A DNA stretch of 64,000 nucleotides, taken from the NCBI GenBank assembly GCA_014728175.1, contig WJMA01000063.1:34413-98412 (forward strand). The letters run 5' to 3'. The notes beneath the pieces are model-generated. The model saw only the letters and a program-made list of their open reading frames with translations. It made no database searches and was not told the origin of the DNA. Source of the stretch: Candidatus Fermentibacterota bacterium. GTDB taxonomy: Bacteria > Fermentibacterota > Fermentibacteria > Fermentibacterales > JCC-6. Made by a program: the position numbers and the translations under genes. This document shows, one piece after another, positions 1 to 64,000 of the stretch (the stretch's first letter is position 1; every line of letters begins with the position of its first letter).

Positions 1-2
1 AC

Positions 3-1052
3 ATGAGGTTGATCTTCCAGGATCTGATCCAGCGGCTCGACTATCCCACGGTCATGACGGACAAGAACATGGTTCCACAGATAGTGAACGGCGTTCCCGT
101 TTCCGACAACGTTTCCCCGGAGAGCCTTGCGAAGTACGCCGATCTGGTTGGGCGGCTGGACGCCCAGAACGATCCGGTCCCCATGCTCAGGGCTCCCGAT
201 GACACCATAGGCTGGCTGCACTACGGGCGGAGCGAGTTGCACGACGAGCTGGCCATGGTTCCGTACCTGGAGCTGGGGCTTCTGGCCTTTCTGGGTCTGG
301 GTCTCTTCCTCGGCCTGCGGGTGGAGCTGAGACGGGAGAAGGAGATGGCCTGGACGGGCTTCGCCAAGGAGACCGCCCACCAATTGGGAACCCCTCTCTC
401 TTCGCTCATGGGCTGGATGGAGCTCCTGCGGGAGAGACCCGACCTGGAGAGGGACGAGGACCTCAAGGAGGCACTGAGTTCGATTAGGGGGGACATCGAG
501 CGTCTGAGCCAGATAGCCGACAGGTACGGCCAGTTGGGCAAAAGGCCCAAGCTATACCCTGTGTCGGTGAACGAGGTGATAGACAACATCTTATCTTACT
601 TCAGAAGCAGGCCGGGGCTCATGTCGGAGAACGTGGGGGTCACCTCCCACCTCGATGCCGAGCAGAGGGTGATGATCAACCCCGTGCTCATCGGTTGGGT
701 GTTCGAGAACCTGCTCAAGAACTCGCTGGCCGCCGTGCAAGACAGACGCCAGGGAAGGATAACCGTAAGCACGGAGGACGTAGAGGAAGGCAAGGGCATG
801 GTCCGGGTCCTGTTTGAGGACAACGGCTGCGGCATCAACTTCAAGGACCAGGGCAAGATCTTTCGCCCCGGATTCAGTACCCGGACGGGCGGATGGGGAT
901 TGGGCCTGACCGTGAGTAAAAGGATCGTGGAGAGGTACCATGGCGGAAGCATAAGGCTGAAGGCCAGCTCTCCGGGGAAGGGCACCGTCTTCGAAATACT
1001 TTTGAGAGCGGAATCAGAGGGGGCCGAGGATGACGACAATCCTCTGGGTTGA
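3..1052 (+). CDS. Sensor histidine kinase, 5'-truncated by window edge (PorY-like partner of the next gene)
   Basis: TM segment LELGLLAFLGLGLFLGL. H-box AHQLGTPLSSLMGW. ATPase N/G boxes FEDNGCGI and GWGLGLTVSKRIVERYHGG. Overlaps the downstream regulator by 23 nt. Confidence 0.85.
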   Translation: MRLIFQDLIQRLDYPTVMTDKNMVPQIVNGVPVSDNVSPESLAKYADLVGRLDAQNDPVPMLRAPDDTIGWLHYGRSELHDELAMVPYLELGLLAFLGLGLFLGLRVELRREKEMAWTGFAKETAHQLGTPLSSLMGWMELLRERPDLERDEDLKEALSSIRGDIERLSQIADRYGQLGKRPKLYPVSVNEVIDNILSYFRSRPGLMSENVGVTSHLDAEQRVMINPVLIGWVFENLLKNSLAAVQDRRQGRITVSTEDVEEGKGMVRVLFEDNGCGINFKDQGKIFRPGFSTRTGGWGLGLTVSKRIVERYHGGSIRLKASSPGKGTVFEILLRAESEGAEDDDNPLG

Positions 1053-2586
1053 CGACGAGATAGACCACCTGCGAAGCCACATAAGGTACCTGGAGAAGAG
1101 AGGGTACAGGGTTCTGACCGCAATGAGCGGCAGGGCCGCTCTGGACGAACTTTCGAAGAACAAGGTGGACCTGGTTCTTATGGACCAGATGATGGTGGGG
1201 CTGGACGGCCTGGAGACCGTGGAGATGATCCGCAAGAGCTACCACCAGCTTCCGGTGGTTATGGTTACCCAGAGCGAGGAAGAGGAGCTGATGGACAAGG
1301 CCCTGGGCGGCGAGACCGACGACTACCTCACCAAACCGGTCAATCCCAGCCAGGTCCTTCTGGTGATAAAGCGAATACTGACCAGCGACAGGCTGAGGTC
1401 CGAGCGGGCGGCTGAGGAGCTGATGTCCAGGGTGGGGAGGTTGATGGGATCTTCCGACGACCTGATTGGCATAGACGACTGGATCTCGCTGTACAGCGAG
1501 TGGATGCATGGAGACGTAACCTACGGCAGCATGCTGGAGAGCGACATGAAGAGCGTGGAGAAGGGGCGGTTCCAGGAACTGGCCTTGAGGTTCTCCAGGT
1601 TCGTGGAAAAGGGCTATCCGGAGTGGATAGCATCGGAACAGGACGCCCCGCTCATGCCCCACAACTTCCTGCGAAGGGTATTGCCACCTCTGCTTCAGAG
1701 CTCCGGGGAGGTGGTTCTGCTGGTGATGGACTGCATGAGGCTTGATCAGTGGCTGGTAATGTACTCCGAGGTGGAGAAGTGGTTCCACCAGCGCCTGGAT
1801 TTTATGGTGGTGAACCTCCCTTCCGCTACCCCCTACAGCAGAAACGCCCTCTTCGCGGGTCTCCTACCCAGGGACATCCGGCGCTTCTACAGACAGAACT
1901 GGGTGGATGAGTACGGTTCCCCCGGATTGAACAGGCACGAGCCGGAGCACCTCCGGGACGCCCTGGCCCGCATAGAGAGGAGCTCTCGCGTCTCCGCCGA
2001 ATACGTCAGGGTGGGAAACCACCGGGAGGGCGAGAGTTTCCGGAGGTCTCTCTCCCAGCACCTTACCGGAGGCTTCCTCGCCGTGGTGGTGAGCTACCTG
2101 GACCATCTGACCCATGGCAGGTCGGAGAGCGACGTTCTCAAGGACCTCGCCCCGGACGTACGAAGCTTCAGGGAGCTGGCACTATCCTGGTTCCAGGGTT
2201 CCTTCCTAAAGTCGGTGCTGAAAACCCTTGCCGCCAGGGGAACGACGGTGGTGGTAACCAGCGATCACGGATCGGACTTCTGCAATAGGTCCGCCCGGGT
2301 GAAGGGCGCCCGGGGGATGTCCAGCAGCGTGAGGTTCCGGGTCGGGCACTCACTGACCGCCGGTGAAAAGGAGTCCGTGGTGGTTCGGGAGCCCGACGAC
2401 TGGGGCCTTCCCGCGGAGCATCCTCGCAAGACTTACGTCTTCGCCCGACCGGGCTACGTTCTCATGCAGCCCCATATGCCCCGGGATGACTTGCGCAAAT
2501 TCATGGGCACTTTCCAACACGGAGGAATATCCATAGAAGAGATGATTGTGCCCGTGGCCACCCTTGTTCCCAAGAAGCTGGGATGA
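1030..2586 (+). CDS. Response regulator with receiver domain fused to a PglZ/alkaline-phosphatase-superfamily domain (PorX-like architecture)
   Basis: Receiver motifs ILWVDDE, LVLMDQMMVGLDG and DDYLTKP. C-terminal PglZ-like motifs LLVMDCMRLDQW, SATPYSRNALFAGL, YLDHLTHG and VVVTSDHGS. Confidence 0.85.
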   Translation: MTTILWVDDEIDHLRSHIRYLEKRGYRVLTAMSGRAALDELSKNKVDLVLMDQMMVGLDGLETVEMIRKSYHQLPVVMVTQSEEEELMDKALGGETDDYLTKPVNPSQVLLVIKRILTSDRLRSERAAEELMSRVGRLMGSSDDLIGIDDWISLYSEWMHGDVTYGSMLESDMKSVEKGRFQELALRFSRFVEKGYPEWIASEQDAPLMPHNFLRRVLPPLLQSSGEVVLLVMDCMRLDQWLVMYSEVEKWFHQRLDFMVVNLPSATPYSRNALFAGLLPRDIRRFYRQNWVDEYGSPGLNRHEPEHLRDALARIERSSRVSAEYVRVGNHREGESFRRSLSQHLTGGFLAVVVSYLDHLTHGRSESDVLKDLAPDVRSFRELALSWFQGSFLKSVLKTLAARGTTVVVTSDHGSDFCNRSARVKGARGMSSSVRFRVGHSLTAGEKESVVVREPDDWGLPAEHPRKTYVFARPGYVLMQPHMPRDDLRKFMGTFQHGGISIEEMIVPVATLVPKKLG

Positions 2587-3032
2587 CCCGGACGGTTTTC
2601 GCCGGCCGAATCAGCAAGGAGGAGATGATCGAAGAGGCCCGGGATCTGGCCTCCTCGAAGCCCGTACCGAAGAGAGTCTACCTGGAGGGGCCTCTGGGGA
2701 CCGGCAAGTCGACTTTCGCCAGGGCCTTCATGAGAAAGCTGGGCGTCGAGGGCGCTATCCCCAGCCCTACCTTCGTGATTAGAGCCGACTACCAGGTCGG
2801 GTGTAGGTCCATCCACCACGTGGATATGTATCGGCTTTCCGGAGACCCTTTGGAACTGTGCGGGCTGGGCGTGGACGAGCTTCTGGAGTCGGACGACATA
2901 GTCGTTGTCGAATGGGCCGAACGCCTTCCGCCTCACTGGAGACGCCTTGGTGCTACCGTGGAGATAGGTTTCTGCGGCGACCCCGATAGCAGAGAGGTCA
3001 GGATTGCAAGGGAAGATCTGGCTGGGAATTGA
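2583..3032 (+). CDS. tsaE: tRNA t6A37 biosynthesis ATPase TsaE
   Basis: P-loop GPLGTGKSTFARAF. Size of about 150 aa. The ATG overlaps the upstream TGA. Followed by tsaB. Confidence 0.85.
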   Translation: MTRTVFAGRISKEEMIEEARDLASSKPVPKRVYLEGPLGTGKSTFARAFMRKLGVEGAIPSPTFVIRADYQVGCRSIHHVDMYRLSGDPLELCGLGVDELLESDDIVVVEWAERLPPHWRRLGATVEIGFCGDPDSREVRIAREDLAGN

Positions 3033-3675
3033 GTCCTCCGCGCGGCAGGGAGGGGTGGCACTGGTCAGGGGATCGGAGGTGCTCGCCGAGCTCCTGGTTC
3101 CGGTAACCGCCGATTACTCGGAGAAGGTCCTCCCCGCGGTGGAGGAGCTGCTGGCCCGGACCGGAGTCTGCCCTGAAGATATCGGGGGAATCGGGGTATC
3201 CGTGGGACCCGGTTCCTACACCGGGCTGAGAATAGGGTCGGCGACGGCCATGGGAATCTCCAGGGGCTGGAACAGGCCGGCCAAGGGGGTTCCGACCCTG
3301 AGGGCGTTGGCGTTGGCCGCCCCGGACGATAGACCCGTGCTGGTATGTACGAGGGCCCGGGATGGAGAGGTCTTCGCGTCCGCCTACATGGGAAAGCAGC
3401 CCTTCTGCCCGGAGCTCTTTCCTCCGGGGGTGTACACGGCGGAGGCGGTGGCGCTGTGGGTGGCGGACCTGGAAGACATGGTGGGGGTGGGAAGCGGAAG
3501 AAGTGAGCTGACCCCGGATACGGTCCGGTGGCTCCATCCGTCAATGGACTTACCCCGCCCTTCGGCGGTGGCGGTCATCGCGGCTGAGCTTGCCCGCCGG
3601 GAGGGCCCCGACCATCATATCCAGCCCCTTTACCTGAGAAGCTTCGGACAGAAGGCGGTTGATGTTGTTCCCTGA
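3004..3675 (+). CDS. tsaB: tRNA t6A37 biosynthesis protein TsaB
   Basis: N-terminal LGIESSARQGGVAL and GVSVGPGSYTGLRIG motifs typical of TsaB. TTG start, uncertain. Confidence 0.8.
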   Translation: MQGKIWLGIESSARQGGVALVRGSEVLAELLVPVTADYSEKVLPAVEELLARTGVCPEDIGGIGVSVGPGSYTGLRIGSATAMGISRGWNRPAKGVPTLRALALAAPDDRPVLVCTRARDGEVFASAYMGKQPFCPELFPPGVYTAEAVALWVADLEDMVGVGSGRSELTPDTVRWLHPSMDLPRPSAVAVIAAELARREGPDHHIQPLYLRSFGQKAVDVVP

Positions 3676-4933
3676 GTTGAGACTGGGGCGCCCGGCCGAC
3701 ATCGACCGGTTGACCGGCCTGGACGCCCGAATCTTCCCCTGGGGTCCCTGGCCACGGGCTGCTTTTGCGCAGACCGTTCTTCCCCGAAGGGACTCCAGAA
3801 CCCTGCTCGCTTTGAGCGACGGCCGAATCGCCGGCTACTGCTGTGCCAGCCTGGAACCGGAAGGCATTCTCCACCTGACCAATCTGGCGGTGATACCGGA
3901 GTGGCGACGCAAGGGGCTGGGCTCCCTTCTGACGGGGGAGATGGAGACCTGGGGCGCCAGGAGGAGTTGCAGCTCGGTCATGCTGGAGGTGAGAAAGGGC
4001 GATACGGCCACAATACGCTTCTACGACTCCCTGGGTTACCTGCGGGAGGGAACGATCGAGCGTTACTACGGATCGGCCGACGCGGTGGTGATGGGTCGGC
4101 AGCTGGAAGTCAAGAACGCTCACGAGGAGAAGCTGGGGGAGCTGAGCGAGGCGATTGCCGCTCGACTGGGACCGACGCCCCCGGTGGGTTTGGTCCTGGG
4201 ATCGGGCCTGTCCTGGCTGGTGGAGTCCGCCGGCATCGACGGGGAGTTCGACATCGACAGTCTTCCCCACATGCATGGGGAGAAACTGCCGGGACATCCC
4301 GGAAGGATCGCGGTCAGCAGATGTGGAAGCTTCCTCTTCCTGATGGGAAGAAGACATCGATACCAGGGATTCGATCCTGCGGAAATCTCTCTGTTGCCCA
4401 GCGCCCTCAGCGATCTGGGAACCTGCACCTGGATCCTGACCAGCTCGGCCGGAGGGCTGCTTCCGGAAATGGACGTGGGAACGGCGGTAGTGTTCGAGGA
4501 TCACATCAACCTGACCGGCAGCGCTCATCGGATGACCTGCGGCAGATGCGGAGGTTCCGTGTACTCGGCAGATCTGAGGTCAATCGCTCTGGAATGTGCC
4601 GAGGCAGAAGGCGCCGACCTCAGAGCGGGCGTTTTCGCCTACGTAACGGGGCCCGCCTACGAAACGAGATCGGAGGTCGCCCTTCTCAGGTCCGCCGGCG
4701 CCTCGATGGTATCCATGTCCACCGTGCCCGAGGCTCTGGCCCTGGCGGAGCTCGGTTGCTCCACGATTGCTCTGGCCCTGGTGGCCAACTCCGCAGACGG
4801 CGCCAACCCGGTAAGCCACGAAGAGGTCCTGGCCGCTCAGCCGAAGATACGAAAGAAGCAGGAAGGATTTCTGCTAAGGCTGATGGACGAATCGCTTTGC
4901 TACGCGAGGGGCGAGGATAGATGCGGCGGATGA
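3659..4933 (+). CDS. Fusion protein: RimI-like GNAT acetyltransferase (N-terminal, about 150 aa) plus trimeric-type purine nucleoside phosphorylase (C-terminal, about 270 aa)
   Basis: GNAT core IPEWRRKGLGSLL...IRFYDSLGY. PNP motifs GLVLGSGLS, GRRHRYQG, TGPAYETRSE and SMSTVPE, all in one uninterrupted frame. Confidence 0.8.
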   Translation: MMLFPELRLGRPADIDRLTGLDARIFPWGPWPRAAFAQTVLPRRDSRTLLALSDGRIAGYCCASLEPEGILHLTNLAVIPEWRRKGLGSLLTGEMETWGARRSCSSVMLEVRKGDTATIRFYDSLGYLREGTIERYYGSADAVVMGRQLEVKNAHEEKLGELSEAIAARLGPTPPVGLVLGSGLSWLVESAGIDGEFDIDSLPHMHGEKLPGHPGRIAVSRCGSFLFLMGRRHRYQGFDPAEISLLPSALSDLGTCTWILTSSAGGLLPEMDVGTAVVFEDHINLTGSAHRMTCGRCGGSVYSADLRSIALECAEAEGADLRAGVFAYVTGPAYETRSEVALLRSAGASMVSMSTVPEALALAELGCSTIALALVANSADGANPVSHEEVLAAQPKIRKKQEGFLLRLMDESLCYARGEDRCGG

Positions 4934-6171
4934 CGTACCCGGAGGTCGAGGAATACCTCTTCTCCAAACGCAGAATGGGAATGAAGTACGGGCTGGAGAG
5001 AATCCGGGAGCTGATGGAGGAGCTGGGAAGTCCGCAGGAGAGCTTCCGTACCGTCCATGTGGTAGGAACCAACGGCAAGGGTTCCACGGCGATGCTCATG
5101 ACGGCGGTGGCCACCAGGCTGGGCATGAGAACGGGCCTTCTCACCTCTCCCCACCTTCTGAGCTTCCGGGAAAGGATATCCGTGGACGACAGGTGGATCG
5201 CCGAGGAAGCGGTCTGCGAGTTCGTGCGGGACAACATGGATGCCATCGAGCGTCTTTCGGCCACATTCTTCGAGATATGCACGGCGATGGCGGCAAGCTA
5301 CTTCCGGGATAGGGGTGTCGAATGGGCGGTGGCGGAGGCCGGGCTGGGCGGAAGGCTGGACGCCACCAGAACGTTCGAGGGGGAAGCCACCGTGTTCACG
5401 GGGGTGGGCCTGGAGCATGCTCGCATCCTGGGGCCGACCAGGGCGGCCATAGCCTCGGAGAAGGTCGCGGTCGCCGCGGACCGAACCACCCTGATCGGGT
5501 TCGAACAGACGGAGGACGTAGAGAAGGTCGTGTCTGCGACCGTCGAGAACCGGGGGCTCAGGCGGGTTTTTCCGCTTCCCGCTCCGGCCAGCGCCGGACC
5601 CGGCTCTCACCAGAAACTCAACGCGGACCTGGCCTACACTGCCTGCCGGGAGTTGTTCGAGGTCCCTGAGGACAACCTGGAACGGGCGTTCCGGGACGCC
5701 TGCCGGGAGACCCATCTACCGGGAAGGTTGGACATGATGAAGGGAGACCCACCGATCCTCTTCGACGTGGCCCACAACCCCGAGGCCATGGTTCATCTGG
5801 TGGAGCACGTCGAAGAATGGGACGTCCCTCTTCCCGCCGTGCTGGGATTCCTGGCCGACAAGCGCTGCGGGGAGATGCTGGACATCCTCGGGGATACCCT
5901 TGGACCGATCGTTGCCACCACCCCGGTCTCCGACAGGGCGATGACCGCCGATGATCTGAGCCGGCTGGTACGGGATCAGATGGGGGTGAGATGCCTCGCG
6001 AAAAGCTCGATACCCGAAGCGGTGAGCATGGGGAGAGATCTGGCTTCCAAGCTGCGAAAGCCACTGGTCGTAACAGGGTCCTTCTTCATGACCGGGGAAG
6101 CCATGAAACACTGCTGGCGGATGGGCTGGGTGTCCGAGCCAACCCATCCCGATATTGCCGGTCTGGTATGA
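4921..6171 (+). CDS. folC: Folylpolyglutamate synthase / dihydrofolate synthase
   Basis: Mur-ligase P-loop VVGTNGKGSTAMLM, EAGLGGRLDAT and FDVAHNPEA motifs. Confidence 0.85.
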   Translation: MRRMTYPEVEEYLFSKRRMGMKYGLERIRELMEELGSPQESFRTVHVVGTNGKGSTAMLMTAVATRLGMRTGLLTSPHLLSFRERISVDDRWIAEEAVCEFVRDNMDAIERLSATFFEICTAMAASYFRDRGVEWAVAEAGLGGRLDATRTFEGEATVFTGVGLEHARILGPTRAAIASEKVAVAADRTTLIGFEQTEDVEKVVSATVENRGLRRVFPLPAPASAGPGSHQKLNADLAYTACRELFEVPEDNLERAFRDACRETHLPGRLDMMKGDPPILFDVAHNPEAMVHLVEHVEEWDVPLPAVLGFLADKRCGEMLDILGDTLGPIVATTPVSDRAMTADDLSRLVRDQMGVRCLAKSSIPEAVSMGRDLASKLRKPLVVTGSFFMTGEAMKHCWRMGWVSEPTHPDIAGLV

Positions 6172-6254
6172 GCCTCGATCGTTGACATGCCTGCCGTCTT
6201 GCGGATATAGGTGCACGGGCGGCCGAAGAGAACCGAAATGGGAGGGATCTTCAG

Positions 6255-6509
6255 ATGGCGAAAGCCGAGCGAAGAGCAGCGGCGGCGAAGAAGAAAACGC
6301 CGGACGACCAGTCATTCGACGGCAAGGAGACCACGCCCTTCACCAAAGCGAACTACATCCTGTTCGCGGTGGGACTGGCGGACATTGTCGCAGGCTGGTT
6401 CCTGCTCAGGGCCGGCGATACCACGGCAGCCCCCATAATGCTGGTGCTGGGCTACTGCGGCATTATTCCCCTGGCAATACTGTACAAGAGGAAGCGTCAT
6501 ACCGAGTGA
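6255..6509 (+). CDS. Small basic protein with two predicted TM helices, unknown function
   Basis: GGAGGG located 8 nt upstream of the ATG. Lys/Ala-rich N-terminus followed by the hydrophobic segments ILFAVGLADIVAGWFLL and IMLVLGYCGIIPLAIL. Its stop overlaps the GTG of the next gene. Confidence 0.55.
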   Translation: MAKAERRAAAAKKKTPDDQSFDGKETTPFTKANYILFAVGLADIVAGWFLLRAGDTTAAPIMLVLGYCGIIPLAILYKRKRHTE

Positions 6510-7243
6510 AAAGCCCGCTGCCTCTCGTGGCGATCCTTTCGGTTCTGCTCGGCTGCGGGTCGCCCCAGCAGGACGATCGACCTCCGCCCCTACCTCTTCT
6601 GGAAGCCGAGGATACCCTTTTCGTAAGAGTGCCGGCGGGCAGCTTCGTAGACTGCTCGGGCGATACGGTCCGGGTGGACGCATTCGATCTGGCCAGGTTC
6701 GAGGTCAGCAACAGGCTTTATCTCAACCTGACCGGAGGTAGAGCGACCCCCGACCCCGGGTTCCCGGACATGCACGACTACGCCCATCTCAACCCCGACC
6801 ATCCGGTGGTGAACGTAAGCGCGCTGGAAGCCGAGTCGGCCGCCGCTTCGATCGGGTGCCGCCTGCCCACTCCGACCGAGTTGCGTTACGCCGCCCAGTT
6901 GGGCCTGGAGGGAGATATCCGGGAGCTGTATCCCTGGGGCCGGCTGGAACCTTCGGGACCGGACTGGCCGACCAACCTGCTGGCCGGCGACGATTGGAGC
7001 GGTCGGTCCAAGGACGGCTTCCCTTACACCGCCCCGGTAGGCTCCTTTCCTTACAACGATCTGGGGTTGGCCGACCTGGGAGGAAACGTTTCCGAGTGGA
7101 CCTCCGAAGGAGATTCACTGAGAACGGTCGTTGGAGGAAGCTGGCTGTCTCCTGCCGAGGAGGCAACCATCTGCAGCCGCTCGGAGCTTCCGGCTACCGA
7201 CAGAGCCTGGCACGTAGGATTCAGGCTGGCCCGAAGCCTGTGA
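6506..7243 (+). CDS. Lipoprotein with a formylglycine-generating-enzyme (SUMF1) fold domain, lacking the catalytic Cys pair
   Basis: Lipobox VAILSVLLGC. FGE-family motifs HPVVNVS, LPTPTELRYAA, GNVSEWT, VVGGSW and WHVGFRLA. I chose the GTG at 6506 within the longer track ORF 6155..7243. Confidence 0.75.
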   Translation: MKSPLPLVAILSVLLGCGSPQQDDRPPPLPLLEAEDTLFVRVPAGSFVDCSGDTVRVDAFDLARFEVSNRLYLNLTGGRATPDPGFPDMHDYAHLNPDHPVVNVSALEAESAAASIGCRLPTPTELRYAAQLGLEGDIRELYPWGRLEPSGPDWPTNLLAGDDWSGRSKDGFPYTAPVGSFPYNDLGLADLGGNVSEWTSEGDSLRTVVGGSWLSPAEEATICSRSELPATDRAWHVGFRLARSL

Positions 7244-7636
7244 GCCAGTCTGGACGTTCCTGGTCACTTCTGGCCTGACCCGGTTCTTCGCTAGCCCGTA
7301 CCGGCGCGGAGCAATCGGCGGAAGTGCTCGAGGGTGAGTACGAAAGGCTGTGCGTAGTCTACGATGGCTTCCTTGCAATCAGGTGCGAAGCCTCCAGACT
7401 CCTGATGAAAGCTTCCCGAGCCCTCAGACTCATGGTTGTGTACGGGAATCACTGAAGTATCGACCCGAGCAAATACCGGGACCGCCGAAGAGTCTACCTG
7501 GACAGGATGATCCGTTTCGAACAGCATCGGGAAAGCTGCTAGCTATCTCCGGGAGAATGTTGGTGGGCCAAGTGCCCGCCGGTTTGAACCCCATCCGTAA
7601 GTGGATCTCTATTCTTGGCATTCTACGTGATTTACG

Positions 7637-8107
7637 CTAGGAACCAATACTGGGGGGTGCAAGCTCAGGGCTGTTTTCCAATATCCAGGACTTGAAAGAT
7701 TCGAGAAGTGACTCAGCCGTCTGGAGCGCATGGTCAGCTTTTGCTTCGGATACTTTACTGGCGATCTCATACATGGATTCATGCCGGTCAGTTCTATAGG
7801 TCTGAATCCTTCTGACGTCATCATGGTCGAATCCGATGGTGTGTTCGAGTGATTCGATCCGTTTGTAATGGTGCCCTCTTGAATTCCTGACCCGATAACC
7901 GAGGACCAAGAGAGCCGCTGACGCGATACCAAGGCATGCGGTATACGCGTGAGTCAGCCTGCCTTCAGGCGAGATGACCGAGCGGGCATCGCCCAGTTCG
8001 CGAACTGCAACACCGTAAAACTTCTCTATCTGTACCTTATCAGGTTCCTCGGCTTTGACCTGATCAGGATTGTTCCGCACCCATTCGGTCAAGCCCATCC
8101 TCATCAC
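7637..8107 (-). CDS. HEPN-domain protein (putative toxin of a HEPN/MNT pair)
   Basis: An R-x4-H motif in RNSRGHHYKR inside a predicted all-helical protein of about 150 aa. Overlaps the upstream nucleotidyltransferase gene. Alternative starts at 8104 and 8098. Confidence 0.65.
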   Translation of the reverse strand: MMRMGLTEWVRNNPDQVKAEEPDKVQIEKFYGVAVRELGDARSVISPEGRLTHAYTACLGIASAALLVLGYRVRNSRGHHYKRIESLEHTIGFDHDDVRRIQTYRTDRHESMYEIASKVSEAKADHALQTAESLLESFKSWILENSPELAPPSIGS

Positions 8108-8654
8108 CTATCAGCATGATTTTCGGAGCGGTCAGTATCTTGATCAGGAAATTATCCCTGTCAGCGAATCTCTGCTTAAATTCCTCAATTGAGTAGACAA
8201 CAGGCGTGATATGCCTGTCCAGTTGGTCCTCGGCTCGGAACAGAGCAGCCGTTATATCCGAGTAGTCTATATCGCCGGTTACCAGTACATCGATGTCGCT
8301 TAAGCTATCCATGGTTCCCGATGCTGTACTGCCGAAAATAAACGCATACCGAATGCCTGATTCAGCTTCCAGATGTTTCCTGATGATATCTGCGACCCCT
8401 GCGGTTTTGACGATAAGATTGTGTATCTCATCGTATATAGGACAATTGCGGTTAGCAGTGTATATGGTGTTGCTGTGTTCTTTTCGCTTCGAGAGAATGC
8501 CCGTCTCTGACAGGTTCCGTAGCTCCCTTTCAACCGCGCCCTTGCCTGCCTGAACTTCTCTGATAATCTCTCGCAGGTGATAGCTCCTGTCGGGATGGGT
8601 GAAGAAAAGGATGAGAACCTTTTGCTTTGTAGACGGGAAAAGAGCATCGAGCAT
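8064..8654 (-). CDS. Winged-helix DNA-binding domain fused to a minimal nucleotidyltransferase (MNT-type antitoxin-like)
   Basis: N-terminal wHTH-like region LREIIREVQAGKGAVERELRNLSETGIL. NTase motif FIFGSTASGT...SDIDVLV. I chose the ATG at 8654 within the track ORF 8064..9221. Confidence 0.75.
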   Translation of the reverse strand: MLDALFPSTKQKVLILFFTHPDRSYHLREIIREVQAGKGAVERELRNLSETGILSKRKEHSNTIYTANRNCPIYDEIHNLIVKTAGVADIIRKHLEAESGIRYAFIFGSTASGTMDSLSDIDVLVTGDIDYSDITAALFRAEDQLDRHITPVVYSIEEFKQRFADRDNFLIKILTAPKIMLIGDEDGLDRMGAEQS

Positions 8655-8657
8655 AGC

Positions 8658-8702
8658 TGCCCCCAATCTGGGGGCAAATGTCCCCAATCTGGGGGCAGAT
8701 GT
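8658..8702 (-). promoter_or_regulatory. Two tandem 21-bp units, each an 8-bp-arm palindrome (TGCCCCCA-ATC-TGGGGGCA). Putative operator of the wHTH-MNT/HEPN operon.
   Basis: CCCCAATCTGGGGGCAAATGT at 8661-8681 and CCCCAATCTGGGGGCAGATGT at 8682-8702 differ by one mismatch. They start 4 nt upstream of the ATG at 8654. Confidence 0.5.
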
Positions 8703-8753
8703 CAAGGGTCGATAGAGAAAGCACCCGGCGATTGCCGAGGGCCAAAGAGCTTG

Positions 8754-8830
8754 GTGGTGGGCGAAGAGGGACTTGAACCCCCGACCTCCTGCTTGTAAGG
8801 CAGGCGCTCTAGCCACCTGAGCTATTCGCC
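8754..8830 (-). tRNA. tRNA-Val (anticodon TAC), CCA encoded
   Basis: The reverse complement folds as GGGCGAA-TA-GCTC..GAGC-G-CCTGC-CTTACAA-GCAGG-AGGTC-GGGGG-TTCAAGT-CCCTC-TTCGCCC-A-CCA. The acceptor stem is perfect. Confidence 0.9.
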
Positions 8831-8944
8831 CGGACGGTCTTGAAAAGGAGTCTCCAAGAAAGAGCGAGCCCCGACGTGGCCGCCCAAGGACCGAAGTTTG
8901 AGGAAGGAGCACTCGGTCCAACACGTCAGGGCTCTGGAATCGAA

Positions 8945-8977
8945 GACATATATGGGACAATCCCGAAGATTTGTCAA
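8945..8977 (-). promoter_or_regulatory. Possible sigma70-type promoter for tRNA-Val
   Basis: On the minus strand, TTGACA (8972-8977) is followed about 17-19 nt later by the AT-rich ATATAT/TATATG. This lies about 110 nt upstream of the tRNA 5' end. Confidence 0.3.
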
Positions 8978-9090
8978 GAAAGCTTCCGGTCTTTGCGCCG
9001 GGATAATCGTCCCTATTAGTATAGGCCAGTGCTCGCGACGTCGGCGGTGGAGGTAGTCTCTCCGGAGTCTGCTGGTTTGGAGGTCCTTCC

Positions 9091-10905
9091 ATGAGCGACA
9101 TCGAAGGCTGCAGGGAAGAGGATCTCGTTTTCGGTGTCTGCCCCGGGCACGTTGTTCCCAGCGAGAAACGCAGGGAGATAATAGACAAGCTGGTCGAGGC
9201 GGAGATGCCCACTGGCGCCAACGTCTACGTGGACAAGGAAGAATCGGAGCTGGTCCTTCTGGGAGTGACGGCAGTGGATTGGCCGGGACTGGCCACCATC
9301 GTTCTCAGCGAGCTTCATCATCTCGGTTGGAACCTCGAGGTTCTGGAGGGTTTCGCCGTCTACGATAACTCCACCCGCCGCGGATACGTCATCACCGGCA
9401 TTCGGAACACCGACCCCGAGAGGTCTCGGAAGTTCAGGGAGGATGCCGACCGGGTCAAGGATCTCCTTCTGAGGCTGGCCGAGGGTCACGAGGGGACGGT
9501 ATCCCTTCTGGGGCGGGCCACGGAGAGGCTGGAGCGATTCGAGGAGGTGTGCCAGGCCCTGGAGAAACTTTACGGGGACAAGGAGATTCCCCTGGAGCTG
9601 TACGGCGAGAAGGGGGAGATAGTCCTCTTCCTCTCCGCCAGATCGGACCAGTACCTCGCCGAGAGGAAGCCGGCCGACCTGGCCTGGATAGTGAAGACGA
9701 ATTACGAGCTGGTGCGAAGCGTCAGGGAAAAGGGAGGGAAGCCCGCTTTCAAGATAAGGAACCTCAAGACACGGCGGGAACATCTGACGGGCATCAACAT
9801 AGCCGGATTCGAGAGAGATATTTCCTTTCAGAGCTGCCTCATGGCGTTGCAGCACGGTTGGAACGGCGCCACGGTAAAGCACCAGAGGCGATACACCACC
9901 GATGACGGAATCACGTCGATACGCATAGAGATGACCGGTCCCACCGGCCTGTCGGCGACCCGCGAGGAGCAGAGCCGCATCCGGAAAACCCTGAAGAAGC
10001 TTCTGGTGTCACATGAGTTGGAGAAACTGCGTAGAATACACAGATACGGCGGCCGGGAGAGTTACGCCCGGGCCATAATCCCCCTTCTTCTCCGGGAGTG
10101 CGAGAGCAGCTGTGAGCCTCAGGCGTACATCGCGCGAGTAGCCACTTCCACCTTCCATGCCGAGCTGAAGCTACTCATGGTCTCGATAGCTGCCGACCGA
10201 AAATTGCACGACAAGAAGGCCATAGACCTGGTAAAGGGAATTGACTCCAAGGACGGGCTTACCGTCGCTTCTTTCAAGTCGCCCTCCGGCTACGGCGAGA
10301 AGTGGGTGGACATAATCGACATTACGATCGAGCGGGACCGATACACCGAGATAGAGGAGGCCTACAACGACATAAAGGAAGTGATAGGCCAGGTCTTCGG
10401 GAAGTTCCGTGACTTCGACATGGGCATGCGGCTGAATGACGTAAGCAAGGTCAAGGAGCTGAAGAGCATGCTCACGGACGTACCCGATCACATGGTAACG
10501 GACTTCTACTACCGGCTGGAGGACTTCCTGAGGGCCAGCGCTCCCATAGAGGATCTGGCCAGGCATGTGAAGCTGGCTTTCGACAGCCTGTCCGAGCTCT
10601 TCCGGGAGGGCAGGGATTACGTCGCCCCTTCCTACGTTCCTCTGGGTGAGGAGGACGATCCTACGGCGACCCTGTTCTGCTGCACCAGAAGCGGCCCGGC
10701 CGGCTGGTTCCACGACCTGCTGGAGGTGGTATCCGACTACCGGGTCACCGCCAGCGTGGTGGAATGGTCGGGCGCATCCGCAGTTCTGCTCAGGGTGCAG
10801 AAGGAGGACGGCGGAGGCCTGAGCGAGGAGGAGATAGAGGAAGTGCTTTCCGGGCTCTCCGCGCATTGCTGTGGAGCGGAAGCCGCAAAGCGCTCCGAGT
10901 CTTGA
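9091..10905 (+). CDS. 604-aa cytoplasmic protein of unknown function with several ACT-like (small-ligand-binding) repeats and no recognisable catalytic domain
   Basis: GGAGG located 7 nt upstream of the ATG. Protein-like composition throughout. Four segments with a beta-alpha-beta-beta-alpha-beta-like pattern, for example LVLLGVTAVDWPGLATIVLSELHHLGWNLEV. The ACT assignment is inferred by eye. Confidence 0.7.
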   Translation: MSDIEGCREEDLVFGVCPGHVVPSEKRREIIDKLVEAEMPTGANVYVDKEESELVLLGVTAVDWPGLATIVLSELHHLGWNLEVLEGFAVYDNSTRRGYVITGIRNTDPERSRKFREDADRVKDLLLRLAEGHEGTVSLLGRATERLERFEEVCQALEKLYGDKEIPLELYGEKGEIVLFLSARSDQYLAERKPADLAWIVKTNYELVRSVREKGGKPAFKIRNLKTRREHLTGINIAGFERDISFQSCLMALQHGWNGATVKHQRRYTTDDGITSIRIEMTGPTGLSATREEQSRIRKTLKKLLVSHELEKLRRIHRYGGRESYARAIIPLLLRECESSCEPQAYIARVATSTFHAELKLLMVSIAADRKLHDKKAIDLVKGIDSKDGLTVASFKSPSGYGEKWVDIIDITIERDRYTEIEEAYNDIKEVIGQVFGKFRDFDMGMRLNDVSKVKELKSMLTDVPDHMVTDFYYRLEDFLRASAPIEDLARHVKLAFDSLSELFREGRDYVAPSYVPLGEEDDPTATLFCCTRSGPAGWFHDLLEVVSDYRVTASVVEWSGASAVLLRVQKEDGGGLSEEEIEEVLSGLSAHCCGAEAAKRSES

Positions 10906-10941
10906 CATACGGCAGTACCCTTTGGTACTTTCGTTTGCCGC

Positions 10942-11018
10942 GGCGGCGTAGCTCAGCTGGCTAGAGCAGCGGAATCATAATCCGCGGGTCAGGGGTTCGA
11001 GTCCCTTCGCCGCTACCA
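10942..11018 (+). tRNA. tRNA with CAT anticodon (elongator Met, or Ile2 if lysidinylated), CCA encoded
   Basis: Cloverleaf GGCGGCG-TA-GCTC..GAGC-A-GCGGA-ATCATAA-TCCGC-GGGTC-AGGGG-TTCGAGT-CCCTT-CGCCGCT-A-CCA. It has a G1-U72 wobble and lacks the three G-C anticodon-stem pairs of an initiator. Confidence 0.85.
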
Positions 11019-11024
11019 AACCAC

Positions 11025-11055
11025 GGAAGTCCCGGTCGAAACGGCCGGGACTTCC
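11025..11055. terminator. Perfect 11-bp GC-rich hairpin after tRNA-Met, between convergent transcription units
   Basis: GGAAGTCCCGG-tcgaaacgg-CCGGGACTTCC, with a TTTTT run about 10 nt downstream. Confidence 0.5.
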
Positions 11056-11169
11056 CTTACGGGACGTTTTTCAAAAGCTCAAAAAACCTCTAGCCAGCTT
11101 CTCCCCAATTCTATATGGAACCAGCTTTTCGAACTGATTCCGTTTACGCGACGCAATATGCTTAAGAGG

Positions 11170-12153
11170 CTAAAAAAGTTGGGAACCTCCCCGGGGCGTG
11201 CCTTCGAAGATCCTTATCTTGCCGTCGCTGTCGCCCAGGACCAGGTCCAGTATGCCGTCGGAGTTCCAATCGAACAGTAGAGGATACGGGCTCAACTGGG
11301 TGACGATGATGGAATCGCCGCCCAGGTATCTGAGGGTGTCCATGCCGTTGAACACAGGATCCTGGTTGGTTCCCTCGTTCTCCAGGAAGAGCACCCTCCC
11401 CCCGCTGTAGATGTCTACGGTTATTCCCAGCATCAGGTCCTTCTTGCCGTCGCCGGTGGCATCTCCCATCCAGGGAATGGTCCTGCCCAGAGAGATCGGC
11501 TCTCCCTGACAGAGAATGGGCTCATAGTCGGTGAACAAGGGATACGGCGGGCTTATGCCTCTGTTGCGGAATAGTCTCAGCTCCTTCATCACGCTTCCGA
11601 CCACCAGGTCGAGAAGACCGTCCTCGTCCCAGTCCACTACGAATGGAGCCGAGCAAGCTCCCACGTCCAAATGCTCGTCATCGCATCTGATCGGTCCTAC
11701 GGCGGTGAGCGAAGGGTAGGTGGATCCAGGTTCGACCGCCCTGTAATACTCCACGAATCCGGCGTGGTCTCCCACCAGAAGATCGGGAAGGGAGTCTCCG
11801 TTGAAGTCCACAACCTGTGGACTGTTACCAGCGGAGCATCAACTCCAGATTACGTTGAGGTAGTCGCCGTCGGCCCGCAGGAACTCCCACCCGTTGAAGT
11901 ACGGCATGCCGGGAAGCCCCTTGTTGGTAAATAGTTTAATGGCTCCCTGGTCGATGCCGGACTTTTCGCAGTATATGGCAACCACCAGGTCGAACAGGCC
12001 GTCGCCGCTCCAGTCCACGACGTACGGAGACCCTTTGTTGCCGATGTCCAGAGTATCCGGGCCGTCCATTGCGTAGTACATCCGGCCGAACACCGGGGGT
12101 GAGGCCATGGCCAGCGACACCAGTAGGATCAGCCCTGCAACGGATTTTCTCAT
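11170..12153 (-). pseudogene. Secreted FG-GAP/VCBS-repeat protein interrupted by a single in-frame TGA (11839-11841). Either a nonsense pseudogene or a recoded gene.
   Basis: Track ORFs 11839..12153 (signal peptide MRKSVAGLILLVSLAMASPPVFG) and 11170..11811 are in the same frame. The repeat motifs VVDWSGDGLFDLVV, VVDFNGDSLPDLLVG, VVDWDEDGLLDLVVG and DWNSDGILDLVLG continue across the stop. Confidence 0.7.
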
Positions 12154-12236
12154 AACTCACCTCGGATCGATTCTCGAAGGATTTTGCGCCCTGAATAAGA
12201 GCCCTAACTACATACCAACATAATAAGTTTTTCTTC

Positions 12237-12266
12237 CCCACCCAATTCAAACCCACCCAATTCAAA
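12237..12266. repeat. Perfect tandem duplication of the 15-bp unit CCCACCCAATTCAAA in a divergent intergenic region
   Basis: Read directly at 12237-12251 and 12252-12266. The region lies between the FG-GAP gene start (12153, minus) and the sulfatase-family gene start (12339, plus). Confidence 0.9.
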
Positions 12267-12338
12267 TCGGCCTGACGTACCGCGTCACTCGTGTATATCT
12301 TCGCAGATGAAGACGGCCAAGGCGGAGAGGTGCCTACC

Positions 12339-13658
12339 ATGAGAAAGACGCTCCTAACCATTACGGTGCTTGCCCTCGCCCTAGCCTGCGGCGGGGAAGA
12401 AACCGGCGGCAGGCCTAACGTTCTGCTCATAATCATAGATACTCTCCGGTCGGACCACATCCACTGCTACGGCTACCCGCGAGACATCACTCCGTACATG
12501 GACAGCCTGGCCGGCGCGGGTACGATGTGGGCCTTCGTGCAGGGCCAGAGCGCGTGGACCCTGCCGGCCATTGCCACCATCTTCTCCGGTCTTCCGGAGC
12601 GGGGGCATCTGGCGGGGGCCCGCGAGGGGGCCATGTACGGCTTGGCCGCGGATCTTCAAACCCTCCCCGAGCTTCTTTCGGAGGCCGGATACGCTACGTC
12701 GGGCTTCTACAACGTACCCGTTCTGGGGCCCGGCTACGGCTTCGACCAGGGCATGGACCACGTGGACGTGGAGGGTTGCAGGCTGGCCGTGGACGCCGAC
12801 GTCATAAACGACAAGTTCCTGCGGTGGATCGAAGAGGAGTACGACCGCAGCCGGCCCTTCTTCTCGGTGCTCCATTACTTCGATCCCCACTACCCCTACG
12901 ATCCTCCCCGGCCCTACAGGGCTCTGTTCGAGACCGACGACAGCCATCCGGGCACCCACTGGTGCACCGATCCCACCGAGCTGCTTATCAACGCCAACAA
13001 ATCCGGCCGGCTCACGGACTCCGACCTGCAGCGGATGATCGACCTCTACGACGGCGAGGTAGCCTTCGCCGACCACGAGGTGGGAAGGCTTATGAGGGAG
13101 CTCAGGTCCCGGGGCTTGGCGGACAACACCCTGGTGATAGTGGTGGCCGACCACGGCGAGGAGTTCTGGGAGCATGGAGGCCTGCTGCACGGTTTTTCTC
13201 TGTACAGGGAGGCGACCAGGGTACCGCTTATTATCTCGGGCAAGGGTTTCGAGGGAGGAGTCGTAGACTCCAACGTGGTCTGCCAGATGGACGTGTTCAG
13301 CACCATCCTGGACTACGCCGGCGTTGTCGGACCGGAGTACGCCTGGGGAAAGAGCCTGAGGGATCATCCCTCCGACCGGGGCCGTGTGTTTCCATCCAGC
13401 GGGTTCGCCTCCGACGCGGAACACTACCTGACCGTCAGGAAGGGGATGCGCAGGCTGTTCTGGGATTTCGAGGCGGATACGGCGGTGGTATTCGACCTTA
13501 CGGTGGATCCCCTCGAGCACGACAGTCTTCCCGCAGACAGCGCCCTCCTGGAAGAGGTGACCTACTACTGGGCCACGCCGCCCGCAGTGCAGCCGGCCGA
13601 GGTGCCGGGAAGCCAGGCCCGGATCAACACGCTCAGAAACCTGGGCTACATCCGCTGA
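12339..13658 (+). CDS. Sulfatase-family (alkaline phosphatase superfamily) lipoprotein with Thr in the nucleophile position
   Basis: Lipobox LALALACG. Metal-site motif NVLLIIIDTLRSDH. TLPAI where FGly sulfatases have C/S-x-P-x-R. Also VVADHGEEFWEHG. The ATG at 12339 has GGAGAGG upstream. Confidence 0.85.
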   Translation: MRKTLLTITVLALALACGGEETGGRPNVLLIIIDTLRSDHIHCYGYPRDITPYMDSLAGAGTMWAFVQGQSAWTLPAIATIFSGLPERGHLAGAREGAMYGLAADLQTLPELLSEAGYATSGFYNVPVLGPGYGFDQGMDHVDVEGCRLAVDADVINDKFLRWIEEEYDRSRPFFSVLHYFDPHYPYDPPRPYRALFETDDSHPGTHWCTDPTELLINANKSGRLTDSDLQRMIDLYDGEVAFADHEVGRLMRELRSRGLADNTLVIVVADHGEEFWEHGGLLHGFSLYREATRVPLIISGKGFEGGVVDSNVVCQMDVFSTILDYAGVVGPEYAWGKSLRDHPSDRGRVFPSSGFASDAEHYLTVRKGMRRLFWDFEADTAVVFDLTVDPLEHDSLPADSALLEEVTYYWATPPAVQPAEVPGSQARINTLRNLGYIR

Positions 13659-13683
13659 AATATTCCCATCCCTAGGGAATATT
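13659..13683 (+). terminator. 9-bp perfect inverted repeat immediately after the sulfatase-family stop codon
   Basis: AATATTCCC-atcccta-GGGAATATT. The stem is AT-rich and there is no clear T-tract, so the terminator call is weak. Confidence 0.3.
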
Positions 13684-13817
13684 CACCCAAAATTGGCCGC
13701 TGGATCCAGCGAAATCGGCGCACCAATAGTCCTATAACTTTATCAACCAAGGAAATGTGTATCTAGGACCGGACTTGCTTCTTTAGGGAAGGGCGAGGTC
13801 CGAGCGAGGGAGGAAGC

Positions 13818-14418
13818 ATGATTCTTCTGGTTTTGTCCATCTGTCTTGCCGCTGACAACCTGATGCTGGACGAGCCCGTGGTTGCGCGGTCTTACGGCGT
13901 AGAAACCCTGCAGTACGACGACTGCACTTCGCAGATCTATCCCTGGGGATCGCTCTACATGGGAGTCTGGTTCAATACGGCAGACTTCTACGGTGAGGAG
14001 CTCTGGGGCTGGATAAATCTGTAGCGAGTGCTGGTTCTACCACTACGGCCCACCTTACAGTTGGGACACCGGCAGCTTCTACGCCGAGCTGTGGAAGGGA
14101 GACGTTAGCGGGCCCGCCACAAGGCTCGACGAGACCTCCGAGACGGCCCTGCACAACAGCCCCGTGGTGGTGGATATGGATACGATATACGTACCGCCGA
14201 ACTTCTGGGTGTTAATGAACTCCGAGATGTCCTCCGGGAACTGGCCCTCGATCCTCGGCGACAACACCCCCAACATCGTCGACCACAGCTTCTTCTCAGA
14301 CGACATGATCGTGTGGGAGCCTTACTTGTATGGTGACTACTACGTTCGGGCCTATTTTACTCCGGATTCAACGGCGCTCCGGGAGATAACCCGGGGGGAG
14401 ATAAAGGCGTTGTTCTGA
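13818..14418 (+). pseudogene. Small secreted protein of unknown function split by a +1 frame change near 14013-14024
   Basis: Frame A (13818..14024) ends ...ELWGWINL-stop. Frame B is open from 14017 and reads ICSECWFYHYGPPYSWDTG... through to 14418. Both halves share an aromatic-rich composition. The junction sits at GGATAAATCTG. Confidence 0.5.
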
Positions 14419-14433
14419 AAGGCTCGGTAAGGT

Positions 14434-15210
14434 CTATTCCGGCACAATCGTCAGAAACCACATCCGGGGCGATTCATCATGCAGAGGGGTCAGGTACTCC
14501 AGATCTTCCCAGAAGCCCCGGACATCGAAGCCCGCTCCCTTCAGCAGCCCGATGACCTCCTGCGGGGTGTAGCCACGCTCCAGGTGGGTTTCGTCTATCC
14601 GCCTCCACCCGTTTCCCTCTCTGACCATGACCAGGATCTCCAGTTTCGCGGTGACCGTGTCGAAGTCGAAGGAGGGCATTTGTATCTCCAGCACCTCGGA
14701 GTCGTTGCGCTGGATGGATACGCCCTCCCGCTGCCAGAGTACCGAGAGCGCGAAGACCGTGTTCATGTCGAATACGAAGGCTCCCCCGGGGATCAGCAAC
14801 CGGTTAACCTCCTCGAATACGGACCGCAGATCCTCCTCGGACGTGACGTAGTTCAGGCTGTCGAACCAGCAGGTTACCAGATCGAAGCTACCGGGGACGA
14901 AGGGCGGGGAGACCATGTCCGCGGCCGCGTAGAGGGGGGACGAGTTGCCCTGGGCTTCGGCGTTTTGGGCCAGGCTCAGCATTCTTCTGGAGAGATCGAC
15001 TCCCACCGCCCAGTTGTTCTCGGTTGCGATCCCTCTGAGAAAGGTTCCCTCCCCGCAGGCCAGATCCAGAACGCTGTTGGCGGATAGGCCGTGTTCGGCC
15101 AGGAAGCCGGGCAGAACACGGGTTACCCGCTCGCTGAACCTGGCGTATCCGCCGGACCTGTAAACCTCGGCGAATCCCTCGAAACAACGATTGCCTTTTT
15201 GCACAGCCAC
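14434..15210 (-). CDS. Class I SAM-dependent methyltransferase
   Basis: Motif I VLDLACGEGTF. Post-I and motif II-like FDLVTCWFDSLNY. LLIPGGAFVFD. Confidence 0.8.
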   Translation of the reverse strand: MAVQKGNRCFEGFAEVYRSGGYARFSERVTRVLPGFLAEHGLSANSVLDLACGEGTFLRGIATENNWAVGVDLSRRMLSLAQNAEAQGNSSPLYAAADMVSPPFVPGSFDLVTCWFDSLNYVTSEEDLRSVFEEVNRLLIPGGAFVFDMNTVFALSVLWQREGVSIQRNDSEVLEIQMPSFDFDTVTAKLEILVMVREGNGWRRIDETHLERGYTPQEVIGLLKGAGFDVRGFWEDLEYLTPLHDESPRMWFLTIVPE

Positions 15211-15290
15211 CCCCTGGCCTTCCCGGAACGGCTGGAGATCGGGGTTTCCGTCCGGGGTGTAACAGAACCATATATACTCCGGTGGTGGAT

Positions 15291-16238
15291 ATGAGTGACC
15301 CCGTGGAGCTTTCCTTCGTAAGGACCGTAAAAAGCCGGGAGCTGCTTCCGGAAGGCGTCAGAGTTATCGCGGCGGTGTCCGGAGGCTCGGACTCCATGGC
15401 GCTTCTGCATCTGCTGTCGTCCTTCGGGGACCACATGGGCTGGGACCTGTCCGTGCTTCACATCGACCACGGGATGCGGCCGGAAAGCTCGGAGGAGGCC
15501 GAAGTCGTCAGGAGGATCGCCGCGGAAAACGGTCTGCCCTTCCGGCTGCGAAAGCTGTCTCCTCCCGAGACTGGATCGGTTGAGGACGCTTTCAGCAGGG
15601 CCAGGCAGGCCATATACGAGGAGGAGGCCGGAACCGAGGGTCTGGTGGCCGTGGGCCACACGGCCTCGGACCGGGCGGAGACAGTGGTGATGAGGCTTCT
15701 GGAGGGATCAGGGCCGAGGGGCTTAAGCGGCATGGGCTTCGTGGGAGTCGGGCCGGTGCGGAGGCCGCTGTTGGGCCTTACTCGCGGAACGCTAAGGGAT
15801 TACCTGCAAAGAAGGGGCGTCGATTGGCTGGAGGACCGCAGCAACCTTGACACTTCGTTGCTGCGCAACAAGGTGAGATTGGAACTGATGCCGGTACTGG
15901 AGGAGGCCTCTCCCGGATGCACCGAGCGGATATCTTCCACCGCGGAACTCCTCGGGTCGTGGCGAGATTACATGGACCGCGAGTTGAACGCCCTCTTGCC
16001 GGAGAGGGAAGCCGGTTCGGATGTACGGATTGTTTCCCGGCATGCGTACAGGGAAGCCCATAGGGCACTCCGCCTCATGGTTCTCTGGCACCTCTCTGGG
16101 CGTCCCCGCAAAGGGCTTTTGGAGATGGAGAAGACCGACCGTTGGTTGATGTCCGGTAAGAGCGGGTCGCATCTTCTTCCGGGGGGCGAATCGGTGGTGG
16201 CCGACGGCGAGGAGCTGAGGTTCGAGAGCCCGTCTTGA
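15291..16238 (+). CDS. tilS: tRNA(Ile)-lysidine synthase
   Basis: PP-loop AAVSGGSDSMALLHLL. VGHTASDRAETVVMRLL. Followed by hpt and ftsH, the classic synteny. Confidence 0.85.
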   Translation: MSDPVELSFVRTVKSRELLPEGVRVIAAVSGGSDSMALLHLLSSFGDHMGWDLSVLHIDHGMRPESSEEAEVVRRIAAENGLPFRLRKLSPPETGSVEDAFSRARQAIYEEEAGTEGLVAVGHTASDRAETVVMRLLEGSGPRGLSGMGFVGVGPVRRPLLGLTRGTLRDYLQRRGVDWLEDRSNLDTSLLRNKVRLELMPVLEEASPGCTERISSTAELLGSWRDYMDRELNALLPEREAGSDVRIVSRHAYREAHRALRLMVLWHLSGRPRKGLLEMEKTDRWLMSGKSGSHLLPGGESVVADGEELRFESPS

Positions 16239-16257
16239 TCCCTGGCGAAAGGAAATC

Positions 16258-16830
16258 TTGGGCGAATACCCGGTGGTAATAAGGGGCAGCGAGATCCGGA
16301 AGGCCATAGCCGACCTGGGCCGGGAGCTCAGCGGTATGTACTGGGGAAAGAGGCCGGTGATCATACCCCTTCTGAGGGGGGCTTTCGTGTTCGCAGCGGA
16401 CCTGGTTCGGGCGATGGACACCGACCTCCAGGTGGAGTTCATAGGGGCGGTGAGCTACGGCGCACTAACCGAGTCCTCCGGTGAGGTCAGGCTGACCCTG
16501 GACACCAACCTGCCGCTGGCCGGGAGGCACGTCATACTGGTCGAGGACATCGTCGACACAGGTCTTACTCTGGCCTATATTCAACGATTGCTCAGATCGA
16601 GAGACCCCGCGTCCCTCCTCACCGTCGTAATGCTGGACAAGAAGGACAGGAGGGTCGTGGAGGTGGAAGTCGACCGCAGCCTTTTCGATATCCCCGACAG
16701 GTTCGTCTTCGGTTACGGTTTGGACAGTCCGGGAGGTTTCCACAGGAACCTGCCGGACGTAGTTGCCCTCGGGGGGGAGGCCGGGTCGACGGTTAATCCA
16801 CCCGACGACAGGGAGGCAGATGAAGGATAA
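16258..16830 (+). CDS. hpt: Hypoxanthine phosphoribosyltransferase
   Basis: PRPP-binding loop VILVEDIVDTGLTLAY, and DIPDRFVFGYGLD. Confidence 0.9.
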   Translation: MGEYPVVIRGSEIRKAIADLGRELSGMYWGKRPVIIPLLRGAFVFAADLVRAMDTDLQVEFIGAVSYGALTESSGEVRLTLDTNLPLAGRHVILVEDIVDTGLTLAYIQRLLRSRDPASLLTVVMLDKKDRRVVEVEVDRSLFDIPDRFVFGYGLDSPGGFHRNLPDVVALGGEAGSTVNPPDDREADEG

Positions 16831-18859
16831 GAAACCTCCGGGAAAGGAGCCCGTACCTCCCCTGAAGATGGGCTGCTCCATGAGGACCCTCACCATGTGG
16901 CTCCTGGTGGCGCTGCTGGTTTTCACTATCTTCAGCTTCTTCTCGGAGGACAGGGGCAAGGTGGAGATATCCTACTCCCAGTTCCTCGACTACGTGGGCT
17001 CGGGCAACGTAGGCACTGTGGAGCTGGAAGCCGGAGGAGCGGTGGAGGGAGAGTTCATCTCTCCCCAGACCGTGGAGGGGGAGAGCTACGAGAGGTTCTC
17101 CAGCTTCGTGCCGTTCGAGGACACGGACGTGGTGGACTCCCTGCAGGCGCACGGGGTTAGCATAACGGCAAAGCCCGAGGGCATGGACTTCCTTCAGATC
17201 CTGTTCAGCGTGGCGCCCTTTCTGCTCCTGATAGGCTTCTGGATCTACATAATGCGCAACTCGGCCGGAGGGAGCAGGGCCTTCTCGTTCGGCAAGAGCA
17301 AGGCCAAGCTGTTCAGCAGCGACAAGCCCAAGGTTACCTTCGAGGACGTGGCCGGGGTGGAGGAGGCCAAGGAAGAGCTGAAGGAAGTAATCGGCTTCCT
17401 CGAGAACCCCAAGAGGTTCCAGAGGCTGGGTGGCAAGGTTCCCAAGGGCGTTCTGCTTCTGGGAGCCCCGGGAACGGGCAAGACCCTTCTGGCACGGGCG
17501 GTGGCGGGAGAGGCCGGCGTTCCGTTCTTCTCCATGAGCGGCTCAGACTTCGTGGAGATGTTCGTGGGAGTGGGCGCCAGCCGGGTGCGGGACCTTTTCG
17601 TCCAGGGCAAGGCCAAGGCCCCCTGTATAATCTTCATAGATGAGATCGACGCAGTGGGCCGACACCGCGGGGCCGGCCTGGGCGGTGGCCACGACGAGAG
17701 AGAGCAGACTCTCAATGCCCTGTTGGTGGAGATGGACGGCTTCGAGCCACACGAGAGCGTTATCGTGATGGCGGCCACCAACAGGCCGGACGTGCTGGAC
17801 CCGGCGCTGCTGCGGCCGGGAAGGTTCGACCGGCGGATCTTCGTGACCATGCCCGACGTGAAGGGCCGGGAGCAGATACTCAAGGTTCATACCAGAAAGA
17901 TGCCCCTGGACGAGGACGTCCGCTTCAGTGACCTGGCCAGGGCCACTCCGGGCTTCAGTGGCGCGGACATAGAGAACATGGCCAACGAGGCAGCCCTGTA
18001 CGCGGCCCGAAGGGGCGGACAGACCATCAGGCACTCCGACTTCGAGTACGCGATAGACCGCATAAGGATGGGCATTGAGCGCCGGAGCATGGTGATCAAT
18101 CCCGAGGAGAAAAAGCTGATAGCCGTTCACGAGAGCGGCCATGCGGTGGTGAACGTTTTCACCCCCAACACGGATCCGGTGCACAAGGTAACCATAGTGC
18201 CCCGGGGTCGGGCCCTGGGCGTGACCAGCATTCTGCCGCTGGACGACCGCCACAACTACACCCTCGACTACTGCATAGCCACCCTGGCCCGGATGCTGGG
18301 GGGAAGGGCGGCCGAGGTATTGTTTCTGGACAGTCTGAGCACCGGGGCGGGAGACGATTTGGAGAAGGCCACAACTCTGTCCAGGAAGATGGTGTGTGAG
18401 TGGGGAATGAGCGAGGAGCTGGGTCCGGTTACGCTGGGCGAGAGCAGCCAGCCGATATTCCTGGGTCGGGACATGAGCCGGGTGCGGAACTTCAGCGAGA
18501 ACACGGCCCAGCTGATCGACGCCGAGATAACCAGATTCGTGGAGGAGGCGTACAGAACCGCTCTTAACATATTGAAGGACAACGAGGACATACTGGACCG
18601 GATGGTCGAGCTTCTGCTGGAGAAGGAGACTCTGGACAGCAGGGAGATAGCCGAGCTTCTGCAGGAACTGCGCCCGGGGGAGGAGCTGCCGGGTGCGCCC
18701 CGCCCGCCCACCGAGGAGCAGGAGGAATCGGAGGAGGAAGCCGAGGAGGCCGACCAGGCGGGCTGTGAGTCCGACGAGGAAAGCGGGAAGAAGGATGAAC
18801 CGCAGGAAAGTGATGGAGGGAATCAGGCTGATCCTGGAGGGGATCGGGGAGAACCCTGA
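16820..18859 (+). CDS. ftsH: ATP-dependent zinc metalloprotease FtsH with an acidic C-terminal tail
   Basis: Walker [19 protein letters not shown]. Walker [33 protein letters not shown]. Zinc site HESGHA. I chose the ATG at 16820 inside the track ORF. Confidence 0.95.
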
Positions 18860-19364
18860 ACGGGAAGGCCTGAGGGAAACCCCCCAGCGGGTAGCCGAAT
18901 CCATGGCCGAGCTGTGCCGAGGAGTGGACCGGTCCGGATGGAAAAAGATCTCCACCATGAGAGCGGACAATCAGAACGAGCTCATCATAGTAAAGGACAT
19001 AAGCTTCGCCTCCCTGTGCGAGCATCACCTGCTGCCCTTCGTGGGACGTTGCGACGTGGTCTATCTGCCCGCCAACGATCGCATCGCCGGGTTGAGCTCG
19101 ATAGTGGAGACGGTGGAGACCATGGCCGCCAGGCCCATGATCCAGGAGAGGCTGACCACCGAGATAGCCGACCGGCTGATGAAGGAGATAGGGGCCAAGG
19201 GCGTGATGGTGGTTATGGAGGCCGAGCACATGTGTCTGGCCATGCGGGGCGTCAAGAAGCGGGACTCCAGAATAGTCACCTCCGCCATGCGCGGCTACCT
19301 CAAGAAGCTGGAAACGCGTACCGAGGCTCTCTCGCTGATCGGCAGGAGCATCAACTCACGCTGA
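18795..19364 (+). CDS. folE: GTP cyclohydrolase I
   Basis: [26 protein letters not shown] and MVVMEAEHMC motifs. The start lies inside the ftsH 3' end. Confidence 0.9.
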   Translation: MNRRKVMEGIRLILEGIGENPEREGLRETPQRVAESMAELCRGVDRSGWKKISTMRADNQNELIIVKDISFASLCEHHLLPFVGRCDVVYLPANDRIAGLSSIVETVETMAARPMIQERLTTEIADRLMKEIGAKGVMVVMEAEHMCLAMRGVKKRDSRIVTSAMRGYLKKLETRTEALSLIGRSINSR

Positions 19365-19392
19365 CCCCCAGGGCGGTTAGGAAAGCTGTTCC

Positions 19393-20589
19393 ATGCGCAT
19401 CCGAAAGCTCTGTCTGGACAACGACTCGGACTGGCGGGAGGAGATAGACGGGGTAGGCGCCGATCCGGGCACCTGGGAAAGGGTACGCCGCAAGAACCGA
19501 GTTCTCGCTTTCCGGTTGGGCCCGCTGCCCTGCCCCGCGGCGAGCATCCTGAAGCAGGCCATGCTCTCCGCCGGAGGCGACGCCGTGGTGTCCAGACACA
19601 CCATAACCTGCTCCGAGAAGACCACCGACGCCCTGGTGTTCGGCTCTGAGAAAAACCTGCGGCGATGCGTGGAATCGCTTCGAGACCAGCCGTTCGGCCT
19701 ATCCGGGATCGCGGACAGGCTGGTCGCCCTTATGGAGAGCCCGGCTCTCCCCCCCAAGATGGATCTCGCCGAGCGCGTCCTTTCCTTCGAGAACCTTCCC
19801 CTGATCATGGGGATTCTCAACGTGACCCCCGATTCCTTCTCCGACGGAGGAGAGTTCCTGGAATCCGACAGAGCGGTGGAGTACGCTATCCGGATGGCCG
19901 AAGAGGGGGCGGCGGTGATAGACGTGGGTGGCGAGTCCACCCGTCCGGGGGCCGAGGAGGTCTCTCCGGAAGGTCAGCTGCGTAGAACGATTCCGGTGGT
20001 GGAGGCGCTGGCGGACGCCCTCTCTGCAACCGTTATCTCCATAGACACCTCCTCCCCCCGGGTGGCGTCGGAGGCCCTTCGGGCCGGAGCGGGAATCGTC
20101 AACGACGTTACCGCGCTGTCCGTGGAAGAGATGGCCCGAACGGTGGCCGACGCCGGGGCCGGGCTGATACTCATGCACATGCAGGGAACACCCAGGACCA
20201 TGCAGGCCGATCCCAGGTACGAGGACGTGGTGGGGGAGGTGTACGGGTTCTTGGAGGACCGGGTCGCCGTGGCGGTGGAGGCCGGAGTGGAAAGGAGCAG
20301 GATTATGGTGGACCCCGGCATAGGCTTCGGCAAGCTGTTGGGCCACAACCTGAGCCTTCTGAGACGGGCCGGGGAGCTGCGTTCCATGGGCTGCCGGGTT
20401 CTGGTGGGCCACTCCAGAAAGAGTTTCCTGGGCCAGCTAACCGGCATCGAGGACGCCGCGGAGAGGGATTCGGTGACCCGTCTGGTCTCGGTCCTGCTTG
20501 CGGGCAGGGTGGATATGCTTAGAGTACACGACGTGGGGGGCACGTTGGAGGCCCTGGAGATAGCGAGAACCCTGATCGGAGGGGACTGA
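19393..20589 (+). CDS. folP: Dihydropteroate synthase with an N-terminal extension of about 134 aa
   Basis: The DHPS core begins at LIMGILNVTPDSFSDGG, with DVGGESTRPG and VDPGIGFGK. The preceding 134 residues are not part of the canonical DHPS barrel. Confidence 0.9.
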   Translation: MRIRKLCLDNDSDWREEIDGVGADPGTWERVRRKNRVLAFRLGPLPCPAASILKQAMLSAGGDAVVSRHTITCSEKTTDALVFGSEKNLRRCVESLRDQPFGLSGIADRLVALMESPALPPKMDLAERVLSFENLPLIMGILNVTPDSFSDGGEFLESDRAVEYAIRMAEEGAAVIDVGGESTRPGAEEVSPEGQLRRTIPVVEALADALSATVISIDTSSPRVASEALRAGAGIVNDVTALSVEEMARTVADAGAGLILMHMQGTPRTMQADPRYEDVVGEVYGFLEDRVAVAVEAGVERSRIMVDPGIGFGKLLGHNLSLLRRAGELRSMGCRVLVGHSRKSFLGQLTGIEDAAERDSVTRLVSVLLAGRVDMLRVHDVGGTLEALEIARTLIGGD

Positions 20590-20591
20590 GA

Positions 20592-21365
20592 ATGTTCGCG
20601 CCACTGGGACACGAGCTGCTGAGTGGATTCTGGCTGGCCCAGGTGGTGGATATACTCATAATCGCCGCCATAGTGAGGGTTATCGTAGGGCAGCTGTGGA
20701 AGACCCCGGCGATGACAGTCATCGCCGTCTTCGCGTTCGTGCTTCTCCTGGGAATATTCCTCCGGCAGCTGCAACTGTTCACGGTCGGCTATCTGATAGA
20801 ACGGCTCACCAGCGTTCTCTTCATAGCCGTGGTGGTCATCTTCCACCAGGAGATAAGGTCCATGCTGGCCAACTTCGGCCGATACCTGTCCCGGGCCTTC
20901 GGGGGCGCGGCATGGACAGAGCACAGCACGATCCAATTTATAGTGGAAGCCTGCGGCATGATGAGGAGCAGGGATATAGGTGGTCTTTTCGTCCTGGAGA
21001 GGTCGGAGAATCCGGAAAGGATGTACTCCGACGTGGTTCGGCTGGGAAGGCTGGACGTTACTCCCGAGCTTCTGGTCGCCCTGTTCACCCCTCCCGGCCC
21101 CCTCCATGACGGGGCGGTCATAGTAAGGAACGACTCCGTGGTAATGGCTCACGCCATACTTCCGCTGTCCGGCCGTACCTACTTCCGGCCGCGTCTGGGA
21201 ACCAGGCATAGGGCGGCCCTGGGAATTACAGAGCGCTCCGACGCGGTGGCAGTGGTGGTGAGCGAGGAGACCGGGCTGTTCAGGATAGCCAACGAAGGTG
21301 AGCTGGAAGGTCCCCTGAGCTCCGAGCGGCTGACCGAGCGGCTGCTGGAGCTGGCGGGCCACTGA
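20592..21365 (+). CDS. cdaA: Diadenylate cyclase CdaA (membrane-anchored DAC domain)
   Basis: Three N-terminal TM helices. DAC motifs PLHDGAVIV and GTRHRAALGITE, and VVSEETG. Confidence 0.9.
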   Translation: MFAPLGHELLSGFWLAQVVDILIIAAIVRVIVGQLWKTPAMTVIAVFAFVLLLGIFLRQLQLFTVGYLIERLTSVLFIAVVVIFHQEIRSMLANFGRYLSRAFGGAAWTEHSTIQFIVEACGMMRSRDIGGLFVLERSENPERMYSDVVRLGRLDVTPELLVALFTPPGPLHDGAVIVRNDSVVMAHAILPLSGRTYFRPRLGTRHRAALGITERSDAVAVVVSEETGLFRIANEGELEGPLSSERLTERLLELAGH

Positions 21366-21370
21366 CCAAA

Positions 21371-22195
21371 ATGGCGGAACAGCCTCTAAAAGATCTGTAT
21401 CGGCAGCTTTCCGACCGGTTGGAGCTGGCCCTTCTGGATTACTCCGAGGACACTCCCCGGGGTTTGACGGCCGTCATGCGAATGGCACTGGAGGGATCCG
21501 GCCTGCGGGAGTTCGCCCTGCTGGCGCCCGCCTCGGCGCGGTGGTGCGGCCGGTCCCCGGAGGAAGGCCTTCCGGTCGCGGTTGCGGTACGATTCCTCAC
21601 CGCTTTCCTGTACGCGCATTCCTGCCTGCCGGACGTAGACCGCTGGCCCTACGGCGACCCTTTGCCTCAGGACGTGGATCAGGCCTCCCTGATCCTGTCC
21701 GGCGACGCCTTTCCCCCCATGGCGGTAAGACATCTCTACCGGACCGGAGGCAGACACACCGTGCTGCTGATCGAGGCCCTGGTGGACTCCATGGGCGCAA
21801 GCGGCATTCTGGCCGGATTATCCCTCCACCTGGACTGCAGGGATGGCGGGGGAACCGAGCTTCCGGAGGGAAGGGAACCCGGCGAGCTGCACGGAGGTCG
21901 ATTGGCGCAGTTCGCATCCAAGGGAGGAGCGGTGATCGCGGGAGGCAACACGGCGGAGATAGACGATTGTGCACTGGCCGGGCTGAAGATAGGGCTGGGC
22001 ATGGACGTACTGGTGGGGATGGCCACCGACGAGATGCTGGGCCCGGAAAGACGCAAGGAACTGTCCCTGGAGGCGACCAACCATCTCGACGAGGCGGAAA
22101 CCATAGTGGGCTCCGGGGAGAGGAGCGAGATATTCAGGACGTTGATCGAAGGATTCCGCAGGCGGTTTCCATCCTCTCCCGGGGAGCTGTTCTGA
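21371..22195 (+). CDS. Polyprenyl (trans-isoprenyl diphosphate) synthase-like protein with both Asp-rich motifs degenerate
   Basis: The overall layout matches the family (ILSGDAF resembles ILAGDAL). However, the first DDxxD position reads LPDVD and the second reads GMDVLVG. Confidence 0.6.
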   Translation: MAEQPLKDLYRQLSDRLELALLDYSEDTPRGLTAVMRMALEGSGLREFALLAPASARWCGRSPEEGLPVAVAVRFLTAFLYAHSCLPDVDRWPYGDPLPQDVDQASLILSGDAFPPMAVRHLYRTGGRHTVLLIEALVDSMGASGILAGLSLHLDCRDGGGTELPEGREPGELHGGRLAQFASKGGAVIAGGNTAEIDDCALAGLKIGLGMDVLVGMATDEMLGPERRKELSLEATNHLDEAETIVGSGERSEIFRTLIEGFRRRFPSSPGELF

Positions 22196-22199
22196 TCGG

Positions 22200-24605
22200 T
22201 TAGAGCAGGTCGTACGGGTCCACGTCCACGTCCAGACGCACCCCCCGGGTCCGGAGTCGCTCGAACCTTTCCCGGACCGCTGAGCTGAGCCTGGACAACG
22301 GACCCCTTCTCTCCGCTCTGGCCAAAGCGCTCCACCTGTACCTGCGGTTGATCCGCCCCAGAACGGCGGGAGTGGGCCGGTAGAAGCGCACGCCCTCCGG
22401 AGCGGTGACCGAGGACGAGCTCGTGGCCGCATCTCTAACCCTCCCTTCGTTTCTGCCGCTCCATACGAACCTGACCAGATATCCGCAGGGAGGGTACCCG
22501 AACCTTTCGCGCACGGAGATCTCTTCCTCCCAGAACCGCGAGTAGTCGTGCACCGCGGCGGCCTTGATAACCGGATTCTCCGGGTCGTGGGTCTGAACTA
22601 TCACCTCTCCGGGGATGTCTCCCCTGCCCGCTCTTCCTCCCACCTGAAGAAGCAGCTGGAAGACCCTCTCGGCGGCCCTGAAATCCGGAAAGGCCAGGCC
22701 CTGGTCGGCGGCTATCACTCCCACCAGGGTAACCCTGGGGAAATCGTGGCCCTTGGCCACCATCTGCGTTCCCAGCAGCACGTCCCCTTCCCCCCGGGCG
22801 AAGCTGGAGAGAATCCGCCAATGGGACCTCCTTCCGGTGGTGGTGTCCGCGTCCATCCTTATCACTCTGGTTTGGGGCAGCAGCTCACCCAGCGCCTCCT
22901 GTACCTTCTGGATGCCGGGTCCCAGGTGGGAGAAGGCGTCGGCTCCGCACTCGGGACAGTGGGTCAGGGCGGGTTTCCAATAGGGGCAATGGTGGCAGCG
23001 TAGCGCGTTACCCTTGCGGTGGTAGGTAAGGGTTATTCCGCACCTCGGACAGATCTCCCTGTGGCCGCAGTTGCGGCAAACCTGGGTGGGAGCGAAGCCC
23101 CGACGGTTGATAAGGACTATGCACTGCTCTCCTCTGGCGGTCCTCTTTCCGATGCCTGCCAGCAGCCGGTCGGAGAGGTGGGGGTGGCCCATGTCGGAGG
23201 TGGCTACGATCGTGGTGGCGGGCATGGGACGGGAGTCGATCCTCCGGGGAAGCTCGGCCAGCCCGTACTTGCCGGACAGGGCGTTGGAGTAGCTCTCCAT
23301 GGATGGGCTGGCCGATCCCAGGATGACCGGCACTCCCTCCCGTCGGCCCCTGGCGACGGCCAGATCCCTGGCGTGGTAGTGGGGATGCTCACCCTGCTTG
23401 TAGCTCAGGTCGTGTTCCTCGTCCACCACAATGACGCCCAGATCGGAGAGGGGAGCGAAGACGGCGCTTCTTGCTCCCACCGCTATTCTGCGCCGACCCT
23501 CGCGGATCAGCTTCCAGCTGTCGAATCTCTCGCCCCGTGACATGCCGCTGTGCAACACCGCCACCTTTCCGGGAAAACGGGCCTCGAACCTGGAGACGGT
23601 CAGGGGGGTGAGCGAGATCTCGGGAATAAGGACCAGGGCCGTCTTGCCTTCCCGCAGAAGCTCCTCTATCGCCCGCAGATAGACCTCGGTCTTGCCGCTG
23701 CCCGTGACCCCGTGCAGAAGAAGCACCCCGAAGCCTCCATGAAGACTCCGCACCTTTTCCAGCGCCGACCGCTGGGGCTCGGTAAGGGTAGGAGCGGAGC
23801 CTTCTCCGACCTCGAGGTCGGACAGGGGATCCCTGTATACCCTCATGGTACTTTCGGTTACCAGGCCCTTTGCTCTCAATCCGTTAAGGGAGGATCTGGA
23901 GGCTTTGGCCCTGGAAAGCAGGTCTGTGGCGGGGACCGGAGGATCGCTGAGCGATAGCTGGAAGATCAGCTCGGCCTGCTTGGGAGCCGTGGATTTGAGC
24001 CTGTGGGCCAGCTTGGTAAGATCTACGACGCCCTCGGCCGGAGAGATCATGGTCCGGGTGGGAACCGACGGTCGATTGTGGGGTCGCCAGGCCAGCTCGA
24101 TTTCTCCCCGGGCCCGCAGCCTTCGCAGCTTCTCCTGCGGGTCGGTTTTCCCGTGGTCCTCTTTGGAAAGCTTGTCCACCCTGAGCCATCTATCGGAGCT
24201 CAGTAACGGGAAACCTCCCACCGGGCAGGCCCCCTCCACCGCCCTGGCCATCAGGACGGCTCTGCCGTAGGTCCCGGGGGGAAGGGCCGCCGCCATCATC
24301 ATCCCCGGAGGGGCCTGGTAGTAGCCGGCCGCCCACTCCACCAACCCCAGAACGGACGGGGGCAGGAGGGGGCTTTGGTCCAGCCTGTCGATAACCTTTT
24401 TCAAGCCCCGGGGCTTGCTGCCCCGGTGGGGACCCCAGAGAAATCCAACCAGGACGCTGCTGCCGAACGGCACCACCACCCGGCAGCCCAAGAGGTCGCC
24501 TCCGGACAGCTCGGAGGAGAACCTGTAGGTGTAGGTCCGCCACACCGGCCTGGGGACGGCTACTCTCACCAGAAGCGGGTTGTCATTTCTTTTTATCCCC
24601 GCCAT
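22200..24605 (-). CDS. priA: Primosomal protein N' (replication restart helicase PriA)
   Basis: Walker A HGVTGSGKTEVY. DEEH box VVDEEHD. Cys-rich zinc region CRNCGHREICPRCG...CHHCPY...CPECG. I chose the ATG at 24605 inside the 973-aa track ORF. Confidence 0.9.
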   Translation of the reverse strand: MAGIKRNDNPLLVRVAVPRPVWRTYTYRFSSELSGGDLLGCRVVVPFGSSVLVGFLWGPHRGSKPRGLKKVIDRLDQSPLLPPSVLGLVEWAAGYYQAPPGMMMAAALPPGTYGRAVLMARAVEGACPVGGFPLLSSDRWLRVDKLSKEDHGKTDPQEKLRRLRARGEIELAWRPHNRPSVPTRTMISPAEGVVDLTKLAHRLKSTAPKQAELIFQLSLSDPPVPATDLLSRAKASRSSLNGLRAKGLVTESTMRVYRDPLSDLEVGEGSAPTLTEPQRSALEKVRSLHGGFGVLLLHGVTGSGKTEVYLRAIEELLREGKTALVLIPEISLTPLTVSRFEARFPGKVAVLHSGMSRGERFDSWKLIREGRRRIAVGARSAVFAPLSDLGVIVVDEEHDLSYKQGEHPHYHARDLAVARGRREGVPVILGSASPSMESYSNALSGKYGLAELPRRIDSRPMPATTIVATSDMGHPHLSDRLLAGIGKRTARGEQCIVLINRRGFAPTQVCRNCGHREICPRCGITLTYHRKGNALRCHHCPYWKPALTHCPECGADAFSHLGPGIQKVQEALGELLPQTRVIRMDADTTTGRRSHWRILSSFARGEGDVLLGTQMVAKGHDFPRVTLVGVIAADQGLAFPDFRAAERVFQLLLQVGGRAGRGDIPGEVIVQTHDPENPVIKAAAVHDYSRFWEEEISVRERFGYPPCGYLVRFVWSGRNEGRVRDAATSSSSVTAPEGVRFYRPTPAVLGRINRRYRWSALARAERRGPLSRLSSAVRERFERLRTRGVRLDVDVDPYDLL

Positions 24606-25903
24606 CACGGAGTTCCGTCGAAGCCCGGCACCAGGATCCGTGCCCTTTTCCACAGCTCGGCGCGAAGATGGAGCAGGTCTACGGATGCGTCGGTCAGCGT
24701 GGGGAACGAGCTGTTCCGGTAAAGCACGTCGCCTCCGACCATGGTAAGCCTGTTTCTGGCCGGCCAGGAAAGCTCCAGAAGGTACCGGGTGGGGTCCTCT
24801 GCCCTCTCCAGCTCGTCCCATTCCTGCTCTCGGGGCTCTATCAGGGCCAGATCGGCCTGCCAGCCTTTCTCCAGACGTCCTACCCGGGCCCACCCCATGG
24901 CTCGGGCCGCTCTCTCCGTGCACGAGGAGAGCCAAAAGGACCCCGCGATCCGAAGGCCTTTCGGCTTCAAGGCGGCCAGACCCGCGGCCAGCCGACAGAC
25001 GTCGGCCAGATCCAGGGAATTGCCGCAGGCGGCTCCGTCGCTTCCCAGCAACACGTCGATTTCCCGGGAGCTCAAATCGGGGACATCGGCTATCCCGCTG
25101 CCCAACCGCAGGTTGGCCCACGGGCAGTGAACCACGGCGGTAGAGGAGGAGGCGAGAATGTCTGCCTCTCCGGGGCGGAGATGCACGCAGTGAGCCAGAA
25201 GCGTTCTTCCCTTCAGGGCTCCCCTTTCGGCGAGGAACCTGACGTTCCCCCCGGCGGCATCGACCTCCGGCTGACGCAGCTCTTCGCCGGTCTCCGCACA
25301 GTGGGTGGCCAGAGGCCGGTCACCGCGTTCGGATTCGACCCAGGCCCACAGCCGGTCCGAGCAGGACAGGGCGAAGCGTGGTGCCCAGGCGTAACCCACC
25401 CTGCCTCTGCAAGCCGACCTGATCCTCGCCGTCTCCTCCCTCAGCCACCCCTGCGGACGGGCGATGTACTCGGGCCCCCGGTCCATCAGGGTATTGCCGA
25501 CCAGCGCCCGGATGCCCGAGCGGACCAGCAGGTCCACGATCACCCCGGTGTTCTCCACCGCCCCCATGTCCATGAGGCCCGTACAACCCGAGGAGAGCAG
25601 CTCCCGCAGGGAGAGGATCACCGAAGCGGCCATCGTTTCCTCGTCCAGGGAAGCCTCCAGCGGCCAGATCCTCCGCCGAAGCCAGGGCAGAAGGGCCCTG
25701 TTCTCGGCCATGCCCCGCATTACGGTCTGACAGAGGTGCAGATGGGACTGGATCAGGCCGGGGACCGCCACACAGTCCCGGTACGGCCCTTGCGAAGCGG
25801 CCGGTGAGATCCCGGCGAGCGCCCCGTTCTCCACGCGCAGGAGCCAACCTCCGTCCCGGAGGCCTTCTTTCGGGGTCAACACCGCTCGAACCGAGAGCTC
25901 CAT
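24605..25903 (-). CDS. Amidohydrolase-superfamily deaminase (MTA/SAH deaminase MtaD-like)
   Basis: Metal-binding motif PGLIQSHLHLCQT. CVHL, GSDGAA. Its stop overlaps the priA ATG (ATGA). Confidence 0.75.
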   Translation of the reverse strand: MELSVRAVLTPKEGLRDGGWLLRVENGALAGISPAASQGPYRDCVAVPGLIQSHLHLCQTVMRGMAENRALLPWLRRRIWPLEASLDEETMAASVILSLRELLSSGCTGLMDMGAVENTGVIVDLLVRSGIRALVGNTLMDRGPEYIARPQGWLREETARIRSACRGRVGYAWAPRFALSCSDRLWAWVESERGDRPLATHCAETGEELRQPEVDAAGGNVRFLAERGALKGRTLLAHCVHLRPGEADILASSSTAVVHCPWANLRLGSGIADVPDLSSREIDVLLGSDGAACGNSLDLADVCRLAAGLAALKPKGLRIAGSFWLSSCTERAARAMGWARVGRLEKGWQADLALIEPREQEWDELERAEDPTRYLLELSWPARNRLTMVGGDVLYRNSSFPTLTDASVDLLHLRAELWKRARILVPGFDGTP

Positions 25904-26075
25904 CCGATCCTTTCCCCTTGGAGTGGTGAGCCGGCCACAGGGGGATATATAGCAAACCCGAAGGCCGGTTGAAGATCCTTCCCTCCCTAATCGCAGATTG
26001 ACATCGACGTTTCTACCTGCATTCGTACTACTCTCCGCCCTTACGCTCCGGAGGACCGGGAAGGGGGCGCGGACC

Positions 26076-27548
26076 ATGAGATGCGTGGCGGTGGACGTAG
26101 GAGCTGGAAGCGGCCGGGTGCTGTTGGGCAGCTTTGGCGAAGGGCGAATTGAGCTGGAGGAGCTCCATCGCTTCGGGAACGCTCCCGTGAGCCGCGGGGG
26201 TCACCTGCGATGGGACGTCGACCGGCTGTTCGACGAGATTCGCGCCGGTCTTGCCCTGGTCCGGGAACGGACCGGAGCGGCTCCAGACAGCATCGGCGTG
26301 AATACCTGGGGAGTAGACTTCGTACTGCTGGATGGAGACGGGAATCTCCTGGACCTGCCGGTTTCCTACCGCGATCACCGCACCAAGGGCCGGATGGATT
26401 CCTTCCTGCGCAGGTTCGACGCCCGGCGGTTGTACGCCAGGACCGGCATCCAGTTCCTGAGGATAAACACCCTCTACCAGCTCTGCGCCCTGGTCGAGGA
26501 CTCTCCGGAGCTCCTGAAAAGGGCCGACCGGTTGCTCATGATCCCCGACTACCTTCATTACCGGCTCTCCGGGAGGATGGCCATGGAGCTTACGAACGCC
26601 ACTACCACCCAGATGGTGAACGTCCATCGATCGGAGTGGGACCCCGAGATTCTACGGGCCGTTCCCCTGCCCGAATCGCTCCTCAGTACTCCCGTCCGGC
26701 CGGGAACCCGGCTGGGCACGGTGGATGCGTCGGCCTGCGACCTGCCCGGCCTGGAGAACACCGAGGTTGTCGTTCCGGCCACCCACGACACGGCCTCCGC
26801 GGTGGCCGCCTGCCCGGCGGTGGAGGACGAATGGGCCTTCGTGAGCTCCGGCACCTGGTGCTTGATGGGCACCGAGCTGGCCGAGCCGGTGGTCGACGAG
26901 GAGGCGCGGAGGCTGAACTTCACGAACGAGGGAGGGGCGGGGGAAACCTACTGCTTCCTCAGAAACCTGACCGGCTTGTGGATACTGCGGGGACTACGGG
27001 ATTCCCTCCCGGGAGCGCCCTCCTACGACGATATGGAGAGGATGGCTGAGAGGGCGGAGCCCCTTCGCCGACTCATAGACCCTGACCATCCGCTATTCTT
27101 CCACCCGGAGTCGATGACCGCCGCCGTGGATGAGTACTGCCGCAGGACCGGCCAGGAGGCCCCGGCCAAGGCGGGGGAGTACGTCAGATGCGCGCTGGAG
27201 AGCTTGGCCCTGAGCTTCGCCCGGACCCTGGAGCATCTGCGGAGGGTCCAGCCGAAGGAGATCTCACGCGTCCACATGGTGGGCGGCGGTTGCCGCAGCC
27301 GGCTTCTGGGCAGAATGGCCTGCGACTCCATGCAGCTGCCGTTGATCTGTGGGCCGGTGGAAGCGGCGGCCTTGGGCAACCTGCTGGTTCAGGCCGTATC
27401 CCTGGGAGAGCTTCCCGACCTGGCATCGGCACGCAGGCTGGCTTATAGCTCTGTTGGAGCGCGGAGCTACGAACCCGGGGACGCCCAGCCGTGGGGGGAG
27501 GCGGTCGAACGTTTCCGCCGATTGACCGGAGAAGGGGGCGATTTTTGA
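26076..27548 (+). CDS. rhaB: Rhamnulokinase
   Basis: FGGY-kinase N-terminus [16 protein letters not shown]...LHRFGN, close to enterobacterial RhaB. Followed by rhaA and rhaD. Confidence 0.85.
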
Positions 27549-28819
27549 GCCCGGAGGATAGAATCGAGGCTGCTTACCGGATGGCCGCGGAGACCTACTC
27601 CCGGCTGGGAGTGGACACCAACCGGGCCCTGGAGAGGCTCGCCGGTATCGCGATCTCGCTGAATTGCTGGCAGGGCGACGACGTGCGCGGTTTCGAGGCC
27701 GGGGAAGACGCCCTAGCCGGAAGCGGCCTGGAGTGCACCGGCGACTACCCCGGCCGGGCGAGGAACGCCATTGAGCTTCGCAGCGATCTGAGGAAGGCCC
27801 TATCCCTGGTACCCGGGGGGCACAGGGTGAACCTGCACGCCATGTACGCCGAGACCGCAGGCGGGAGGGAGGAGAGGAACCGGCTCCGGCCCGAGCACTT
27901 TTCCGGGTGGATGGACTGGGCCGCCGAACACGGTTTGGCCCTGGACTTCAACCCCACTTTCTTCGCCCACCCCATGTCTGTCTCCGGGTTCACCCTCAGC
28001 AGTATCGATCCGGAGATCCGCGGATACTGGATCGAGCACGGTAGGGCCTGCAGGAAGATAGCCGCCGAGATGGGGCGCAGGCAGGGCCGCCCCTGCGTAA
28101 ACAACCTGTGGATACCCGACGGATTCAAGGACACCCCGGTGGACAGGGCGGGGGCCAGGAGAAGGCTTCGGGATTCCCTGGACCGGATCTACGACCAGGA
28201 CATCGATCACAGCCTGCTGCTGGACTCGCTGGAGTCCAAGCTTTTCGGGATCGGTTCCGAGTCATGCGTGGTGGGATCCCACGAGTTCTACCTGGGCTAC
28301 GCCATGGCCCGGGGCAAGATGATCTGCCTGGACACCGGACACTTCCACCCCACCGAGAGGGTGTCGGACAAGATCAGCTCCGTCCTGGAGTTCGCGGACG
28401 GCCTCCTGCTGCATCTCAGCCGTCCGGTCCGATGGGACAGCGACCACGTTCCCGTTCTGGACGACGAGTTGACGGCCTGCGCCCGGGAGGTGGTTCGGTG
28501 CGACCGTTCGGGCGACCGGGTAAGCCTGGCCATGGACTTCTTCGACGCCACCATAAACCGCGTTGCCGCCTGGGTGATTGGAAGCCGAAGCGTGCTCAGA
28601 GCCTTCCTCCTGGCCCTGCTGGAGCCCACGGAGCAGTTGGTGAAGCTGGAGAAGGAGGCCGATTACACGGGCAGGTTGGCTCTTGCCGAGGAGCTGAAGA
28701 ACATGCCCTTCGGAGCGGTGTGGGACCACTACTGCCTCCGCAGCGGCGTGCCGACGGGTATGGGCTGGATGGAGGAGGTACGAAGGTACGAGAGGGAGGT
28801 TCTCCGGAACAGGACCTGA
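27545..28819 (+). CDS. rhaA: L-rhamnose isomerase
   Basis: Long colinear matches to E. coli RhaA: [29 protein letters not shown] and [14 protein letters not shown]. The TTG start overlaps the rhaB stop. Confidence 0.9.
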
Positions 28820-28835
28820 CCGGGGGGCGGAAAGG

Positions 28836-29654
28836 ATGGAAAGGGCGATGAGCCGGGAAGATCTGGGAGAGGACGTTCTGAGGGAGCTGGACAAGGTGTC
28901 CGAGGTCGCCGCCCACCTGTGGGAGCGGGGCTGGGCCGAGCGGAACGGGGGGAACATCTCCGTCGACCTCACGGCCATTGCGGACAGGCTGCCCACTACC
29001 CCCGACGCGGTAACCGTAACCATGAAAGACCTTCCCCGGGAGGCCGGCGGCCGGACGCTGTTCGTAACCGGAGCCGGGGAGAGGCTGCGGGATCTCCGCC
29101 CCCCCATGAGAGCGGGGGGGATCGTCCGGTTCGACGATGCGGCCAACGGCTATCGGGTACTCTGGAGCGCCGGCGGGCCTTCCGGTTTTCGAGCCACCAG
29201 CGAGCTGCCCTCCCACCTGCGTATCCACCTGGACCTCTCTTCCCGGAACGGCGAGCACAGGGCGGTGGTCCACTGTCACCCCACCGATCTTTTGGCCCTC
29301 AGCCACCATCCCCGGTTCGGTATCGACGAGGAGCTGTTGACCCGGACCCTTTGGGCCATGCTTCCCGAAGTGAGAGTGTTCGTTCCCTCCGGGATCGCCA
29401 TCGCCCCCTACGCCCTTCCGGGTTCGTCGGTCCTGGCCGAGCTCACTGTGGAAGGACTGCGGAAGGCGGACGTGGTCCTGTGGAGCAAGCACGGGGCGGT
29501 GGCGATGGGCGGTGACGTCCGGGAAGCCTTCGATCTGATTGACGTGGCCGAGAAGGGCGCGGCCATCCTCCTGCGCTGCCTGTCGGCCGGATACGATCCG
29601 GTGGGCCTGAGCGACGATCAACTGCGAGAGCTGGAACGGAAATTTGACCTCTGA
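28836..29654 (+). CDS. rhaD: Rhamnulose-1-phosphate aldolase
   Basis: GWAERNGGNISV, TSELPSHL, VVHCHPT and LWSKHG, colinear with E. coli RhaD. Confidence 0.88.
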   Translation: MERAMSREDLGEDVLRELDKVSEVAAHLWERGWAERNGGNISVDLTAIADRLPTTPDAVTVTMKDLPREAGGRTLFVTGAGERLRDLRPPMRAGGIVRFDDAANGYRVLWSAGGPSGFRATSELPSHLRIHLDLSSRNGEHRAVVHCHPTDLLALSHHPRFGIDEELLTRTLWAMLPEVRVFVPSGIAIAPYALPGSSVLAELTVEGLRKADVVLWSKHGAVAMGGDVREAFDLIDVAEKGAAILLRCLSAGYDPVGLSDDQLRELERKFDL

Positions 29655-32022
29655 GGCCCCGATCCCCGAAACCTTCGCCGGAGCCGCCTGGATATGGTAC
29701 GACCGCGACGAGTTCGACCTGGTCAACTCCTGGATGCAGGCCCGGCGCTCGTTCCGGTTGGCGAGGGTTCCCGACGAGGTGCCGCTGGTGGCTACCGCCG
29801 ACTCCCGCTACAGGCTGTGGGTGAACGGGATCCACGCCGGCAGAGGGCCGGCCCGGGGTTTCCAGGGCTCCTGGCCGTACGACACGGTGGACATCGCCCC
29901 CCTCCTGTCGGAGGGAGAAAACGTCTTGGCCGTCCTGGTCCACAACTACGGGGTGGGAACCTTCCAGTACGTTCATGCGGGCTCGGCCGGTCTTCTGGTG
30001 GGTGGTTGCGTGGGGGAGGAGAGTATCTCCACCGGCTCGGAATGGCGGGTTCGACCGGCGCCGGGGTACCTGCGCACCGGCAGGAGGGTCTCTCTGGAGT
30101 TGGGTTTTCAGGAGCATTTCGACGCTCGCAGGGACGATGAATCCTGGATGCTGGCGGGCTACGACGACTCCGAATGGAGGAAACCTTGGTGCCGGGCGGT
30201 GGGATGCATGCCCTGGCCCGCCCTGCAGCCCAGGGGCGTGCCACCTCTGGTCGAGAGCATGTTGCGCCCCGGAAGGGTCGTCTCCCGGGCCGCCGGCGAT
30301 TGTCTCCAAGGCTGGGAGAACCGGAGCGACGTGGTCGGCACCTACCTGGAGGAGAGCAAACGATGGGTGCCGGTCGAAAAGTCCCCGGATCTATCCGAAG
30401 AGGGCTCGGAGGCATTGGTCCCCGCCGGGGCGGACCACTGGTTCACCGCCCTCTGCCTGGATTTCGGCCGGGAGGTTATGGGATCGATAATCCTCCGGTT
30501 GGAGGGGACGGAGGGCGGCGAGGTGATCGATACTCTGGTCTGCGAGGGCATGGATGGTCCCCGGCCTCTAATCGGCCGTACGGACGTCGGAAGCCGCCCC
30601 GCCTTCGGCAACCGTCTGGTCTGCTCCGAGGGGAAGACCGAGCACGAGCAGTTCGAGCACTGGGGATTTCGCTACCTGGTCGTGGTGGCCCGCCGCACCG
30701 GCGCCGAGCTGGGCCTGTCGGCGAGGCTGAGAGCCGCGGCTTACCCGCTGAATGTCCAAGCGTCTCTGAGTACCTCGGATCCGAGGGTGGACCGCATATA
30801 CCGGATGTGCGTGAGAACCCAGTCACTTTGCATGCTGGACGCCCACGTGGACTGCCCTTGGCGAGAGCAGGCCCAGTGGTGGGGCGATGCCAGGGTGCAG
30901 GGCAAGAACGTCTTCTATCTGGGGGCCGACACCCGCCTGTTTCGCAGAGGCCTGATCCAGATAGGGGCCCAGGAGGTTCCGAACGGGTTGACCTACGGGG
31001 TCGCCCCCACCTCCTCCCACCGCTGCATCCTTCCGGATTACTCACTCGTATGGTTGCTCACCCACCGGGACTACTACTGGCAGACGGGCGACCTGGAGCT
31101 GTTCCGTGAGTTCAGGCCCAGGGTCGGAAGGCTTCTGGGCTACTTCGCCGAACTAGCTTCCGAAGAGGGTTTGATATCCTTCGACGACCGCTACTGGCTG
31201 TTCCTGGACTGGTTCCCACTTTTCAGGGAAGGTTATTCCACCCTGTACAACATGATCTATCTGTCGGCGCTGCGGTCGGTATCCGAGCTGCTGGAACTCT
31301 GCGGCGACCGGGGCGAGGCGGACCGTTACCTGAACAGGGCTGCCTCCGTGGAAAGGGCGATTCTCGATCTTCTGTGGGACGGGAATAAGGGTGTCTTTCT
31401 GGGAGGTCTGGACCGCGAGATGCGGCCGGTGCGGCCGGGAGACCCTCACTCGCTGGCCATGGCCGTGCTTCTGGACCTGATGCCCGACCGGAACCGATCC
31501 TTCGCCGACGATCACCTTCTGCCCATGGTCCGCGGCGAACCGGACGAATCGCTTACCCCGTCCCCCTACTTCATGCATTACGTGTTCGAGGCCCTGAAGG
31601 CCACCGGCAACCGGGCAGAGGTGCTGGACTGCATTCTCAGATGGTGGGGAGACATGCTGGACCGGGGGCTCGGCACCACGGAGGAGGTCTGGAACGCCCG
31701 GGCGGGCAAACACAGCCTCTGCCACGCCTGGAGCGCCCACCCCCTGGTCCACCTTTCCGACGTTCTACTGGGAGTCAGACAGACCGCCCCCGGATGGAGC
31801 GAGGTAAGGTTCGCCCCGGGCTCTGCCGGGCCGTCATCTGTAAGCGGAGGAGTGGCCACTCCTCACGGGCCGGTGGAAGTCTCCCGCAGGAGGGAAGGCT
31901 CGCGGGTGAGCGTGGAGCTGAACCTTCCGGAGGGCGTGACCGCCGATGTACGCCTTCCGGGGCAACCCGCCCGACGGGTTCGCGGCGGGAGGTTTGCGGC
32001 GAGCTTCGAGGCGGAGAGTTAG
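29644..32022 (+). CDS. Alpha-L-rhamnosidase (GH78-like)
   Basis: N-terminal AAWIWY motif. DCPWREQAQWWGDA resembles the GH78 DCPxRE..W.GD motif. Six-hairpin-like C-terminal part. Sits in the rhamnose-operon context. TTG start, uncertain. Confidence 0.8.
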   Translation: MTSEAPIPETFAGAAWIWYDRDEFDLVNSWMQARRSFRLARVPDEVPLVATADSRYRLWVNGIHAGRGPARGFQGSWPYDTVDIAPLLSEGENVLAVLVHNYGVGTFQYVHAGSAGLLVGGCVGEESISTGSEWRVRPAPGYLRTGRRVSLELGFQEHFDARRDDESWMLAGYDDSEWRKPWCRAVGCMPWPALQPRGVPPLVESMLRPGRVVSRAAGDCLQGWENRSDVVGTYLEESKRWVPVEKSPDLSEEGSEALVPAGADHWFTALCLDFGREVMGSIILRLEGTEGGEVIDTLVCEGMDGPRPLIGRTDVGSRPAFGNRLVCSEGKTEHEQFEHWGFRYLVVVARRTGAELGLSARLRAAAYPLNVQASLSTSDPRVDRIYRMCVRTQSLCMLDAHVDCPWREQAQWWGDARVQGKNVFYLGADTRLFRRGLIQIGAQEVPNGLTYGVAPTSSHRCILPDYSLVWLLTHRDYYWQTGDLELFREFRPRVGRLLGYFAELASEEGLISFDDRYWLFLDWFPLFREGYSTLYNMIYLSALRSVSELLELCGDRGEADRYLNRAASVERAILDLLWDGNKGVFLGGLDREMRPVRPGDPHSLAMAVLLDLMPDRNRSFADDHLLPMVRGEPDESLTPSPYFMHYVFEALKATGNRAEVLDCILRWWGDMLDRGLGTTEEVWNARAGKHSLCHAWSAHPLVHLSDVLLGVRQTAPGWSEVRFAPGSAGPSSVSGGVATPHGPVEVSRRREGSRVSVELNLPEGVTADVRLPGQPARRVRGGRFAASFEAES

Positions 32023-32196
32023 CGGCGGCGCTTTACCCGTGGTTGTGCCGACCGTAACTCCCGATTAACACTGGGCGGTTAGGAATACGTGGGTAGAGGG
32101 CGGTTCGAAGGCTCCCCGGAGGGGGAGCAGGGAGGGACGAGAAGCGTTATATTTCGGTACAAATGGAAGAAATCTGAGCCAGGAAGGGAGAGACGT

Positions 32197-32802
32197 ATGA
32201 GGTTTGCGTTTCTGGTTGCGATCATGGCTCTGGCCCCGGCAGCGCTGGCCCTGACCGAGACCTGCGGCTGGGAGGGCACGGAGACCGTCCTGGGGCTGTA
32301 CGGCTCTGGTGATCCGCCCATAATAGAGGAGATAGATACCGATCCGGTCCACTCGGGCAGCCAGTCGCTCTACATGGAGGACAACTCCCCCACCGGCACC
32401 CCCCAGGCTTACGTGGCCTGGATAGTAGGTCTGGAGGACGGCGACGAGGTGACGGCGGAGTTCTGGCGATACGATACGACTCCCGGTGGCCCACCGTCCT
32501 GCCGCATCTGGGCCCACTGGAACGACGATCCGAACGACCTCTACGGCTACAACGGGAGCGCCGGGGGAAACTCCGACTACGGCCCGGGAACCGGGTGGGA
32601 TCTTACCTCGCACAGCTGGACTGTGGCCGACGGCCATACCGGCCTGGTCATCGAGGCCCGAACCTATTCCAGCGAGGGCGACATAGTCTGGATAGACGAC
32701 CTCTCGGTTACCGCGCCGGACGGTACAACCATTTGGGTTCCCGACAACTACACCTCCACCGAGGGCACCACCTGGGGAGACATCAAGACCCTGAGCTGGT
32801 AG
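32197..32802 (+). CDS. Secreted protein of about 200 aa, unknown function (beta-rich, lectin/CBM-like by composition)
   Basis: GGAAGGGAG upstream of the ATG. Signal peptide MRFAFLVAIMALAPAALA. C-terminal tail TTWGDIKTLSW. Confidence 0.65.
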   Translation: MRFAFLVAIMALAPAALALTETCGWEGTETVLGLYGSGDPPIIEEIDTDPVHSGSQSLYMEDNSPTGTPQAYVAWIVGLEDGDEVTAEFWRYDTTPGGPPSCRIWAHWNDDPNDLYGYNGSAGGNSDYGPGTGWDLTSHSWTVADGHTGLVIEARTYSSEGDIVWIDDLSVTAPDGTTIWVPDNYTSTEGTTWGDIKTLSW

Positions 32803-32933
32803 AGTTTTCCTTCCCGGTTATTGAGGGGCCGCGCCCCGGCGTCCGTTCTCGCCTTACCGACGGTCGGGATTGTATAGTCTGGGAGCGCCCCCCGACAGAA
32901 GGGGTAACGCATTACCACGCCGGATGGAGGGAT

Positions 32934-34004
32934 ATGGCCATGAAGAGTCTTGCGGACGTCTACCCCAGAAGAAGGGGAGACCCCCCGGGTTTTCTTACCT
33001 ACCTGGGTCGTAAGGAGGCCCAGAAAACCCGGCTTAGGGTAATAGATTACGATGAGAGGGAGGTCAGGGAGTACCGCCCGGAGAGGGTGGACGAGGTCCT
33101 CCGTTTCCGAGAGAGCCCCGGGGTGAGTTGGATCGACGTGACCGGATTGGGCGACACCGGGGCCCTGGAAGAAATAGGAAAAGGCTTTGGCATACACCAA
33201 CTGGTTCTCGAGGATATCCTTAATACCAGCCAGCGCCCCAAGGCCGATCTTCTGGAAGATTACGTCTTCATAGTTCTCAAGATGATACACTACGGCCGGG
33301 AGCAAAGCGAGCTGGACATAGAGCAGGTAAGCCTGATACTCGGCCCGGGCTGGGTGATAAGCTTTCAGGAAAAGGAGGGAGACGTTTTCGATCCTCTGAG
33401 GGAGAGGATCCGGGAAGGAAAGGGTAGCGTACGGGGCAGCGGGCCCGATTACCTGGCCTACGCCATAATCGACGTTCTGGTGGACAACTACTTCCTGGTC
33501 TTGGAGAACCTGGGCGAGCAGATCGAGCGCCTGGAGGACGAGGTGGTCCAAAGGCCCAGGGAATCCCTGATGGCCGGGATCCACCGCTACAAGAGGGAGC
33601 TTCTGTTCCTGCGGAAGTCCACCTGGCCGCTCCGGGAGCAGCTGGGCGGCTTTCTCCGGGACGAGCATCCTCTGGTCACCCGGTCGACCGTGCCCTATCT
33701 GCGCGACCTGTACGAGCACACCATGCAGGTGATAGACACCGTGGAGACCTTCCGGGACATGGTATCGGGGCTGCTGGAGGTCTACCTGTCCAGCATGAGT
33801 AATCGTATGAACGAGATAATGAAGGTCCTGACCGTGATAGCGACCATATTCATACCCCTGACCTTTATCGCCGGGGTGTACGGGATGAACTTCAGGCACA
33901 TGCCCGAGCTGGACGTCCCCTGGGCCTATCCGGCGGTACTCGGATTCTGTCTGATGGTCGCCGGGGTCATGATCGTCTACTTCCGCCGTAAAAAGTGGCT
34001 GTAA
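32934..34004 (+). CDS. corA: Magnesium/cobalt transporter CorA
   Basis: Signature YGMNF followed by the last TM helix. GGAGG upstream. Alternative ATG at 32940. Confidence 0.9.
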   Translation: MAMKSLADVYPRRRGDPPGFLTYLGRKEAQKTRLRVIDYDEREVREYRPERVDEVLRFRESPGVSWIDVTGLGDTGALEEIGKGFGIHQLVLEDILNTSQRPKADLLEDYVFIVLKMIHYGREQSELDIEQVSLILGPGWVISFQEKEGDVFDPLRERIREGKGSVRGSGPDYLAYAIIDVLVDNYFLVLENLGEQIERLEDEVVQRPRESLMAGIHRYKRELLFLRKSTWPLREQLGGFLRDEHPLVTRSTVPYLRDLYEHTMQVIDTVETFRDMVSGLLEVYLSSMSNRMNEIMKVLTVIATIFIPLTFIAGVYGMNFRHMPELDVPWAYPAVLGFCLMVAGVMIVYFRRKKWL

Positions 34005-34046
34005 TCTCGGGTAGTCGATGGCACGGGTAGGGTAGATGCTCCACCG

Positions 34047-35438
34047 ATGAAGGTATCCACTCCGCGCGACGTGGCCGCCGCTATGGTACTGGCGGCTGCG
34101 GCCGCGCTGCTGGTGGGTCTTTCCACCGTTCGCCGGGGGGACTGGTACACCAGGGGCGATCCCTACGGCTCGCTTCTGGTATCCCAGGCCATTCTAGAGC
34201 AGGGCAGTGTCAGCCTCGATCCTTACGGCAGCCCCGGAGAGCTTGCCCGGAAGTACGCTCATGCCGTGTACGTGCAAGACGGTCGGATGTACCATTTCTT
34301 CCCTCTGGGCACTCCCGTCCTGGCCCTGCCCTTCGTGGCCGTGGCCAACGCTCTGTCTCTGGACATGACCGACCCGGCGGACGACAGCGCCTGCCAGGGA
34401 TGGCTGGCCGCGCTCACAGTCGCCCTTTCGGCTATCGGATCGTACCTCCTGTGCCGCATCCGCCTGGGGATGGGACGGTCGCTCCTGCTGGCCTTCCTCT
34501 TCGTCTTCGGAACCTCGCTGATAAGCACCTGCGGCGTCGCCCTGTGGAGCTTCGACTTCGAGGTGCCGCTGGTGCTGGCGGCTCTTCTCCTGTTGTTGAG
34601 GCCATCGGGCCGGCCCCGGGGCAGGTGGGCGCGGGCGTTCGTTCTGGGAACCCTGCTGTTCCTGGCATACATGTGCAGGCCCACGGCGGCCGCGCTGGTG
34701 GTACCCCTGGCGGTCTACCTGCTTCTGACCGATCGCCCCTTGGGCCTGCGGCTGCTGATCGTGCTGGCCTTCTGGGCCTTGGTGATGGGGATCCTGTCGC
34801 TGGGGGAGTACGGTTCCCTCCTGCCTCCCTATTACCGTCCCGGTAGGCTGGGCTCGCCCGACTTTCTCCGCGCCCTGGCCGGAAACCTGGTCAGCCCCTC
34901 CCGCGGGCTCCTCGTCTTCTCCCCGTTCTTCGTTCCCGTGTTGGTCATGGGGATACTACGCTTCGGTAAGGACTCGGCCCGTCTGGCCATGCTATTCTCC
35001 TGGCTGGTCCTGGAAGTGCTTCTGGTATCTACCTTTCCCCATTGGTGGGGAGGGCACTCGTTCGGCCCCCGTCTTCTCACCGACGCCGTGCCGGCCGTAC
35101 TGGCCATCGCCGCCCTGACCGCCCCGGCCGGATCCGAGCATCGCTCGCGTGCCTACTGGATAGCGGTGATTATCCTGGGGCTGGCCTCGGTCGCCATCCA
35201 TTCCGCCCAGGGCCTGTTCAACTCCGCCACCGCCAGGTGGAACCGCCCCCCCGACGTCGATGTCCACCCTCGAACCGTGTTCGACTGGGACTATCCGCAG
35301 TTCTGTATAACTGACGCGGCGTTGCGCCGGCGGATGGCCGACGTCAGGGCCAGAAAACGGGCCACCCGGGAGCTGTTGAATTGGCTGGCGGCTACGTTGG
35401 GAGCCGAAGGGCGGCGGGGTACCGAGACCGAACGCTAG
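34047..35438 (+). CDS. Polytopic integral membrane protein (at least 10 hydrophobic segments), possibly a GT-C-fold glycosyltransferase
   Basis: A long hydrophobic ORF with regularly spaced TM-like segments. The GT-C suggestion is inference only, as I saw no diagnostic motif. Confidence 0.7.
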   Translation: MKVSTPRDVAAAMVLAAAAALLVGLSTVRRGDWYTRGDPYGSLLVSQAILEQGSVSLDPYGSPGELARKYAHAVYVQDGRMYHFFPLGTPVLALPFVAVANALSLDMTDPADDSACQGWLAALTVALSAIGSYLLCRIRLGMGRSLLLAFLFVFGTSLISTCGVALWSFDFEVPLVLAALLLLLRPSGRPRGRWARAFVLGTLLFLAYMCRPTAAALVVPLAVYLLLTDRPLGLRLLIVLAFWALVMGILSLGEYGSLLPPYYRPGRLGSPDFLRALAGNLVSPSRGLLVFSPFFVPVLVMGILRFGKDSARLAMLFSWLVLEVLLVSTFPHWWGGHSFGPRLLTDAVPAVLAIAALTAPAGSEHRSRAYWIAVIILGLASVAIHSAQGLFNSATARWNRPPDVDVHPRTVFDWDYPQFCITDAALRRRMADVRARKRATRELLNWLAATLGAEGRRGTETER

Positions 35439-35478
35439 AGCGATCCCGCCGGGCCGGGGGGCAAAAAGTTGACGATAT

Positions 35479-37359
35479 TTGAGCCGGGCGTTATTCTGCC
35501 GGCTTGGCACCTCACCCGTTGAGCTCTTTCTCCCATGGTTGCGGAGAGGGGACAGGTTGAGCGACCGAAAGAGCGCCGGCTCCCGGCCTAACGGGGAATC
35601 GACCCATCTGCTCCGGCTGCTTCTGGCAAGGTTGGCCAAACACCGTAAAGCCATAGCCATAGGTCTTCTGGCCCTGATCGGGGTGGACGGCCTGCAGCTG
35701 ATAGTCCCCAAGATCATCGAGCGCATAGTCGATGACCTGGCCCGGGGGACCGCCACCGCCGAGAAGCTGTGGATACTGGCCGGGGGAGTGGTGGCGGTGT
35801 ACGTGGGGATGGGCCTGTTCAGGTTCGGCTGGCGCTACTTCATAATAGGTTCCTCGCACCGGATCGCCCGCGACCTCAGACAGGAGCTGTACGACCACCT
35901 GCAGAGCCTGTCCCCCCAGTACTACGACCGGACCAAGGTCGGGGACATCATGGCCCACGCCACCAACGACGTACGGGCGGTGCAGATGGCTACCGGAATG
36001 GCCACCCTTGCTTCCTTCGATTCGCTTCTGCTGATGGCGGCCAGCATATCCATAATGATCTCCATGAATCTCAAGCTTACCCTTCTGTCGCTTATCCCGC
36101 TGCCCATCCTCTCCTTCGCCATGCTCTGGTTCGGGAAGATGGTCCATAGGCGGTTCACCCGGGTACAGGAGGCGTTCTCCCATCTGTCCGAGAAAACCCA
36201 GGAGTCCCTTTCTGGAGTTCGGGTGATAAAGGCCTACGGCGACGAGGATTCGGAGATAGATCTGTTCAGCGAGAAGGCCCGGGACTGTGCCGACCAGAAC
36301 ATCGACCTGGCCAAGGTATGGGGGCTCTTCATGCCCATAATCCACGGCCTGGCCTTCGCCAGCCTGGCCATTCTCCTGGGTGCCGGCGGTCGCATGGTCA
36401 TTCGGGGCACCGTGTCCCTGGGGCAGTTCGTGGCCTTCTCCAACTACCTGATGATGCTTATCTGGCCGATGATGGCCGTGGGCTGGGTGGTAAACATGCT
36501 CCAGCGGGGCACGGCCAGCATGAAAAGACTGCAGAAGATCCTGCGGACCCCTCCCGACGTTGAGAGCGGGGACACGGAGCAGGTCCCCGATACCTCCATC
36601 CGCGTCGACGGGCTCAGTTTCACCTATCCGGGAACCGATACCGTGGTGCTGGAAGACGTCAGCTTCAGCCTGCCCTCCGGCGGCTCGCTGGGAATAGTGG
36701 GCCGTACCGGGGCGGGTAAGACCACCCTGGTCGAGGTGATGATGCGCATGTACGACCCACCTCCGGGAACGGTCTTTCTGGGAGGCGAGGACGTGACCCG
36801 TATGGACCTGGAGGCTCTGAGGGGAGTCTTCGGTTACGTTCCCCAGGAGACCTTCCTGTTCGCCATGTCCGTAGCTGACAACATCAGGTTCGGCAACGAG
36901 AACCTGCCACCGGAGAGAGTGGAGGAGCTGGCCCGGACGGTAGACATTCACGAAGAGGTGATAAAGTTCCCCGACGGATACGACACCTTGGTGGGCGAGC
37001 GGGGGGTGAGCCTCTCCGGAGGGCAGAAGCAGAGGGTTGCCATCGCCAGGGCCCTGGGGGTAGGGCCCGAGATTCTGGTTCTGGACGACGCACTCTCCAA
37101 CGTGGACACCGAGACCGAGGCGGCCATCCTGGAGCGACTGGGAGAGAAGCTAGCCGACCGAACCAACGTGATCATCGCTCACAGAATAAGCACGGTTAAG
37201 GGCTGCGACCTTATCCTGGTCCTGGACGGAGGCCGGCTGGTGGAGAGCGGTACCCACGAAGAGCTCATGGCGCTGGACGGCTTCTACGCCGACCTGTACA
37301 GGATGCAGCAGCTGGAGGAAGAGGCCATGGACGAGAGCGAGGAAGGCGAGGAACCTTGA
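35479..37359 (+). CDS. ABC exporter, fused permease and ATPase (heterodimer partner 1)
   Basis: Six TM helices, then Walker A GRTGAGKTT, signature LSGGQKQR and Walker B ILVLDDALS. TTG start, uncertain. Confidence 0.85.
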   Translation: MSRALFCRLGTSPVELFLPWLRRGDRLSDRKSAGSRPNGESTHLLRLLLARLAKHRKAIAIGLLALIGVDGLQLIVPKIIERIVDDLARGTATAEKLWILAGGVVAVYVGMGLFRFGWRYFIIGSSHRIARDLRQELYDHLQSLSPQYYDRTKVGDIMAHATNDVRAVQMATGMATLASFDSLLLMAASISIMISMNLKLTLLSLIPLPILSFAMLWFGKMVHRRFTRVQEAFSHLSEKTQESLSGVRVIKAYGDEDSEIDLFSEKARDCADQNIDLAKVWGLFMPIIHGLAFASLAILLGAGGRMVIRGTVSLGQFVAFSNYLMMLIWPMMAVGWVVNMLQRGTASMKRLQKILRTPPDVESGDTEQVPDTSIRVDGLSFTYPGTDTVVLEDVSFSLPSGGSLGIVGRTGAGKTTLVEVMMRMYDPPPGTVFLGGEDVTRMDLEALRGVFGYVPQETFLFAMSVADNIRFGNENLPPERVEELARTVDIHEEVIKFPDGYDTLVGERGVSLSGGQKQRVAIARALGVGPEILVLDDALSNVDTETEAAILERLGEKLADRTNVIIAHRISTVKGCDLILVLDGGRLVESGTHEELMALDGFYADLYRMQQLEEEAMDESEEGEEP

Positions 37360-39437
37360 GAAGGGTCGATTACTTCGATTCCGATCAAATTGAGGGAAAG
37401 GCTTACGACGCCAGGCTGATAAAGCGCCTGCTGCATTACGTCAGGCCACATCGCCGGCTGGTGTTCCTGGCCATGCTCTTCATGACCGTCTCCACGGCGG
37501 TGGAGCTTCTGATTCCCTACATAACAAAGGAGGGCATAGACCGTTATCTGGCAAAGCTCTACCAGGTATACACCACGGACGAGGCGGTGGCGGACTCCCT
37601 GGCCCGCTCCGACCCCGACCGGGACAGGTTCGTACCGCTAGAGCCGGGCAGGATGATGGTGAGGAAGGCATCCCTCGACGAGATGGACCCCGCCCGGAGG
37701 GCCAGGCTCAAGGAGCTGGGCACCCTGGCCAGGGAGACCTACTACCTGTTTCCCGAGGAGGAGGCGGACGACAGGACGGGCCGGGTCGAGGGAGAGTACT
37801 GGCTGGTCCCGGAGGCGGAGCTGTCCGAGGTCCCACCGGCCACCATCGTGCGCATAAGGCACCCGGACATGGAGGGCGTGACCACCTTGGCTTTGCTGAT
37901 GGGCGCCTTGATACTGATCTCGCTGGGGGCGGGTTACGGCCACGTGCTCACTCTGCAGATAGCCGGTCAGAGATCCATGTACGACCTGAGGATGAGGCTT
38001 TTCGAGCACATACAGGAGCTTTCACTGAGCTTCTTCGACCGCAACCCGATAGGCCGGCTGGTCACCAGGGCCGCCAACGATATAGAGGCCCTGAACGAGA
38101 TGTTCACCGCGGTGCTGGTAAACGTGTTCAAGGACGTTTTTCTCCTGGCGGGCACGGTGGTGATACTGCTGGCCCTGGATACCCGCCTGGCGCTGATTGC
38201 GATGATAGTGGTACCGGTGTTCGCGGTGGTATCGATGGTGTTCAGGATAAAGGTCAGGGGAGTCTATCGGGAGGTCCGGCGGCTGCTGGCCAAGCTCAAC
38301 GCCAGGATGGCCGAGGACCTGAACGGGGTGAAGATAGTCCAGATATTCAGGCAGGAGCCCAGGAGGCGCCGGGATTACGAGGATACCAATATCGAGCATT
38401 TCCAGGCCAATATGAAACGGCTGATTATCTTCGGCATCTTCCGCCCCATGATCGAGGTGATAGCGTCGGTGGGTATAGCCCTGGTGCTGGTGTACGGAGG
38501 CCTGGGAGTGTTGGAGGGCTCACTCACCCTGGGTGTACTGGTAGCGTTCATCAGCTACGTACGGCAGATGTTCCGGCCCATCTCCGACATCTCTCAGAAG
38601 TACAATATCATGCAGCGGGCGATGTCCTCCGCCGAGAGGATCTTCAAGATCGTGGACACGGAGGTCGAGGTCCGTCCACCCGAGAGGCCCACGACGCCGC
38701 CGGAGATCCGGGGAAGGGTGGAGTTCGGCTCCGTATGCTTCTCCTACGTTCCCGAAAAACCGGTTTTGAAGAACGTGAGCTTCACCGTGGAACCCGGGAA
38801 GAGCGTGGCCCTGGTGGGCCCCACCGGGGCCGGCAAGACGTCGATAATAAACCTCCTCTGCAGGTTCTACGACGTGGACAAGGGCGAGATACGGCTGGAT
38901 GGCGTGGACCTGAGGGACCACGACATCCAGACCATTCGCGACAACATGGCCATAGTCCTGCAGGACGCTTTCATTTTCAGCCGCACCGTGGAGGGCAACA
39001 TAAAGCTCGGCAAGACCATACCCCGAGAGAGGATGGTAGAGGCCGCCCGGATGGTTCAGGCCGACACGTTCATCCGCAAGCTTCCCCACGGTTACGACGA
39101 GGTGATGGCGGAGCGGGGAGCCACCCTCTCCACCGGTCAGAAGCAGCTTATTTGCTTCGCCCGGGCCCTGGCCCACGATCCCAGGGTACTGATACTGGAC
39201 GAGGCCACCAGCAACGTCGACCCGGCGACCGAGCAGCTGATACAGAAGGCCATAGAAACCCTGATGCGGGGCCGGACCAGCATAGTGGTGGCCCACAGGC
39301 TGAGCACCATTCAGAGAGCCGACCAGATCCTGGTCATAGACAACGGGCGGATAATGGAGAGAGGCAACCACCAGGAGCTTCTGTCCAAGCGCGGAATCTA
39401 CTACAATCTGTACCTCCTGCAGTACAAGGAGGCCTAA
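37356..39437 (+). CDS. ABC exporter, fused permease and ATPase (heterodimer partner 2) with an insert of about 120 aa after TM1
   Basis: Walker A GPTGAGKTS, signature LSTGQKQL and Walker B LILDEATS. The start overlaps the upstream stop (TTGA). Confidence 0.85.
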   Translation: MRRVDYFDSDQIEGKAYDARLIKRLLHYVRPHRRLVFLAMLFMTVSTAVELLIPYITKEGIDRYLAKLYQVYTTDEAVADSLARSDPDRDRFVPLEPGRMMVRKASLDEMDPARRARLKELGTLARETYYLFPEEEADDRTGRVEGEYWLVPEAELSEVPPATIVRIRHPDMEGVTTLALLMGALILISLGAGYGHVLTLQIAGQRSMYDLRMRLFEHIQELSLSFFDRNPIGRLVTRAANDIEALNEMFTAVLVNVFKDVFLLAGTVVILLALDTRLALIAMIVVPVFAVVSMVFRIKVRGVYREVRRLLAKLNARMAEDLNGVKIVQIFRQEPRRRRDYEDTNIEHFQANMKRLIIFGIFRPMIEVIASVGIALVLVYGGLGVLEGSLTLGVLVAFISYVRQMFRPISDISQKYNIMQRAMSSAERIFKIVDTEVEVRPPERPTTPPEIRGRVEFGSVCFSYVPEKPVLKNVSFTVEPGKSVALVGPTGAGKTSIINLLCRFYDVDKGEIRLDGVDLRDHDIQTIRDNMAIVLQDAFIFSRTVEGNIKLGKTIPRERMVEAARMVQADTFIRKLPHGYDEVMAERGATLSTGQKQLICFARALAHDPRVLILDEATSNVDPATEQLIQKAIETLMRGRTSIVVAHRLSTIQRADQILVIDNGRIMERGNHQELLSKRGIYYNLYLLQYKEA

Positions 39438-39976
39438 CCCGGGTCCAGCGGCGGAGGCACGGCCGGCCGCCCCCGCACCACGAGACTCAACCATCCCCGG
39501 AGAACGCACCAGCCGAGACTCCGAAAGGGCGGAACCCGATTCTTCAGATACTCCAGGTGTCTCAGGGGAGCCCGGTCGAGCCTGACCGGAAGCCCTATGG
39601 ACAACGGAAGGTAATCGAACCAGGTCAGGGCTCCTCTGACCCTGCCCTCGCCGGGGCCGGTCAGCTGTACGCAGAGCAGATAATCGCACTTGCGCCGAAG
39701 CATGTCGTCCAACCGTGCGTCGCACCTCGGCCATCCAACCAGCATGACTCTGCGTCCTCCGTGGAGTATGAGCTCGGGCCCGCCTTCTCCCGATTCCTGG
39801 CCCGGCCAGCACGGCACGCCCGCCTCCAGCAGGGCCGATCTGGCGACCGCCTTTCTCAGCCTGGCATCCAGGAACTCTCCACATCTCCGTTTCCCCCGGA
39901 AACCCCGCAGCAGGGCGACGATGCGGGGATGCAGGCGAATCGTGGGGCATTTCCGGGGACTCTGCTCGGGATCCAT
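39434..39976 (-). CDS. Hypothetical 180-aa protein, Cys- and Arg-rich
   Basis: GGAGG located 8 nt upstream of the ATG. Third-codon positions are strongly G/C as in neighbouring real genes. I recognised no motif. Confidence 0.5.
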   Translation of the reverse strand: MDPEQSPRKCPTIRLHPRIVALLRGFRGKRRCGEFLDARLRKAVARSALLEAGVPCWPGQESGEGGPELILHGGRRVMLVGWPRCDARLDDMLRRKCDYLLCVQLTGPGEGRVRGALTWFDYLPLSIGLPVRLDRAPLRHLEYLKNRVPPFRSLGWCVLRGWLSLVVRGRPAVPPPLDPG

Positions 39977-40103
39977 TCCCCTAACCTCCGGCGGCCGTGG
40001 GCGTACTTTTCGCAGAATATCTATTATAGCATAGTTAGGATTCTGTTCGAATCGGATAGCTGTCTTCCCGCATCGCAGCTTTGGATTCCGGGGTGATATA
40101 TAG

Positions 40104-41210
40104 ATGGAGAAGAAGACGTCCCTTTACGAGAAGCACGTTGAGCTGGGAGCCCGCATGACGCCGTTCGCGGGCTTTATCATGCCCGTCCGCTACGACACCC
40201 TGATCTCCGAGCACATGGCGGTGAGAGAAAACGTGGGAATGTTCGATCTGTCCCACATGGGCGAGTTCAGGGTCAAGGGCCCGGCCGCCACCGAGTTCCT
40301 GGATAATGTCCTGACCAATGATGCGGAGGTGGACGTGGGCTCGGCGTTCTACTCCACCATGTGCTACCCGGACGGCGGCATAGTGGACGATCTGGTGGTT
40401 TACCGCCTGGACGACACAGAGTACCTGATAGTGGTGAACGCTTCCAACATAGAGAAGGACTGGGCCTGGGTCTCCAGTCATGCCAAAGCGTTCGACGTGG
40501 AAACCACCAACGAGAGCGATTCCACCACCCTGGTGGCGGTCCAGGGGCCGAACGCCTCCCAGGTGGTTTCACAGCTGACCGACGTGAACCTCAAGGAGCT
40601 GGGCTTCTACCACCAGCGAATGGCCGAGGTGGCCAACAAAGACGCTTTGCTGGCCAGAACCGGTTACACCGGCGAAGACGGTTTCGAGATCTACGTATCC
40701 TCCGACGACGGTCCGGCGCTGTGGGATGCGGTCAGCGAGGCCGGAAGCTCTCTGGACACCGGGCCGATAGTCCCGGTGGGGCTGGGAGCGAGGGACACTC
40801 TAAGGTTGGAGATGGGCTACGCACTTTACGGCAACGACATAGACCATACAACAACCCCCATAGAGGCCAGATTGTCCTGGGTGGTCAAGCTCAAGACCGA
40901 AAAGGAATTCATCGGCAGGGAGGTCCTGGCCCGGCAGAAGCGGGAGAAACCTGGAAGGTACCTCGTCGGTCTGGAGCTCCAGGACAAGGGCATAGCCAGA
41001 GAGGGCGTCGACCTGTTCGAGCACGACCGCAAGGTGGGCGAGGTGACCAGCGGAACCCTCGGGCCCGCCGTCGGGCACTGCGTGTGCCTGGGGTACGTCG
41101 AGCGCGGCTACCACAAGATCGGACGGGACCTGGAAGTGGAGATCCGAGGGAAGAGAAAGAACATAAACCGTGTAAAACTACCATTTTACAAGGATGGAAC
41201 GCACCTGTAG
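40104..41210 (+). CDS. gcvT: Glycine cleavage system aminomethyltransferase (T protein)
   Basis: MFDLSHMGEFRVKG, TGYTGEDGFE and GLGARDTLRLE motifs. Confidence 0.95.
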   Translation: MEKKTSLYEKHVELGARMTPFAGFIMPVRYDTLISEHMAVRENVGMFDLSHMGEFRVKGPAATEFLDNVLTNDAEVDVGSAFYSTMCYPDGGIVDDLVVYRLDDTEYLIVVNASNIEKDWAWVSSHAKAFDVETTNESDSTTLVAVQGPNASQVVSQLTDVNLKELGFYHQRMAEVANKDALLARTGYTGEDGFEIYVSSDDGPALWDAVSEAGSSLDTGPIVPVGLGARDTLRLEMGYALYGNDIDHTTTPIEARLSWVVKLKTEKEFIGREVLARQKREKPGRYLVGLELQDKGIAREGVDLFEHDRKVGEVTSGTLGPAVGHCVCLGYVERGYHKIGRDLEVEIRGKRKNINRVKLPFYKDGTHL

Positions 41211-41243
41211 GGGCAGGAATTTCGTTTACGAAAGGAGCCGAGG

Positions 41244-41630
41244 ATGAGCGAGATACCGGAGGACCTCAGGTTCGCCGAGACCCACGAGTGGGTACGGGAC
41301 GACGGAGACGGCAAGTTCACCATGGGAATAACCGACCACGCCCAGAGCGAGATGGGAGAGATAGTAATGATCGAGCTCCCGTCGGTCGGTGACCAATTCG
41401 ACTCGGGTGACGTAGTGGGCACCCTGGAGGCGGTCAAGACCGCTGCGGACTTCTACGCTCCACTGGGTGGCAAAGTGACCGAGGTGAACGAATCGCTGGA
41501 GGACAGCCCGGAGAAGATCAACCAGGATCCTTACGGAGAAGGTTGGCTGGTGAGCTTCGAGTCCGATGACGGCGAGGCCGTGTCCGGCCTGATGTCGGCC
41601 GCCGAGTACAGGCAGCACGCGGGAGACTGA
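41244..41630 (+). CDS. gcvH: Glycine cleavage system H protein
   Basis: Lipoyl-lysine motif LEAVKTAADFYAP. Size of 128 aa. Confidence 0.95.
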   Translation: MSEIPEDLRFAETHEWVRDDGDGKFTMGITDHAQSEMGEIVMIELPSVGDQFDSGDVVGTLEAVKTAADFYAPLGGKVTEVNESLEDSPEKINQDPYGEGWLVSFESDDGEAVSGLMSAAEYRQHAGD

Positions 41631-41651
41631 GGGAACGGACGGCTTCGGGAT

Positions 41652-43001
41652 ATGAGCAGGTACGTACCGAACGGTGAGGACCAGCATCGGAAGATGCTCA
41701 AGACCATAGGGGCGGATGGCTTCGAGGACCTTCTCCAGCCCATCCCCGAGAAGTACAGGCTGCAGGAGCCTCTGGATCTCCCCCCTCCGGTATCGGAGAT
41801 GGAGCTTCTGGAGGAGTACAGGAGGCTGGCCGGGCGGAACACGGGTCACGGCGCGGTCTGTTTCGCGGGTGGAGGGGCGTACGATCACCTGGTGCCGGCC
41901 GTGGTCGATCACGTGCTTCTCCGCAGCGAGTTCTACACCGCCTACACCCCCTACCAGGCCGAGGCCAGCCAGGGCACCCTCCAGTCCATCTTCGAGTACC
42001 AGACGATGGTGGCCAGGCTGACCGGAATGGAGGTGGCCAACGCGTCCATGTACGACGGAGCGTCCGCCGCCGCCGAGGCGGCGCTGATGGCCATGCGCAT
42101 TACCCGCCGCAACAGGGTGCTGGTAGCGGGCTCGCTGAACCCCGCCTGGTTGGAGGTTATGCGAACGTATCTGGCCCGGGGAGGCTTCGAGCTGAACGAG
42201 GTTCCCTTCGATGAAGACGGCCGGCTGGACCTGAAGGCCGCCGCCAAGATGCGCGGAGACGACACCGCCGCGATGGTCGTGCAGTATCCCAATTACTTCG
42301 GTACGGTAGAGGGTATCCAACCCATGGCCGATCTTATGCATGAGGGAAAGGCGCTGCTGGTGGTAGCCGCCGATCCCGTATCCATGGGGATGCTCCGCCC
42401 ACCGGGAGACATGGGTGCCGACGTGGTGGTGGGAGAGGGCCAGAGCCTGGGACTGCCGCTATCTTACGGGGGGCCCTATTGCGGTTTCATGGCCGGTCTG
42501 AGAAAGCACATCCGCAAGATGCCGGGAAGAATAGTGGGAAGGACCGAGGACCGGGCCGGGGGAACCGGGTACGTCATGACCCTCCAGACCAGGGAGCAGC
42601 ATATCCGAAGAGAGAAGGCCACCAGCAACATATGCACCAACCAGGCCCTGGCGGCCCTGGCCAACGCCGCTTACCTGGCTCTGGCCGGGGAGACCGGCCT
42701 GCGGAGGGTGGCCGAGCTGTGCTTCCACAAGAGCCACTACCTCTTCGACAGGATGGTGGAGCTGCCCGGGGTGGAGCCGGTGTTCGACCTGCCCTTCTTC
42801 GGGGAGTTTCTGGTGAGATTGCCCGTCCCGGCAGAAGAGCTGCGCAACGCGCTGCTCGATCAAGGCTACCTGGCGGGCGTTCCCCTGGTGGAGATGGACG
42901 AGGGGGCTCTACTTGTGGCCGTGACCGAGAAGAGAACGAAGGAGGAGATGGACGGGCTGGTGGATGCGGTCCGGGGCTACATCGAGGAGGCGGTCGAATG
43001 A
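41652..43001 (+). CDS. gcvPA: Glycine dehydrogenase (decarboxylating) subunit 1
   Basis: YTPYQAEASQGTLQ and NASMYDGASA motifs. Position between gcvH and gcvPB. Confidence 0.95.
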   Translation: MSRYVPNGEDQHRKMLKTIGADGFEDLLQPIPEKYRLQEPLDLPPPVSEMELLEEYRRLAGRNTGHGAVCFAGGGAYDHLVPAVVDHVLLRSEFYTAYTPYQAEASQGTLQSIFEYQTMVARLTGMEVANASMYDGASAAAEAALMAMRITRRNRVLVAGSLNPAWLEVMRTYLARGGFELNEVPFDEDGRLDLKAAAKMRGDDTAAMVVQYPNYFGTVEGIQPMADLMHEGKALLVVAADPVSMGMLRPPGDMGADVVVGEGQSLGLPLSYGGPYCGFMAGLRKHIRKMPGRIVGRTEDRAGGTGYVMTLQTREQHIRREKATSNICTNQALAALANAAYLALAGETGLRRVAELCFHKSHYLFDRMVELPGVEPVFDLPFFGEFLVRLPVPAEELRNALLDQGYLAGVPLVEMDEGALLVAVTEKRTKEEMDGLVDAVRGYIEEAVE

Positions 43002-44476
43002 GCGGGACGATATTCGACCACAGCCGCCCGGGGCGGGAGGGCCTCAGCCTGCCCGAGCTCGACGTACCACGTACGGATCCGGCGGAGGCCCTGGGAGGAG
43101 AGCTACTACGGAAGGACGGAATGGGGCTGCCGGAGGTCACCGAGAGCCAGCTGATGAGGCACTACGTTAATATAAGTATTAAGAACTACAATATAGATAG
43201 GGGACTGTACCCTCTGGGCTCGTGCACCATGAAGTACAACCCGAAGCTGCACGAGAACCTGGCCCGCCTCCCCGGGCTCTCCGAGCTGCACCCCCTGCTT
43301 CCGGACGGTCAGGTGCAGGGCACGCTCCAGATCATGTACGAGCTGTCCGACCTTCTCTGCCGGATAACGGGCTTCGACGCCTGCTCCCTGCAACCCGCCG
43401 CGGGCGCCCAGGGGGAGCTCACCGGGCTTCTGCTGATACGCAGCTGTCTGGAGAGCAGGGGAGAGGACCATCGCAACCAGGTACTCATGCCGGACTCTGC
43501 CCATGGAACCAATCCCGCCTCCTGTAGCCTGGCCGGCTTCGAGGTGGTGAGCGTGGAGTCCGACCAACACGGCATGGTCGACGTCGACGACCTGCGTAGT
43601 AAGCTGGGAGACCGGACCGCGGGCCTGATGCTGACCAATCCCAACACTCTGGGGATATTCGAGTCCAAAGTGGAGGAGATAAACGGGCTGGTGCACGATG
43701 CCGGGGGGCTGGTGTACATGGACGGCGCCAACATGAACGCGCTGTTGGGAATCGCGCTTCCGGGAGCCATGGGTTTCGACGTATGCCACCTCAACCTGCA
43801 CAAGACGTTCTCCACCCCCCACGGGGGCGGAGGCCCGGGATCGGGGCCGGTGGTTTGCAATTCCCTGCTGGAACCGTTTCTGCCACAACCCAGAGTGGTG
43901 AAGAACGAGGACGGGTCCTACGGCCTGTCCCGGGGAGGGTCGCAGCCCGTGGGACGCCTGCTCGCCTTCCACGGCAACGTGGGAGTGATGTACAAGGCCT
44001 ATGCCTACGTGTTGAGTCTGGGAACCCGGGGGCTGGAAGAGGTCAGCAGGAACGCCATACTCAACGCCAACTACCTCAAGGCCAGGTTGACCGAGGCGTT
44101 CGACCTCCCGTTCGACTCCGGGCCCTGCATGCACGAATTCGTCGTATCCGGCTCCAGGCAAAAGAAGGAGCATGGAGTCCGGACCCTGGATATGGCCAAG
44201 AGGCTACTTGACTACGGCTACCACGCACCCACAGTGTACTTCCCGCTCATAGTTTCCGAGGCGATGATGGTGGAGCCCACGGAGACCGAGAGCCTGGAAA
44301 GCCTGGATGGGTTCGCGGACGCGTTGTTGTCCATAGCCCGGGAGGCGGAGGAGAAGCCCCACCTGGTTACGGACGCCCCCGTAAACACGCCGGTTCTGAG
44401 ACTGGACGAGGTCCGGGCTATCAAGGAGCTGTGCGTAACCGAGCCTCCGAGCGAGGCCGGTAAGGCGAACGATTAG
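42998..44476 (+). CDS. gcvPB: Glycine dehydrogenase (decarboxylating) subunit 2
   Basis: PLP-lysine motif HLNLHKTFSTPHGGGGPG. The ATG at 42998 overlaps the gcvPA TGA. Confidence 0.95.
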   Translation: MSGTIFDHSRPGREGLSLPELDVPRTDPAEALGGELLRKDGMGLPEVTESQLMRHYVNISIKNYNIDRGLYPLGSCTMKYNPKLHENLARLPGLSELHPLLPDGQVQGTLQIMYELSDLLCRITGFDACSLQPAAGAQGELTGLLLIRSCLESRGEDHRNQVLMPDSAHGTNPASCSLAGFEVVSVESDQHGMVDVDDLRSKLGDRTAGLMLTNPNTLGIFESKVEEINGLVHDAGGLVYMDGANMNALLGIALPGAMGFDVCHLNLHKTFSTPHGGGGPGSGPVVCNSLLEPFLPQPRVVKNEDGSYGLSRGGSQPVGRLLAFHGNVGVMYKAYAYVLSLGTRGLEEVSRNAILNANYLKARLTEAFDLPFDSGPCMHEFVVSGSRQKKEHGVRTLDMAKRLLDYGYHAPTVYFPLIVSEAMMVEPTETESLESLDGFADALLSIAREAEEKPHLVTDAPVNTPVLRLDEVRAIKELCVTEPPSEAGKAND

Positions 44477-44478
44477 GT

Positions 44479-44898
44479 TTGGAGTGGGTCTCTCATCCCG
44501 CCAGGGAAAGGCCCTGGTCCACGGTCCTGCTGCTGCTGATAATGATTCTGGCTGCTGTTGCGGCGACCGCGGTGGGAGGAAATCCGTGGTGGGGCATTCT
44601 GGGTTTTCTTCTTCTGTTCGCCTCACTGTGGAGCTACTTCCTGCCCTGCCGGTACATCATGGACGACCGGGGGGTTCGAAAGCGCTCCCTGTTCGGCGAG
44701 GAGAAGATGACCTGGGACCGGGTCCGCAGCATCGTGCCCGACAGGTACGGGGTGCTGCTGAGCCCTTTTCCCGAACCATCGCGGCTGGCGAAGTTCAGGG
44801 GCCTCTCGGTGCAGTTCTCCGGCAACGGAAGGGAAGTACTTGAGTTCGTACGGGACAGGATGGGATCACGAGGTCCTGGTACGGAACGACAAGGATGA
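44479..44898 (+). CDS. Small membrane protein (2 TM plus a soluble domain of about 80 aa, PH-like by inference)
   Basis: TM helices VLLLLIMILAAVAATAV and WWGILGFLLLFASLW. The TTG start lies 2 nt after the gcvPB stop. Confidence 0.6.
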   Translation: MEWVSHPARERPWSTVLLLLIMILAAVAATAVGGNPWWGILGFLLLFASLWSYFLPCRYIMDDRGVRKRSLFGEEKMTWDRVRSIVPDRYGVLLSPFPEPSRLAKFRGLSVQFSGNGREVLEFVRDRMGSRGPGTERQG

Positions 44899-45295
44899 GG
44901 ACTACTCCGCGCTCATCAAGAAGCTGGCGGTGGCGGTAGTGGAAAGGCAGCTAACCGTTCCGGCGATAGTATTCCTGGAATCGGTGAAGCCGCTTTCCTT
45001 TCTGGGCAACCAGCTGCTAGTGTTTCTTAACCCTTTCGTCTCCCTGCTGGTAAGCTCGGGCAACTACTACGCCTTCGTGAGGATGATCGAGGACAGGGAG
45101 AACTTGGAGAGGCTCATAGAGGCCATAGAGGAGGAGAACGCCCGATTCGAGGAACGTAAGAAAAAGCTTCGTGAGGAACGTAGGAAAAAGGGATCCCTCT
45201 GGACGAGGCTAACCAGCAAGCTCAAGGCAAGCACAAGGCATCAGAAGGGAGATCGCATTGGCCGGCATGGAGATAAAGAGGATCCTGGCGACTGA
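44840..45295 (+). CDS. Small protein with a hydrophobic hairpin and a charged coiled-coil-like tail. Start uncertain.
   Basis: Hydrophobic stretch LTVPAIVFLESVKPLSFLGNQLLVFLNPFVSLLV, then ENLERLIEAIEEENARFEERKKKLREERRKK. Overlaps both neighbouring genes. Confidence 0.5.
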   Translation: MSSYGTGWDHEVLVRNDKDEDYSALIKKLAVAVVERQLTVPAIVFLESVKPLSFLGNQLLVFLNPFVSLLVSSGNYYAFVRMIEDRENLERLIEAIEEENARFEERKKKLREERRKKGSLWTRLTSKLKASTRHQKGDRIGRHGDKEDPGD

Positions 45296-47129
45296 TTGCG
45301 GCAGCACGACCACCAAGGCGATTCTCATCGAGAAGGTGGACGGGGAGTACCGCCTGATAAGGCGGGGTGAGGCTCCCACCACGGTCGAGGCTCCCGCCGA
45401 GGACGTGACCAAGGGAGTCCTCAACGCGGTCGGTGAGATAGAGGACCTCGAGAACAGGTACCTTTTGGGCGAGGACCGGGACAGCGTCCACGTCTCCAGC
45501 GACGGCTCGGGAGGGGTGGACCTCTACGTATCCACGTCATCGGCCGGAGGGGGCCTACAGATGACGGTAGCCGGCGTGGTCAAGACCATGACCGCCGAGA
45601 GCGCTCAGAGGGCCGCTCTGGGAGCGGGAGCCATAGTGATGGACGTGGTGGCCTCCAACGACGGCCGCCTTCCCCACGAGAAGGTGGCGTCGATAAGGAA
45701 GTTCCGGCCGGACATGATTCTCCTGTCCGGCGGAGTGGACGGCGGCACCACGGAGCATGTGGTGGAGCTGGCCGAGGTTATCAAGGCGGCGGACCCCAAG
45801 CCCAGGTTCGGAGTGGGATACAAGCTCCCGGTAATTTACGCCGGCAACGTCGACGCCCGGGATGCGGTAAGAGACGAGCTGGCCGAGAACATGGAGCTCA
45901 AGGTGGTGGAGAACCTCAGACCGGTCCTGGAGAGTGAGAACCTGGGTCCGGCCAGAGACACCATCCACGAGCTGTTCATGGAGCATGTCATGGCCCAGGC
46001 TCCGGGATACCCCAAGCTGATGAGCTGGACCGGACACTACGACGAGGGAGACTGGAGCCAGGTGCCCATAATGCCCACTCCCGGAGCGGTGGGAAAGCTT
46101 ATAGAGACGGTCGCCCACAAGGAGAGCATAGAGGTGATGGGCGTGGACATCGGGGGAGCGACCACCGACGTCTTCAGCGTATTCGAGAACCTGTCGGGAA
46201 ACAAGGTCTTCAACCGGACGGTCTCGGCCAACCTGGGTATGAGCTACAGCGTGTCCAACGTGTTCGCCAGCGCCGGCATTGAGAACGTGATGCGATGGGT
46301 TCCGTTCGACATGGAGGAGTCTGATCTACGCAATAGAATACGCAACAAAATGATACGCCCGACTACGATCCCCCAGACCCTCAGAGAGCTGATAATAGAG
46401 CAGGCCATAGCCAGGGAGGCCCTCCGGCTGGCTCTGAGGCAGCACGGCGACCTGGCCAGGGGTCTGAAGGGTGTGGCCCAGGAGAGGACCATTAGCGACG
46501 CCTTCGAGCAAACCCAGACCGGAGCCACCCTGGTGGACATGATGTCTCTCAATCTCCTCATAGGCTCCGGAGGTACGCTCTCCCATGCCCCCAGACGGGC
46601 GCAGGCCGCGCAGATGCTCATAGACGCCTTCCTACCGGAGGGAGTGACCATGCTGGCGGTGGACTCCATCTTTATGATGCCCCAGCTGGGGGTGCTGTCC
46701 GAGGTACAGGAGGACGCGGCCACGGAAGTGTTCGACAAGGACTGCCTGATCAGGCTGGGTACCTGCATCGCTCCCGCCGGAAGCGCCAAGAAGCTCAAGG
46801 GCCCCATGGCCAGGGTCGAGCTGGAGATGCCCGACGGGCAGGGCGAGAGGTTGGAGATCGATTACGGGGAGATACGGGTCGTTCCTCTGGAGGTCGGTAA
46901 AAAGGCCCGGGCGACGATATCTCCGGCCAAGTCGATGGACGTAGGGGCCGGCCAGGGGGATACCTGGACCGGTACTCTGGAAGGCGGGGTGGTAGGGCTG
47001 ATATTCGACGGAAGGGGAAGGCCCTTCCACCTGCCTGAGGACGACGGAGAAAGGGTTGCCAAGCTGCAGGAATGGGCCGAGTCTCTGCAGTCCTATCCCG
47101 AGAAGTACGTCACGATGGGAGGTGAGTAA
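45258..47129 (+). CDS. MutL-family (glutamate mutase component L-like) ASKHA-fold ATPase
   Basis: Phosphate-1 motif ILATDCGSTTTKAILIE and phosphate-2 motif MGVDIGGATTDVFSV. Length of about 620 aa, typical of the family. Alternative ATG at 45267. Confidence 0.85.
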   Translation: MAGMEIKRILATDCGSTTTKAILIEKVDGEYRLIRRGEAPTTVEAPAEDVTKGVLNAVGEIEDLENRYLLGEDRDSVHVSSDGSGGVDLYVSTSSAGGGLQMTVAGVVKTMTAESAQRAALGAGAIVMDVVASNDGRLPHEKVASIRKFRPDMILLSGGVDGGTTEHVVELAEVIKAADPKPRFGVGYKLPVIYAGNVDARDAVRDELAENMELKVVENLRPVLESENLGPARDTIHELFMEHVMAQAPGYPKLMSWTGHYDEGDWSQVPIMPTPGAVGKLIETVAHKESIEVMGVDIGGATTDVFSVFENLSGNKVFNRTVSANLGMSYSVSNVFASAGIENVMRWVPFDMEESDLRNRIRNKMIRPTTIPQTLRELIIEQAIAREALRLALRQHGDLARGLKGVAQERTISDAFEQTQTGATLVDMMSLNLLIGSGGTLSHAPRRAQAAQMLIDAFLPEGVTMLAVDSIFMMPQLGVLSEVQEDAATEVFDKDCLIRLGTCIAPAGSAKKLKGPMARVELEMPDGQGERLEIDYGEIRVVPLEVGKKARATISPAKSMDVGAGQGDTWTGTLEGGVVGLIFDGRGRPFHLPEDDGERVAKLQEWAESLQSYPEKYVTMGGE

Positions 47130-47132
47130 ACC

Positions 47133-48263
47133 ATGGCCTTCGCCTATACTCCCGGCCTCAGGGTGGCCAAGGCAACCGTGGTTCGCAAGGAGAGGCGCCT
47201 GCCCTTGAAGGGGGAGGTCTCCGTCTCCATGGGCGACCGGGTGAGCGCGGACACCGTAGTGGCCAAGACCGATCTTCCGGGAAACGTGAGGATGCTCAAC
47301 GTCTCCAAGATAATCGGTCTGCCCCCCGGCGACATTCCCGAGCTCCTGCTGAAGGAACCCGGGGACAGGATCGAGGAGAGGGAGCCCATAGCCAGATCGA
47401 AGGGTTTCCTGGGCCTCTTCAAGAACACGGCGAGATCCCCCATCGAAGGAGTATTCGAGGATTACAACGAGATAACCGGGCAGTCGGTGCTGCGCGAGCC
47501 CCCCATACCCGTGGACGTTGACGCCTACGTCTCCGGTAAGGTCGTGGAAATACTGGAGGACGAGGGCGTGGTGGTGAAGACCTTCGGCACGTTCGTGCAG
47601 GGGATCTTCGGCATAGGCGGCGAGACCCGCGGCGAGCTGAAGCTGGTGGTGGACGGTCCGGAAGAGGAACTGACCGCCGACCATCTGGACGAAACCTGCC
47701 GGGGCAAGGTCGTGGTGGGAGGCTGCTTCGTCAGCCAGGACACTCTCCACCGAGCGGTCGAGCTGGGAGTGAGCGCCGTGGTGGTGGGAGGCTTCGACGA
47801 CAAGGATCTGAAAGATTTCCTCGGCTACGAGCTGGGCGTGGCCATAACCGGTCACGAAGAGAAGGGCATAATCCTGATGCTGACCGAGGGATTCGGAAGG
47901 ATGAACATGGCCCGGGCGACCTTCGATCTGCTGGCAGAACGGGAAGGTCTTCTGGCCAGCGTCAACGGTGCCACCCAGATTCGAGCCGGAGTAATGAGGC
48001 CCGAAGTAGTGGTGCCTCTGGAAGAGGAACGGGCGCCGGCTCCCTCGGAGAGGGAGCGACCGGAGTCGGGGGCGATGGACGTCTCCTCCCGGATCCGGGT
48101 CATAAGGGCACCCTACTTCGGCAGGCTGGGCAAGGTGGTTTCCCTTCCGCCGGAGTTGCAGGAGCTGGAGAGCGAATCCAAGGTGAGGGTGCTGAAGGTC
48201 GAGTTCGACGACGGAGAGAAGGCCACGGTTCCCAGAGCCAACGTAGAGCTGATAGAGGAGTAG
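47133..48263 (+). CDS. 376-aa cytoplasmic protein of unknown function (N-terminal barrel-sandwich-hybrid-like, central alpha/beta, C-terminal KOW/SH3-like by inference)
   Basis: GGGAGGTGAG upstream. GDRVSADTVVAKTDLPG and GDRIEEREPIARSKG resemble the two halves of a lipoyl-like hybrid barrel. The C-terminus is RVIRAPYFGRLGKVVSL...VRVLKVEFDDGEKATVP. Confidence 0.8.
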   Translation: MAFAYTPGLRVAKATVVRKERRLPLKGEVSVSMGDRVSADTVVAKTDLPGNVRMLNVSKIIGLPPGDIPELLLKEPGDRIEEREPIARSKGFLGLFKNTARSPIEGVFEDYNEITGQSVLREPPIPVDVDAYVSGKVVEILEDEGVVVKTFGTFVQGIFGIGGETRGELKLVVDGPEEELTADHLDETCRGKVVVGGCFVSQDTLHRAVELGVSAVVVGGFDDKDLKDFLGYELGVAITGHEEKGIILMLTEGFGRMNMARATFDLLAEREGLLASVNGATQIRAGVMRPEVVVPLEEERAPAPSERERPESGAMDVSSRIRVIRAPYFGRLGKVVSLPPELQELESESKVRVLKVEFDDGEKATVPRANVELIEE

Positions 48264-48266
48264 GAA

Positions 48267-49439
48267 ATGGGCCGGCTGGGTCTCTTCCTGGTGATTCTGA
48301 TCGGGCCCGTACCTGCGCTGGCCGCTGGTTCTGCCGGGCCAGATCAGGCCCGGCCCGTGGCCGACAGCTTCGAAGCGGTCGACTCCCCCAACGACGCCGG
48401 CGGGGTGATAGAGCTCTCCTGGGCAATGTCCCCGGGCTCGAAACTGGTGGACTCCATGCTGGTTACCAGATCGAAGGCCGGAGGCCCGGAAAACGTGCTC
48501 AGCGTCGTAAGCCCGGTCTCCACCAGTTACCGGGACACGACTGTGGCGAACGGAGTCCGGTACAGCTACGCTCTGGTGCCGATGCTGGATGGTCGAAGGC
48601 TGGCCGAGGTCGGCCCGGTGGCAGCTTCCGCCAGCGCCCAGTGGATCCACTCCGGTCGATCCGGGATGCTGATCATAACCGTCATCCTCGCCGCCTTCAT
48701 CCTTTACTTCATAAGGCACGGCCGGAAGGGCGGGGAGCTCTACATAAGGCAGATCGCGGGCCTCAGCGCGGTGGACGACGCGGTGGGGAGGGCAACGGAG
48801 ATGGGACGTCCGGTCCTGTACATCCCCGGAATAATGGACATGGACAACATCCAGACCATAGCCAGCACGGTCATCCTGGGCCGGGTGGCCGCCCGGACGG
48901 CCGAGTACGGAACACCGCTGATGGTACCGGTAAGCAAGAGCGTGGTGCTGAGCGTGGCCCAGGAGGTGGTCAAGGAGGCATATCTGGAGGCGGGCCGGCC
49001 CGACGCCTTCCAAAAGGATAGCATATCCTACCTGACAGACGATCAGTTCGGCTACGCCGCCGGGGTTGACGGGATAATAGTCAGGGAGAAACCCGCGGCC
49101 ATATTCCTTCTGGGGGCCTTCTACGCGGAGAGCCTGATCCTGGCGGAGACCGGACGTAGCGTGGGAGCGATCCAGATCGCCGGAACCGCCATGCCCAGCC
49201 AGCTGCCTTTCTTCATCGCCGCCTGCGACTACACCCTGATAGGGGAGGAGCTCTTCGCAGCCAGCGCTTACCTGTCGCGTGAACCCAAGTTGTTGGGCAG
49301 CCTGAAGGGTCAGGACGTCGCCAAGCTGTTCTTCATGGTGGTGATAGTGCTGGGCGTCATAGCGTCAACCGTGGGGCAGGCCTGGGACCCGGCGTCGGAG
49401 ATCGCGGCCTTCATCCGCAACCTGACCCACGTGGAATAG
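48267..49439 (+). CDS. Membrane protein: signal/anchor, FN3-like ectodomain, TM helix, alpha/beta domain of about 200 aa, terminal TM helix
   Basis: MGRLGLFLVILIGPVPALA. FN3-like IELSWAMSPG...YRDTTVANGVRYSYALVP. TM helices MLIITVILAAFILYFI and LFFMVVIVLGVIA. Confidence 0.8.
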   Translation: MGRLGLFLVILIGPVPALAAGSAGPDQARPVADSFEAVDSPNDAGGVIELSWAMSPGSKLVDSMLVTRSKAGGPENVLSVVSPVSTSYRDTTVANGVRYSYALVPMLDGRRLAEVGPVAASASAQWIHSGRSGMLIITVILAAFILYFIRHGRKGGELYIRQIAGLSAVDDAVGRATEMGRPVLYIPGIMDMDNIQTIASTVILGRVAARTAEYGTPLMVPVSKSVVLSVAQEVVKEAYLEAGRPDAFQKDSISYLTDDQFGYAAGVDGIIVREKPAAIFLLGAFYAESLILAETGRSVGAIQIAGTAMPSQLPFFIAACDYTLIGEELFAASAYLSREPKLLGSLKGQDVAKLFFMVVIVLGVIASTVGQAWDPASEIAAFIRNLTHVE

Positions 49440-49449
49440 GAGGGGAGGG

Positions 49450-50106
49450 ATGAGACTCTACGTACCTTTGGGAATAACCTTCATCGCCGGGATCATAATG
49501 ATCCTGGAGTTCTTCGTTCCCCATGATCCTTTTCCCACCCTGGGCGGCCATGTTAAGGACTGGTACACGATAGTGGCTTCCTCGGCGATTTTCCTGGGGA
49601 TACTGAACCTGCTCAGGGTCCATCTGAAGAAGATCAATCTCCGGTCCCGCAACTGGCAGTACAGCCCGGTGACCATAATCGGGTTCCTGGGCATGTTCGG
49701 GACCGGGGTGGCCTTCGGCTTCACCGAGGGGCCCTTCTTCTTCATGTTCAACGAGTTCGTGGTTCCCATGGGTGCCACGATGTTCAGCCTGCTGGCCTTC
49801 TTCGTGGCCTCGGCCGCGTTCCGGGCATTCAGAGCCTCCAACTGGCGGGCCTCTCTTCTTCTGGCCTCCGCCTTTTTGGTGATGCTGGGAAGGGTGCCCA
49901 TAGGTGACCTGATCTGGAGGCTGATACCGGGTGCCGCCGAGAGCGCGCATCCCAACCTGGTCACCGAGATCGGCGAGTGGATAATGAGGGTCCCCAACAT
50001 GGGAGGGCAGAGAGCGATACTCATAGGCGCCGCCATGGGTGTGGTGGCCACCTCGCTGCGGATGATCTTCGGCATCGAGCGCAGCTACCTCGGGGGAACC
50101 GACTGA
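49450..50106 (+). CDS. Polytopic membrane protein (about 6 TM), unknown function
   Basis: AGGAGGGGAGGG lies immediately before the ATG. Hydrophobic throughout. Its stop overlaps the next start (TGATG). Confidence 0.8.
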   Translation: MRLYVPLGITFIAGIIMILEFFVPHDPFPTLGGHVKDWYTIVASSAIFLGILNLLRVHLKKINLRSRNWQYSPVTIIGFLGMFGTGVAFGFTEGPFFFMFNEFVVPMGATMFSLLAFFVASAAFRAFRASNWRASLLLASAFLVMLGRVPIGDLIWRLIPGAAESAHPNLVTEIGEWIMRVPNMGGQRAILIGAAMGVVATSLRMIFGIERSYLGGTD

Positions 50107-50978
50107 TGGCCGACTTCTGGAAGAGACTGGGCGAGATCGACCGGAGGATCATCTTCGTACTGATAGCCCTGGCGGTGTTGGTTCCCCTGGCCCTGAAGCT
50201 GGCGTTCCCCATACCTGTGGGCAAGGGCCCCAGCAAGGACTTCTTCGACTCCGTCGACTCCCTTCCCCCCGAGTCCGTGGTGCTGATGAGCTTCGATTAC
50301 GATCCTTCCACCAAGCCCGAGCTCCATCCGATGGCCATTGCCATCGTGCAGCATCTGATGAGCACCGACGTGAACCTGGTGGCGATGGCTCTTTGGCCCC
50401 AGGGCGCCTCCCTGGCCCAGGAGATCCTGGTGGAAATCTCGGACAGTCTGGGAAGGGAGCAGTACCACGATTGGGTGAACCTGGGGTACAAGACGGGCGG
50501 ACTTGTTCTTATCGCCCGTCTGGGAAGCTCGATGAAGGCGGCCTTTCCCACCGATCTTAGCGAGACGCCGTACGGGCAGATACCCATGCTGGACGGGATA
50601 CAGAGGCTTTGCGACTTCGACATGATAATCACCCTCTCCGCGGGCGACCCGGGAATACCCCACTGGGTGATGGTCGCCTCCGACCAGCTGGGCGTGCCGG
50701 TGGGAGGAGGCTGCACCGCGGTCAGCGCCCCGCAGTTCTACCCCTACCTGCAGCGGAGGGTCGGGGAGAGACCCCAGATGGAAGGGCTGCTGGGCGGGTT
50801 GAGAGGAGCGGCCGACTACGAGGCCCTGCTCAGACGCAAGTACGCCCAGGCCCCACCGGGAACCGCCATAGCCGGAATGGCGGCCCAATCGGTTGCCCAC
50901 CTGGTCATCATGGTGTTCATAGTGCTGGGCAACCTCTCCTACCTGGCCCTGCGCAAGCGGAAGGAGGGTCAGCGATGA
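50106..50978 (+). CDS. Membrane protein: N-terminal TM helix, alpha/beta domain of about 230 aa, C-terminal TM helix. Unknown function.
   Basis: RRIIFVLIALAVLVPLAL, then the soluble part, then AHLVIMVFIVLGNLSYLAL. I chose the ATG at 50106 inside the track ORF 49977..50978. Confidence 0.8.
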   Translation: MADFWKRLGEIDRRIIFVLIALAVLVPLALKLAFPIPVGKGPSKDFFDSVDSLPPESVVLMSFDYDPSTKPELHPMAIAIVQHLMSTDVNLVAMALWPQGASLAQEILVEISDSLGREQYHDWVNLGYKTGGLVLIARLGSSMKAAFPTDLSETPYGQIPMLDGIQRLCDFDMIITLSAGDPGIPHWVMVASDQLGVPVGGGCTAVSAPQFYPYLQRRVGERPQMEGLLGGLRGAADYEALLRRKYAQAPPGTAIAGMAAQSVAHLVIMVFIVLGNLSYLALRKRKEGQR

Positions 50979-51625
50979 GCTGGGAGATGGTAGGTATATG
51001 GGGCGGCGCCCTGCTCACCCTGTGCCTGTACAGCTTCCTCTACCGCGACAATCCGTTTTACAAGTTCGCCGAGCACCTCTTCGTGGGGATGAGTGCGGGA
51101 TATTGGGCGATCTACACCATATTCAACGTGCTCAAGCCGAACTGGTGGGACAAGCTGGTGGGAGCGGGCGACGCCGACCCGCAGCTCATCATGATAATCC
51201 CCGGATTGCTGGCCGTTCTGATGCTGATGCGGGTGGTATCCAAGCTGGCTACGTACTCTCGGCTGCCCCTGGCCTTGATAGTGGGAGCGGGAGCGGGCCT
51301 ACAGCTGGTCAGCTTCTTCCAGACCAACGGCTTGAAGCAGGTGGAGAACACGGTAATTCCTCTGGTTGGAAGCGGAGTGGGTCCCACCATAGACAACCTG
51401 TTGATCGTGACCGCGGTGGTGTGCGGCCTGGTGTACTTCTTCTTCTCCAAGGCCCACAGGGGAATAACCGGTGGCATGGCCAACGTGGGGATCACCATGC
51501 TGATGGTGGCCTTCGGGGCCAGCTTCGGTTACACGGTGATGGCCCGTATAAGCCTGCTAATAGGCCAGGCCCAGTTCCTGCTGTTCGAATGGGTTCCCAC
51601 CATACCGAGAATACTGGGCCTTTAG
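50975..51625 (+). CDS. Polytopic membrane protein (about 6 TM), unknown function
   Basis: The ATG at 50975 overlaps the upstream TGA. Hydrophobic segments run throughout. Confidence 0.8.
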   Translation: MSWEMVGIWGGALLTLCLYSFLYRDNPFYKFAEHLFVGMSAGYWAIYTIFNVLKPNWWDKLVGAGDADPQLIMIIPGLLAVLMLMRVVSKLATYSRLPLALIVGAGAGLQLVSFFQTNGLKQVENTVIPLVGSGVGPTIDNLLIVTAVVCGLVYFFFSKAHRGITGGMANVGITMLMVAFGASFGYTVMARISLLIGQAQFLLFEWVPTIPRILGL

Positions 51626-51651
51626 TGCGCCTGCGGAGGGAGTCGCTCAAC

Positions 51652-51680
51652 TTGACAGCCTCAGGGGCCAGCCTTATTCT
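51652..51680 (+). promoter_or_regulatory. Possible sigma70-like promoter upstream of the TonB-dependent receptor gene
   Basis: TTGACA (51652-51657), a 17-nt spacer, then TATTCT (51675-51680). The lineage may use other promoter consensus sequences. Confidence 0.3.
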
Positions 51681-51902
51681 CACCGCGGTGCACATGGCAA
51701 GCGATTGGATGAAGATTCGAGAGGGCTCTCCACCACCGGGAGCAGCGGTTGCGGAACGCCCTCCGATCAGTATTTGTTTTATATAGGGGATAACCAGGCG
51801 TTAGTACCCCGCCGTGTGGGGAGAGGAAGGGAGCGATAAACCTGCACCCGGAGCGGGGAAGAGGGATTACAGACAAGAAAAGTAGAGAGAAGGGAGAAAA
51901 GC

Positions 51903-54599
51903 GTGTACAGTAGGGCAACGACGATATCGCTCGCCCTGGTGCTGTTCATCGCACTCTCCGCTATGGCGGGAACCACGGGCAAGATAGCGGGTCGGGTGAC
52001 CGACGAGGATGGCAACCCGCTCGTGGGCGCAACCGTCATGATAGAGGGAACCAGCTACGGTGCGATGACAGACGCCAACGGCGAGTACTTCATAATCAAT
52101 CTTCAACCAGGATCTTACGACGTAGTCTGCCAGATGGTCGGTATGGGCCGTCAGACGATGAGCGGGGTAACGGTCATCGCCGACCAGACCACCCGGATCG
52201 ACTTCCAACTTCGCCCCGAGGCCGTCGGTGAGATTACGATCGAGGTTACCGCCGATGAGACCGATATAATGATGGACGTCACCGAGCAGCTTCATGTGGT
52301 AAGCCGCGAGGACATCGAGACCATGCCGGTCTCCGGTATTACCGACATCGTCGGTCGTCAGGCCGGAATAACCGTTCAGAACGGTAACGTCCACGTGCGC
52401 GGCGGACGCGAGGGCGAGGTCGTCTACATGGTGGACGGCCTGTCCGTGATGAATCCCACCGGCAACTTCCGAGCCACCACCGTTCCGGTGTCGGCGATTC
52501 AGGAAACCTCGGTCATAACCGGTGGTTTCGGAGCCGAGTACGGCAACGCCCAGTCGGGAATCGTCAACATCGTCACCCGCGAGGGTGGCGACGAGTACGA
52601 CTTCAACTACCGGATCTTCGCCAACGACTTTCCCACCCTGGGTCTGGCCGAAGACTGGCACTGGAGCGACGACGGGCCCTTCCGGGAGGCCAGGATAGAC
52701 ATGACGGGCGCCGTAGGCGGCCCCGAGCCCCTGTTCAGCTACCTGTTCCCGGCCATGGGAATGGACGTTCCGGGAGACGTCAGGATAATGCTTTCCGGTA
52801 GCATGATCACCTGGGGAGGCGGTCCGGACGAGCGCTACGGCGACCAGGTGAACGATGGCGGGGAGACCATAAGGGCCAACGTCAAGCTTACCTACAGGCC
52901 CAGCGCCCGAACCAGGATGAACTTCGCCTACCAGAGCGAGGACCACGAGCGCGGATACTCCTACTGGAGCGTTTGCTGGCCCTTCGCGAGGTTCGAGGAG
53001 GAGTACGTAACCGAGCAGGGCGATACGGTAGGCCAGGGCATCGAGTACGGCCTCCCAACCCTATTCGGGGACGACTACACCTACTCCTTCGGCCTTACCC
53101 AGACCCTGAGCGACAACACGTTCATGGAGACCAAGCTGCAGTACATGAACGAGGAGTTCCAGTACAAGATCCGCGACATGGACGGCGGCTGGGTAGGCGA
53201 GGACTACACCGTAGACGACTGGCTGAACTACACCCCCGATCGCATCCAGGACTCCGACGGCTTCTACCGCTACGGCGCCAGCCGGTACGCGTGGTACGAC
53301 CGCCGCACCAGGATCGGTCAGGGCCGCATAGACGTAACCAGCCAGATAACCAACGAGCACCAGATCAAGGCGGGTATCGAGGGCCATTACTACGACCTGT
53401 TCGAGTACAGGGTCGACACCGCCTCGGGAGGCAACATCTACCTCGACCGCTGGCACGCCTACCCCAACATGGGCGCGGTCTACATACAGGACAAGATGGA
53501 GTACAGGGGGATGATAGTTAACGCCGGCCTCCGGTTCGACTACCTCGATCCCAACTACTCCAACTATCCGGCCGACGTCGGCGACCCGGTCAACCCGGGC
53601 ACCTCCTGGGGAGACCCCGACCATATAAAGAACCCGGTCGACGTCTCCATGAAGTACCACCTCAGCCCCCGGGTCGGCTTCTCCCACCCCATAACCGACC
53701 GCGACGTGCTCCACTTCACCTACGGCCACTACTTCCAGACCCCCTCGATGGACCAGCTGTTCGAAGGGGCCGACTACAACCTGTCCGGGGCCTTCCCCAT
53801 CGTGGCCAACCCCGATCTGGAGCCCGAGGAGACCATCTCCTACGAGGTGGGAGTGAAGCACCAGTTCAACGACAACACCATGCTCAGCGTCGCCGGCTTC
53901 TACAAAGACATCACCGGCCTGGTGGACATGCAGAAGGTCTACTACTCGCCGGTAGATAACTACGACCTCTTCGTAAACGGCGACTACGGCAACGTCCGCG
54001 GAGCCGAGCTGAGCATCGTCCGCAGACCCAGCAACTTCTGGGCCGTCAACGCCAACTACACCTACCAGGTGGCCCAGGGCAAGAGCTCGTCCGCTTACCA
54101 GAACTACACCTACAACTGGGCCGGATGGATCATACCCAAGCAGGAGTCCTACCTGGATTGGGACCAGAGGCACGAGATAAGCGCCAACCTCGACTTCCGC
54201 ATCCCCAGGGGCGAGGGCCCCAGAATGGGCGACTATCCCATCCTGGAGGGATTCGGAATCAACCTCGACTGGACGTTCGGAAGCGGTTACCCGTTCACCA
54301 AGGACGCCCAGGGAACCCTCTCCCCGGTCATCAACGGAGAGAGGCTCCCCTGGACCAGCACCACCGAGCTGAAGGTCAACAAGAGGTTCTGGACCGGACC
54401 GGTCTCGTTCAACCTGATGTGCTGGGTTACCAACCTCTTCAACCGCAGAAACATCAATCATCTGGCCGACGAAGGCTGGTACCTCGCCGACCAGGACGGA
54501 GACGGTGAGCCCGACTACGATCCCAAGGGCTCCATGCATAACCCGTACGTTTACTCGCTGGAACGGCAGATCCGTTTCGGTCTGGGCATCGAGTGGTAG
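51903..54599 (+). CDS. TonB-dependent outer-membrane receptor with an N-terminal carboxypeptidase-regulatory-like domain
   Basis: Signal peptide. GKIAGRVTDEDGNPLVGATVMIEGT...GEYFIINLQPGSYDV. Plug motifs VHVRGGREGEVVYMVDG and GAEYGNAQSGIVNIVT. C-terminal RFGLGIEW. GTG start. Confidence 0.85.
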   Translation: MYSRATTISLALVLFIALSAMAGTTGKIAGRVTDEDGNPLVGATVMIEGTSYGAMTDANGEYFIINLQPGSYDVVCQMVGMGRQTMSGVTVIADQTTRIDFQLRPEAVGEITIEVTADETDIMMDVTEQLHVVSREDIETMPVSGITDIVGRQAGITVQNGNVHVRGGREGEVVYMVDGLSVMNPTGNFRATTVPVSAIQETSVITGGFGAEYGNAQSGIVNIVTREGGDEYDFNYRIFANDFPTLGLAEDWHWSDDGPFREARIDMTGAVGGPEPLFSYLFPAMGMDVPGDVRIMLSGSMITWGGGPDERYGDQVNDGGETIRANVKLTYRPSARTRMNFAYQSEDHERGYSYWSVCWPFARFEEEYVTEQGDTVGQGIEYGLPTLFGDDYTYSFGLTQTLSDNTFMETKLQYMNEEFQYKIRDMDGGWVGEDYTVDDWLNYTPDRIQDSDGFYRYGASRYAWYDRRTRIGQGRIDVTSQITNEHQIKAGIEGHYYDLFEYRVDTASGGNIYLDRWHAYPNMGAVYIQDKMEYRGMIVNAGLRFDYLDPNYSNYPADVGDPVNPGTSWGDPDHIKNPVDVSMKYHLSPRVGFSHPITDRDVLHFTYGHYFQTPSMDQLFEGADYNLSGAFPIVANPDLEPEETISYEVGVKHQFNDNTMLSVAGFYKDITGLVDMQKVYYSPVDNYDLFVNGDYGNVRGAELSIVRRPSNFWAVNANYTYQVAQGKSSSAYQNYTYNWAGWIIPKQESYLDWDQRHEISANLDFRIPRGEGPRMGDYPILEGFGINLDWTFGSGYPFTKDAQGTLSPVINGERLPWTSTTELKVNKRFWTGPVSFNLMCWVTNLFNRRNINHLADEGWYLADQDGDGEPDYDPKGSMHNPYVYSLERQIRFGLGIEW

Positions 54600-54617
54600 G
54601 CTGTTAGACTCGCTTTA

Positions 54618-54649
54618 GGGGGCGGGCCCGGTTCACCCGGGCCGCCCCC
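54618..54649 (+). terminator. GC-rich hairpin after the receptor gene
   Basis: GGGGGCG(G)GCCCGG-ttcac-CCGGGC-CGCCCCC gives about 13 bp with one bulge. No T-tract follows. Confidence 0.35.
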
Positions 54650-54681
54650 AGCACCATCTGATTAAGGAGTGACACTTCATC

Positions 54682-55524
54682 ATGCGTACTCTCTTGTATG
54701 TCTTCCTTACCGTCTTCTGTGCCTTGGCGATGGCTCAGCCACCCGGTGCCGGGGACGCAGCCGCCGATACGGCGGCGGCCGGTAGCGATACCGCAGAGGT
54801 GGGCGAGGCACCCGCCCCTGTGGATGAGCCGCCCGAAACCAGCCCTCCCGCCGCGGACGTGGAGACCGAGGAGGTGGAGAGGCAGCAGAGCGCCAGCATG
54901 AACCTGAAGGACCTGTTCGTGGCCGGCGGGAACTTCATGTGGCCGCTGCTCCTGGCTCTCCTGATCGGAATCGCGGTGGCCATAGAGAGGTTCGTAACCT
55001 TCAGCAGGGCCAAGATAGACGTGGCAAGGTTCCTGGAGCAGATAGGAGGCTACCTGCGCAAGGGCGATCTCAAGGGCGCCGAGGACCTCTGCGACCGCAC
55101 CCGCGGTCCGGTAGCCTCCGTCCTCAGGGCCGGCTTGTTGAGAAGGGACAAGGGCCTGGAATCGGTGGAGAAGGCCATAGACAGCGCGGGCGGGATAGAG
55201 ATGGCGTTTCTGGAGAAGCGCATCGTCGTCCTGGCCTCCGTGGCAAGCATCGCGCCAATGCTGGGCTTCCTGGGAACGGTCTCGGGAATGATAAGGGCCT
55301 TCGGCGAGATCGCCGCGGCCAAGAACGTGGAGGCCAGCCTGGTTGCGGGCGGTATTCAGGAGGCGCTGATAACCACCGCGTCCGGATTGGCCATAGCCAT
55401 TCCCGTCCAGGCCGCGCACCACTACTTCGTGGCCCGCATAGGCGGCTTCGTGACCGACATGGAGGAGGCCAGCGGTTTCCTTATGGACACCCTGGCCGAC
55501 ATGGAGCAGCTGAAACAGCTGTAG
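54682..55524 (+). CDS. exbB: MotA/TolQ/ExbB-family proton channel with a signal peptide and an acidic Ala/Pro-rich N-terminal spacer
   Basis: Core motifs WPLLLALLIGIAVAIER, IAPMLGFLGTVSGMI and ALITTASGLAIAIP. Confidence 0.85.
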   Translation: MRTLLYVFLTVFCALAMAQPPGAGDAAADTAAAGSDTAEVGEAPAPVDEPPETSPPAADVETEEVERQQSASMNLKDLFVAGGNFMWPLLLALLIGIAVAIERFVTFSRAKIDVARFLEQIGGYLRKGDLKGAEDLCDRTRGPVASVLRAGLLRRDKGLESVEKAIDSAGGIEMAFLEKRIVVLASVASIAPMLGFLGTVSGMIRAFGEIAAAKNVEASLVAGGIQEALITTASGLAIAIPVQAAHHYFVARIGGFVTDMEEASGFLMDTLADMEQLKQL

Positions 55525-55533
55525 GGGAAACGA

Positions 55534-56283
55534 ATGCGGATTCGTAACAAGCCGGAAGCCAGCAGCAAGATAACCGACGCATCCATGTCCGACATCGCTT
55601 TCCTGTTGCTGATATTCTTCCTGGTGACCACCACCTTCGAGGTACAGAAGGGCATAACCTACAGGCTGCCGAAGAAGCCCGACATAGATACGCCGGAGGT
55701 TGTGGTCGACGAGACCAACAGAGTGGTAATGACCATAAAGCAATGGGGTCTGCACGAGTACGTGGCTCTCATAGACGCAGCCCCTCCCGGAGGACCTCTT
55801 AGAAGGGCCCGGGCCGGGGAGGACGTCAGCCTGGCTGACACCAGCCTTCACAGAGGCCTAAGGGAGCTGGCGGCCGAGAGGGCGGAGCCCCTGGACGCCG
55901 TCCGGGAAAGGCTCCTGGGCAACCTGGAGGCCGCCAAGGGCGTTCGCAGGGGCACCTACAGCAGCATCCGCAGGGCCATAGAGGCCGAGAACCTCACCCC
56001 TATGGTCATGGAGGGCCTTCCCAGCAGGCTCATGGAGGATGAGGTACCGGTGGACGAGGACCCGTTGTTCGGAAACGTGGCCTTCGGTGACACCCTGGTA
56101 CTATCGGACGTCAGGCAGGGCCCCATCGCCACCGCGGTAAGGGAGAGCGAAATGGTGGTAATACTGAAGTTCTTCCCGGACTGCGACTACGAGGGCATGA
56201 TAGAGGCCATTGACATGCTGCGCACGAACGGTGTCAGCAGAACCGGAATAACCATCCAGGAGCGGCTGGGAGGTGGAGCCTGA
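55534..56283 (+). CDS. ExbD/TolR-family protein with an insertion of about 110 aa
   Basis: N-terminal ITDASMSDIAFLLLIFFLVTTTF. The ExbD-like end VVILKFFPDCDYEGMIEAIDMLRTNGV is separated from it by an extra region. Confidence 0.75.
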   Translation: MRIRNKPEASSKITDASMSDIAFLLLIFFLVTTTFEVQKGITYRLPKKPDIDTPEVVVDETNRVVMTIKQWGLHEYVALIDAAPPGGPLRRARAGEDVSLADTSLHRGLRELAAERAEPLDAVRERLLGNLEAAKGVRRGTYSSIRRAIEAENLTPMVMEGLPSRLMEDEVPVDEDPLFGNVAFGDTLVLSDVRQGPIATAVRESEMVVILKFFPDCDYEGMIEAIDMLRTNGVSRTGITIQERLGGGA

Positions 56284-56747
56284 TGAAGCTGAAGCGAAGG
56301 ATGAAGGCTTCCAGCACCATCTTCACCGGTACGATGGCCGACATCGTGTTCCTCCTGCTGGTGTTCTTCATGTCCACCACCCTGTTCAAGGAGACCGGAG
56401 GGCTCAGGGTAAGGTTCCCTCAGGCCCATCCGGACGTGATGAGCGAGCTGGGAAAGGACAAGCTGACGGTATCCGTATGGATAAAGCAGCTGGAGCCCGG
56501 CAACGACGAGAGCGACATTATAGCCAGAATTGGGGACTACGATCTGCCTTTGGAAAACGTCCCCGCCCAGCTGAAGAGGCTGAGCGAGAAGTTCTGGCGC
56601 GAGCAGAACAAGCGTCTCGACGTAGTGGTGATCAAGGCCGACCGCAGGCTCCCCATGGGAAACATGGTCGACCTCTTCAACTCGCTGCGTTTCGAGGAGC
56701 TTTACAGAATCCAGTTCAACGCCGAAGAGATTCAGTCTCCGGTATAG
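56283..56747 (+). CDS. exbD: ExbD/TolR-family protein
   Basis: TGTMADIVFLLLVFFMSTTLF, and VVIKADRRLPMGNMVDLFNSL. The ATG overlaps the upstream TGA. Confidence 0.85.
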   Translation: MKLKRRMKASSTIFTGTMADIVFLLLVFFMSTTLFKETGGLRVRFPQAHPDVMSELGKDKLTVSVWIKQLEPGNDESDIIARIGDYDLPLENVPAQLKRLSEKFWREQNKRLDVVVIKADRRLPMGNMVDLFNSLRFEELYRIQFNAEEIQSPV

Positions 56748-56759
56748 GGGGAGATAGAG

Positions 56760-57431
56760 ATGTCATCGCACGCCAATCTCGAGATGAAGGAGAAATCCTC
56801 CCTCTTTCTGGAGTGGGGTATCGCCATAGGCCTCGCCTTCGTTCTGCTAATGTTCGAGCTGGTACCCGCCAGCGAGCTGGGAAGGCTATCCACCAGAACC
56901 ACCGACGAGGAAATGGAGGCGGTCGAAGCCGATCTCGCCTACGACGATACCGTGGAGGAACAGCAGGAAGAGGTGGAGGAAGAGCAGGAGGAGATAGAGC
57001 AGGAAACCGAGGAGATGGTCGAAGAGCTGGAAACCGAGACCACCCTGTCTCTGGACGAGGAGACCACCGGGTTGGACACGGCTCAAACGGTTTCCCAGGG
57101 TGAGGAATTGGAAGGCTCGGATGACGAGGGCATAGGCCCCCCCAGGTTCATGCCCGCCGAGGTCCTTCCGAACTGCACCTACCGTCCGGTCCCCGAGTAC
57201 CCGGACATAGCCAGACGGGCGGGTGTCGAGGGTACCGTAGTCCTTTGGGTCTACGTGGATAAGAACGGGCAGGTGCGCGACGTGCAGCTGTACCAGGGCA
57301 GCGGGGTAAGCTCGCTGGATCAGGCGGCGATGAGCGCCGCCTGGGACACCAGGTGGACCCCGGCCCAGAACAACGGGGTCCCGGTGGACGTATGGACCAC
57401 CCTCAACTACAGATTCACATTGGGCCAATGA
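56760..57431 (+). CDS. tonB: Energy transducer TonB
   Basis: N-terminal TM helix, an acidic spacer rich in E and Q, and a C-terminal TonB domain YPDIARRAGVEGTVVLWVYVDKNGQV...NNGVPVDVW. Confidence 0.8.
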   Translation: MSSHANLEMKEKSSLFLEWGIAIGLAFVLLMFELVPASELGRLSTRTTDEEMEAVEADLAYDDTVEEQQEEVEEEQEEIEQETEEMVEELETETTLSLDEETTGLDTAQTVSQGEELEGSDDEGIGPPRFMPAEVLPNCTYRPVPEYPDIARRAGVEGTVVLWVYVDKNGQVRDVQLYQGSGVSSLDQAAMSAAWDTRWTPAQNNGVPVDVWTTLNYRFTLGQ

Positions 57432-57525
57432 GAAAGGAATCAGCAAAAAGTTACTCGACGAAGACTTCACGTTCAGCCGGCCCTTCGCGGGGGCGGTAAC
57501 GAATGAAACGGAGGTGAAGGAGGGT

Positions 57526-59790
57526 ATGAGAGAAAGCAGGTACTCGCCAATACTGCTAGGGGCCACGATACTCGCCCTGGTTGCGTACGCGTCCACGGGC
57601 CTGGCCCATAGCATGAGACCTGTTGCACCACTGGATACTGGAGGGCAGAGCGATCAGAGACCAGCGATAGTCTACGTTCTGCACAACCTCTCCAGCCTGT
57701 GGTCGACTTTCCTTAACATTGCCATCTGGGCCGATCCTTCCGAGAACTATCCCGGTATGGAGTGGCCCGGAGGTACGGGAATCAACTACCTCTGGCAGGG
57801 GAACCTCTGGGCCTGCTGCTACGGCGCGGTGACCCCGTCGGGCGAGGAGCGCAAATGGGCCTCGGTTCCCGACGTCAGCGTTGCCGGATGGGGCGAGTGG
57901 AAGCCCCACGAGGGTGAGGCCGCCATCAAGGTGGTGCCGGGTGAGATAGCCCTGGAGCAGACCACCTACGGCGTAGACGACTGGAGCCCCACCTACAACG
58001 AGAACCCCATGGGGCTGCACGCCTTCGTGCAGTGCTACAGCTGGGCCACCCCGGGGTACGACGCCATGATGGTCACCGACATGCTCATCACCCACAACAG
58101 TGAAGAGGGGAACCCCGGCGAGCCGCTGGGCGCTCTGGTGGTATCCATGATGGGCGACTGCGACGTCGCGGGTGAGAACCTCGGCGGGCACAACCTCGAC
58201 GACATGGTCTACTACGACGGCCACGCGATATGGTGCAACGACCCCGACGCCACGTTCGACTACGAGTACGACGACGGGACTCCGGCCAGCGAGGCCGACT
58301 GGTTCACCTACCAGCAGAACCCCGACGCCGACTACTCCGACCCCGAGGACAACATCTACTACTACTACAACTATCCTCCGGGTAGTGCCTTCCCCGGCCC
58401 GGACGGGCTGGTGGACGCCGACGTAGACGGCAACGGAGTCAGCGACCACTTCACCATTCTGGCGAAGGTGGTAGGTGGCGACACCCTCTACAGGGTGGAG
58501 CCCAACACCGGCCTGGAGCTGTTCAGCGACGGCATGCCTGAGAACTACTGGGAGCACAATCCCGAGGGCAGCGACACCACTTTCTTCGTGGTTCCCAGGA
58601 ACACCAGCTACATGTGGGACAGCGACAACCCGTCGTCGTCCATCGACGACAGCGGGCAGCCCACCCAGGAAACGCCGGCCAACGGCTTCATAGGGTGGAG
58701 AATGGTCGACTTCTACGTGGTCCATCAGGACGGAACCGTGGACAGGCCGATAGACGTCTACGACTACCCCATCCCCATCAGCCATTCCTGGTGGAACTGG
58801 GAGAGCGACCCGGGGACCGATATAGAGCAGTACGATTACATGTGGGGAGCCAACCCCGACGCCAGCGGCGACCGAAGCGGGCCGTCGTACCTGGCCGACT
58901 GGGTGGGCGACCCTTCGGCTCCCGAGGCCTTCGAACCCGAGAATGCCGGACCCTTCCCCGTAATCCACCAGCTACCCTACGGGCTGGAGTACCCGGTGTT
59001 CGACTACCGTTTCCTGCTCAGCGCCGGGCCCTGCGAGCTGACCGACACCGACACTCTCCATTTCGTAGGAGGATGGTTCGTTGGAAAGGGCCTGGACGGT
59101 ATGAGGCAGCAGGCGGACATCCTGCTGGACGCCTACCACAGGGGCGATGGTTGGGACGTTCCCGACCTTCCGCCCATGCCCATACTGTTCTACGAGGCCG
59201 GAAACGGCGTGGTCAACCTTCACTGGGGAGCCAACGCCGAGGGGTATAGCCCCTTCGGAGGCTACAACATCTACCGGACCACGTTCGAGCCCCGGGACTG
59301 GGAGTTCGTTACTTCCGTCTCTCCGGGCACCTACACCTACCAGGACACTGACGTAACCAGGGGCTATCCGTACTACTACGCGGTGTGCGCCTACGACGCG
59401 GAGACCGACATCGAAAGCCCCAGGTCCAACTACAAGCAGACCATCGAGGGCACTCCCGTGGCGGTGACTCCGGGATGGACCGACGAGACCGACTGGACCG
59501 AGAGGGTCAACGTCGTTCCCAACCCGTATAGGGGATCGGCTCCCTGGGAGCAGGCCTACTTCGACAAAATAGCGTTCACGCATCTGCCGGCGGTCTGCGA
59601 CATATACATCTACACGCTGGCGGGCGACCACGTGACAACTCTCGAGCACCGAAGCATGGCCGGTGACGACGGCACCGAGTACTGGGACCTTCTCAGTAGA
59701 AACGAGCAGTACGTCACCTCCGGCCTGTACATCTACCGCATCGAGACCGAGACCGACCACGTGGTAGGCAAATTCGCAATCATCCAATGA
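57526..59790 (+). CDS. Large secreted protein: unknown N-terminal region, FN3-like domain, T9SS-type C-terminal sorting domain
   Basis: GAAGGAGGG before the ATG at 57526. Signal peptide. FN3-like YNIYRTTFEP...YTYQDTDVTRGYPYYYAVCAYD. CTD VVPNPYRGS...CDIYIYTLAGDHVTTLEH...GLYIYRIETE. Confidence 0.85.
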   Translation: MRESRYSPILLGATILALVAYASTGLAHSMRPVAPLDTGGQSDQRPAIVYVLHNLSSLWSTFLNIAIWADPSENYPGMEWPGGTGINYLWQGNLWACCYGAVTPSGEERKWASVPDVSVAGWGEWKPHEGEAAIKVVPGEIALEQTTYGVDDWSPTYNENPMGLHAFVQCYSWATPGYDAMMVTDMLITHNSEEGNPGEPLGALVVSMMGDCDVAGENLGGHNLDDMVYYDGHAIWCNDPDATFDYEYDDGTPASEADWFTYQQNPDADYSDPEDNIYYYYNYPPGSAFPGPDGLVDADVDGNGVSDHFTILAKVVGGDTLYRVEPNTGLELFSDGMPENYWEHNPEGSDTTFFVVPRNTSYMWDSDNPSSSIDDSGQPTQETPANGFIGWRMVDFYVVHQDGTVDRPIDVYDYPIPISHSWWNWESDPGTDIEQYDYMWGANPDASGDRSGPSYLADWVGDPSAPEAFEPENAGPFPVIHQLPYGLEYPVFDYRFLLSAGPCELTDTDTLHFVGGWFVGKGLDGMRQQADILLDAYHRGDGWDVPDLPPMPILFYEAGNGVVNLHWGANAEGYSPFGGYNIYRTTFEPRDWEFVTSVSPGTYTYQDTDVTRGYPYYYAVCAYDAETDIESPRSNYKQTIEGTPVAVTPGWTDETDWTERVNVVPNPYRGSAPWEQAYFDKIAFTHLPAVCDIYIYTLAGDHVTTLEHRSMAGDDGTEYWDLLSRNEQYVTSGLYIYRIETETDHVVGKFAIIQ

Positions 59791-59807
59791 TGGAGGAAGG
59801 AGGGACC

Positions 59808-60788
59808 ATGAAGCTCACAGGAACGATCCTGACGGTAGCGGTGGCCGCCTTCCTGTTGCTCCCCGCTTCGGCGGAGGCGTCGTTCGCCAAGGTCGGAACG
59901 GCCGGCGCGCAGTTCCTGAAGATAGGAATAGGCACCAGGGCGGTCGGCATGGGCGGAGCTTTCATAGCCACCGCCGACGACCCCAGCGCGGTCTACTGGA
60001 ACCCGGCCTGCCTGGTGCGGGCACCGGGAACTCAGATCCAGTTCACCCACACCGAATGGTTCGAGGACGTGCGTTACGAGGCGGCGACTGTAAGCTACGA
60101 GTACCCCACCGTGGGTACCTTCGGCCTGCAGTTCGGCCTGATGAACTCGGGAGACATGGACGTAACCACCGTGGAGAATCCCGAGGGAACCGGCGAGACC
60201 TTCACCTGCTCGGACATAGTGGTAGGGGTCTCGTTCGCCAGGATGCTGACCGACAGGTTCAGCACCGGCCTTACGCTCAAGTACGTCCGCGAGGCCTGGG
60301 ACGACATATCCGCGGGAGGACTGGCCGTCGACATGGGAACCCTTTACAACACGGGCTTCAAAACCCTGCGTATCGGCATGACCATACAGCACTTCGGCGG
60401 CGAGATCACCCCCGGCGGCGAGTTCCAGGAGCACTACAGCGGCAACGACTCGACGGAGACCTACGAGTCGTACTCGCTGCCCATGATGTTTAAGCTCGGC
60501 CTGGCCATGGACGTGTTGGACAGGGGTCCGCACTTCATGACCATCGAGGTGGACGGAGTCCATCCCAACGACAACGTCGAGCGGGTGAACATCGGCACCG
60601 AGTACTGGTTCGACAACATGGTGGCTCTCCGCGGAGGCTACCATATAAACGCGGACGAGGCGGGAGCGACCGCCGGGGCGGGGTTCCGCATCCCGCTGGG
60701 CGGACAGACCATTACGTTGGATTACGCTTACGCCGACTGGAACAGGCTCGAGGTGGTTCACAGGGCCAGCCTGGGCTTCGCGTTCTAG
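59808..60788 (+). CDS. PorV/PorQ-family outer-membrane beta-barrel protein
   Basis: Signal peptide, then GTAGAQFLKIGIGTRAVGMGGAFIATADDPSAVYWNPACL, the hallmark N-terminal motif of the family. C-terminal aromatic residue (GFAF). Confidence 0.75.
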   Translation: MKLTGTILTVAVAAFLLLPASAEASFAKVGTAGAQFLKIGIGTRAVGMGGAFIATADDPSAVYWNPACLVRAPGTQIQFTHTEWFEDVRYEAATVSYEYPTVGTFGLQFGLMNSGDMDVTTVENPEGTGETFTCSDIVVGVSFARMLTDRFSTGLTLKYVREAWDDISAGGLAVDMGTLYNTGFKTLRIGMTIQHFGGEITPGGEFQEHYSGNDSTETYESYSLPMMFKLGLAMDVLDRGPHFMTIEVDGVHPNDNVERVNIGTEYWFDNMVALRGGYHINADEAGATAGAGFRIPLGGQTITLDYAYADWNRLEVVHRASLGFAF

Positions 60789-60807
60789 CGAGGTAACGAT
60801 ATTGATC

Positions 60808-60835
60808 GGGATGGGGCGCGGCCGCGTCCCATCCC
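60808..60835 (+). terminator. Strong near-perfect palindromic hairpin after the PorV-like gene
   Basis: GGGATGGGGCGCGGCCGCGTCCCATCCC gives about 12 to 13 bp including one G-U pair. Confidence 0.45.
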
Positions 60836-60848
60836 CGAAGGAAAGGAA

Positions 60849-62027
60849 GTGATGCTCTACCTGGGAGCGGTTCTCCTGTGCAGCCTGATCGGCCTGGAGG
60901 TCGACTGGTCTGCAGAGCCGGCGTCCGGCTCGAACGAAGGAATTCTGCGGGTGGAGGTAACTCTGCGGGCGGAAGACTTCCTGTTCGTGCAGGGCGAGGA
61001 AGAGACGGCCTCCTACGAGGTCGTCGCCACCACCGACGGCGGCGGCTACGCCCGTCGTGCCGGTACGGCCCTTCGAAACCGCTTCCCGCTTACCGTAAGC
61101 CTCGAGCTCTCCGGGGTTGCTCCCGGAGAGCGTACCATGACCGTGACAACCACCGACCTGGAGTCCGACAGCCGTACCTCCACCCGCAAGGAGGTTTTCG
61201 TTCCCCGGGCCGGAAGGCTCGGCTGGACCGCCGGAAATCCCAGGCTGCCCGACGGGACCTCGGTGTCGGCCGAGGGTAGCGTAAGGGTGGTATGGGAACT
61301 GTATCCTCCCACCGGAACGGAGGCTCTCGAAGACCTCAGGTCCGCTTACCTGCTTCGCGGCGAAAACGGTACCGTGTTCGCCGAGGGATGGATGACCCGC
61401 ACGGGCGAGGGCTCGAACCTCATCTTCGAGGCCAGCGTACCGGTCGAGGGCCTGGACGAGGGTGACTACGAGGTCCTTACCGCCGCGGTGGCGGAAGAGG
61501 ACCCCGTCGCGAGCTCGTCCACCCGGTTGAACGTTCTGCCCAGCTGGGACGTATGGGGAAAGGAAGTAGACGAGACGACCACCCTGATCCGTCCCATAGC
61601 CAAAAACTCAGATCTGGACCGGCTGCAGGATGCGGAGACCAGAACCGAGCGGCAGGCGATCATGGCGGAGTTTTGGAAGAGAAGGGACCCTACCCCCCTG
61701 ACCCAGGAGAACGAGTACCTCCAGCTGTACCTGAGAAGGCTGCGGTTCACCGAGAACAGGTACGGTGTACTGGGGACCAGAGGAGTGAACACCGACCGGG
61801 GAAGGGTATATCTGCTCCTGGGCCAACCCGACATTCTGGAGGATAGGCCCATGGAGTACGGAACGCTGCCCTACCAGGTATGGACCTACTTCACTCCCTC
61901 TCTCACCGTGGTTTTCGTCGACTACAGCGGTTACGGCCTGTACGAGCTGGCCACTCCGTGGGAGGACGTGATGGACGAGAGTTCCGGTCCGCTTTACGTA
62001 CTGGGCTGCAACGGAGGCCCGTCGTGA
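60849..62027 (+). CDS. GWxTD-domain protein (secreted)
   Basis: C-terminal module FWKRRDPTP...NTDRGRVYLLLGQPD...LPYQVWTYF. The GWxTD motif is degenerate (GVNTD). Confidence 0.8.
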   Translation: MMLYLGAVLLCSLIGLEVDWSAEPASGSNEGILRVEVTLRAEDFLFVQGEEETASYEVVATTDGGGYARRAGTALRNRFPLTVSLELSGVAPGERTMTVTTTDLESDSRTSTRKEVFVPRAGRLGWTAGNPRLPDGTSVSAEGSVRVVWELYPPTGTEALEDLRSAYLLRGENGTVFAEGWMTRTGEGSNLIFEASVPVEGLDEGDYEVLTAAVAEEDPVASSSTRLNVLPSWDVWGKEVDETTTLIRPIAKNSDLDRLQDAETRTERQAIMAEFWKRRDPTPLTQENEYLQLYLRRLRFTENRYGVLGTRGVNTDRGRVYLLLGQPDILEDRPMEYGTLPYQVWTYFTPSLTVVFVDYSGYGLYELATPWEDVMDESSGPLYVLGCNGGPS

Positions 62028-63328
62028 GGTGGCCGGTCGCTCTGCTGCTTTGCCTGGGAATGGTGGCGGCATCCGGCCTCAGCTCCCGCAGCAGCGGTGA
62101 CCTGGAGTTCGGCATAGACACCGCCGTCTTCCGGCTGGGCGACCAGGACCGGATCATGGTGGAGGTTTACGAGGAGATAGATCTGCAGCAGCTGGCCCGA
62201 GACTCGGCCGGGCAGGTATGGCTGGTGACGGAGGTGGCCCTGATCGGTTCGGAAGGCGATACCGTAGGGCTGGACCAGTGGGCGAGCAGGCTGGAATGGA
62301 TGGAGAGCCGAAGCATAGTCAACAGCACCGCCATGGCCGCGGCCGAGGGCGAGTATACCCTGCAGGTAACGGTGACCGACATGGGCAACGGCAGGCAGGG
62401 CCGGGTGGAGAGGCCGCTGGTTCTCAGAAGCCCCTCCGTGCTCAGCCAGCTGGAGCTGGCCAAGACCGTGGCCCCGGCGCCGGAAGGCTCCCAGAGTAGC
62501 CTGCGCAAGGGGCGCATGCTGGTGTTTCCGGCCGCCTCGGGGAAGTTCGAGCTACCAGCGGAGCAGAGGGTGTACGTTTACGCCGAGCTCTACGACGCGG
62601 ACGGAAGAACGGTCCAGCGAAGAACCACCCTGACCGGCCCGGAGGGAGAGCTTCTGTTCGCCCGTCCCTGGCAGAGCCTCGCGGTTCCGGAGGAAGGACA
62701 GGCGGTGGGTATCCTGGACAGTCTGAGCTTGCTACCGGCCAGGGTATCCGGGCTTCACTACGTGTCGGTATCCATAGTGCTGAACCAGGACACGCTGGTG
62801 CAGAGAAAACCGCTGATGCTTTCCTTCTCCGCCGCGGACGAAGGCGGCTACGAGGCAGGCACGACCGCCGCGGACACCATGTTCTTCCCCGAGCTGCGCT
62901 ACCTTCTGTCCGACCAGGAGAAGGACCTGGTCGACGGCCTGACCTCGGAGGAGTCAAGGAGATCCTTCTACCAGAGCTTCTGGGCCGGAAGGGAAGACCA
63001 GAGAGAGGCTTTCGAGCAGCGGTGCATGGAGGCGGAGCGCTTCGGCAGCCAGTTCCGGGAGGGCTGGAGGACCGACCGGGGCAGGGTGTACATAAAGTAC
63101 GGAGAGCCCGACGACGTGGAGACCAGCTCCTTCGGCGTGGGCACGCTTCCTTACGTGATATGGTATTACTACACCGGAGGGAACGAGACGTTCGTGTTCC
63201 TCGACCGCATGGGGAACGGCGACTACGAGCAGATCCACTCCACCGTCGAAGGTGAGGTGGATTTCGCCAACTGGCGGGAGATGCTCACCCCTGTTCGCTC
63301 CGGAACGGGTTCGTCGGAGGGGTTCTGA
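62024..63328 (+). CDS. GWxTD-domain protein (secreted)
   Basis: The GTG overlaps the upstream TGA. Signal peptide VRWPVALLLCLGMVAAS. FREGWRTDRGRVYIKYGEPD...LPYVIWYYY carries a canonical GWRTD. Confidence 0.8.
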   Translation: MRWPVALLLCLGMVAASGLSSRSSGDLEFGIDTAVFRLGDQDRIMVEVYEEIDLQQLARDSAGQVWLVTEVALIGSEGDTVGLDQWASRLEWMESRSIVNSTAMAAAEGEYTLQVTVTDMGNGRQGRVERPLVLRSPSVLSQLELAKTVAPAPEGSQSSLRKGRMLVFPAASGKFELPAEQRVYVYAELYDADGRTVQRRTTLTGPEGELLFARPWQSLAVPEEGQAVGILDSLSLLPARVSGLHYVSVSIVLNQDTLVQRKPLMLSFSAADEGGYEAGTTAADTMFFPELRYLLSDQEKDLVDGLTSEESRRSFYQSFWAGREDQREAFEQRCMEAERFGSQFREGWRTDRGRVYIKYGEPDDVETSSFGVGTLPYVIWYYYTGGNETFVFLDRMGNGDYEQIHSTVEGEVDFANWREMLTPVRSGTGSSEGF

Positions 63329-63460
63329 TTTGACTGCCCTCGGCGCATCCGGGAAGAATCGAGAGATGAAATGGATCGTCGCAAAGGCTCCGCGCAAGGC
63401 GGGGCGTACGGTTATGACGGCGCAGTGCACAAGCTGCCGCTTTACCTTAGGAGGTCGAGT

Positions 63461-64000
63461 ATGATGAGATCCGCAGGATTCCGCCGAACCGGCCTGGCGC
63501 TGGCTCTGGCGGTGTTCCTGTTGCCACTGGCAGTACCAGGGGTCGCTGGGGCGATGGAGGTGGGAGACACCTTCGTGCTGGACATCCCCGACATCTCCCA
63601 GTTCCCCAGCCAGACCGAGCCCCCTTGGTCTCCCAAGCAGTTCACCTGCAGGGCGGTGACGGAACACGCCAACTGGCTGGTGCAGGACACCAGCTACATC
63701 GGAGACACACCGGACTCCGTGACCATGAACCTGATCTGGGGCAACATAGTTACCCAGGCAGAGCTGGACAGCCTTACAGACCAGTTCGAGGGCGCCGGAG
63801 TGAACGTTTACGGAACGGTGACCGGCGTATTCGGGGAGATGCCCCAGACGGTCAACGACGACGAGAAGATATGGATCGTCATGGCGGATGTGCCCGACTT
63901 CTACCAGAACCAGTCGGGTCCCCCGTCCCGGGTCGGGGCATGGATGTACGCATGGCCCGCAGACTTCGATGGCGACAGCACCACGGCCAACAATCACGAC
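63461..64000 (+). CDS. Secreted protein, 3'-truncated by the window edge, unknown function. Not in the supplied ORF track.
   Basis: AGGAGG located 7 nt before the ATG at 63461. Own translation: MMRSAGFRRTGLALALAVFLLPLAVPGVAGA... The frame stays open to the last base. Confidence 0.7.
   Translation, partial: MMRSAGFRRTGLALALAVFLLPLAVPGVAGAMEVGDTFVLDIPDISQFPSQTEPPWSPKQFTCRAVTEHANWLVQDTSYIGDTPDSVTMNLIWGNIVTQAELDSLTDQFEGAGVNVYGTVTGVFGEMPQTVNDDEKIWIVMADVPDFYQNQSGPPSRVGAWMYAWPADFDGDSTTANNHD

Follow-up and report, generated by a model that had tools for sequence, protein, structure and literature searches.

A MutL/GlmL-family ATPase encoded with a conserved set of membrane proteins beside glycine cleavage genes in a Fermentibacterota genome

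Introduction

GlmL has been described as a chaperone that reactivates glutamate mutase (PMC4682846). Its gene lies between glmS and glmE, and the protein stands alone with a length of about 460 aa. Like the related Or-4 and EutA reactivases it has the ASKHA (actin-like) fold, and the family is represented in Pfam by MutL (PF13941).

Several other systems offer points of comparison. PilM-PilN, FtsA-FtsN and GspL each link an actin-fold protein, via small or bitopic membrane partners, to an assembly that spans the envelope. The type VII ABC mechanotransducers and extractors MacB, LolCDE and FtsEX and the gliding ABC system GldAFG combine a cytoplasmic ATPase with polytopic membrane subunits in an envelope-related gene context. 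ECF transporters use a shared energising module, EcfAA'T, with several S components. We know of no ASKHA ATPase that powers a membrane transporter or a mechanotransducer.

Here we describe a locus in a Candidatus Fermentibacterota genome that has something in common with each of these systems. The window, that is, the whole stretch of DNA analysed, comprises 64,000 nucleotides, and all coordinates refer to it. An earlier note on this DNA had pointed to eight coupled genes around a MutL-family ATPase.

Results

The glycine cleavage genes gcvT, gcvH, gcvPA and gcvPB, seen as ORFs at 40104..44476 on the + strand, lie outside the core of the locus. They are followed on the same strand by eight genes, here called g1 to g8. 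The earlier note had described these as separated by gaps of 2-10 nt or overlapping, and the ORFs, their coordinates and most junctions agree with our analysis. The gaps measure 2 nt at gcvPB/g1, 3 nt at both g3/g4 and g4/g5, and 10 nt at g5/g6; the stop-start overlaps given for g6/g7 (TGATG, 50104-50108) and g7/g8 (ATGA, 50975-50978) are both present in the sequence. Two junctions had to be revised from gaps to overlaps. Since the only in-frame starts of g2 are TTG 44840, with a Shine-Dalgarno-like run (GGAAGGGAAG), and GTG 44930, g1 and g2 most likely overlap by 59 nt, with no short gap between them. The start of g3 is either TTG 45258 (AAGGGAG 6 nt upstream) or ATG 45267, and g3 overlaps g2 by 29-38 nt whichever is used. 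The junction analysis indicates translational coupling between genes within the locus. No terminator-like site was found between gcvPB and g1, and gcvT-gcvPB are probably co-transcribed with g1 onward.

The ATPase gene g3 (45258..47129, +; 620 or 623 aa) had been credited with the MutL-type motifs DCGSTTTK and DIGGATTD. We located both, the first as phosphate-1 at residues 10-17 (nt 45294-45317) and the second as phosphate-2 at residues 294-301 (nt 46146-46169), as well as an adenosine motif, GSGGTLSHAP (nt 46563-46592); residues 9-496 match Pfam MutL with E=1.6e-125. The three motifs are invariant in the g3 family, the mean column identity of which is 71% across phyla, and the ATPase is predicted to be catalytically intact. 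When the same genome pairs are compared, g3 is better conserved than GcvPB. Other Pfam matches were weak (Hydantoinase_A and Hydant_A_N) or marginal (MreB-like_C, E=0.014), and there was none to FtsA or PilM.

The MutL match and an hhalign probability of 99.85% to genuine GlmL (g3 residues 6-487 aligned with GlmL residues 3-454, the phosphate-1, phosphate-2 and adenosine motifs among them) favour a classical role for g3, as the reactivase of a B12-dependent mutase whose genes would lie in another part of the genome. However, g3 scored below the NCBIfam cut-offs for GlmL (NF040745; 225.7 bits vs 475), Or-4 (NF040744; 222.1 vs 600) and TIGR01319 (159 vs 204), shares only 28% identity with the genuine GlmL of E. 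coli O157, and carries a conserved beta-rich C-terminal extension of about 130 aa that is missing from genuine GlmL. Neither glmS/glmE nor any other B12 aminomutase gene lies beside g3 in the window, as had been noted before, and no mutase family recurs near g3 in the flanks of 80 + 80 loci. B12 genes are absent from the window flanks and none recurs in about 170 loci, and an Rfam scan of the window returned two tRNAs only and no cobalamin riboswitch. Finally, g3 is syntenic with membrane proteins, and in two lineages g3 and g4 form a fusion protein. The classical role, which the earlier note had already judged a poor fit, is therefore largely refuted and highly improbable. Because of the low identity, the sub-cut-off scores, the additional domain and the lack of a nearby mutase gene, we class g3 as a paralogue, not an orthologue, of the B12-mutase reactivase GlmL. 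Corrinoid uptake or salvage was also considered and was rejected for want of a cobalamin riboswitch and of B12 genes.

The gene directly after g3, g4 (47133..48263, +; 376 aa), encodes a cytoplasmic partner of the ATPase: its distance from g3 is at most 1.7 kb in 44 of 50 metagenome loci and in all 21 GTDB loci. In the AlphaFold2 model (pLDDT 86.2), the N-terminal half of the protein (11-171) comprises a barrel-sandwich-hybrid and further beta structure. A small alpha/beta domain follows at 193-295, and an acidic linker leads to the C-terminal domain at 320-373, which is KOW/SH3-like. Foldseek searches with this model gave local KOW and PA-domain-like matches only and no PDB structure matching the whole fold. 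The orthologues of g4 have RnfC_N, NQRA_N and Biotin_lipoyl matches above the Pfam cut-off (RnfC_N/NQRA_N in P0110, P0117 and P0480, with up to 37 bits vs a cut-off of 25.6); the window protein itself has weak Biotin_lipoyl and KOW matches below it. The barrel-hybrid-like and KOW-like ends previously proposed for g4 are thus seen in the model, in the Foldseek matches and in the orthologues. The Gly-rich loops QGIFGIGGE, TEGFG and NGATQIRAGV are invariant, and a conserved biotin/lipoyl Lys is lacking.

Two small proteins are encoded upstream of the ATPase. The first, g1 (44479..44898, +; 139 aa), is a membrane protein with two TM helices (16-34 and 39-57 by hydropathy), an 80-aa basic cytoplasmic domain and sub-threshold Pfam matches only. 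It occurs in Fermentibacteria and several other clades and is missing from Zixibacteria and a marine clade, which marks it as an accessory gene that is dispensable in some lineages. The second, g2 (44840..45295, +, by start-codon analysis; 151 aa), has no Pfam family and combines a conserved hairpin of amphipathic or hydrophobic character (LTxPAIxFLESxKPLSFxGSQ) with a coiled coil and a basic tail. In nearly all lineages its gene either adjoins g3 or sits between those for g4 and g5, and we propose that g2 is the membrane anchor of the ATPase module.

The remaining four genes encode a membrane module. The 390-aa product of g5 (48267..49439, +) matches Pfam DUF6754 (PF20539) over residues 123-373 with E=3e-121 (403.9 bits, cut-off 27), and all 120 g5 homologues among the matches listed carry this domain. 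A signal peptide is followed by a periplasmic FN3 domain (about 31-122, with a DxPNDxG motif), a TM helix (131-149), a cytoplasmic DUF6754 core of about 200 aa and a second TM helix (351-369). The FN3 domain, on which the earlier description of g5 as an FN3-bearing bitopic protein turned, was recovered in a PDB profile search (titin FN3, E=6e-16) and by Foldseek; since the AlphaFold2 model of g5 is unreliable in the DUF6754 part (pLDDT 35-75), the Foldseek result is informative on FN3 only. Across lineages there are 0, 1 or 2 copies of FN3, sometimes with coiled-coil inserts, and the domain is dispensable in some of them. The most conserved stretch of the whole membrane module is cytoplasmic, namely residues 283-350 of g5 within DUF6754. 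We rejected the idea that DUF6754 is a polytopic ion-translocating domain, as residues 150-350 are not membrane-embedded according to family-averaged hydropathy.

The same family-averaged approach gave the topology of the other three proteins and reproduced the TM counts reported before for the membrane proteins, including the two helices of g1. The polytopic protein g6 (49450..50106, +; 218 aa) has six TM helices with both termini inside and an invariant cytoplasmic loop, SAAxRAFRAR, after TM4. Next, g7 (50106..50978, +; 290 aa) starts inside, crosses the membrane, forms a periplasmic domain of alpha/beta type of about 228 aa, and returns through a second TM helix, which carries invariant His265 and Asn276, to a basic cytoplasmic C-terminus. 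The composition had been described as having a single extracytoplasmic FN3 module; FN3 is indeed outside, but g7 adds a second extracytoplasmic domain. The last protein, g8 (50975..51625, +; 216 aa), is again polytopic with about six TM helices and contains the invariant motifs SFLYxDNPFYxFAEH and FFSKEHxG. In both g6 and g8 the invariant positions map to cytoplasmic loops and are outside the TM cores, and the family-averaged profiles show no conserved polar residues lining their TM helices. No credible relative of g6, and none of g7 or g8, was found in Pfam or PDB. Paralogy of g5 with g7 and of g6 with g8 was rejected (hhalign probabilities of 5% or less).

We compared the eight proteins with known membrane machines. 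As in MacB/LolCDE/FtsEX and GldAFG, a cytoplasmic ATPase is combined with polytopic subunits, and the TM-periplasmic domain-TM layout of g7 recalls GldG and MacB, but the analogy is functional only: the engine here would be an actin-fold protein with g4, not a P-loop ATPase. No P-loop/ABC domain (ABC_tran) was detected in g1-g8 with Pfam or NCBIfam, although a neighbouring MsbA-like gene was picked up as a positive control. Likewise, FtsX/MacB, ABC-2 and BPD_transp permease domains had no Pfam match in 37, 35 and 24 membrane-subunit family members and no PDB profile match. The barrel-sandwich-hybrid of g4 orthologues is like the N-terminal domain of RnfC and NqrA, and g6 and g8 are sized like NqrD/E. 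In contrast to Rnf/Na+-NQR, however, there is no paralogy between g6 and g8 and conserved Cys motifs are absent; Rnf-Nqr polytopic subunits, FMN_bind and Fe-S or flavin motifs were not found in the eight proteins or in the membrane-subunit family members. An Nqr/Rnf-like complex was rejected, as the likeness is confined to one domain of g4. Identity with a Ton/Tol/Mot 5:2 motor was rejected as well: MotA_ExbB and ExbD/TolR domains (Pfam) occur in neighbouring genes only and not in g1-g8. Searches of Pfam, NCBIfam and PDB profiles thus detected no homology between the membrane components and characterised transporters or machines.

The gene order proved to be widely conserved. Synteny in other genomes, suggested earlier as a check, extends across >15 phylum-level lineages, in which the seven core genes (g2-g8) remain co-linear, although at least five gene orders occur. 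The g5 gene is present in at least 571 GTDB species, and g4 forms 989 clusters at 50% identity (E<=1e-30). As this synteny is seen at about 170 independent loci, the arrangement did not arise by chance. Fusions between g3 and g4 occur in two independent clusters (P0384 and P0446; 995 and 1003 aa), and g7 is fused to g8 in L168 (568 aa). In Zixibacteria, Coatesbacteria, Ignavibacteriales-labelled MAGs and others, 2 or 3 tandem paralogous g5-g8 modules accompany a single g2-g3-g4. As judged from these comparisons, the system is bipartite, with a cytoplasmic g2-g4 part and a membrane g5-g8 part that can be separated or multiplied. Because the core genes are kept together in several orders, are fused in part and include multiple membrane modules per ATPase module, the eight genes form one conserved system, with g1 as an accessory.

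All named homologues come from MAGs with no cultured host. A defence system or a mobile element was rejected, since PADLOC gave a single sub-significant match (LmuB, E=0.0053) and there were no plasmid or viral contig matches. The earlier note could not assign the eight genes to any characterised system, and neither could we: no known machine is homologous, and no paper describing the system was found in the literature on DUF6754, PF13941, the TIGR01319/GlmL family or Fermentibacteria and glycine cleavage.

We then considered the genomic neighbours. The order gcvPB-(g1)-g2-g3 is seen in 14 of 50 metagenome loci and 8 of 23 GTDB loci, which represent at least 4 g3 clades; the link itself is conserved. 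By analogy with the reactivation of glutamate mutase that is ascribed to GlmL, g2-g3(-g4) might be an ATP-dependent chaperone, reactivase or regulator of the P- or H-protein, with the lipoyl-like domain of g4 mimicking GcvH. The coupling to gcvPB (2-nt gap in the window; 10-nt overlap in the low-GC locus L102, which has no g4 nearby) and the Biotin_lipoyl/RnfC_N-type fold of g4 are in keeping with such an accessory. However, gcv genes are not near in most lineages (none in Zixibacteria, Coatesbacteria, the marine clade, the Tol-linked clade, Phycisphaerae and L168-L170), the linkage of g3/g4 to g5-g8 is far tighter, g4 lacks a lipoyl-lysine, and a soluble enzyme complex has no need of a four-subunit membrane module. 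We regard a glycine cleavage accessory as improbable.

Apart from gcv, the recurrent neighbours are envelope systems only (Tol-Pal, Ton and Wzz). In 9 loci tolQRAB-pal-cpoB is directly 3' of g4, a SusC-like TBDR-ExbBD-TonB cluster lies downstream of g8 in Fermentibacteria, and a Wzz/PCP gene overlaps a g3::g4 fusion gene by 4 nt. PATAN (DUF4388) and ExbBD genes, a set linked with motility regulation, follow g8 in WOR-3.

The TBDR cluster raises the possibility of uptake with vectorial trapping: g5-g8 would be a facilitator or importer for a TBDR-delivered periplasmic solute, and g3/g4 a membrane-docked, kinase-like or hydantoinase/oxoprolinase-like enzyme that modifies the solute at the expense of ATP, the product perhaps feeding glycine to the gcv system directly upstream. 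The hydantoinase matches and C-terminal beta domain of g3 give it a HyuA-like layout, the Gly-rich loops of g4 look like a ligand site, and the pair of 6-TM proteins resembles an ABC importer core. Yet a periplasmic binding protein is absent, the TM helices of g6/g8 are devoid of conserved polar residues, and g4 is unlike HyuB or any PDB enzyme. Catabolic enzymes do not usually exceed the housekeeping GcvPB in conservation, as g3 does, and it is hard to rationalise why several paralogous channels should lead into one enzyme. In other lineages, moreover, Tol-Pal or Wzz genes take the place of catabolic ones as neighbours. We therefore consider uptake and trapping unlikely.

The Tol-Pal and PATAN neighbours are also in keeping with a membrane-anchored cytoskeletal scaffold, in which g3, as a polymer or a static ATP-bound protein like FtsA, PilM or MreB, would sit on the cytoplasmic face of g5-g8 and organise envelope growth, division or surface movement with Tol-Pal/Ton-type motors. 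The actin fold of g3, conserved over its whole surface, and the hairpin and coiled coil of g2 as a tether are consistent with it. On the other hand, g3 falls in the hydantoinase/GlmL branch, the known members of which are not polymers (PMC5597319). The obligatory, fusion-prone g4 and the 1:n ratio of engine to membrane modules are easier to reconcile with an enzyme or an engine than with a filament. A scaffold thus seems quite unlikely.

Discussion

The earlier note compared the locus to an ATP-driven envelope-associated complex. Our results support this description, and no outcome that the note had named as refuting was seen. Gene content, synteny and fusions are shown here, as are the domain folds, the topology and the intact motifs of the ATPase; what we infer is the function, including the docking of g3/g4 on the membrane module, the direction in which energy flows and what the complex acts on or does. 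Our preferred reading, which we put forward tentatively, is that the eight genes are one copy of a widespread, ATP-driven, two-module inner-membrane machine that works in the periplasm. In this machine g3 would pair obligately with g4, a multidomain beta-rich adaptor, to form a cytoplasmic engine held at the membrane by the g2 hairpin and coiled coil and, in some lineages, by the 2-TM g1. The core of the membrane module would consist of about 12 TM helices from g6 and g8; g5 would offer its 200-aa cytoplasmic DUF6754 domain as the docking site for g3/g4 and place FN3 in the periplasm, to which g7 would add its 228-aa domain. ATP binding and hydrolysis by g3 would drive conformational changes through g4 and DUF6754 across the membrane and produce work in the periplasm, either by extracting or translocating an envelope component or by activating a partner protein or complex there. 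A single engine would serve several paralogous membrane modules.

The last feature is reminiscent of ECF transporters: g2-g4 is encoded once, whereas the interchangeable membrane modules number one to three and may be adjacent to it or dispersed. The protein families are nevertheless unrelated, and each module here has four subunits with periplasmic domains. As in the PilM and FtsA systems, an actin-fold protein may be tethered via small or bitopic membrane partners, but g3 comes from the hydantoinase/GlmL branch and its partners are unrelated. It differs from GlmL itself in its length, its occasional fusion to g4, its pairing with g4 and its synteny with a four-subunit membrane module in place of mutase genes in the loci examined.

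Some observations count against the machine model. A membrane module is not found nearby in 9 of 21 g3-centred loci with at least 8 kb of flank, and loci of Poribacteria and WOR-3 carry g5-g8 without g3/g4 within 10 kb. The conserved link to glycine cleavage genes, too, is left unexplained by the model.

An actin-fold ATPase, and none of the known transport or motor ATPases, seems to power the complex, which is therefore probably a new type of machine in the cell envelope. It is possible, though doubtful, that it is the first primary membrane machine (a transporter/extractor or a transmembrane mechanotransducer) with an ASKHA engine of reactivase lineage instead of a P-loop, P-type or rotary one, with g4 as a dedicated adaptor and interchangeable four-subunit membrane modules, and with a housekeeping role in the envelopes of many uncultured phyla. 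If the ATPase does drive the membrane module, an actin-fold engine would represent a new principle of energy coupling.

The scale of the system is considerable: about 1000 g4 clusters and at least 571 species with g5, in >15 mostly uncultured phyla, chromosomal and strongly conserved. Family annotation is missing for five of the seven core proteins, and none has a solved relative. Proteins of this system now carry labels such as 'glutamate mutase L', 'NusG' or 'RatB antitoxin', a systematic mis-annotation that is corrected here. Finally, the Tol-Pal, Ton and Wzz neighbours point to an unrecognised function in envelope maintenance or transport in FCB, PVC and candidate-phylum bacteria.

Gene boundaries and the predicted transcription unit

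The eight plus-strand open reading frames that the earlier note had listed directly after gcvPB (g1 to g8, 44479-51625) were all found as described, as were its two stop/start overlaps, TGATG at 50104-50108 (g6/g7) and ATGA at 50975-50978 (g7/g8). Two boundaries had to be corrected, the starts of g2 and g3. The only in-frame start candidates for g2 are TTG 44840, preceded by GGAAGGGAAG, and GTG 44930, so that g1 and g2 most likely overlap by 59 nt. The start of g3 is TTG 45258 (AAGGGAG 6 nt upstream) or ATG 45267, and g2 is overlapped with either. The gcvPB stop lies 2 nt from the g1 start, and the gaps at g3/g4, g4/g5 and g5/g6 are 3, 3 and 10 nt. When 39.4-52.4 kb was scanned, promoter- and terminator-like sites showed no excess over shuffled sequence, and the sole good promoter-like site was at 51652-51680, 3' of g8 and before a TonB-dependent receptor gene; thus, the transcription unit probably extends from gcvT through g8.

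A 793-aa antisense ORF (46632-49013, minus strand) runs across g3-g5, and there are other long antisense ORFs. Coding sequence of 61% GC typically gives rise to such artefacts, and no homology supports the 793-aa ORF. The sole Rfam matches in the window were two tRNA genes (8758-8831, minus strand; 10942-11015, plus strand), and no riboswitch was found by Rfam anywhere in it.

A MutL-family ATPase that is not GlmL

By its sequence, g3 is a member of the Pfam MutL family (residues 9-496, E=1.6e-125) and of the ASKHA superfamily. In 12 of 12 sequences from different phyla, its phosphate-1, phosphate-2 and adenosine motifs do not vary; the mean column identity of that alignment is 71%. Compared over identical genome pairs, conservation is higher in g3 (about 67%) than in the P-protein GcvPB (48-55%). 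As the GlmL reference we used E. coli O157 ECs_0763, whose gene is located between glmS and glmE. The two proteins share 28% identity over 450 residues (E=1e-33; hhalign probability 99.85%), and g3 has about 130 further C-terminal residues that ECs_0763 lacks. Its scores fall far short of NCBIfam's thresholds for GlmL, Or-4 and the GlmL subfamily. On each GlmL-specific test, namely curated cut-offs, mutase neighbourhood and architecture, g3 failed. A classical B12 reactivase, for all that the family match recalls it, is a highly improbable identity for this ATPase.

No Pfam family was found for g4. In its confident AlphaFold2 model (pLDDT 86), the N-terminal half is all beta; a small alpha/beta domain and an acidic linker follow, and the C-terminus folds as an SH3/KOW-like barrel. 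When the model was compared with the PDB by Foldseek, local matches alone were returned (KOW domains of NusG, Spt5, eS4 and PetP; PA-domain-like folds) and no whole-protein analogue. Orthologues of g4 attain the Pfam cut-offs for RnfC_N and Biotin_lipoyl; the carrier-lysine position is not conserved in g4. Two loci from elsewhere, L126 and L149 (6150-12976), hold the cytoplasmic module (g2-g4) in tandem duplicate, as g3-g4-g2-g3-g4. The first g4 copy there is longer (about 437 aa), in agreement with the 448-475-aa g4 variants P0422 and P0480, which carry an additional barrel-sandwich-hybrid-like insert.

The membrane subunits

The g5 protein starts with a signal peptide and an FN3 domain; its DUF6754 region comes next, with one TM helix before it and a last one behind it. 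The FN3 assignment comes from a PDB profile search (E=6e-16) and from Foldseek matches to bacterial Fn3 modules. The domain is non-essential; some g5 proteins have it doubled and others lack it. Within the membrane module (g5-g8), conservation is highest in the DUF6754 core (g5 residues 150-350), which lies outside the membrane by family-averaged hydropathy. There are six TM helices in g6 and about six in g8. In g7, an N-in TM helix is followed by a periplasmic domain of 228 aa and then by a second TM helix, in which a His and an Asn are invariant. Scanning 24-37 family members singly gave no credible Pfam match for g6, g7 or g8, the PDB held no sequence relatives of them, and no paralogy was detected among the four membrane subunits. 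Matches for g1 and g2 were sub-threshold only, and g1 is restricted to some clades. In distant lineages (L168 6214-7920, L169 5590-6534, L170 5533-6591) there is a g6 in which TM3 and TM4 are separated by an inserted stretch of about 100 aa, and there are g5 proteins devoid of signal peptide and FN3.

Distribution, synteny and modularity

The g5 family is present in at least 571 GTDB species representatives, and g5-g6-g7-g8 were contiguous in 80 of the 80 g5 loci examined. The titles of the g5 records name Fermentibacteria, Zixibacteria, WOR-3, Stahlbacteria, Coatesbacteria, Poribacteria, Phycisphaerae, Ignavibacteriales, Cloacimonadota, Wallbacteria, Acidobacteria and Desulfobacterota; the best matches (73-95%) belong to Fermentibacteria, the window's own lineage. 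Other searches added Edwardsbacteria, Calditrichaeota, GN15, Ozemobacteraceae, Planctomycetaceae and UBP9. Named homologues were MAG-derived without exception. A second survey, a g3-centred scan of metagenome contigs, covered 80 further loci: g4 followed g3 at a distance of at most 1.7 kb in 44 of the 50 informative ones, and g5-g8 shared the locus with g3 in 12 of the 21 having at least 8 kb of flank on either side. The g5-g8 loci of Poribacteria and WOR-3 have no g3 or g4 within 10 kb. When all flanking ORFs were clustered, g1-g8 were the only families recurring across phyla.

Gene order depends on the clade. The variants are gcv-g1-g2-g3-g4-g5..g8; g3-g4-g2-g5..g8; g5..g8-g2-g3-X-g4-g5'..g8'; g2-g5-g6-g7-g8-g3-g4; and divergent g5..g8 (one to three copies) beside g3-X-g4-tolQRAB-pal-cpoB. 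In Zixibacteria, Coatesbacteria and the Tol-linked clade, g3 is separated from g4 by the gene for an additional secreted protein of some 246 aa (L020 15840-16580; L021, L023, L025, L029, L033 and L116; L128 11882-12622 and relatives). The form in Zixibacteria matches DUF6134; that in the Tol-linked clade is without a Pfam match.

Fusions of g3 to g4 form two separate clusters, of 995 aa (12 members) and 1003 aa (Ca. Ozemobacteraceae), both lying inside the same operon type as the split genes; g7 and g8 are fused in a 568-aa protein of the distant lineage L168 (6214-7920); and two or three paralogous membrane modules may adjoin one ATPase module. Taken together, these arrangements argue for a physical complex of the components. 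That g2-g8 make up one functional system is very likely.

Recurrent neighbours

Two kinds of gene recur beside g1-g8: envelope energy-transduction or export systems, and glycine cleavage genes. In nine loci of one clade with the g3-X-g4 order, a complete tolQ-tolR-tolA-tolB-pal-cpoB set lies directly 3' of g4 (L128 11882-18935; L044, L053, L088, L089, L091, L097, L112, L148). Up to three g5-g8 modules stand divergently upstream in that clade. A membrane-anchored, actin-like scaffold tied to Tol-Pal would suit these nine loci; we regard such a scaffold as unlikely. In the window and other Fermentibacteria, g8 is followed by a SusC-like TonB-dependent receptor (CarboxypepD_reg, Plug and barrel domains), ExbB, two ExbD and TonB (51903-57431 in the window). 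The first ExbD there has 249 aa, with a long non-ExbD C-terminal extension. The region beyond it (57514-63328) is possibly a T9SS-related or surface-protein cluster: a 758-aa ORF without a Pfam match comes first, then genes for an outer-membrane protein resembling PorV and for two proteins with GWxTD domains. Downstream of g8, WOR-3 carries genes for a PATAN/DUF4388 protein and four small proteins, with ExbB and ExbD behind them; four loci share this set (L022 6792-10050, L027 9364-12221, L028, L035). Two of the small proteins are unannotated (about 200 aa each) and two are small membrane proteins. On a Ca. Ozemobacteraceae contig, the g3::g4 fusion gene shares its last 4 nt with a Wzz/PCP (polysaccharide co-polymerase) gene (L166 4091-4855), and YegS and CdsA lie 5' of g2 in one marine lineage.

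Immediately 5' of (g1-)g2-g3, gcvPB occurs in at least four g3 clades. The gcvT/H/PA/PB genes precede (g1-)g2-g3 at 40104-44476 in the window and in L065, L096, L099, L101, L102, L107, L118, L120, L121, L130, L134, L146 and L160. The adjacency is translationally coupled both in the GC-rich window and in the low-GC locus L102, in which gcvPB runs 10 nt into g2 and the vicinity lacks g4. It is conserved, and the model proposed below leaves it without explanation. An accessory role in glycine cleavage would account for it; we nevertheless hold that role to be improbable.

A proposed mechanism

In the predicted topology, the DUF6754 domain, g2, g3 and g4 are cytoplasmic, and FN3 and the g7 domain are periplasmic. 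On comparative genomics and fold assignment, we infer that the DUF6754 domain, together with conserved cytoplasmic loops of g6 and g8, could be the docking surface for g3/g4. ATP turnover would then be passed across the membrane and the work done in the periplasm, where an envelope component would be extracted or translocated, or a periplasmic partner activated. This proposal, which we put forward tentatively as a real possibility, fits a conserved cytoplasmic face with variable periplasmic parts, one engine serving several modules, and the envelope neighbours. Conserved polar residues are absent from the TM cores, which also fits docking and transmembrane work; uptake with vectorial trapping, the trapping enzyme resembling a hydantoinase or a kinase, is a rather unlikely alternative reading of the same subunits.

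At best, the system would resemble in its working the type VII ABC mechanotransducers (MacB, LolCDE, FtsEX, GldAFG) or, in its shared energising module, ECF transporters. It has no ABC domain, and no subunit homology was found to any of these or to any structurally solved membrane machine. A defence system was rejected; g1-g8 were not found on plasmids or viral contigs. The literature searched held no mention of DUF6754, PF13941 or the gene set, and the names that databases now give to homologues ('glutamate mutase L', 'NusG', 'RatB antitoxin', 'hypothetical') carry no information or are mistaken.

The view of the earlier note, that these genes resemble an ATP-driven envelope complex matching no characterised system, holds. 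What it described is real, but larger and more modular than it allowed. Read from its sequences, g1-g8 is an uncharacterised membrane system, widely distributed and strongly conserved, whose putative engine is an actin-fold ATPase.
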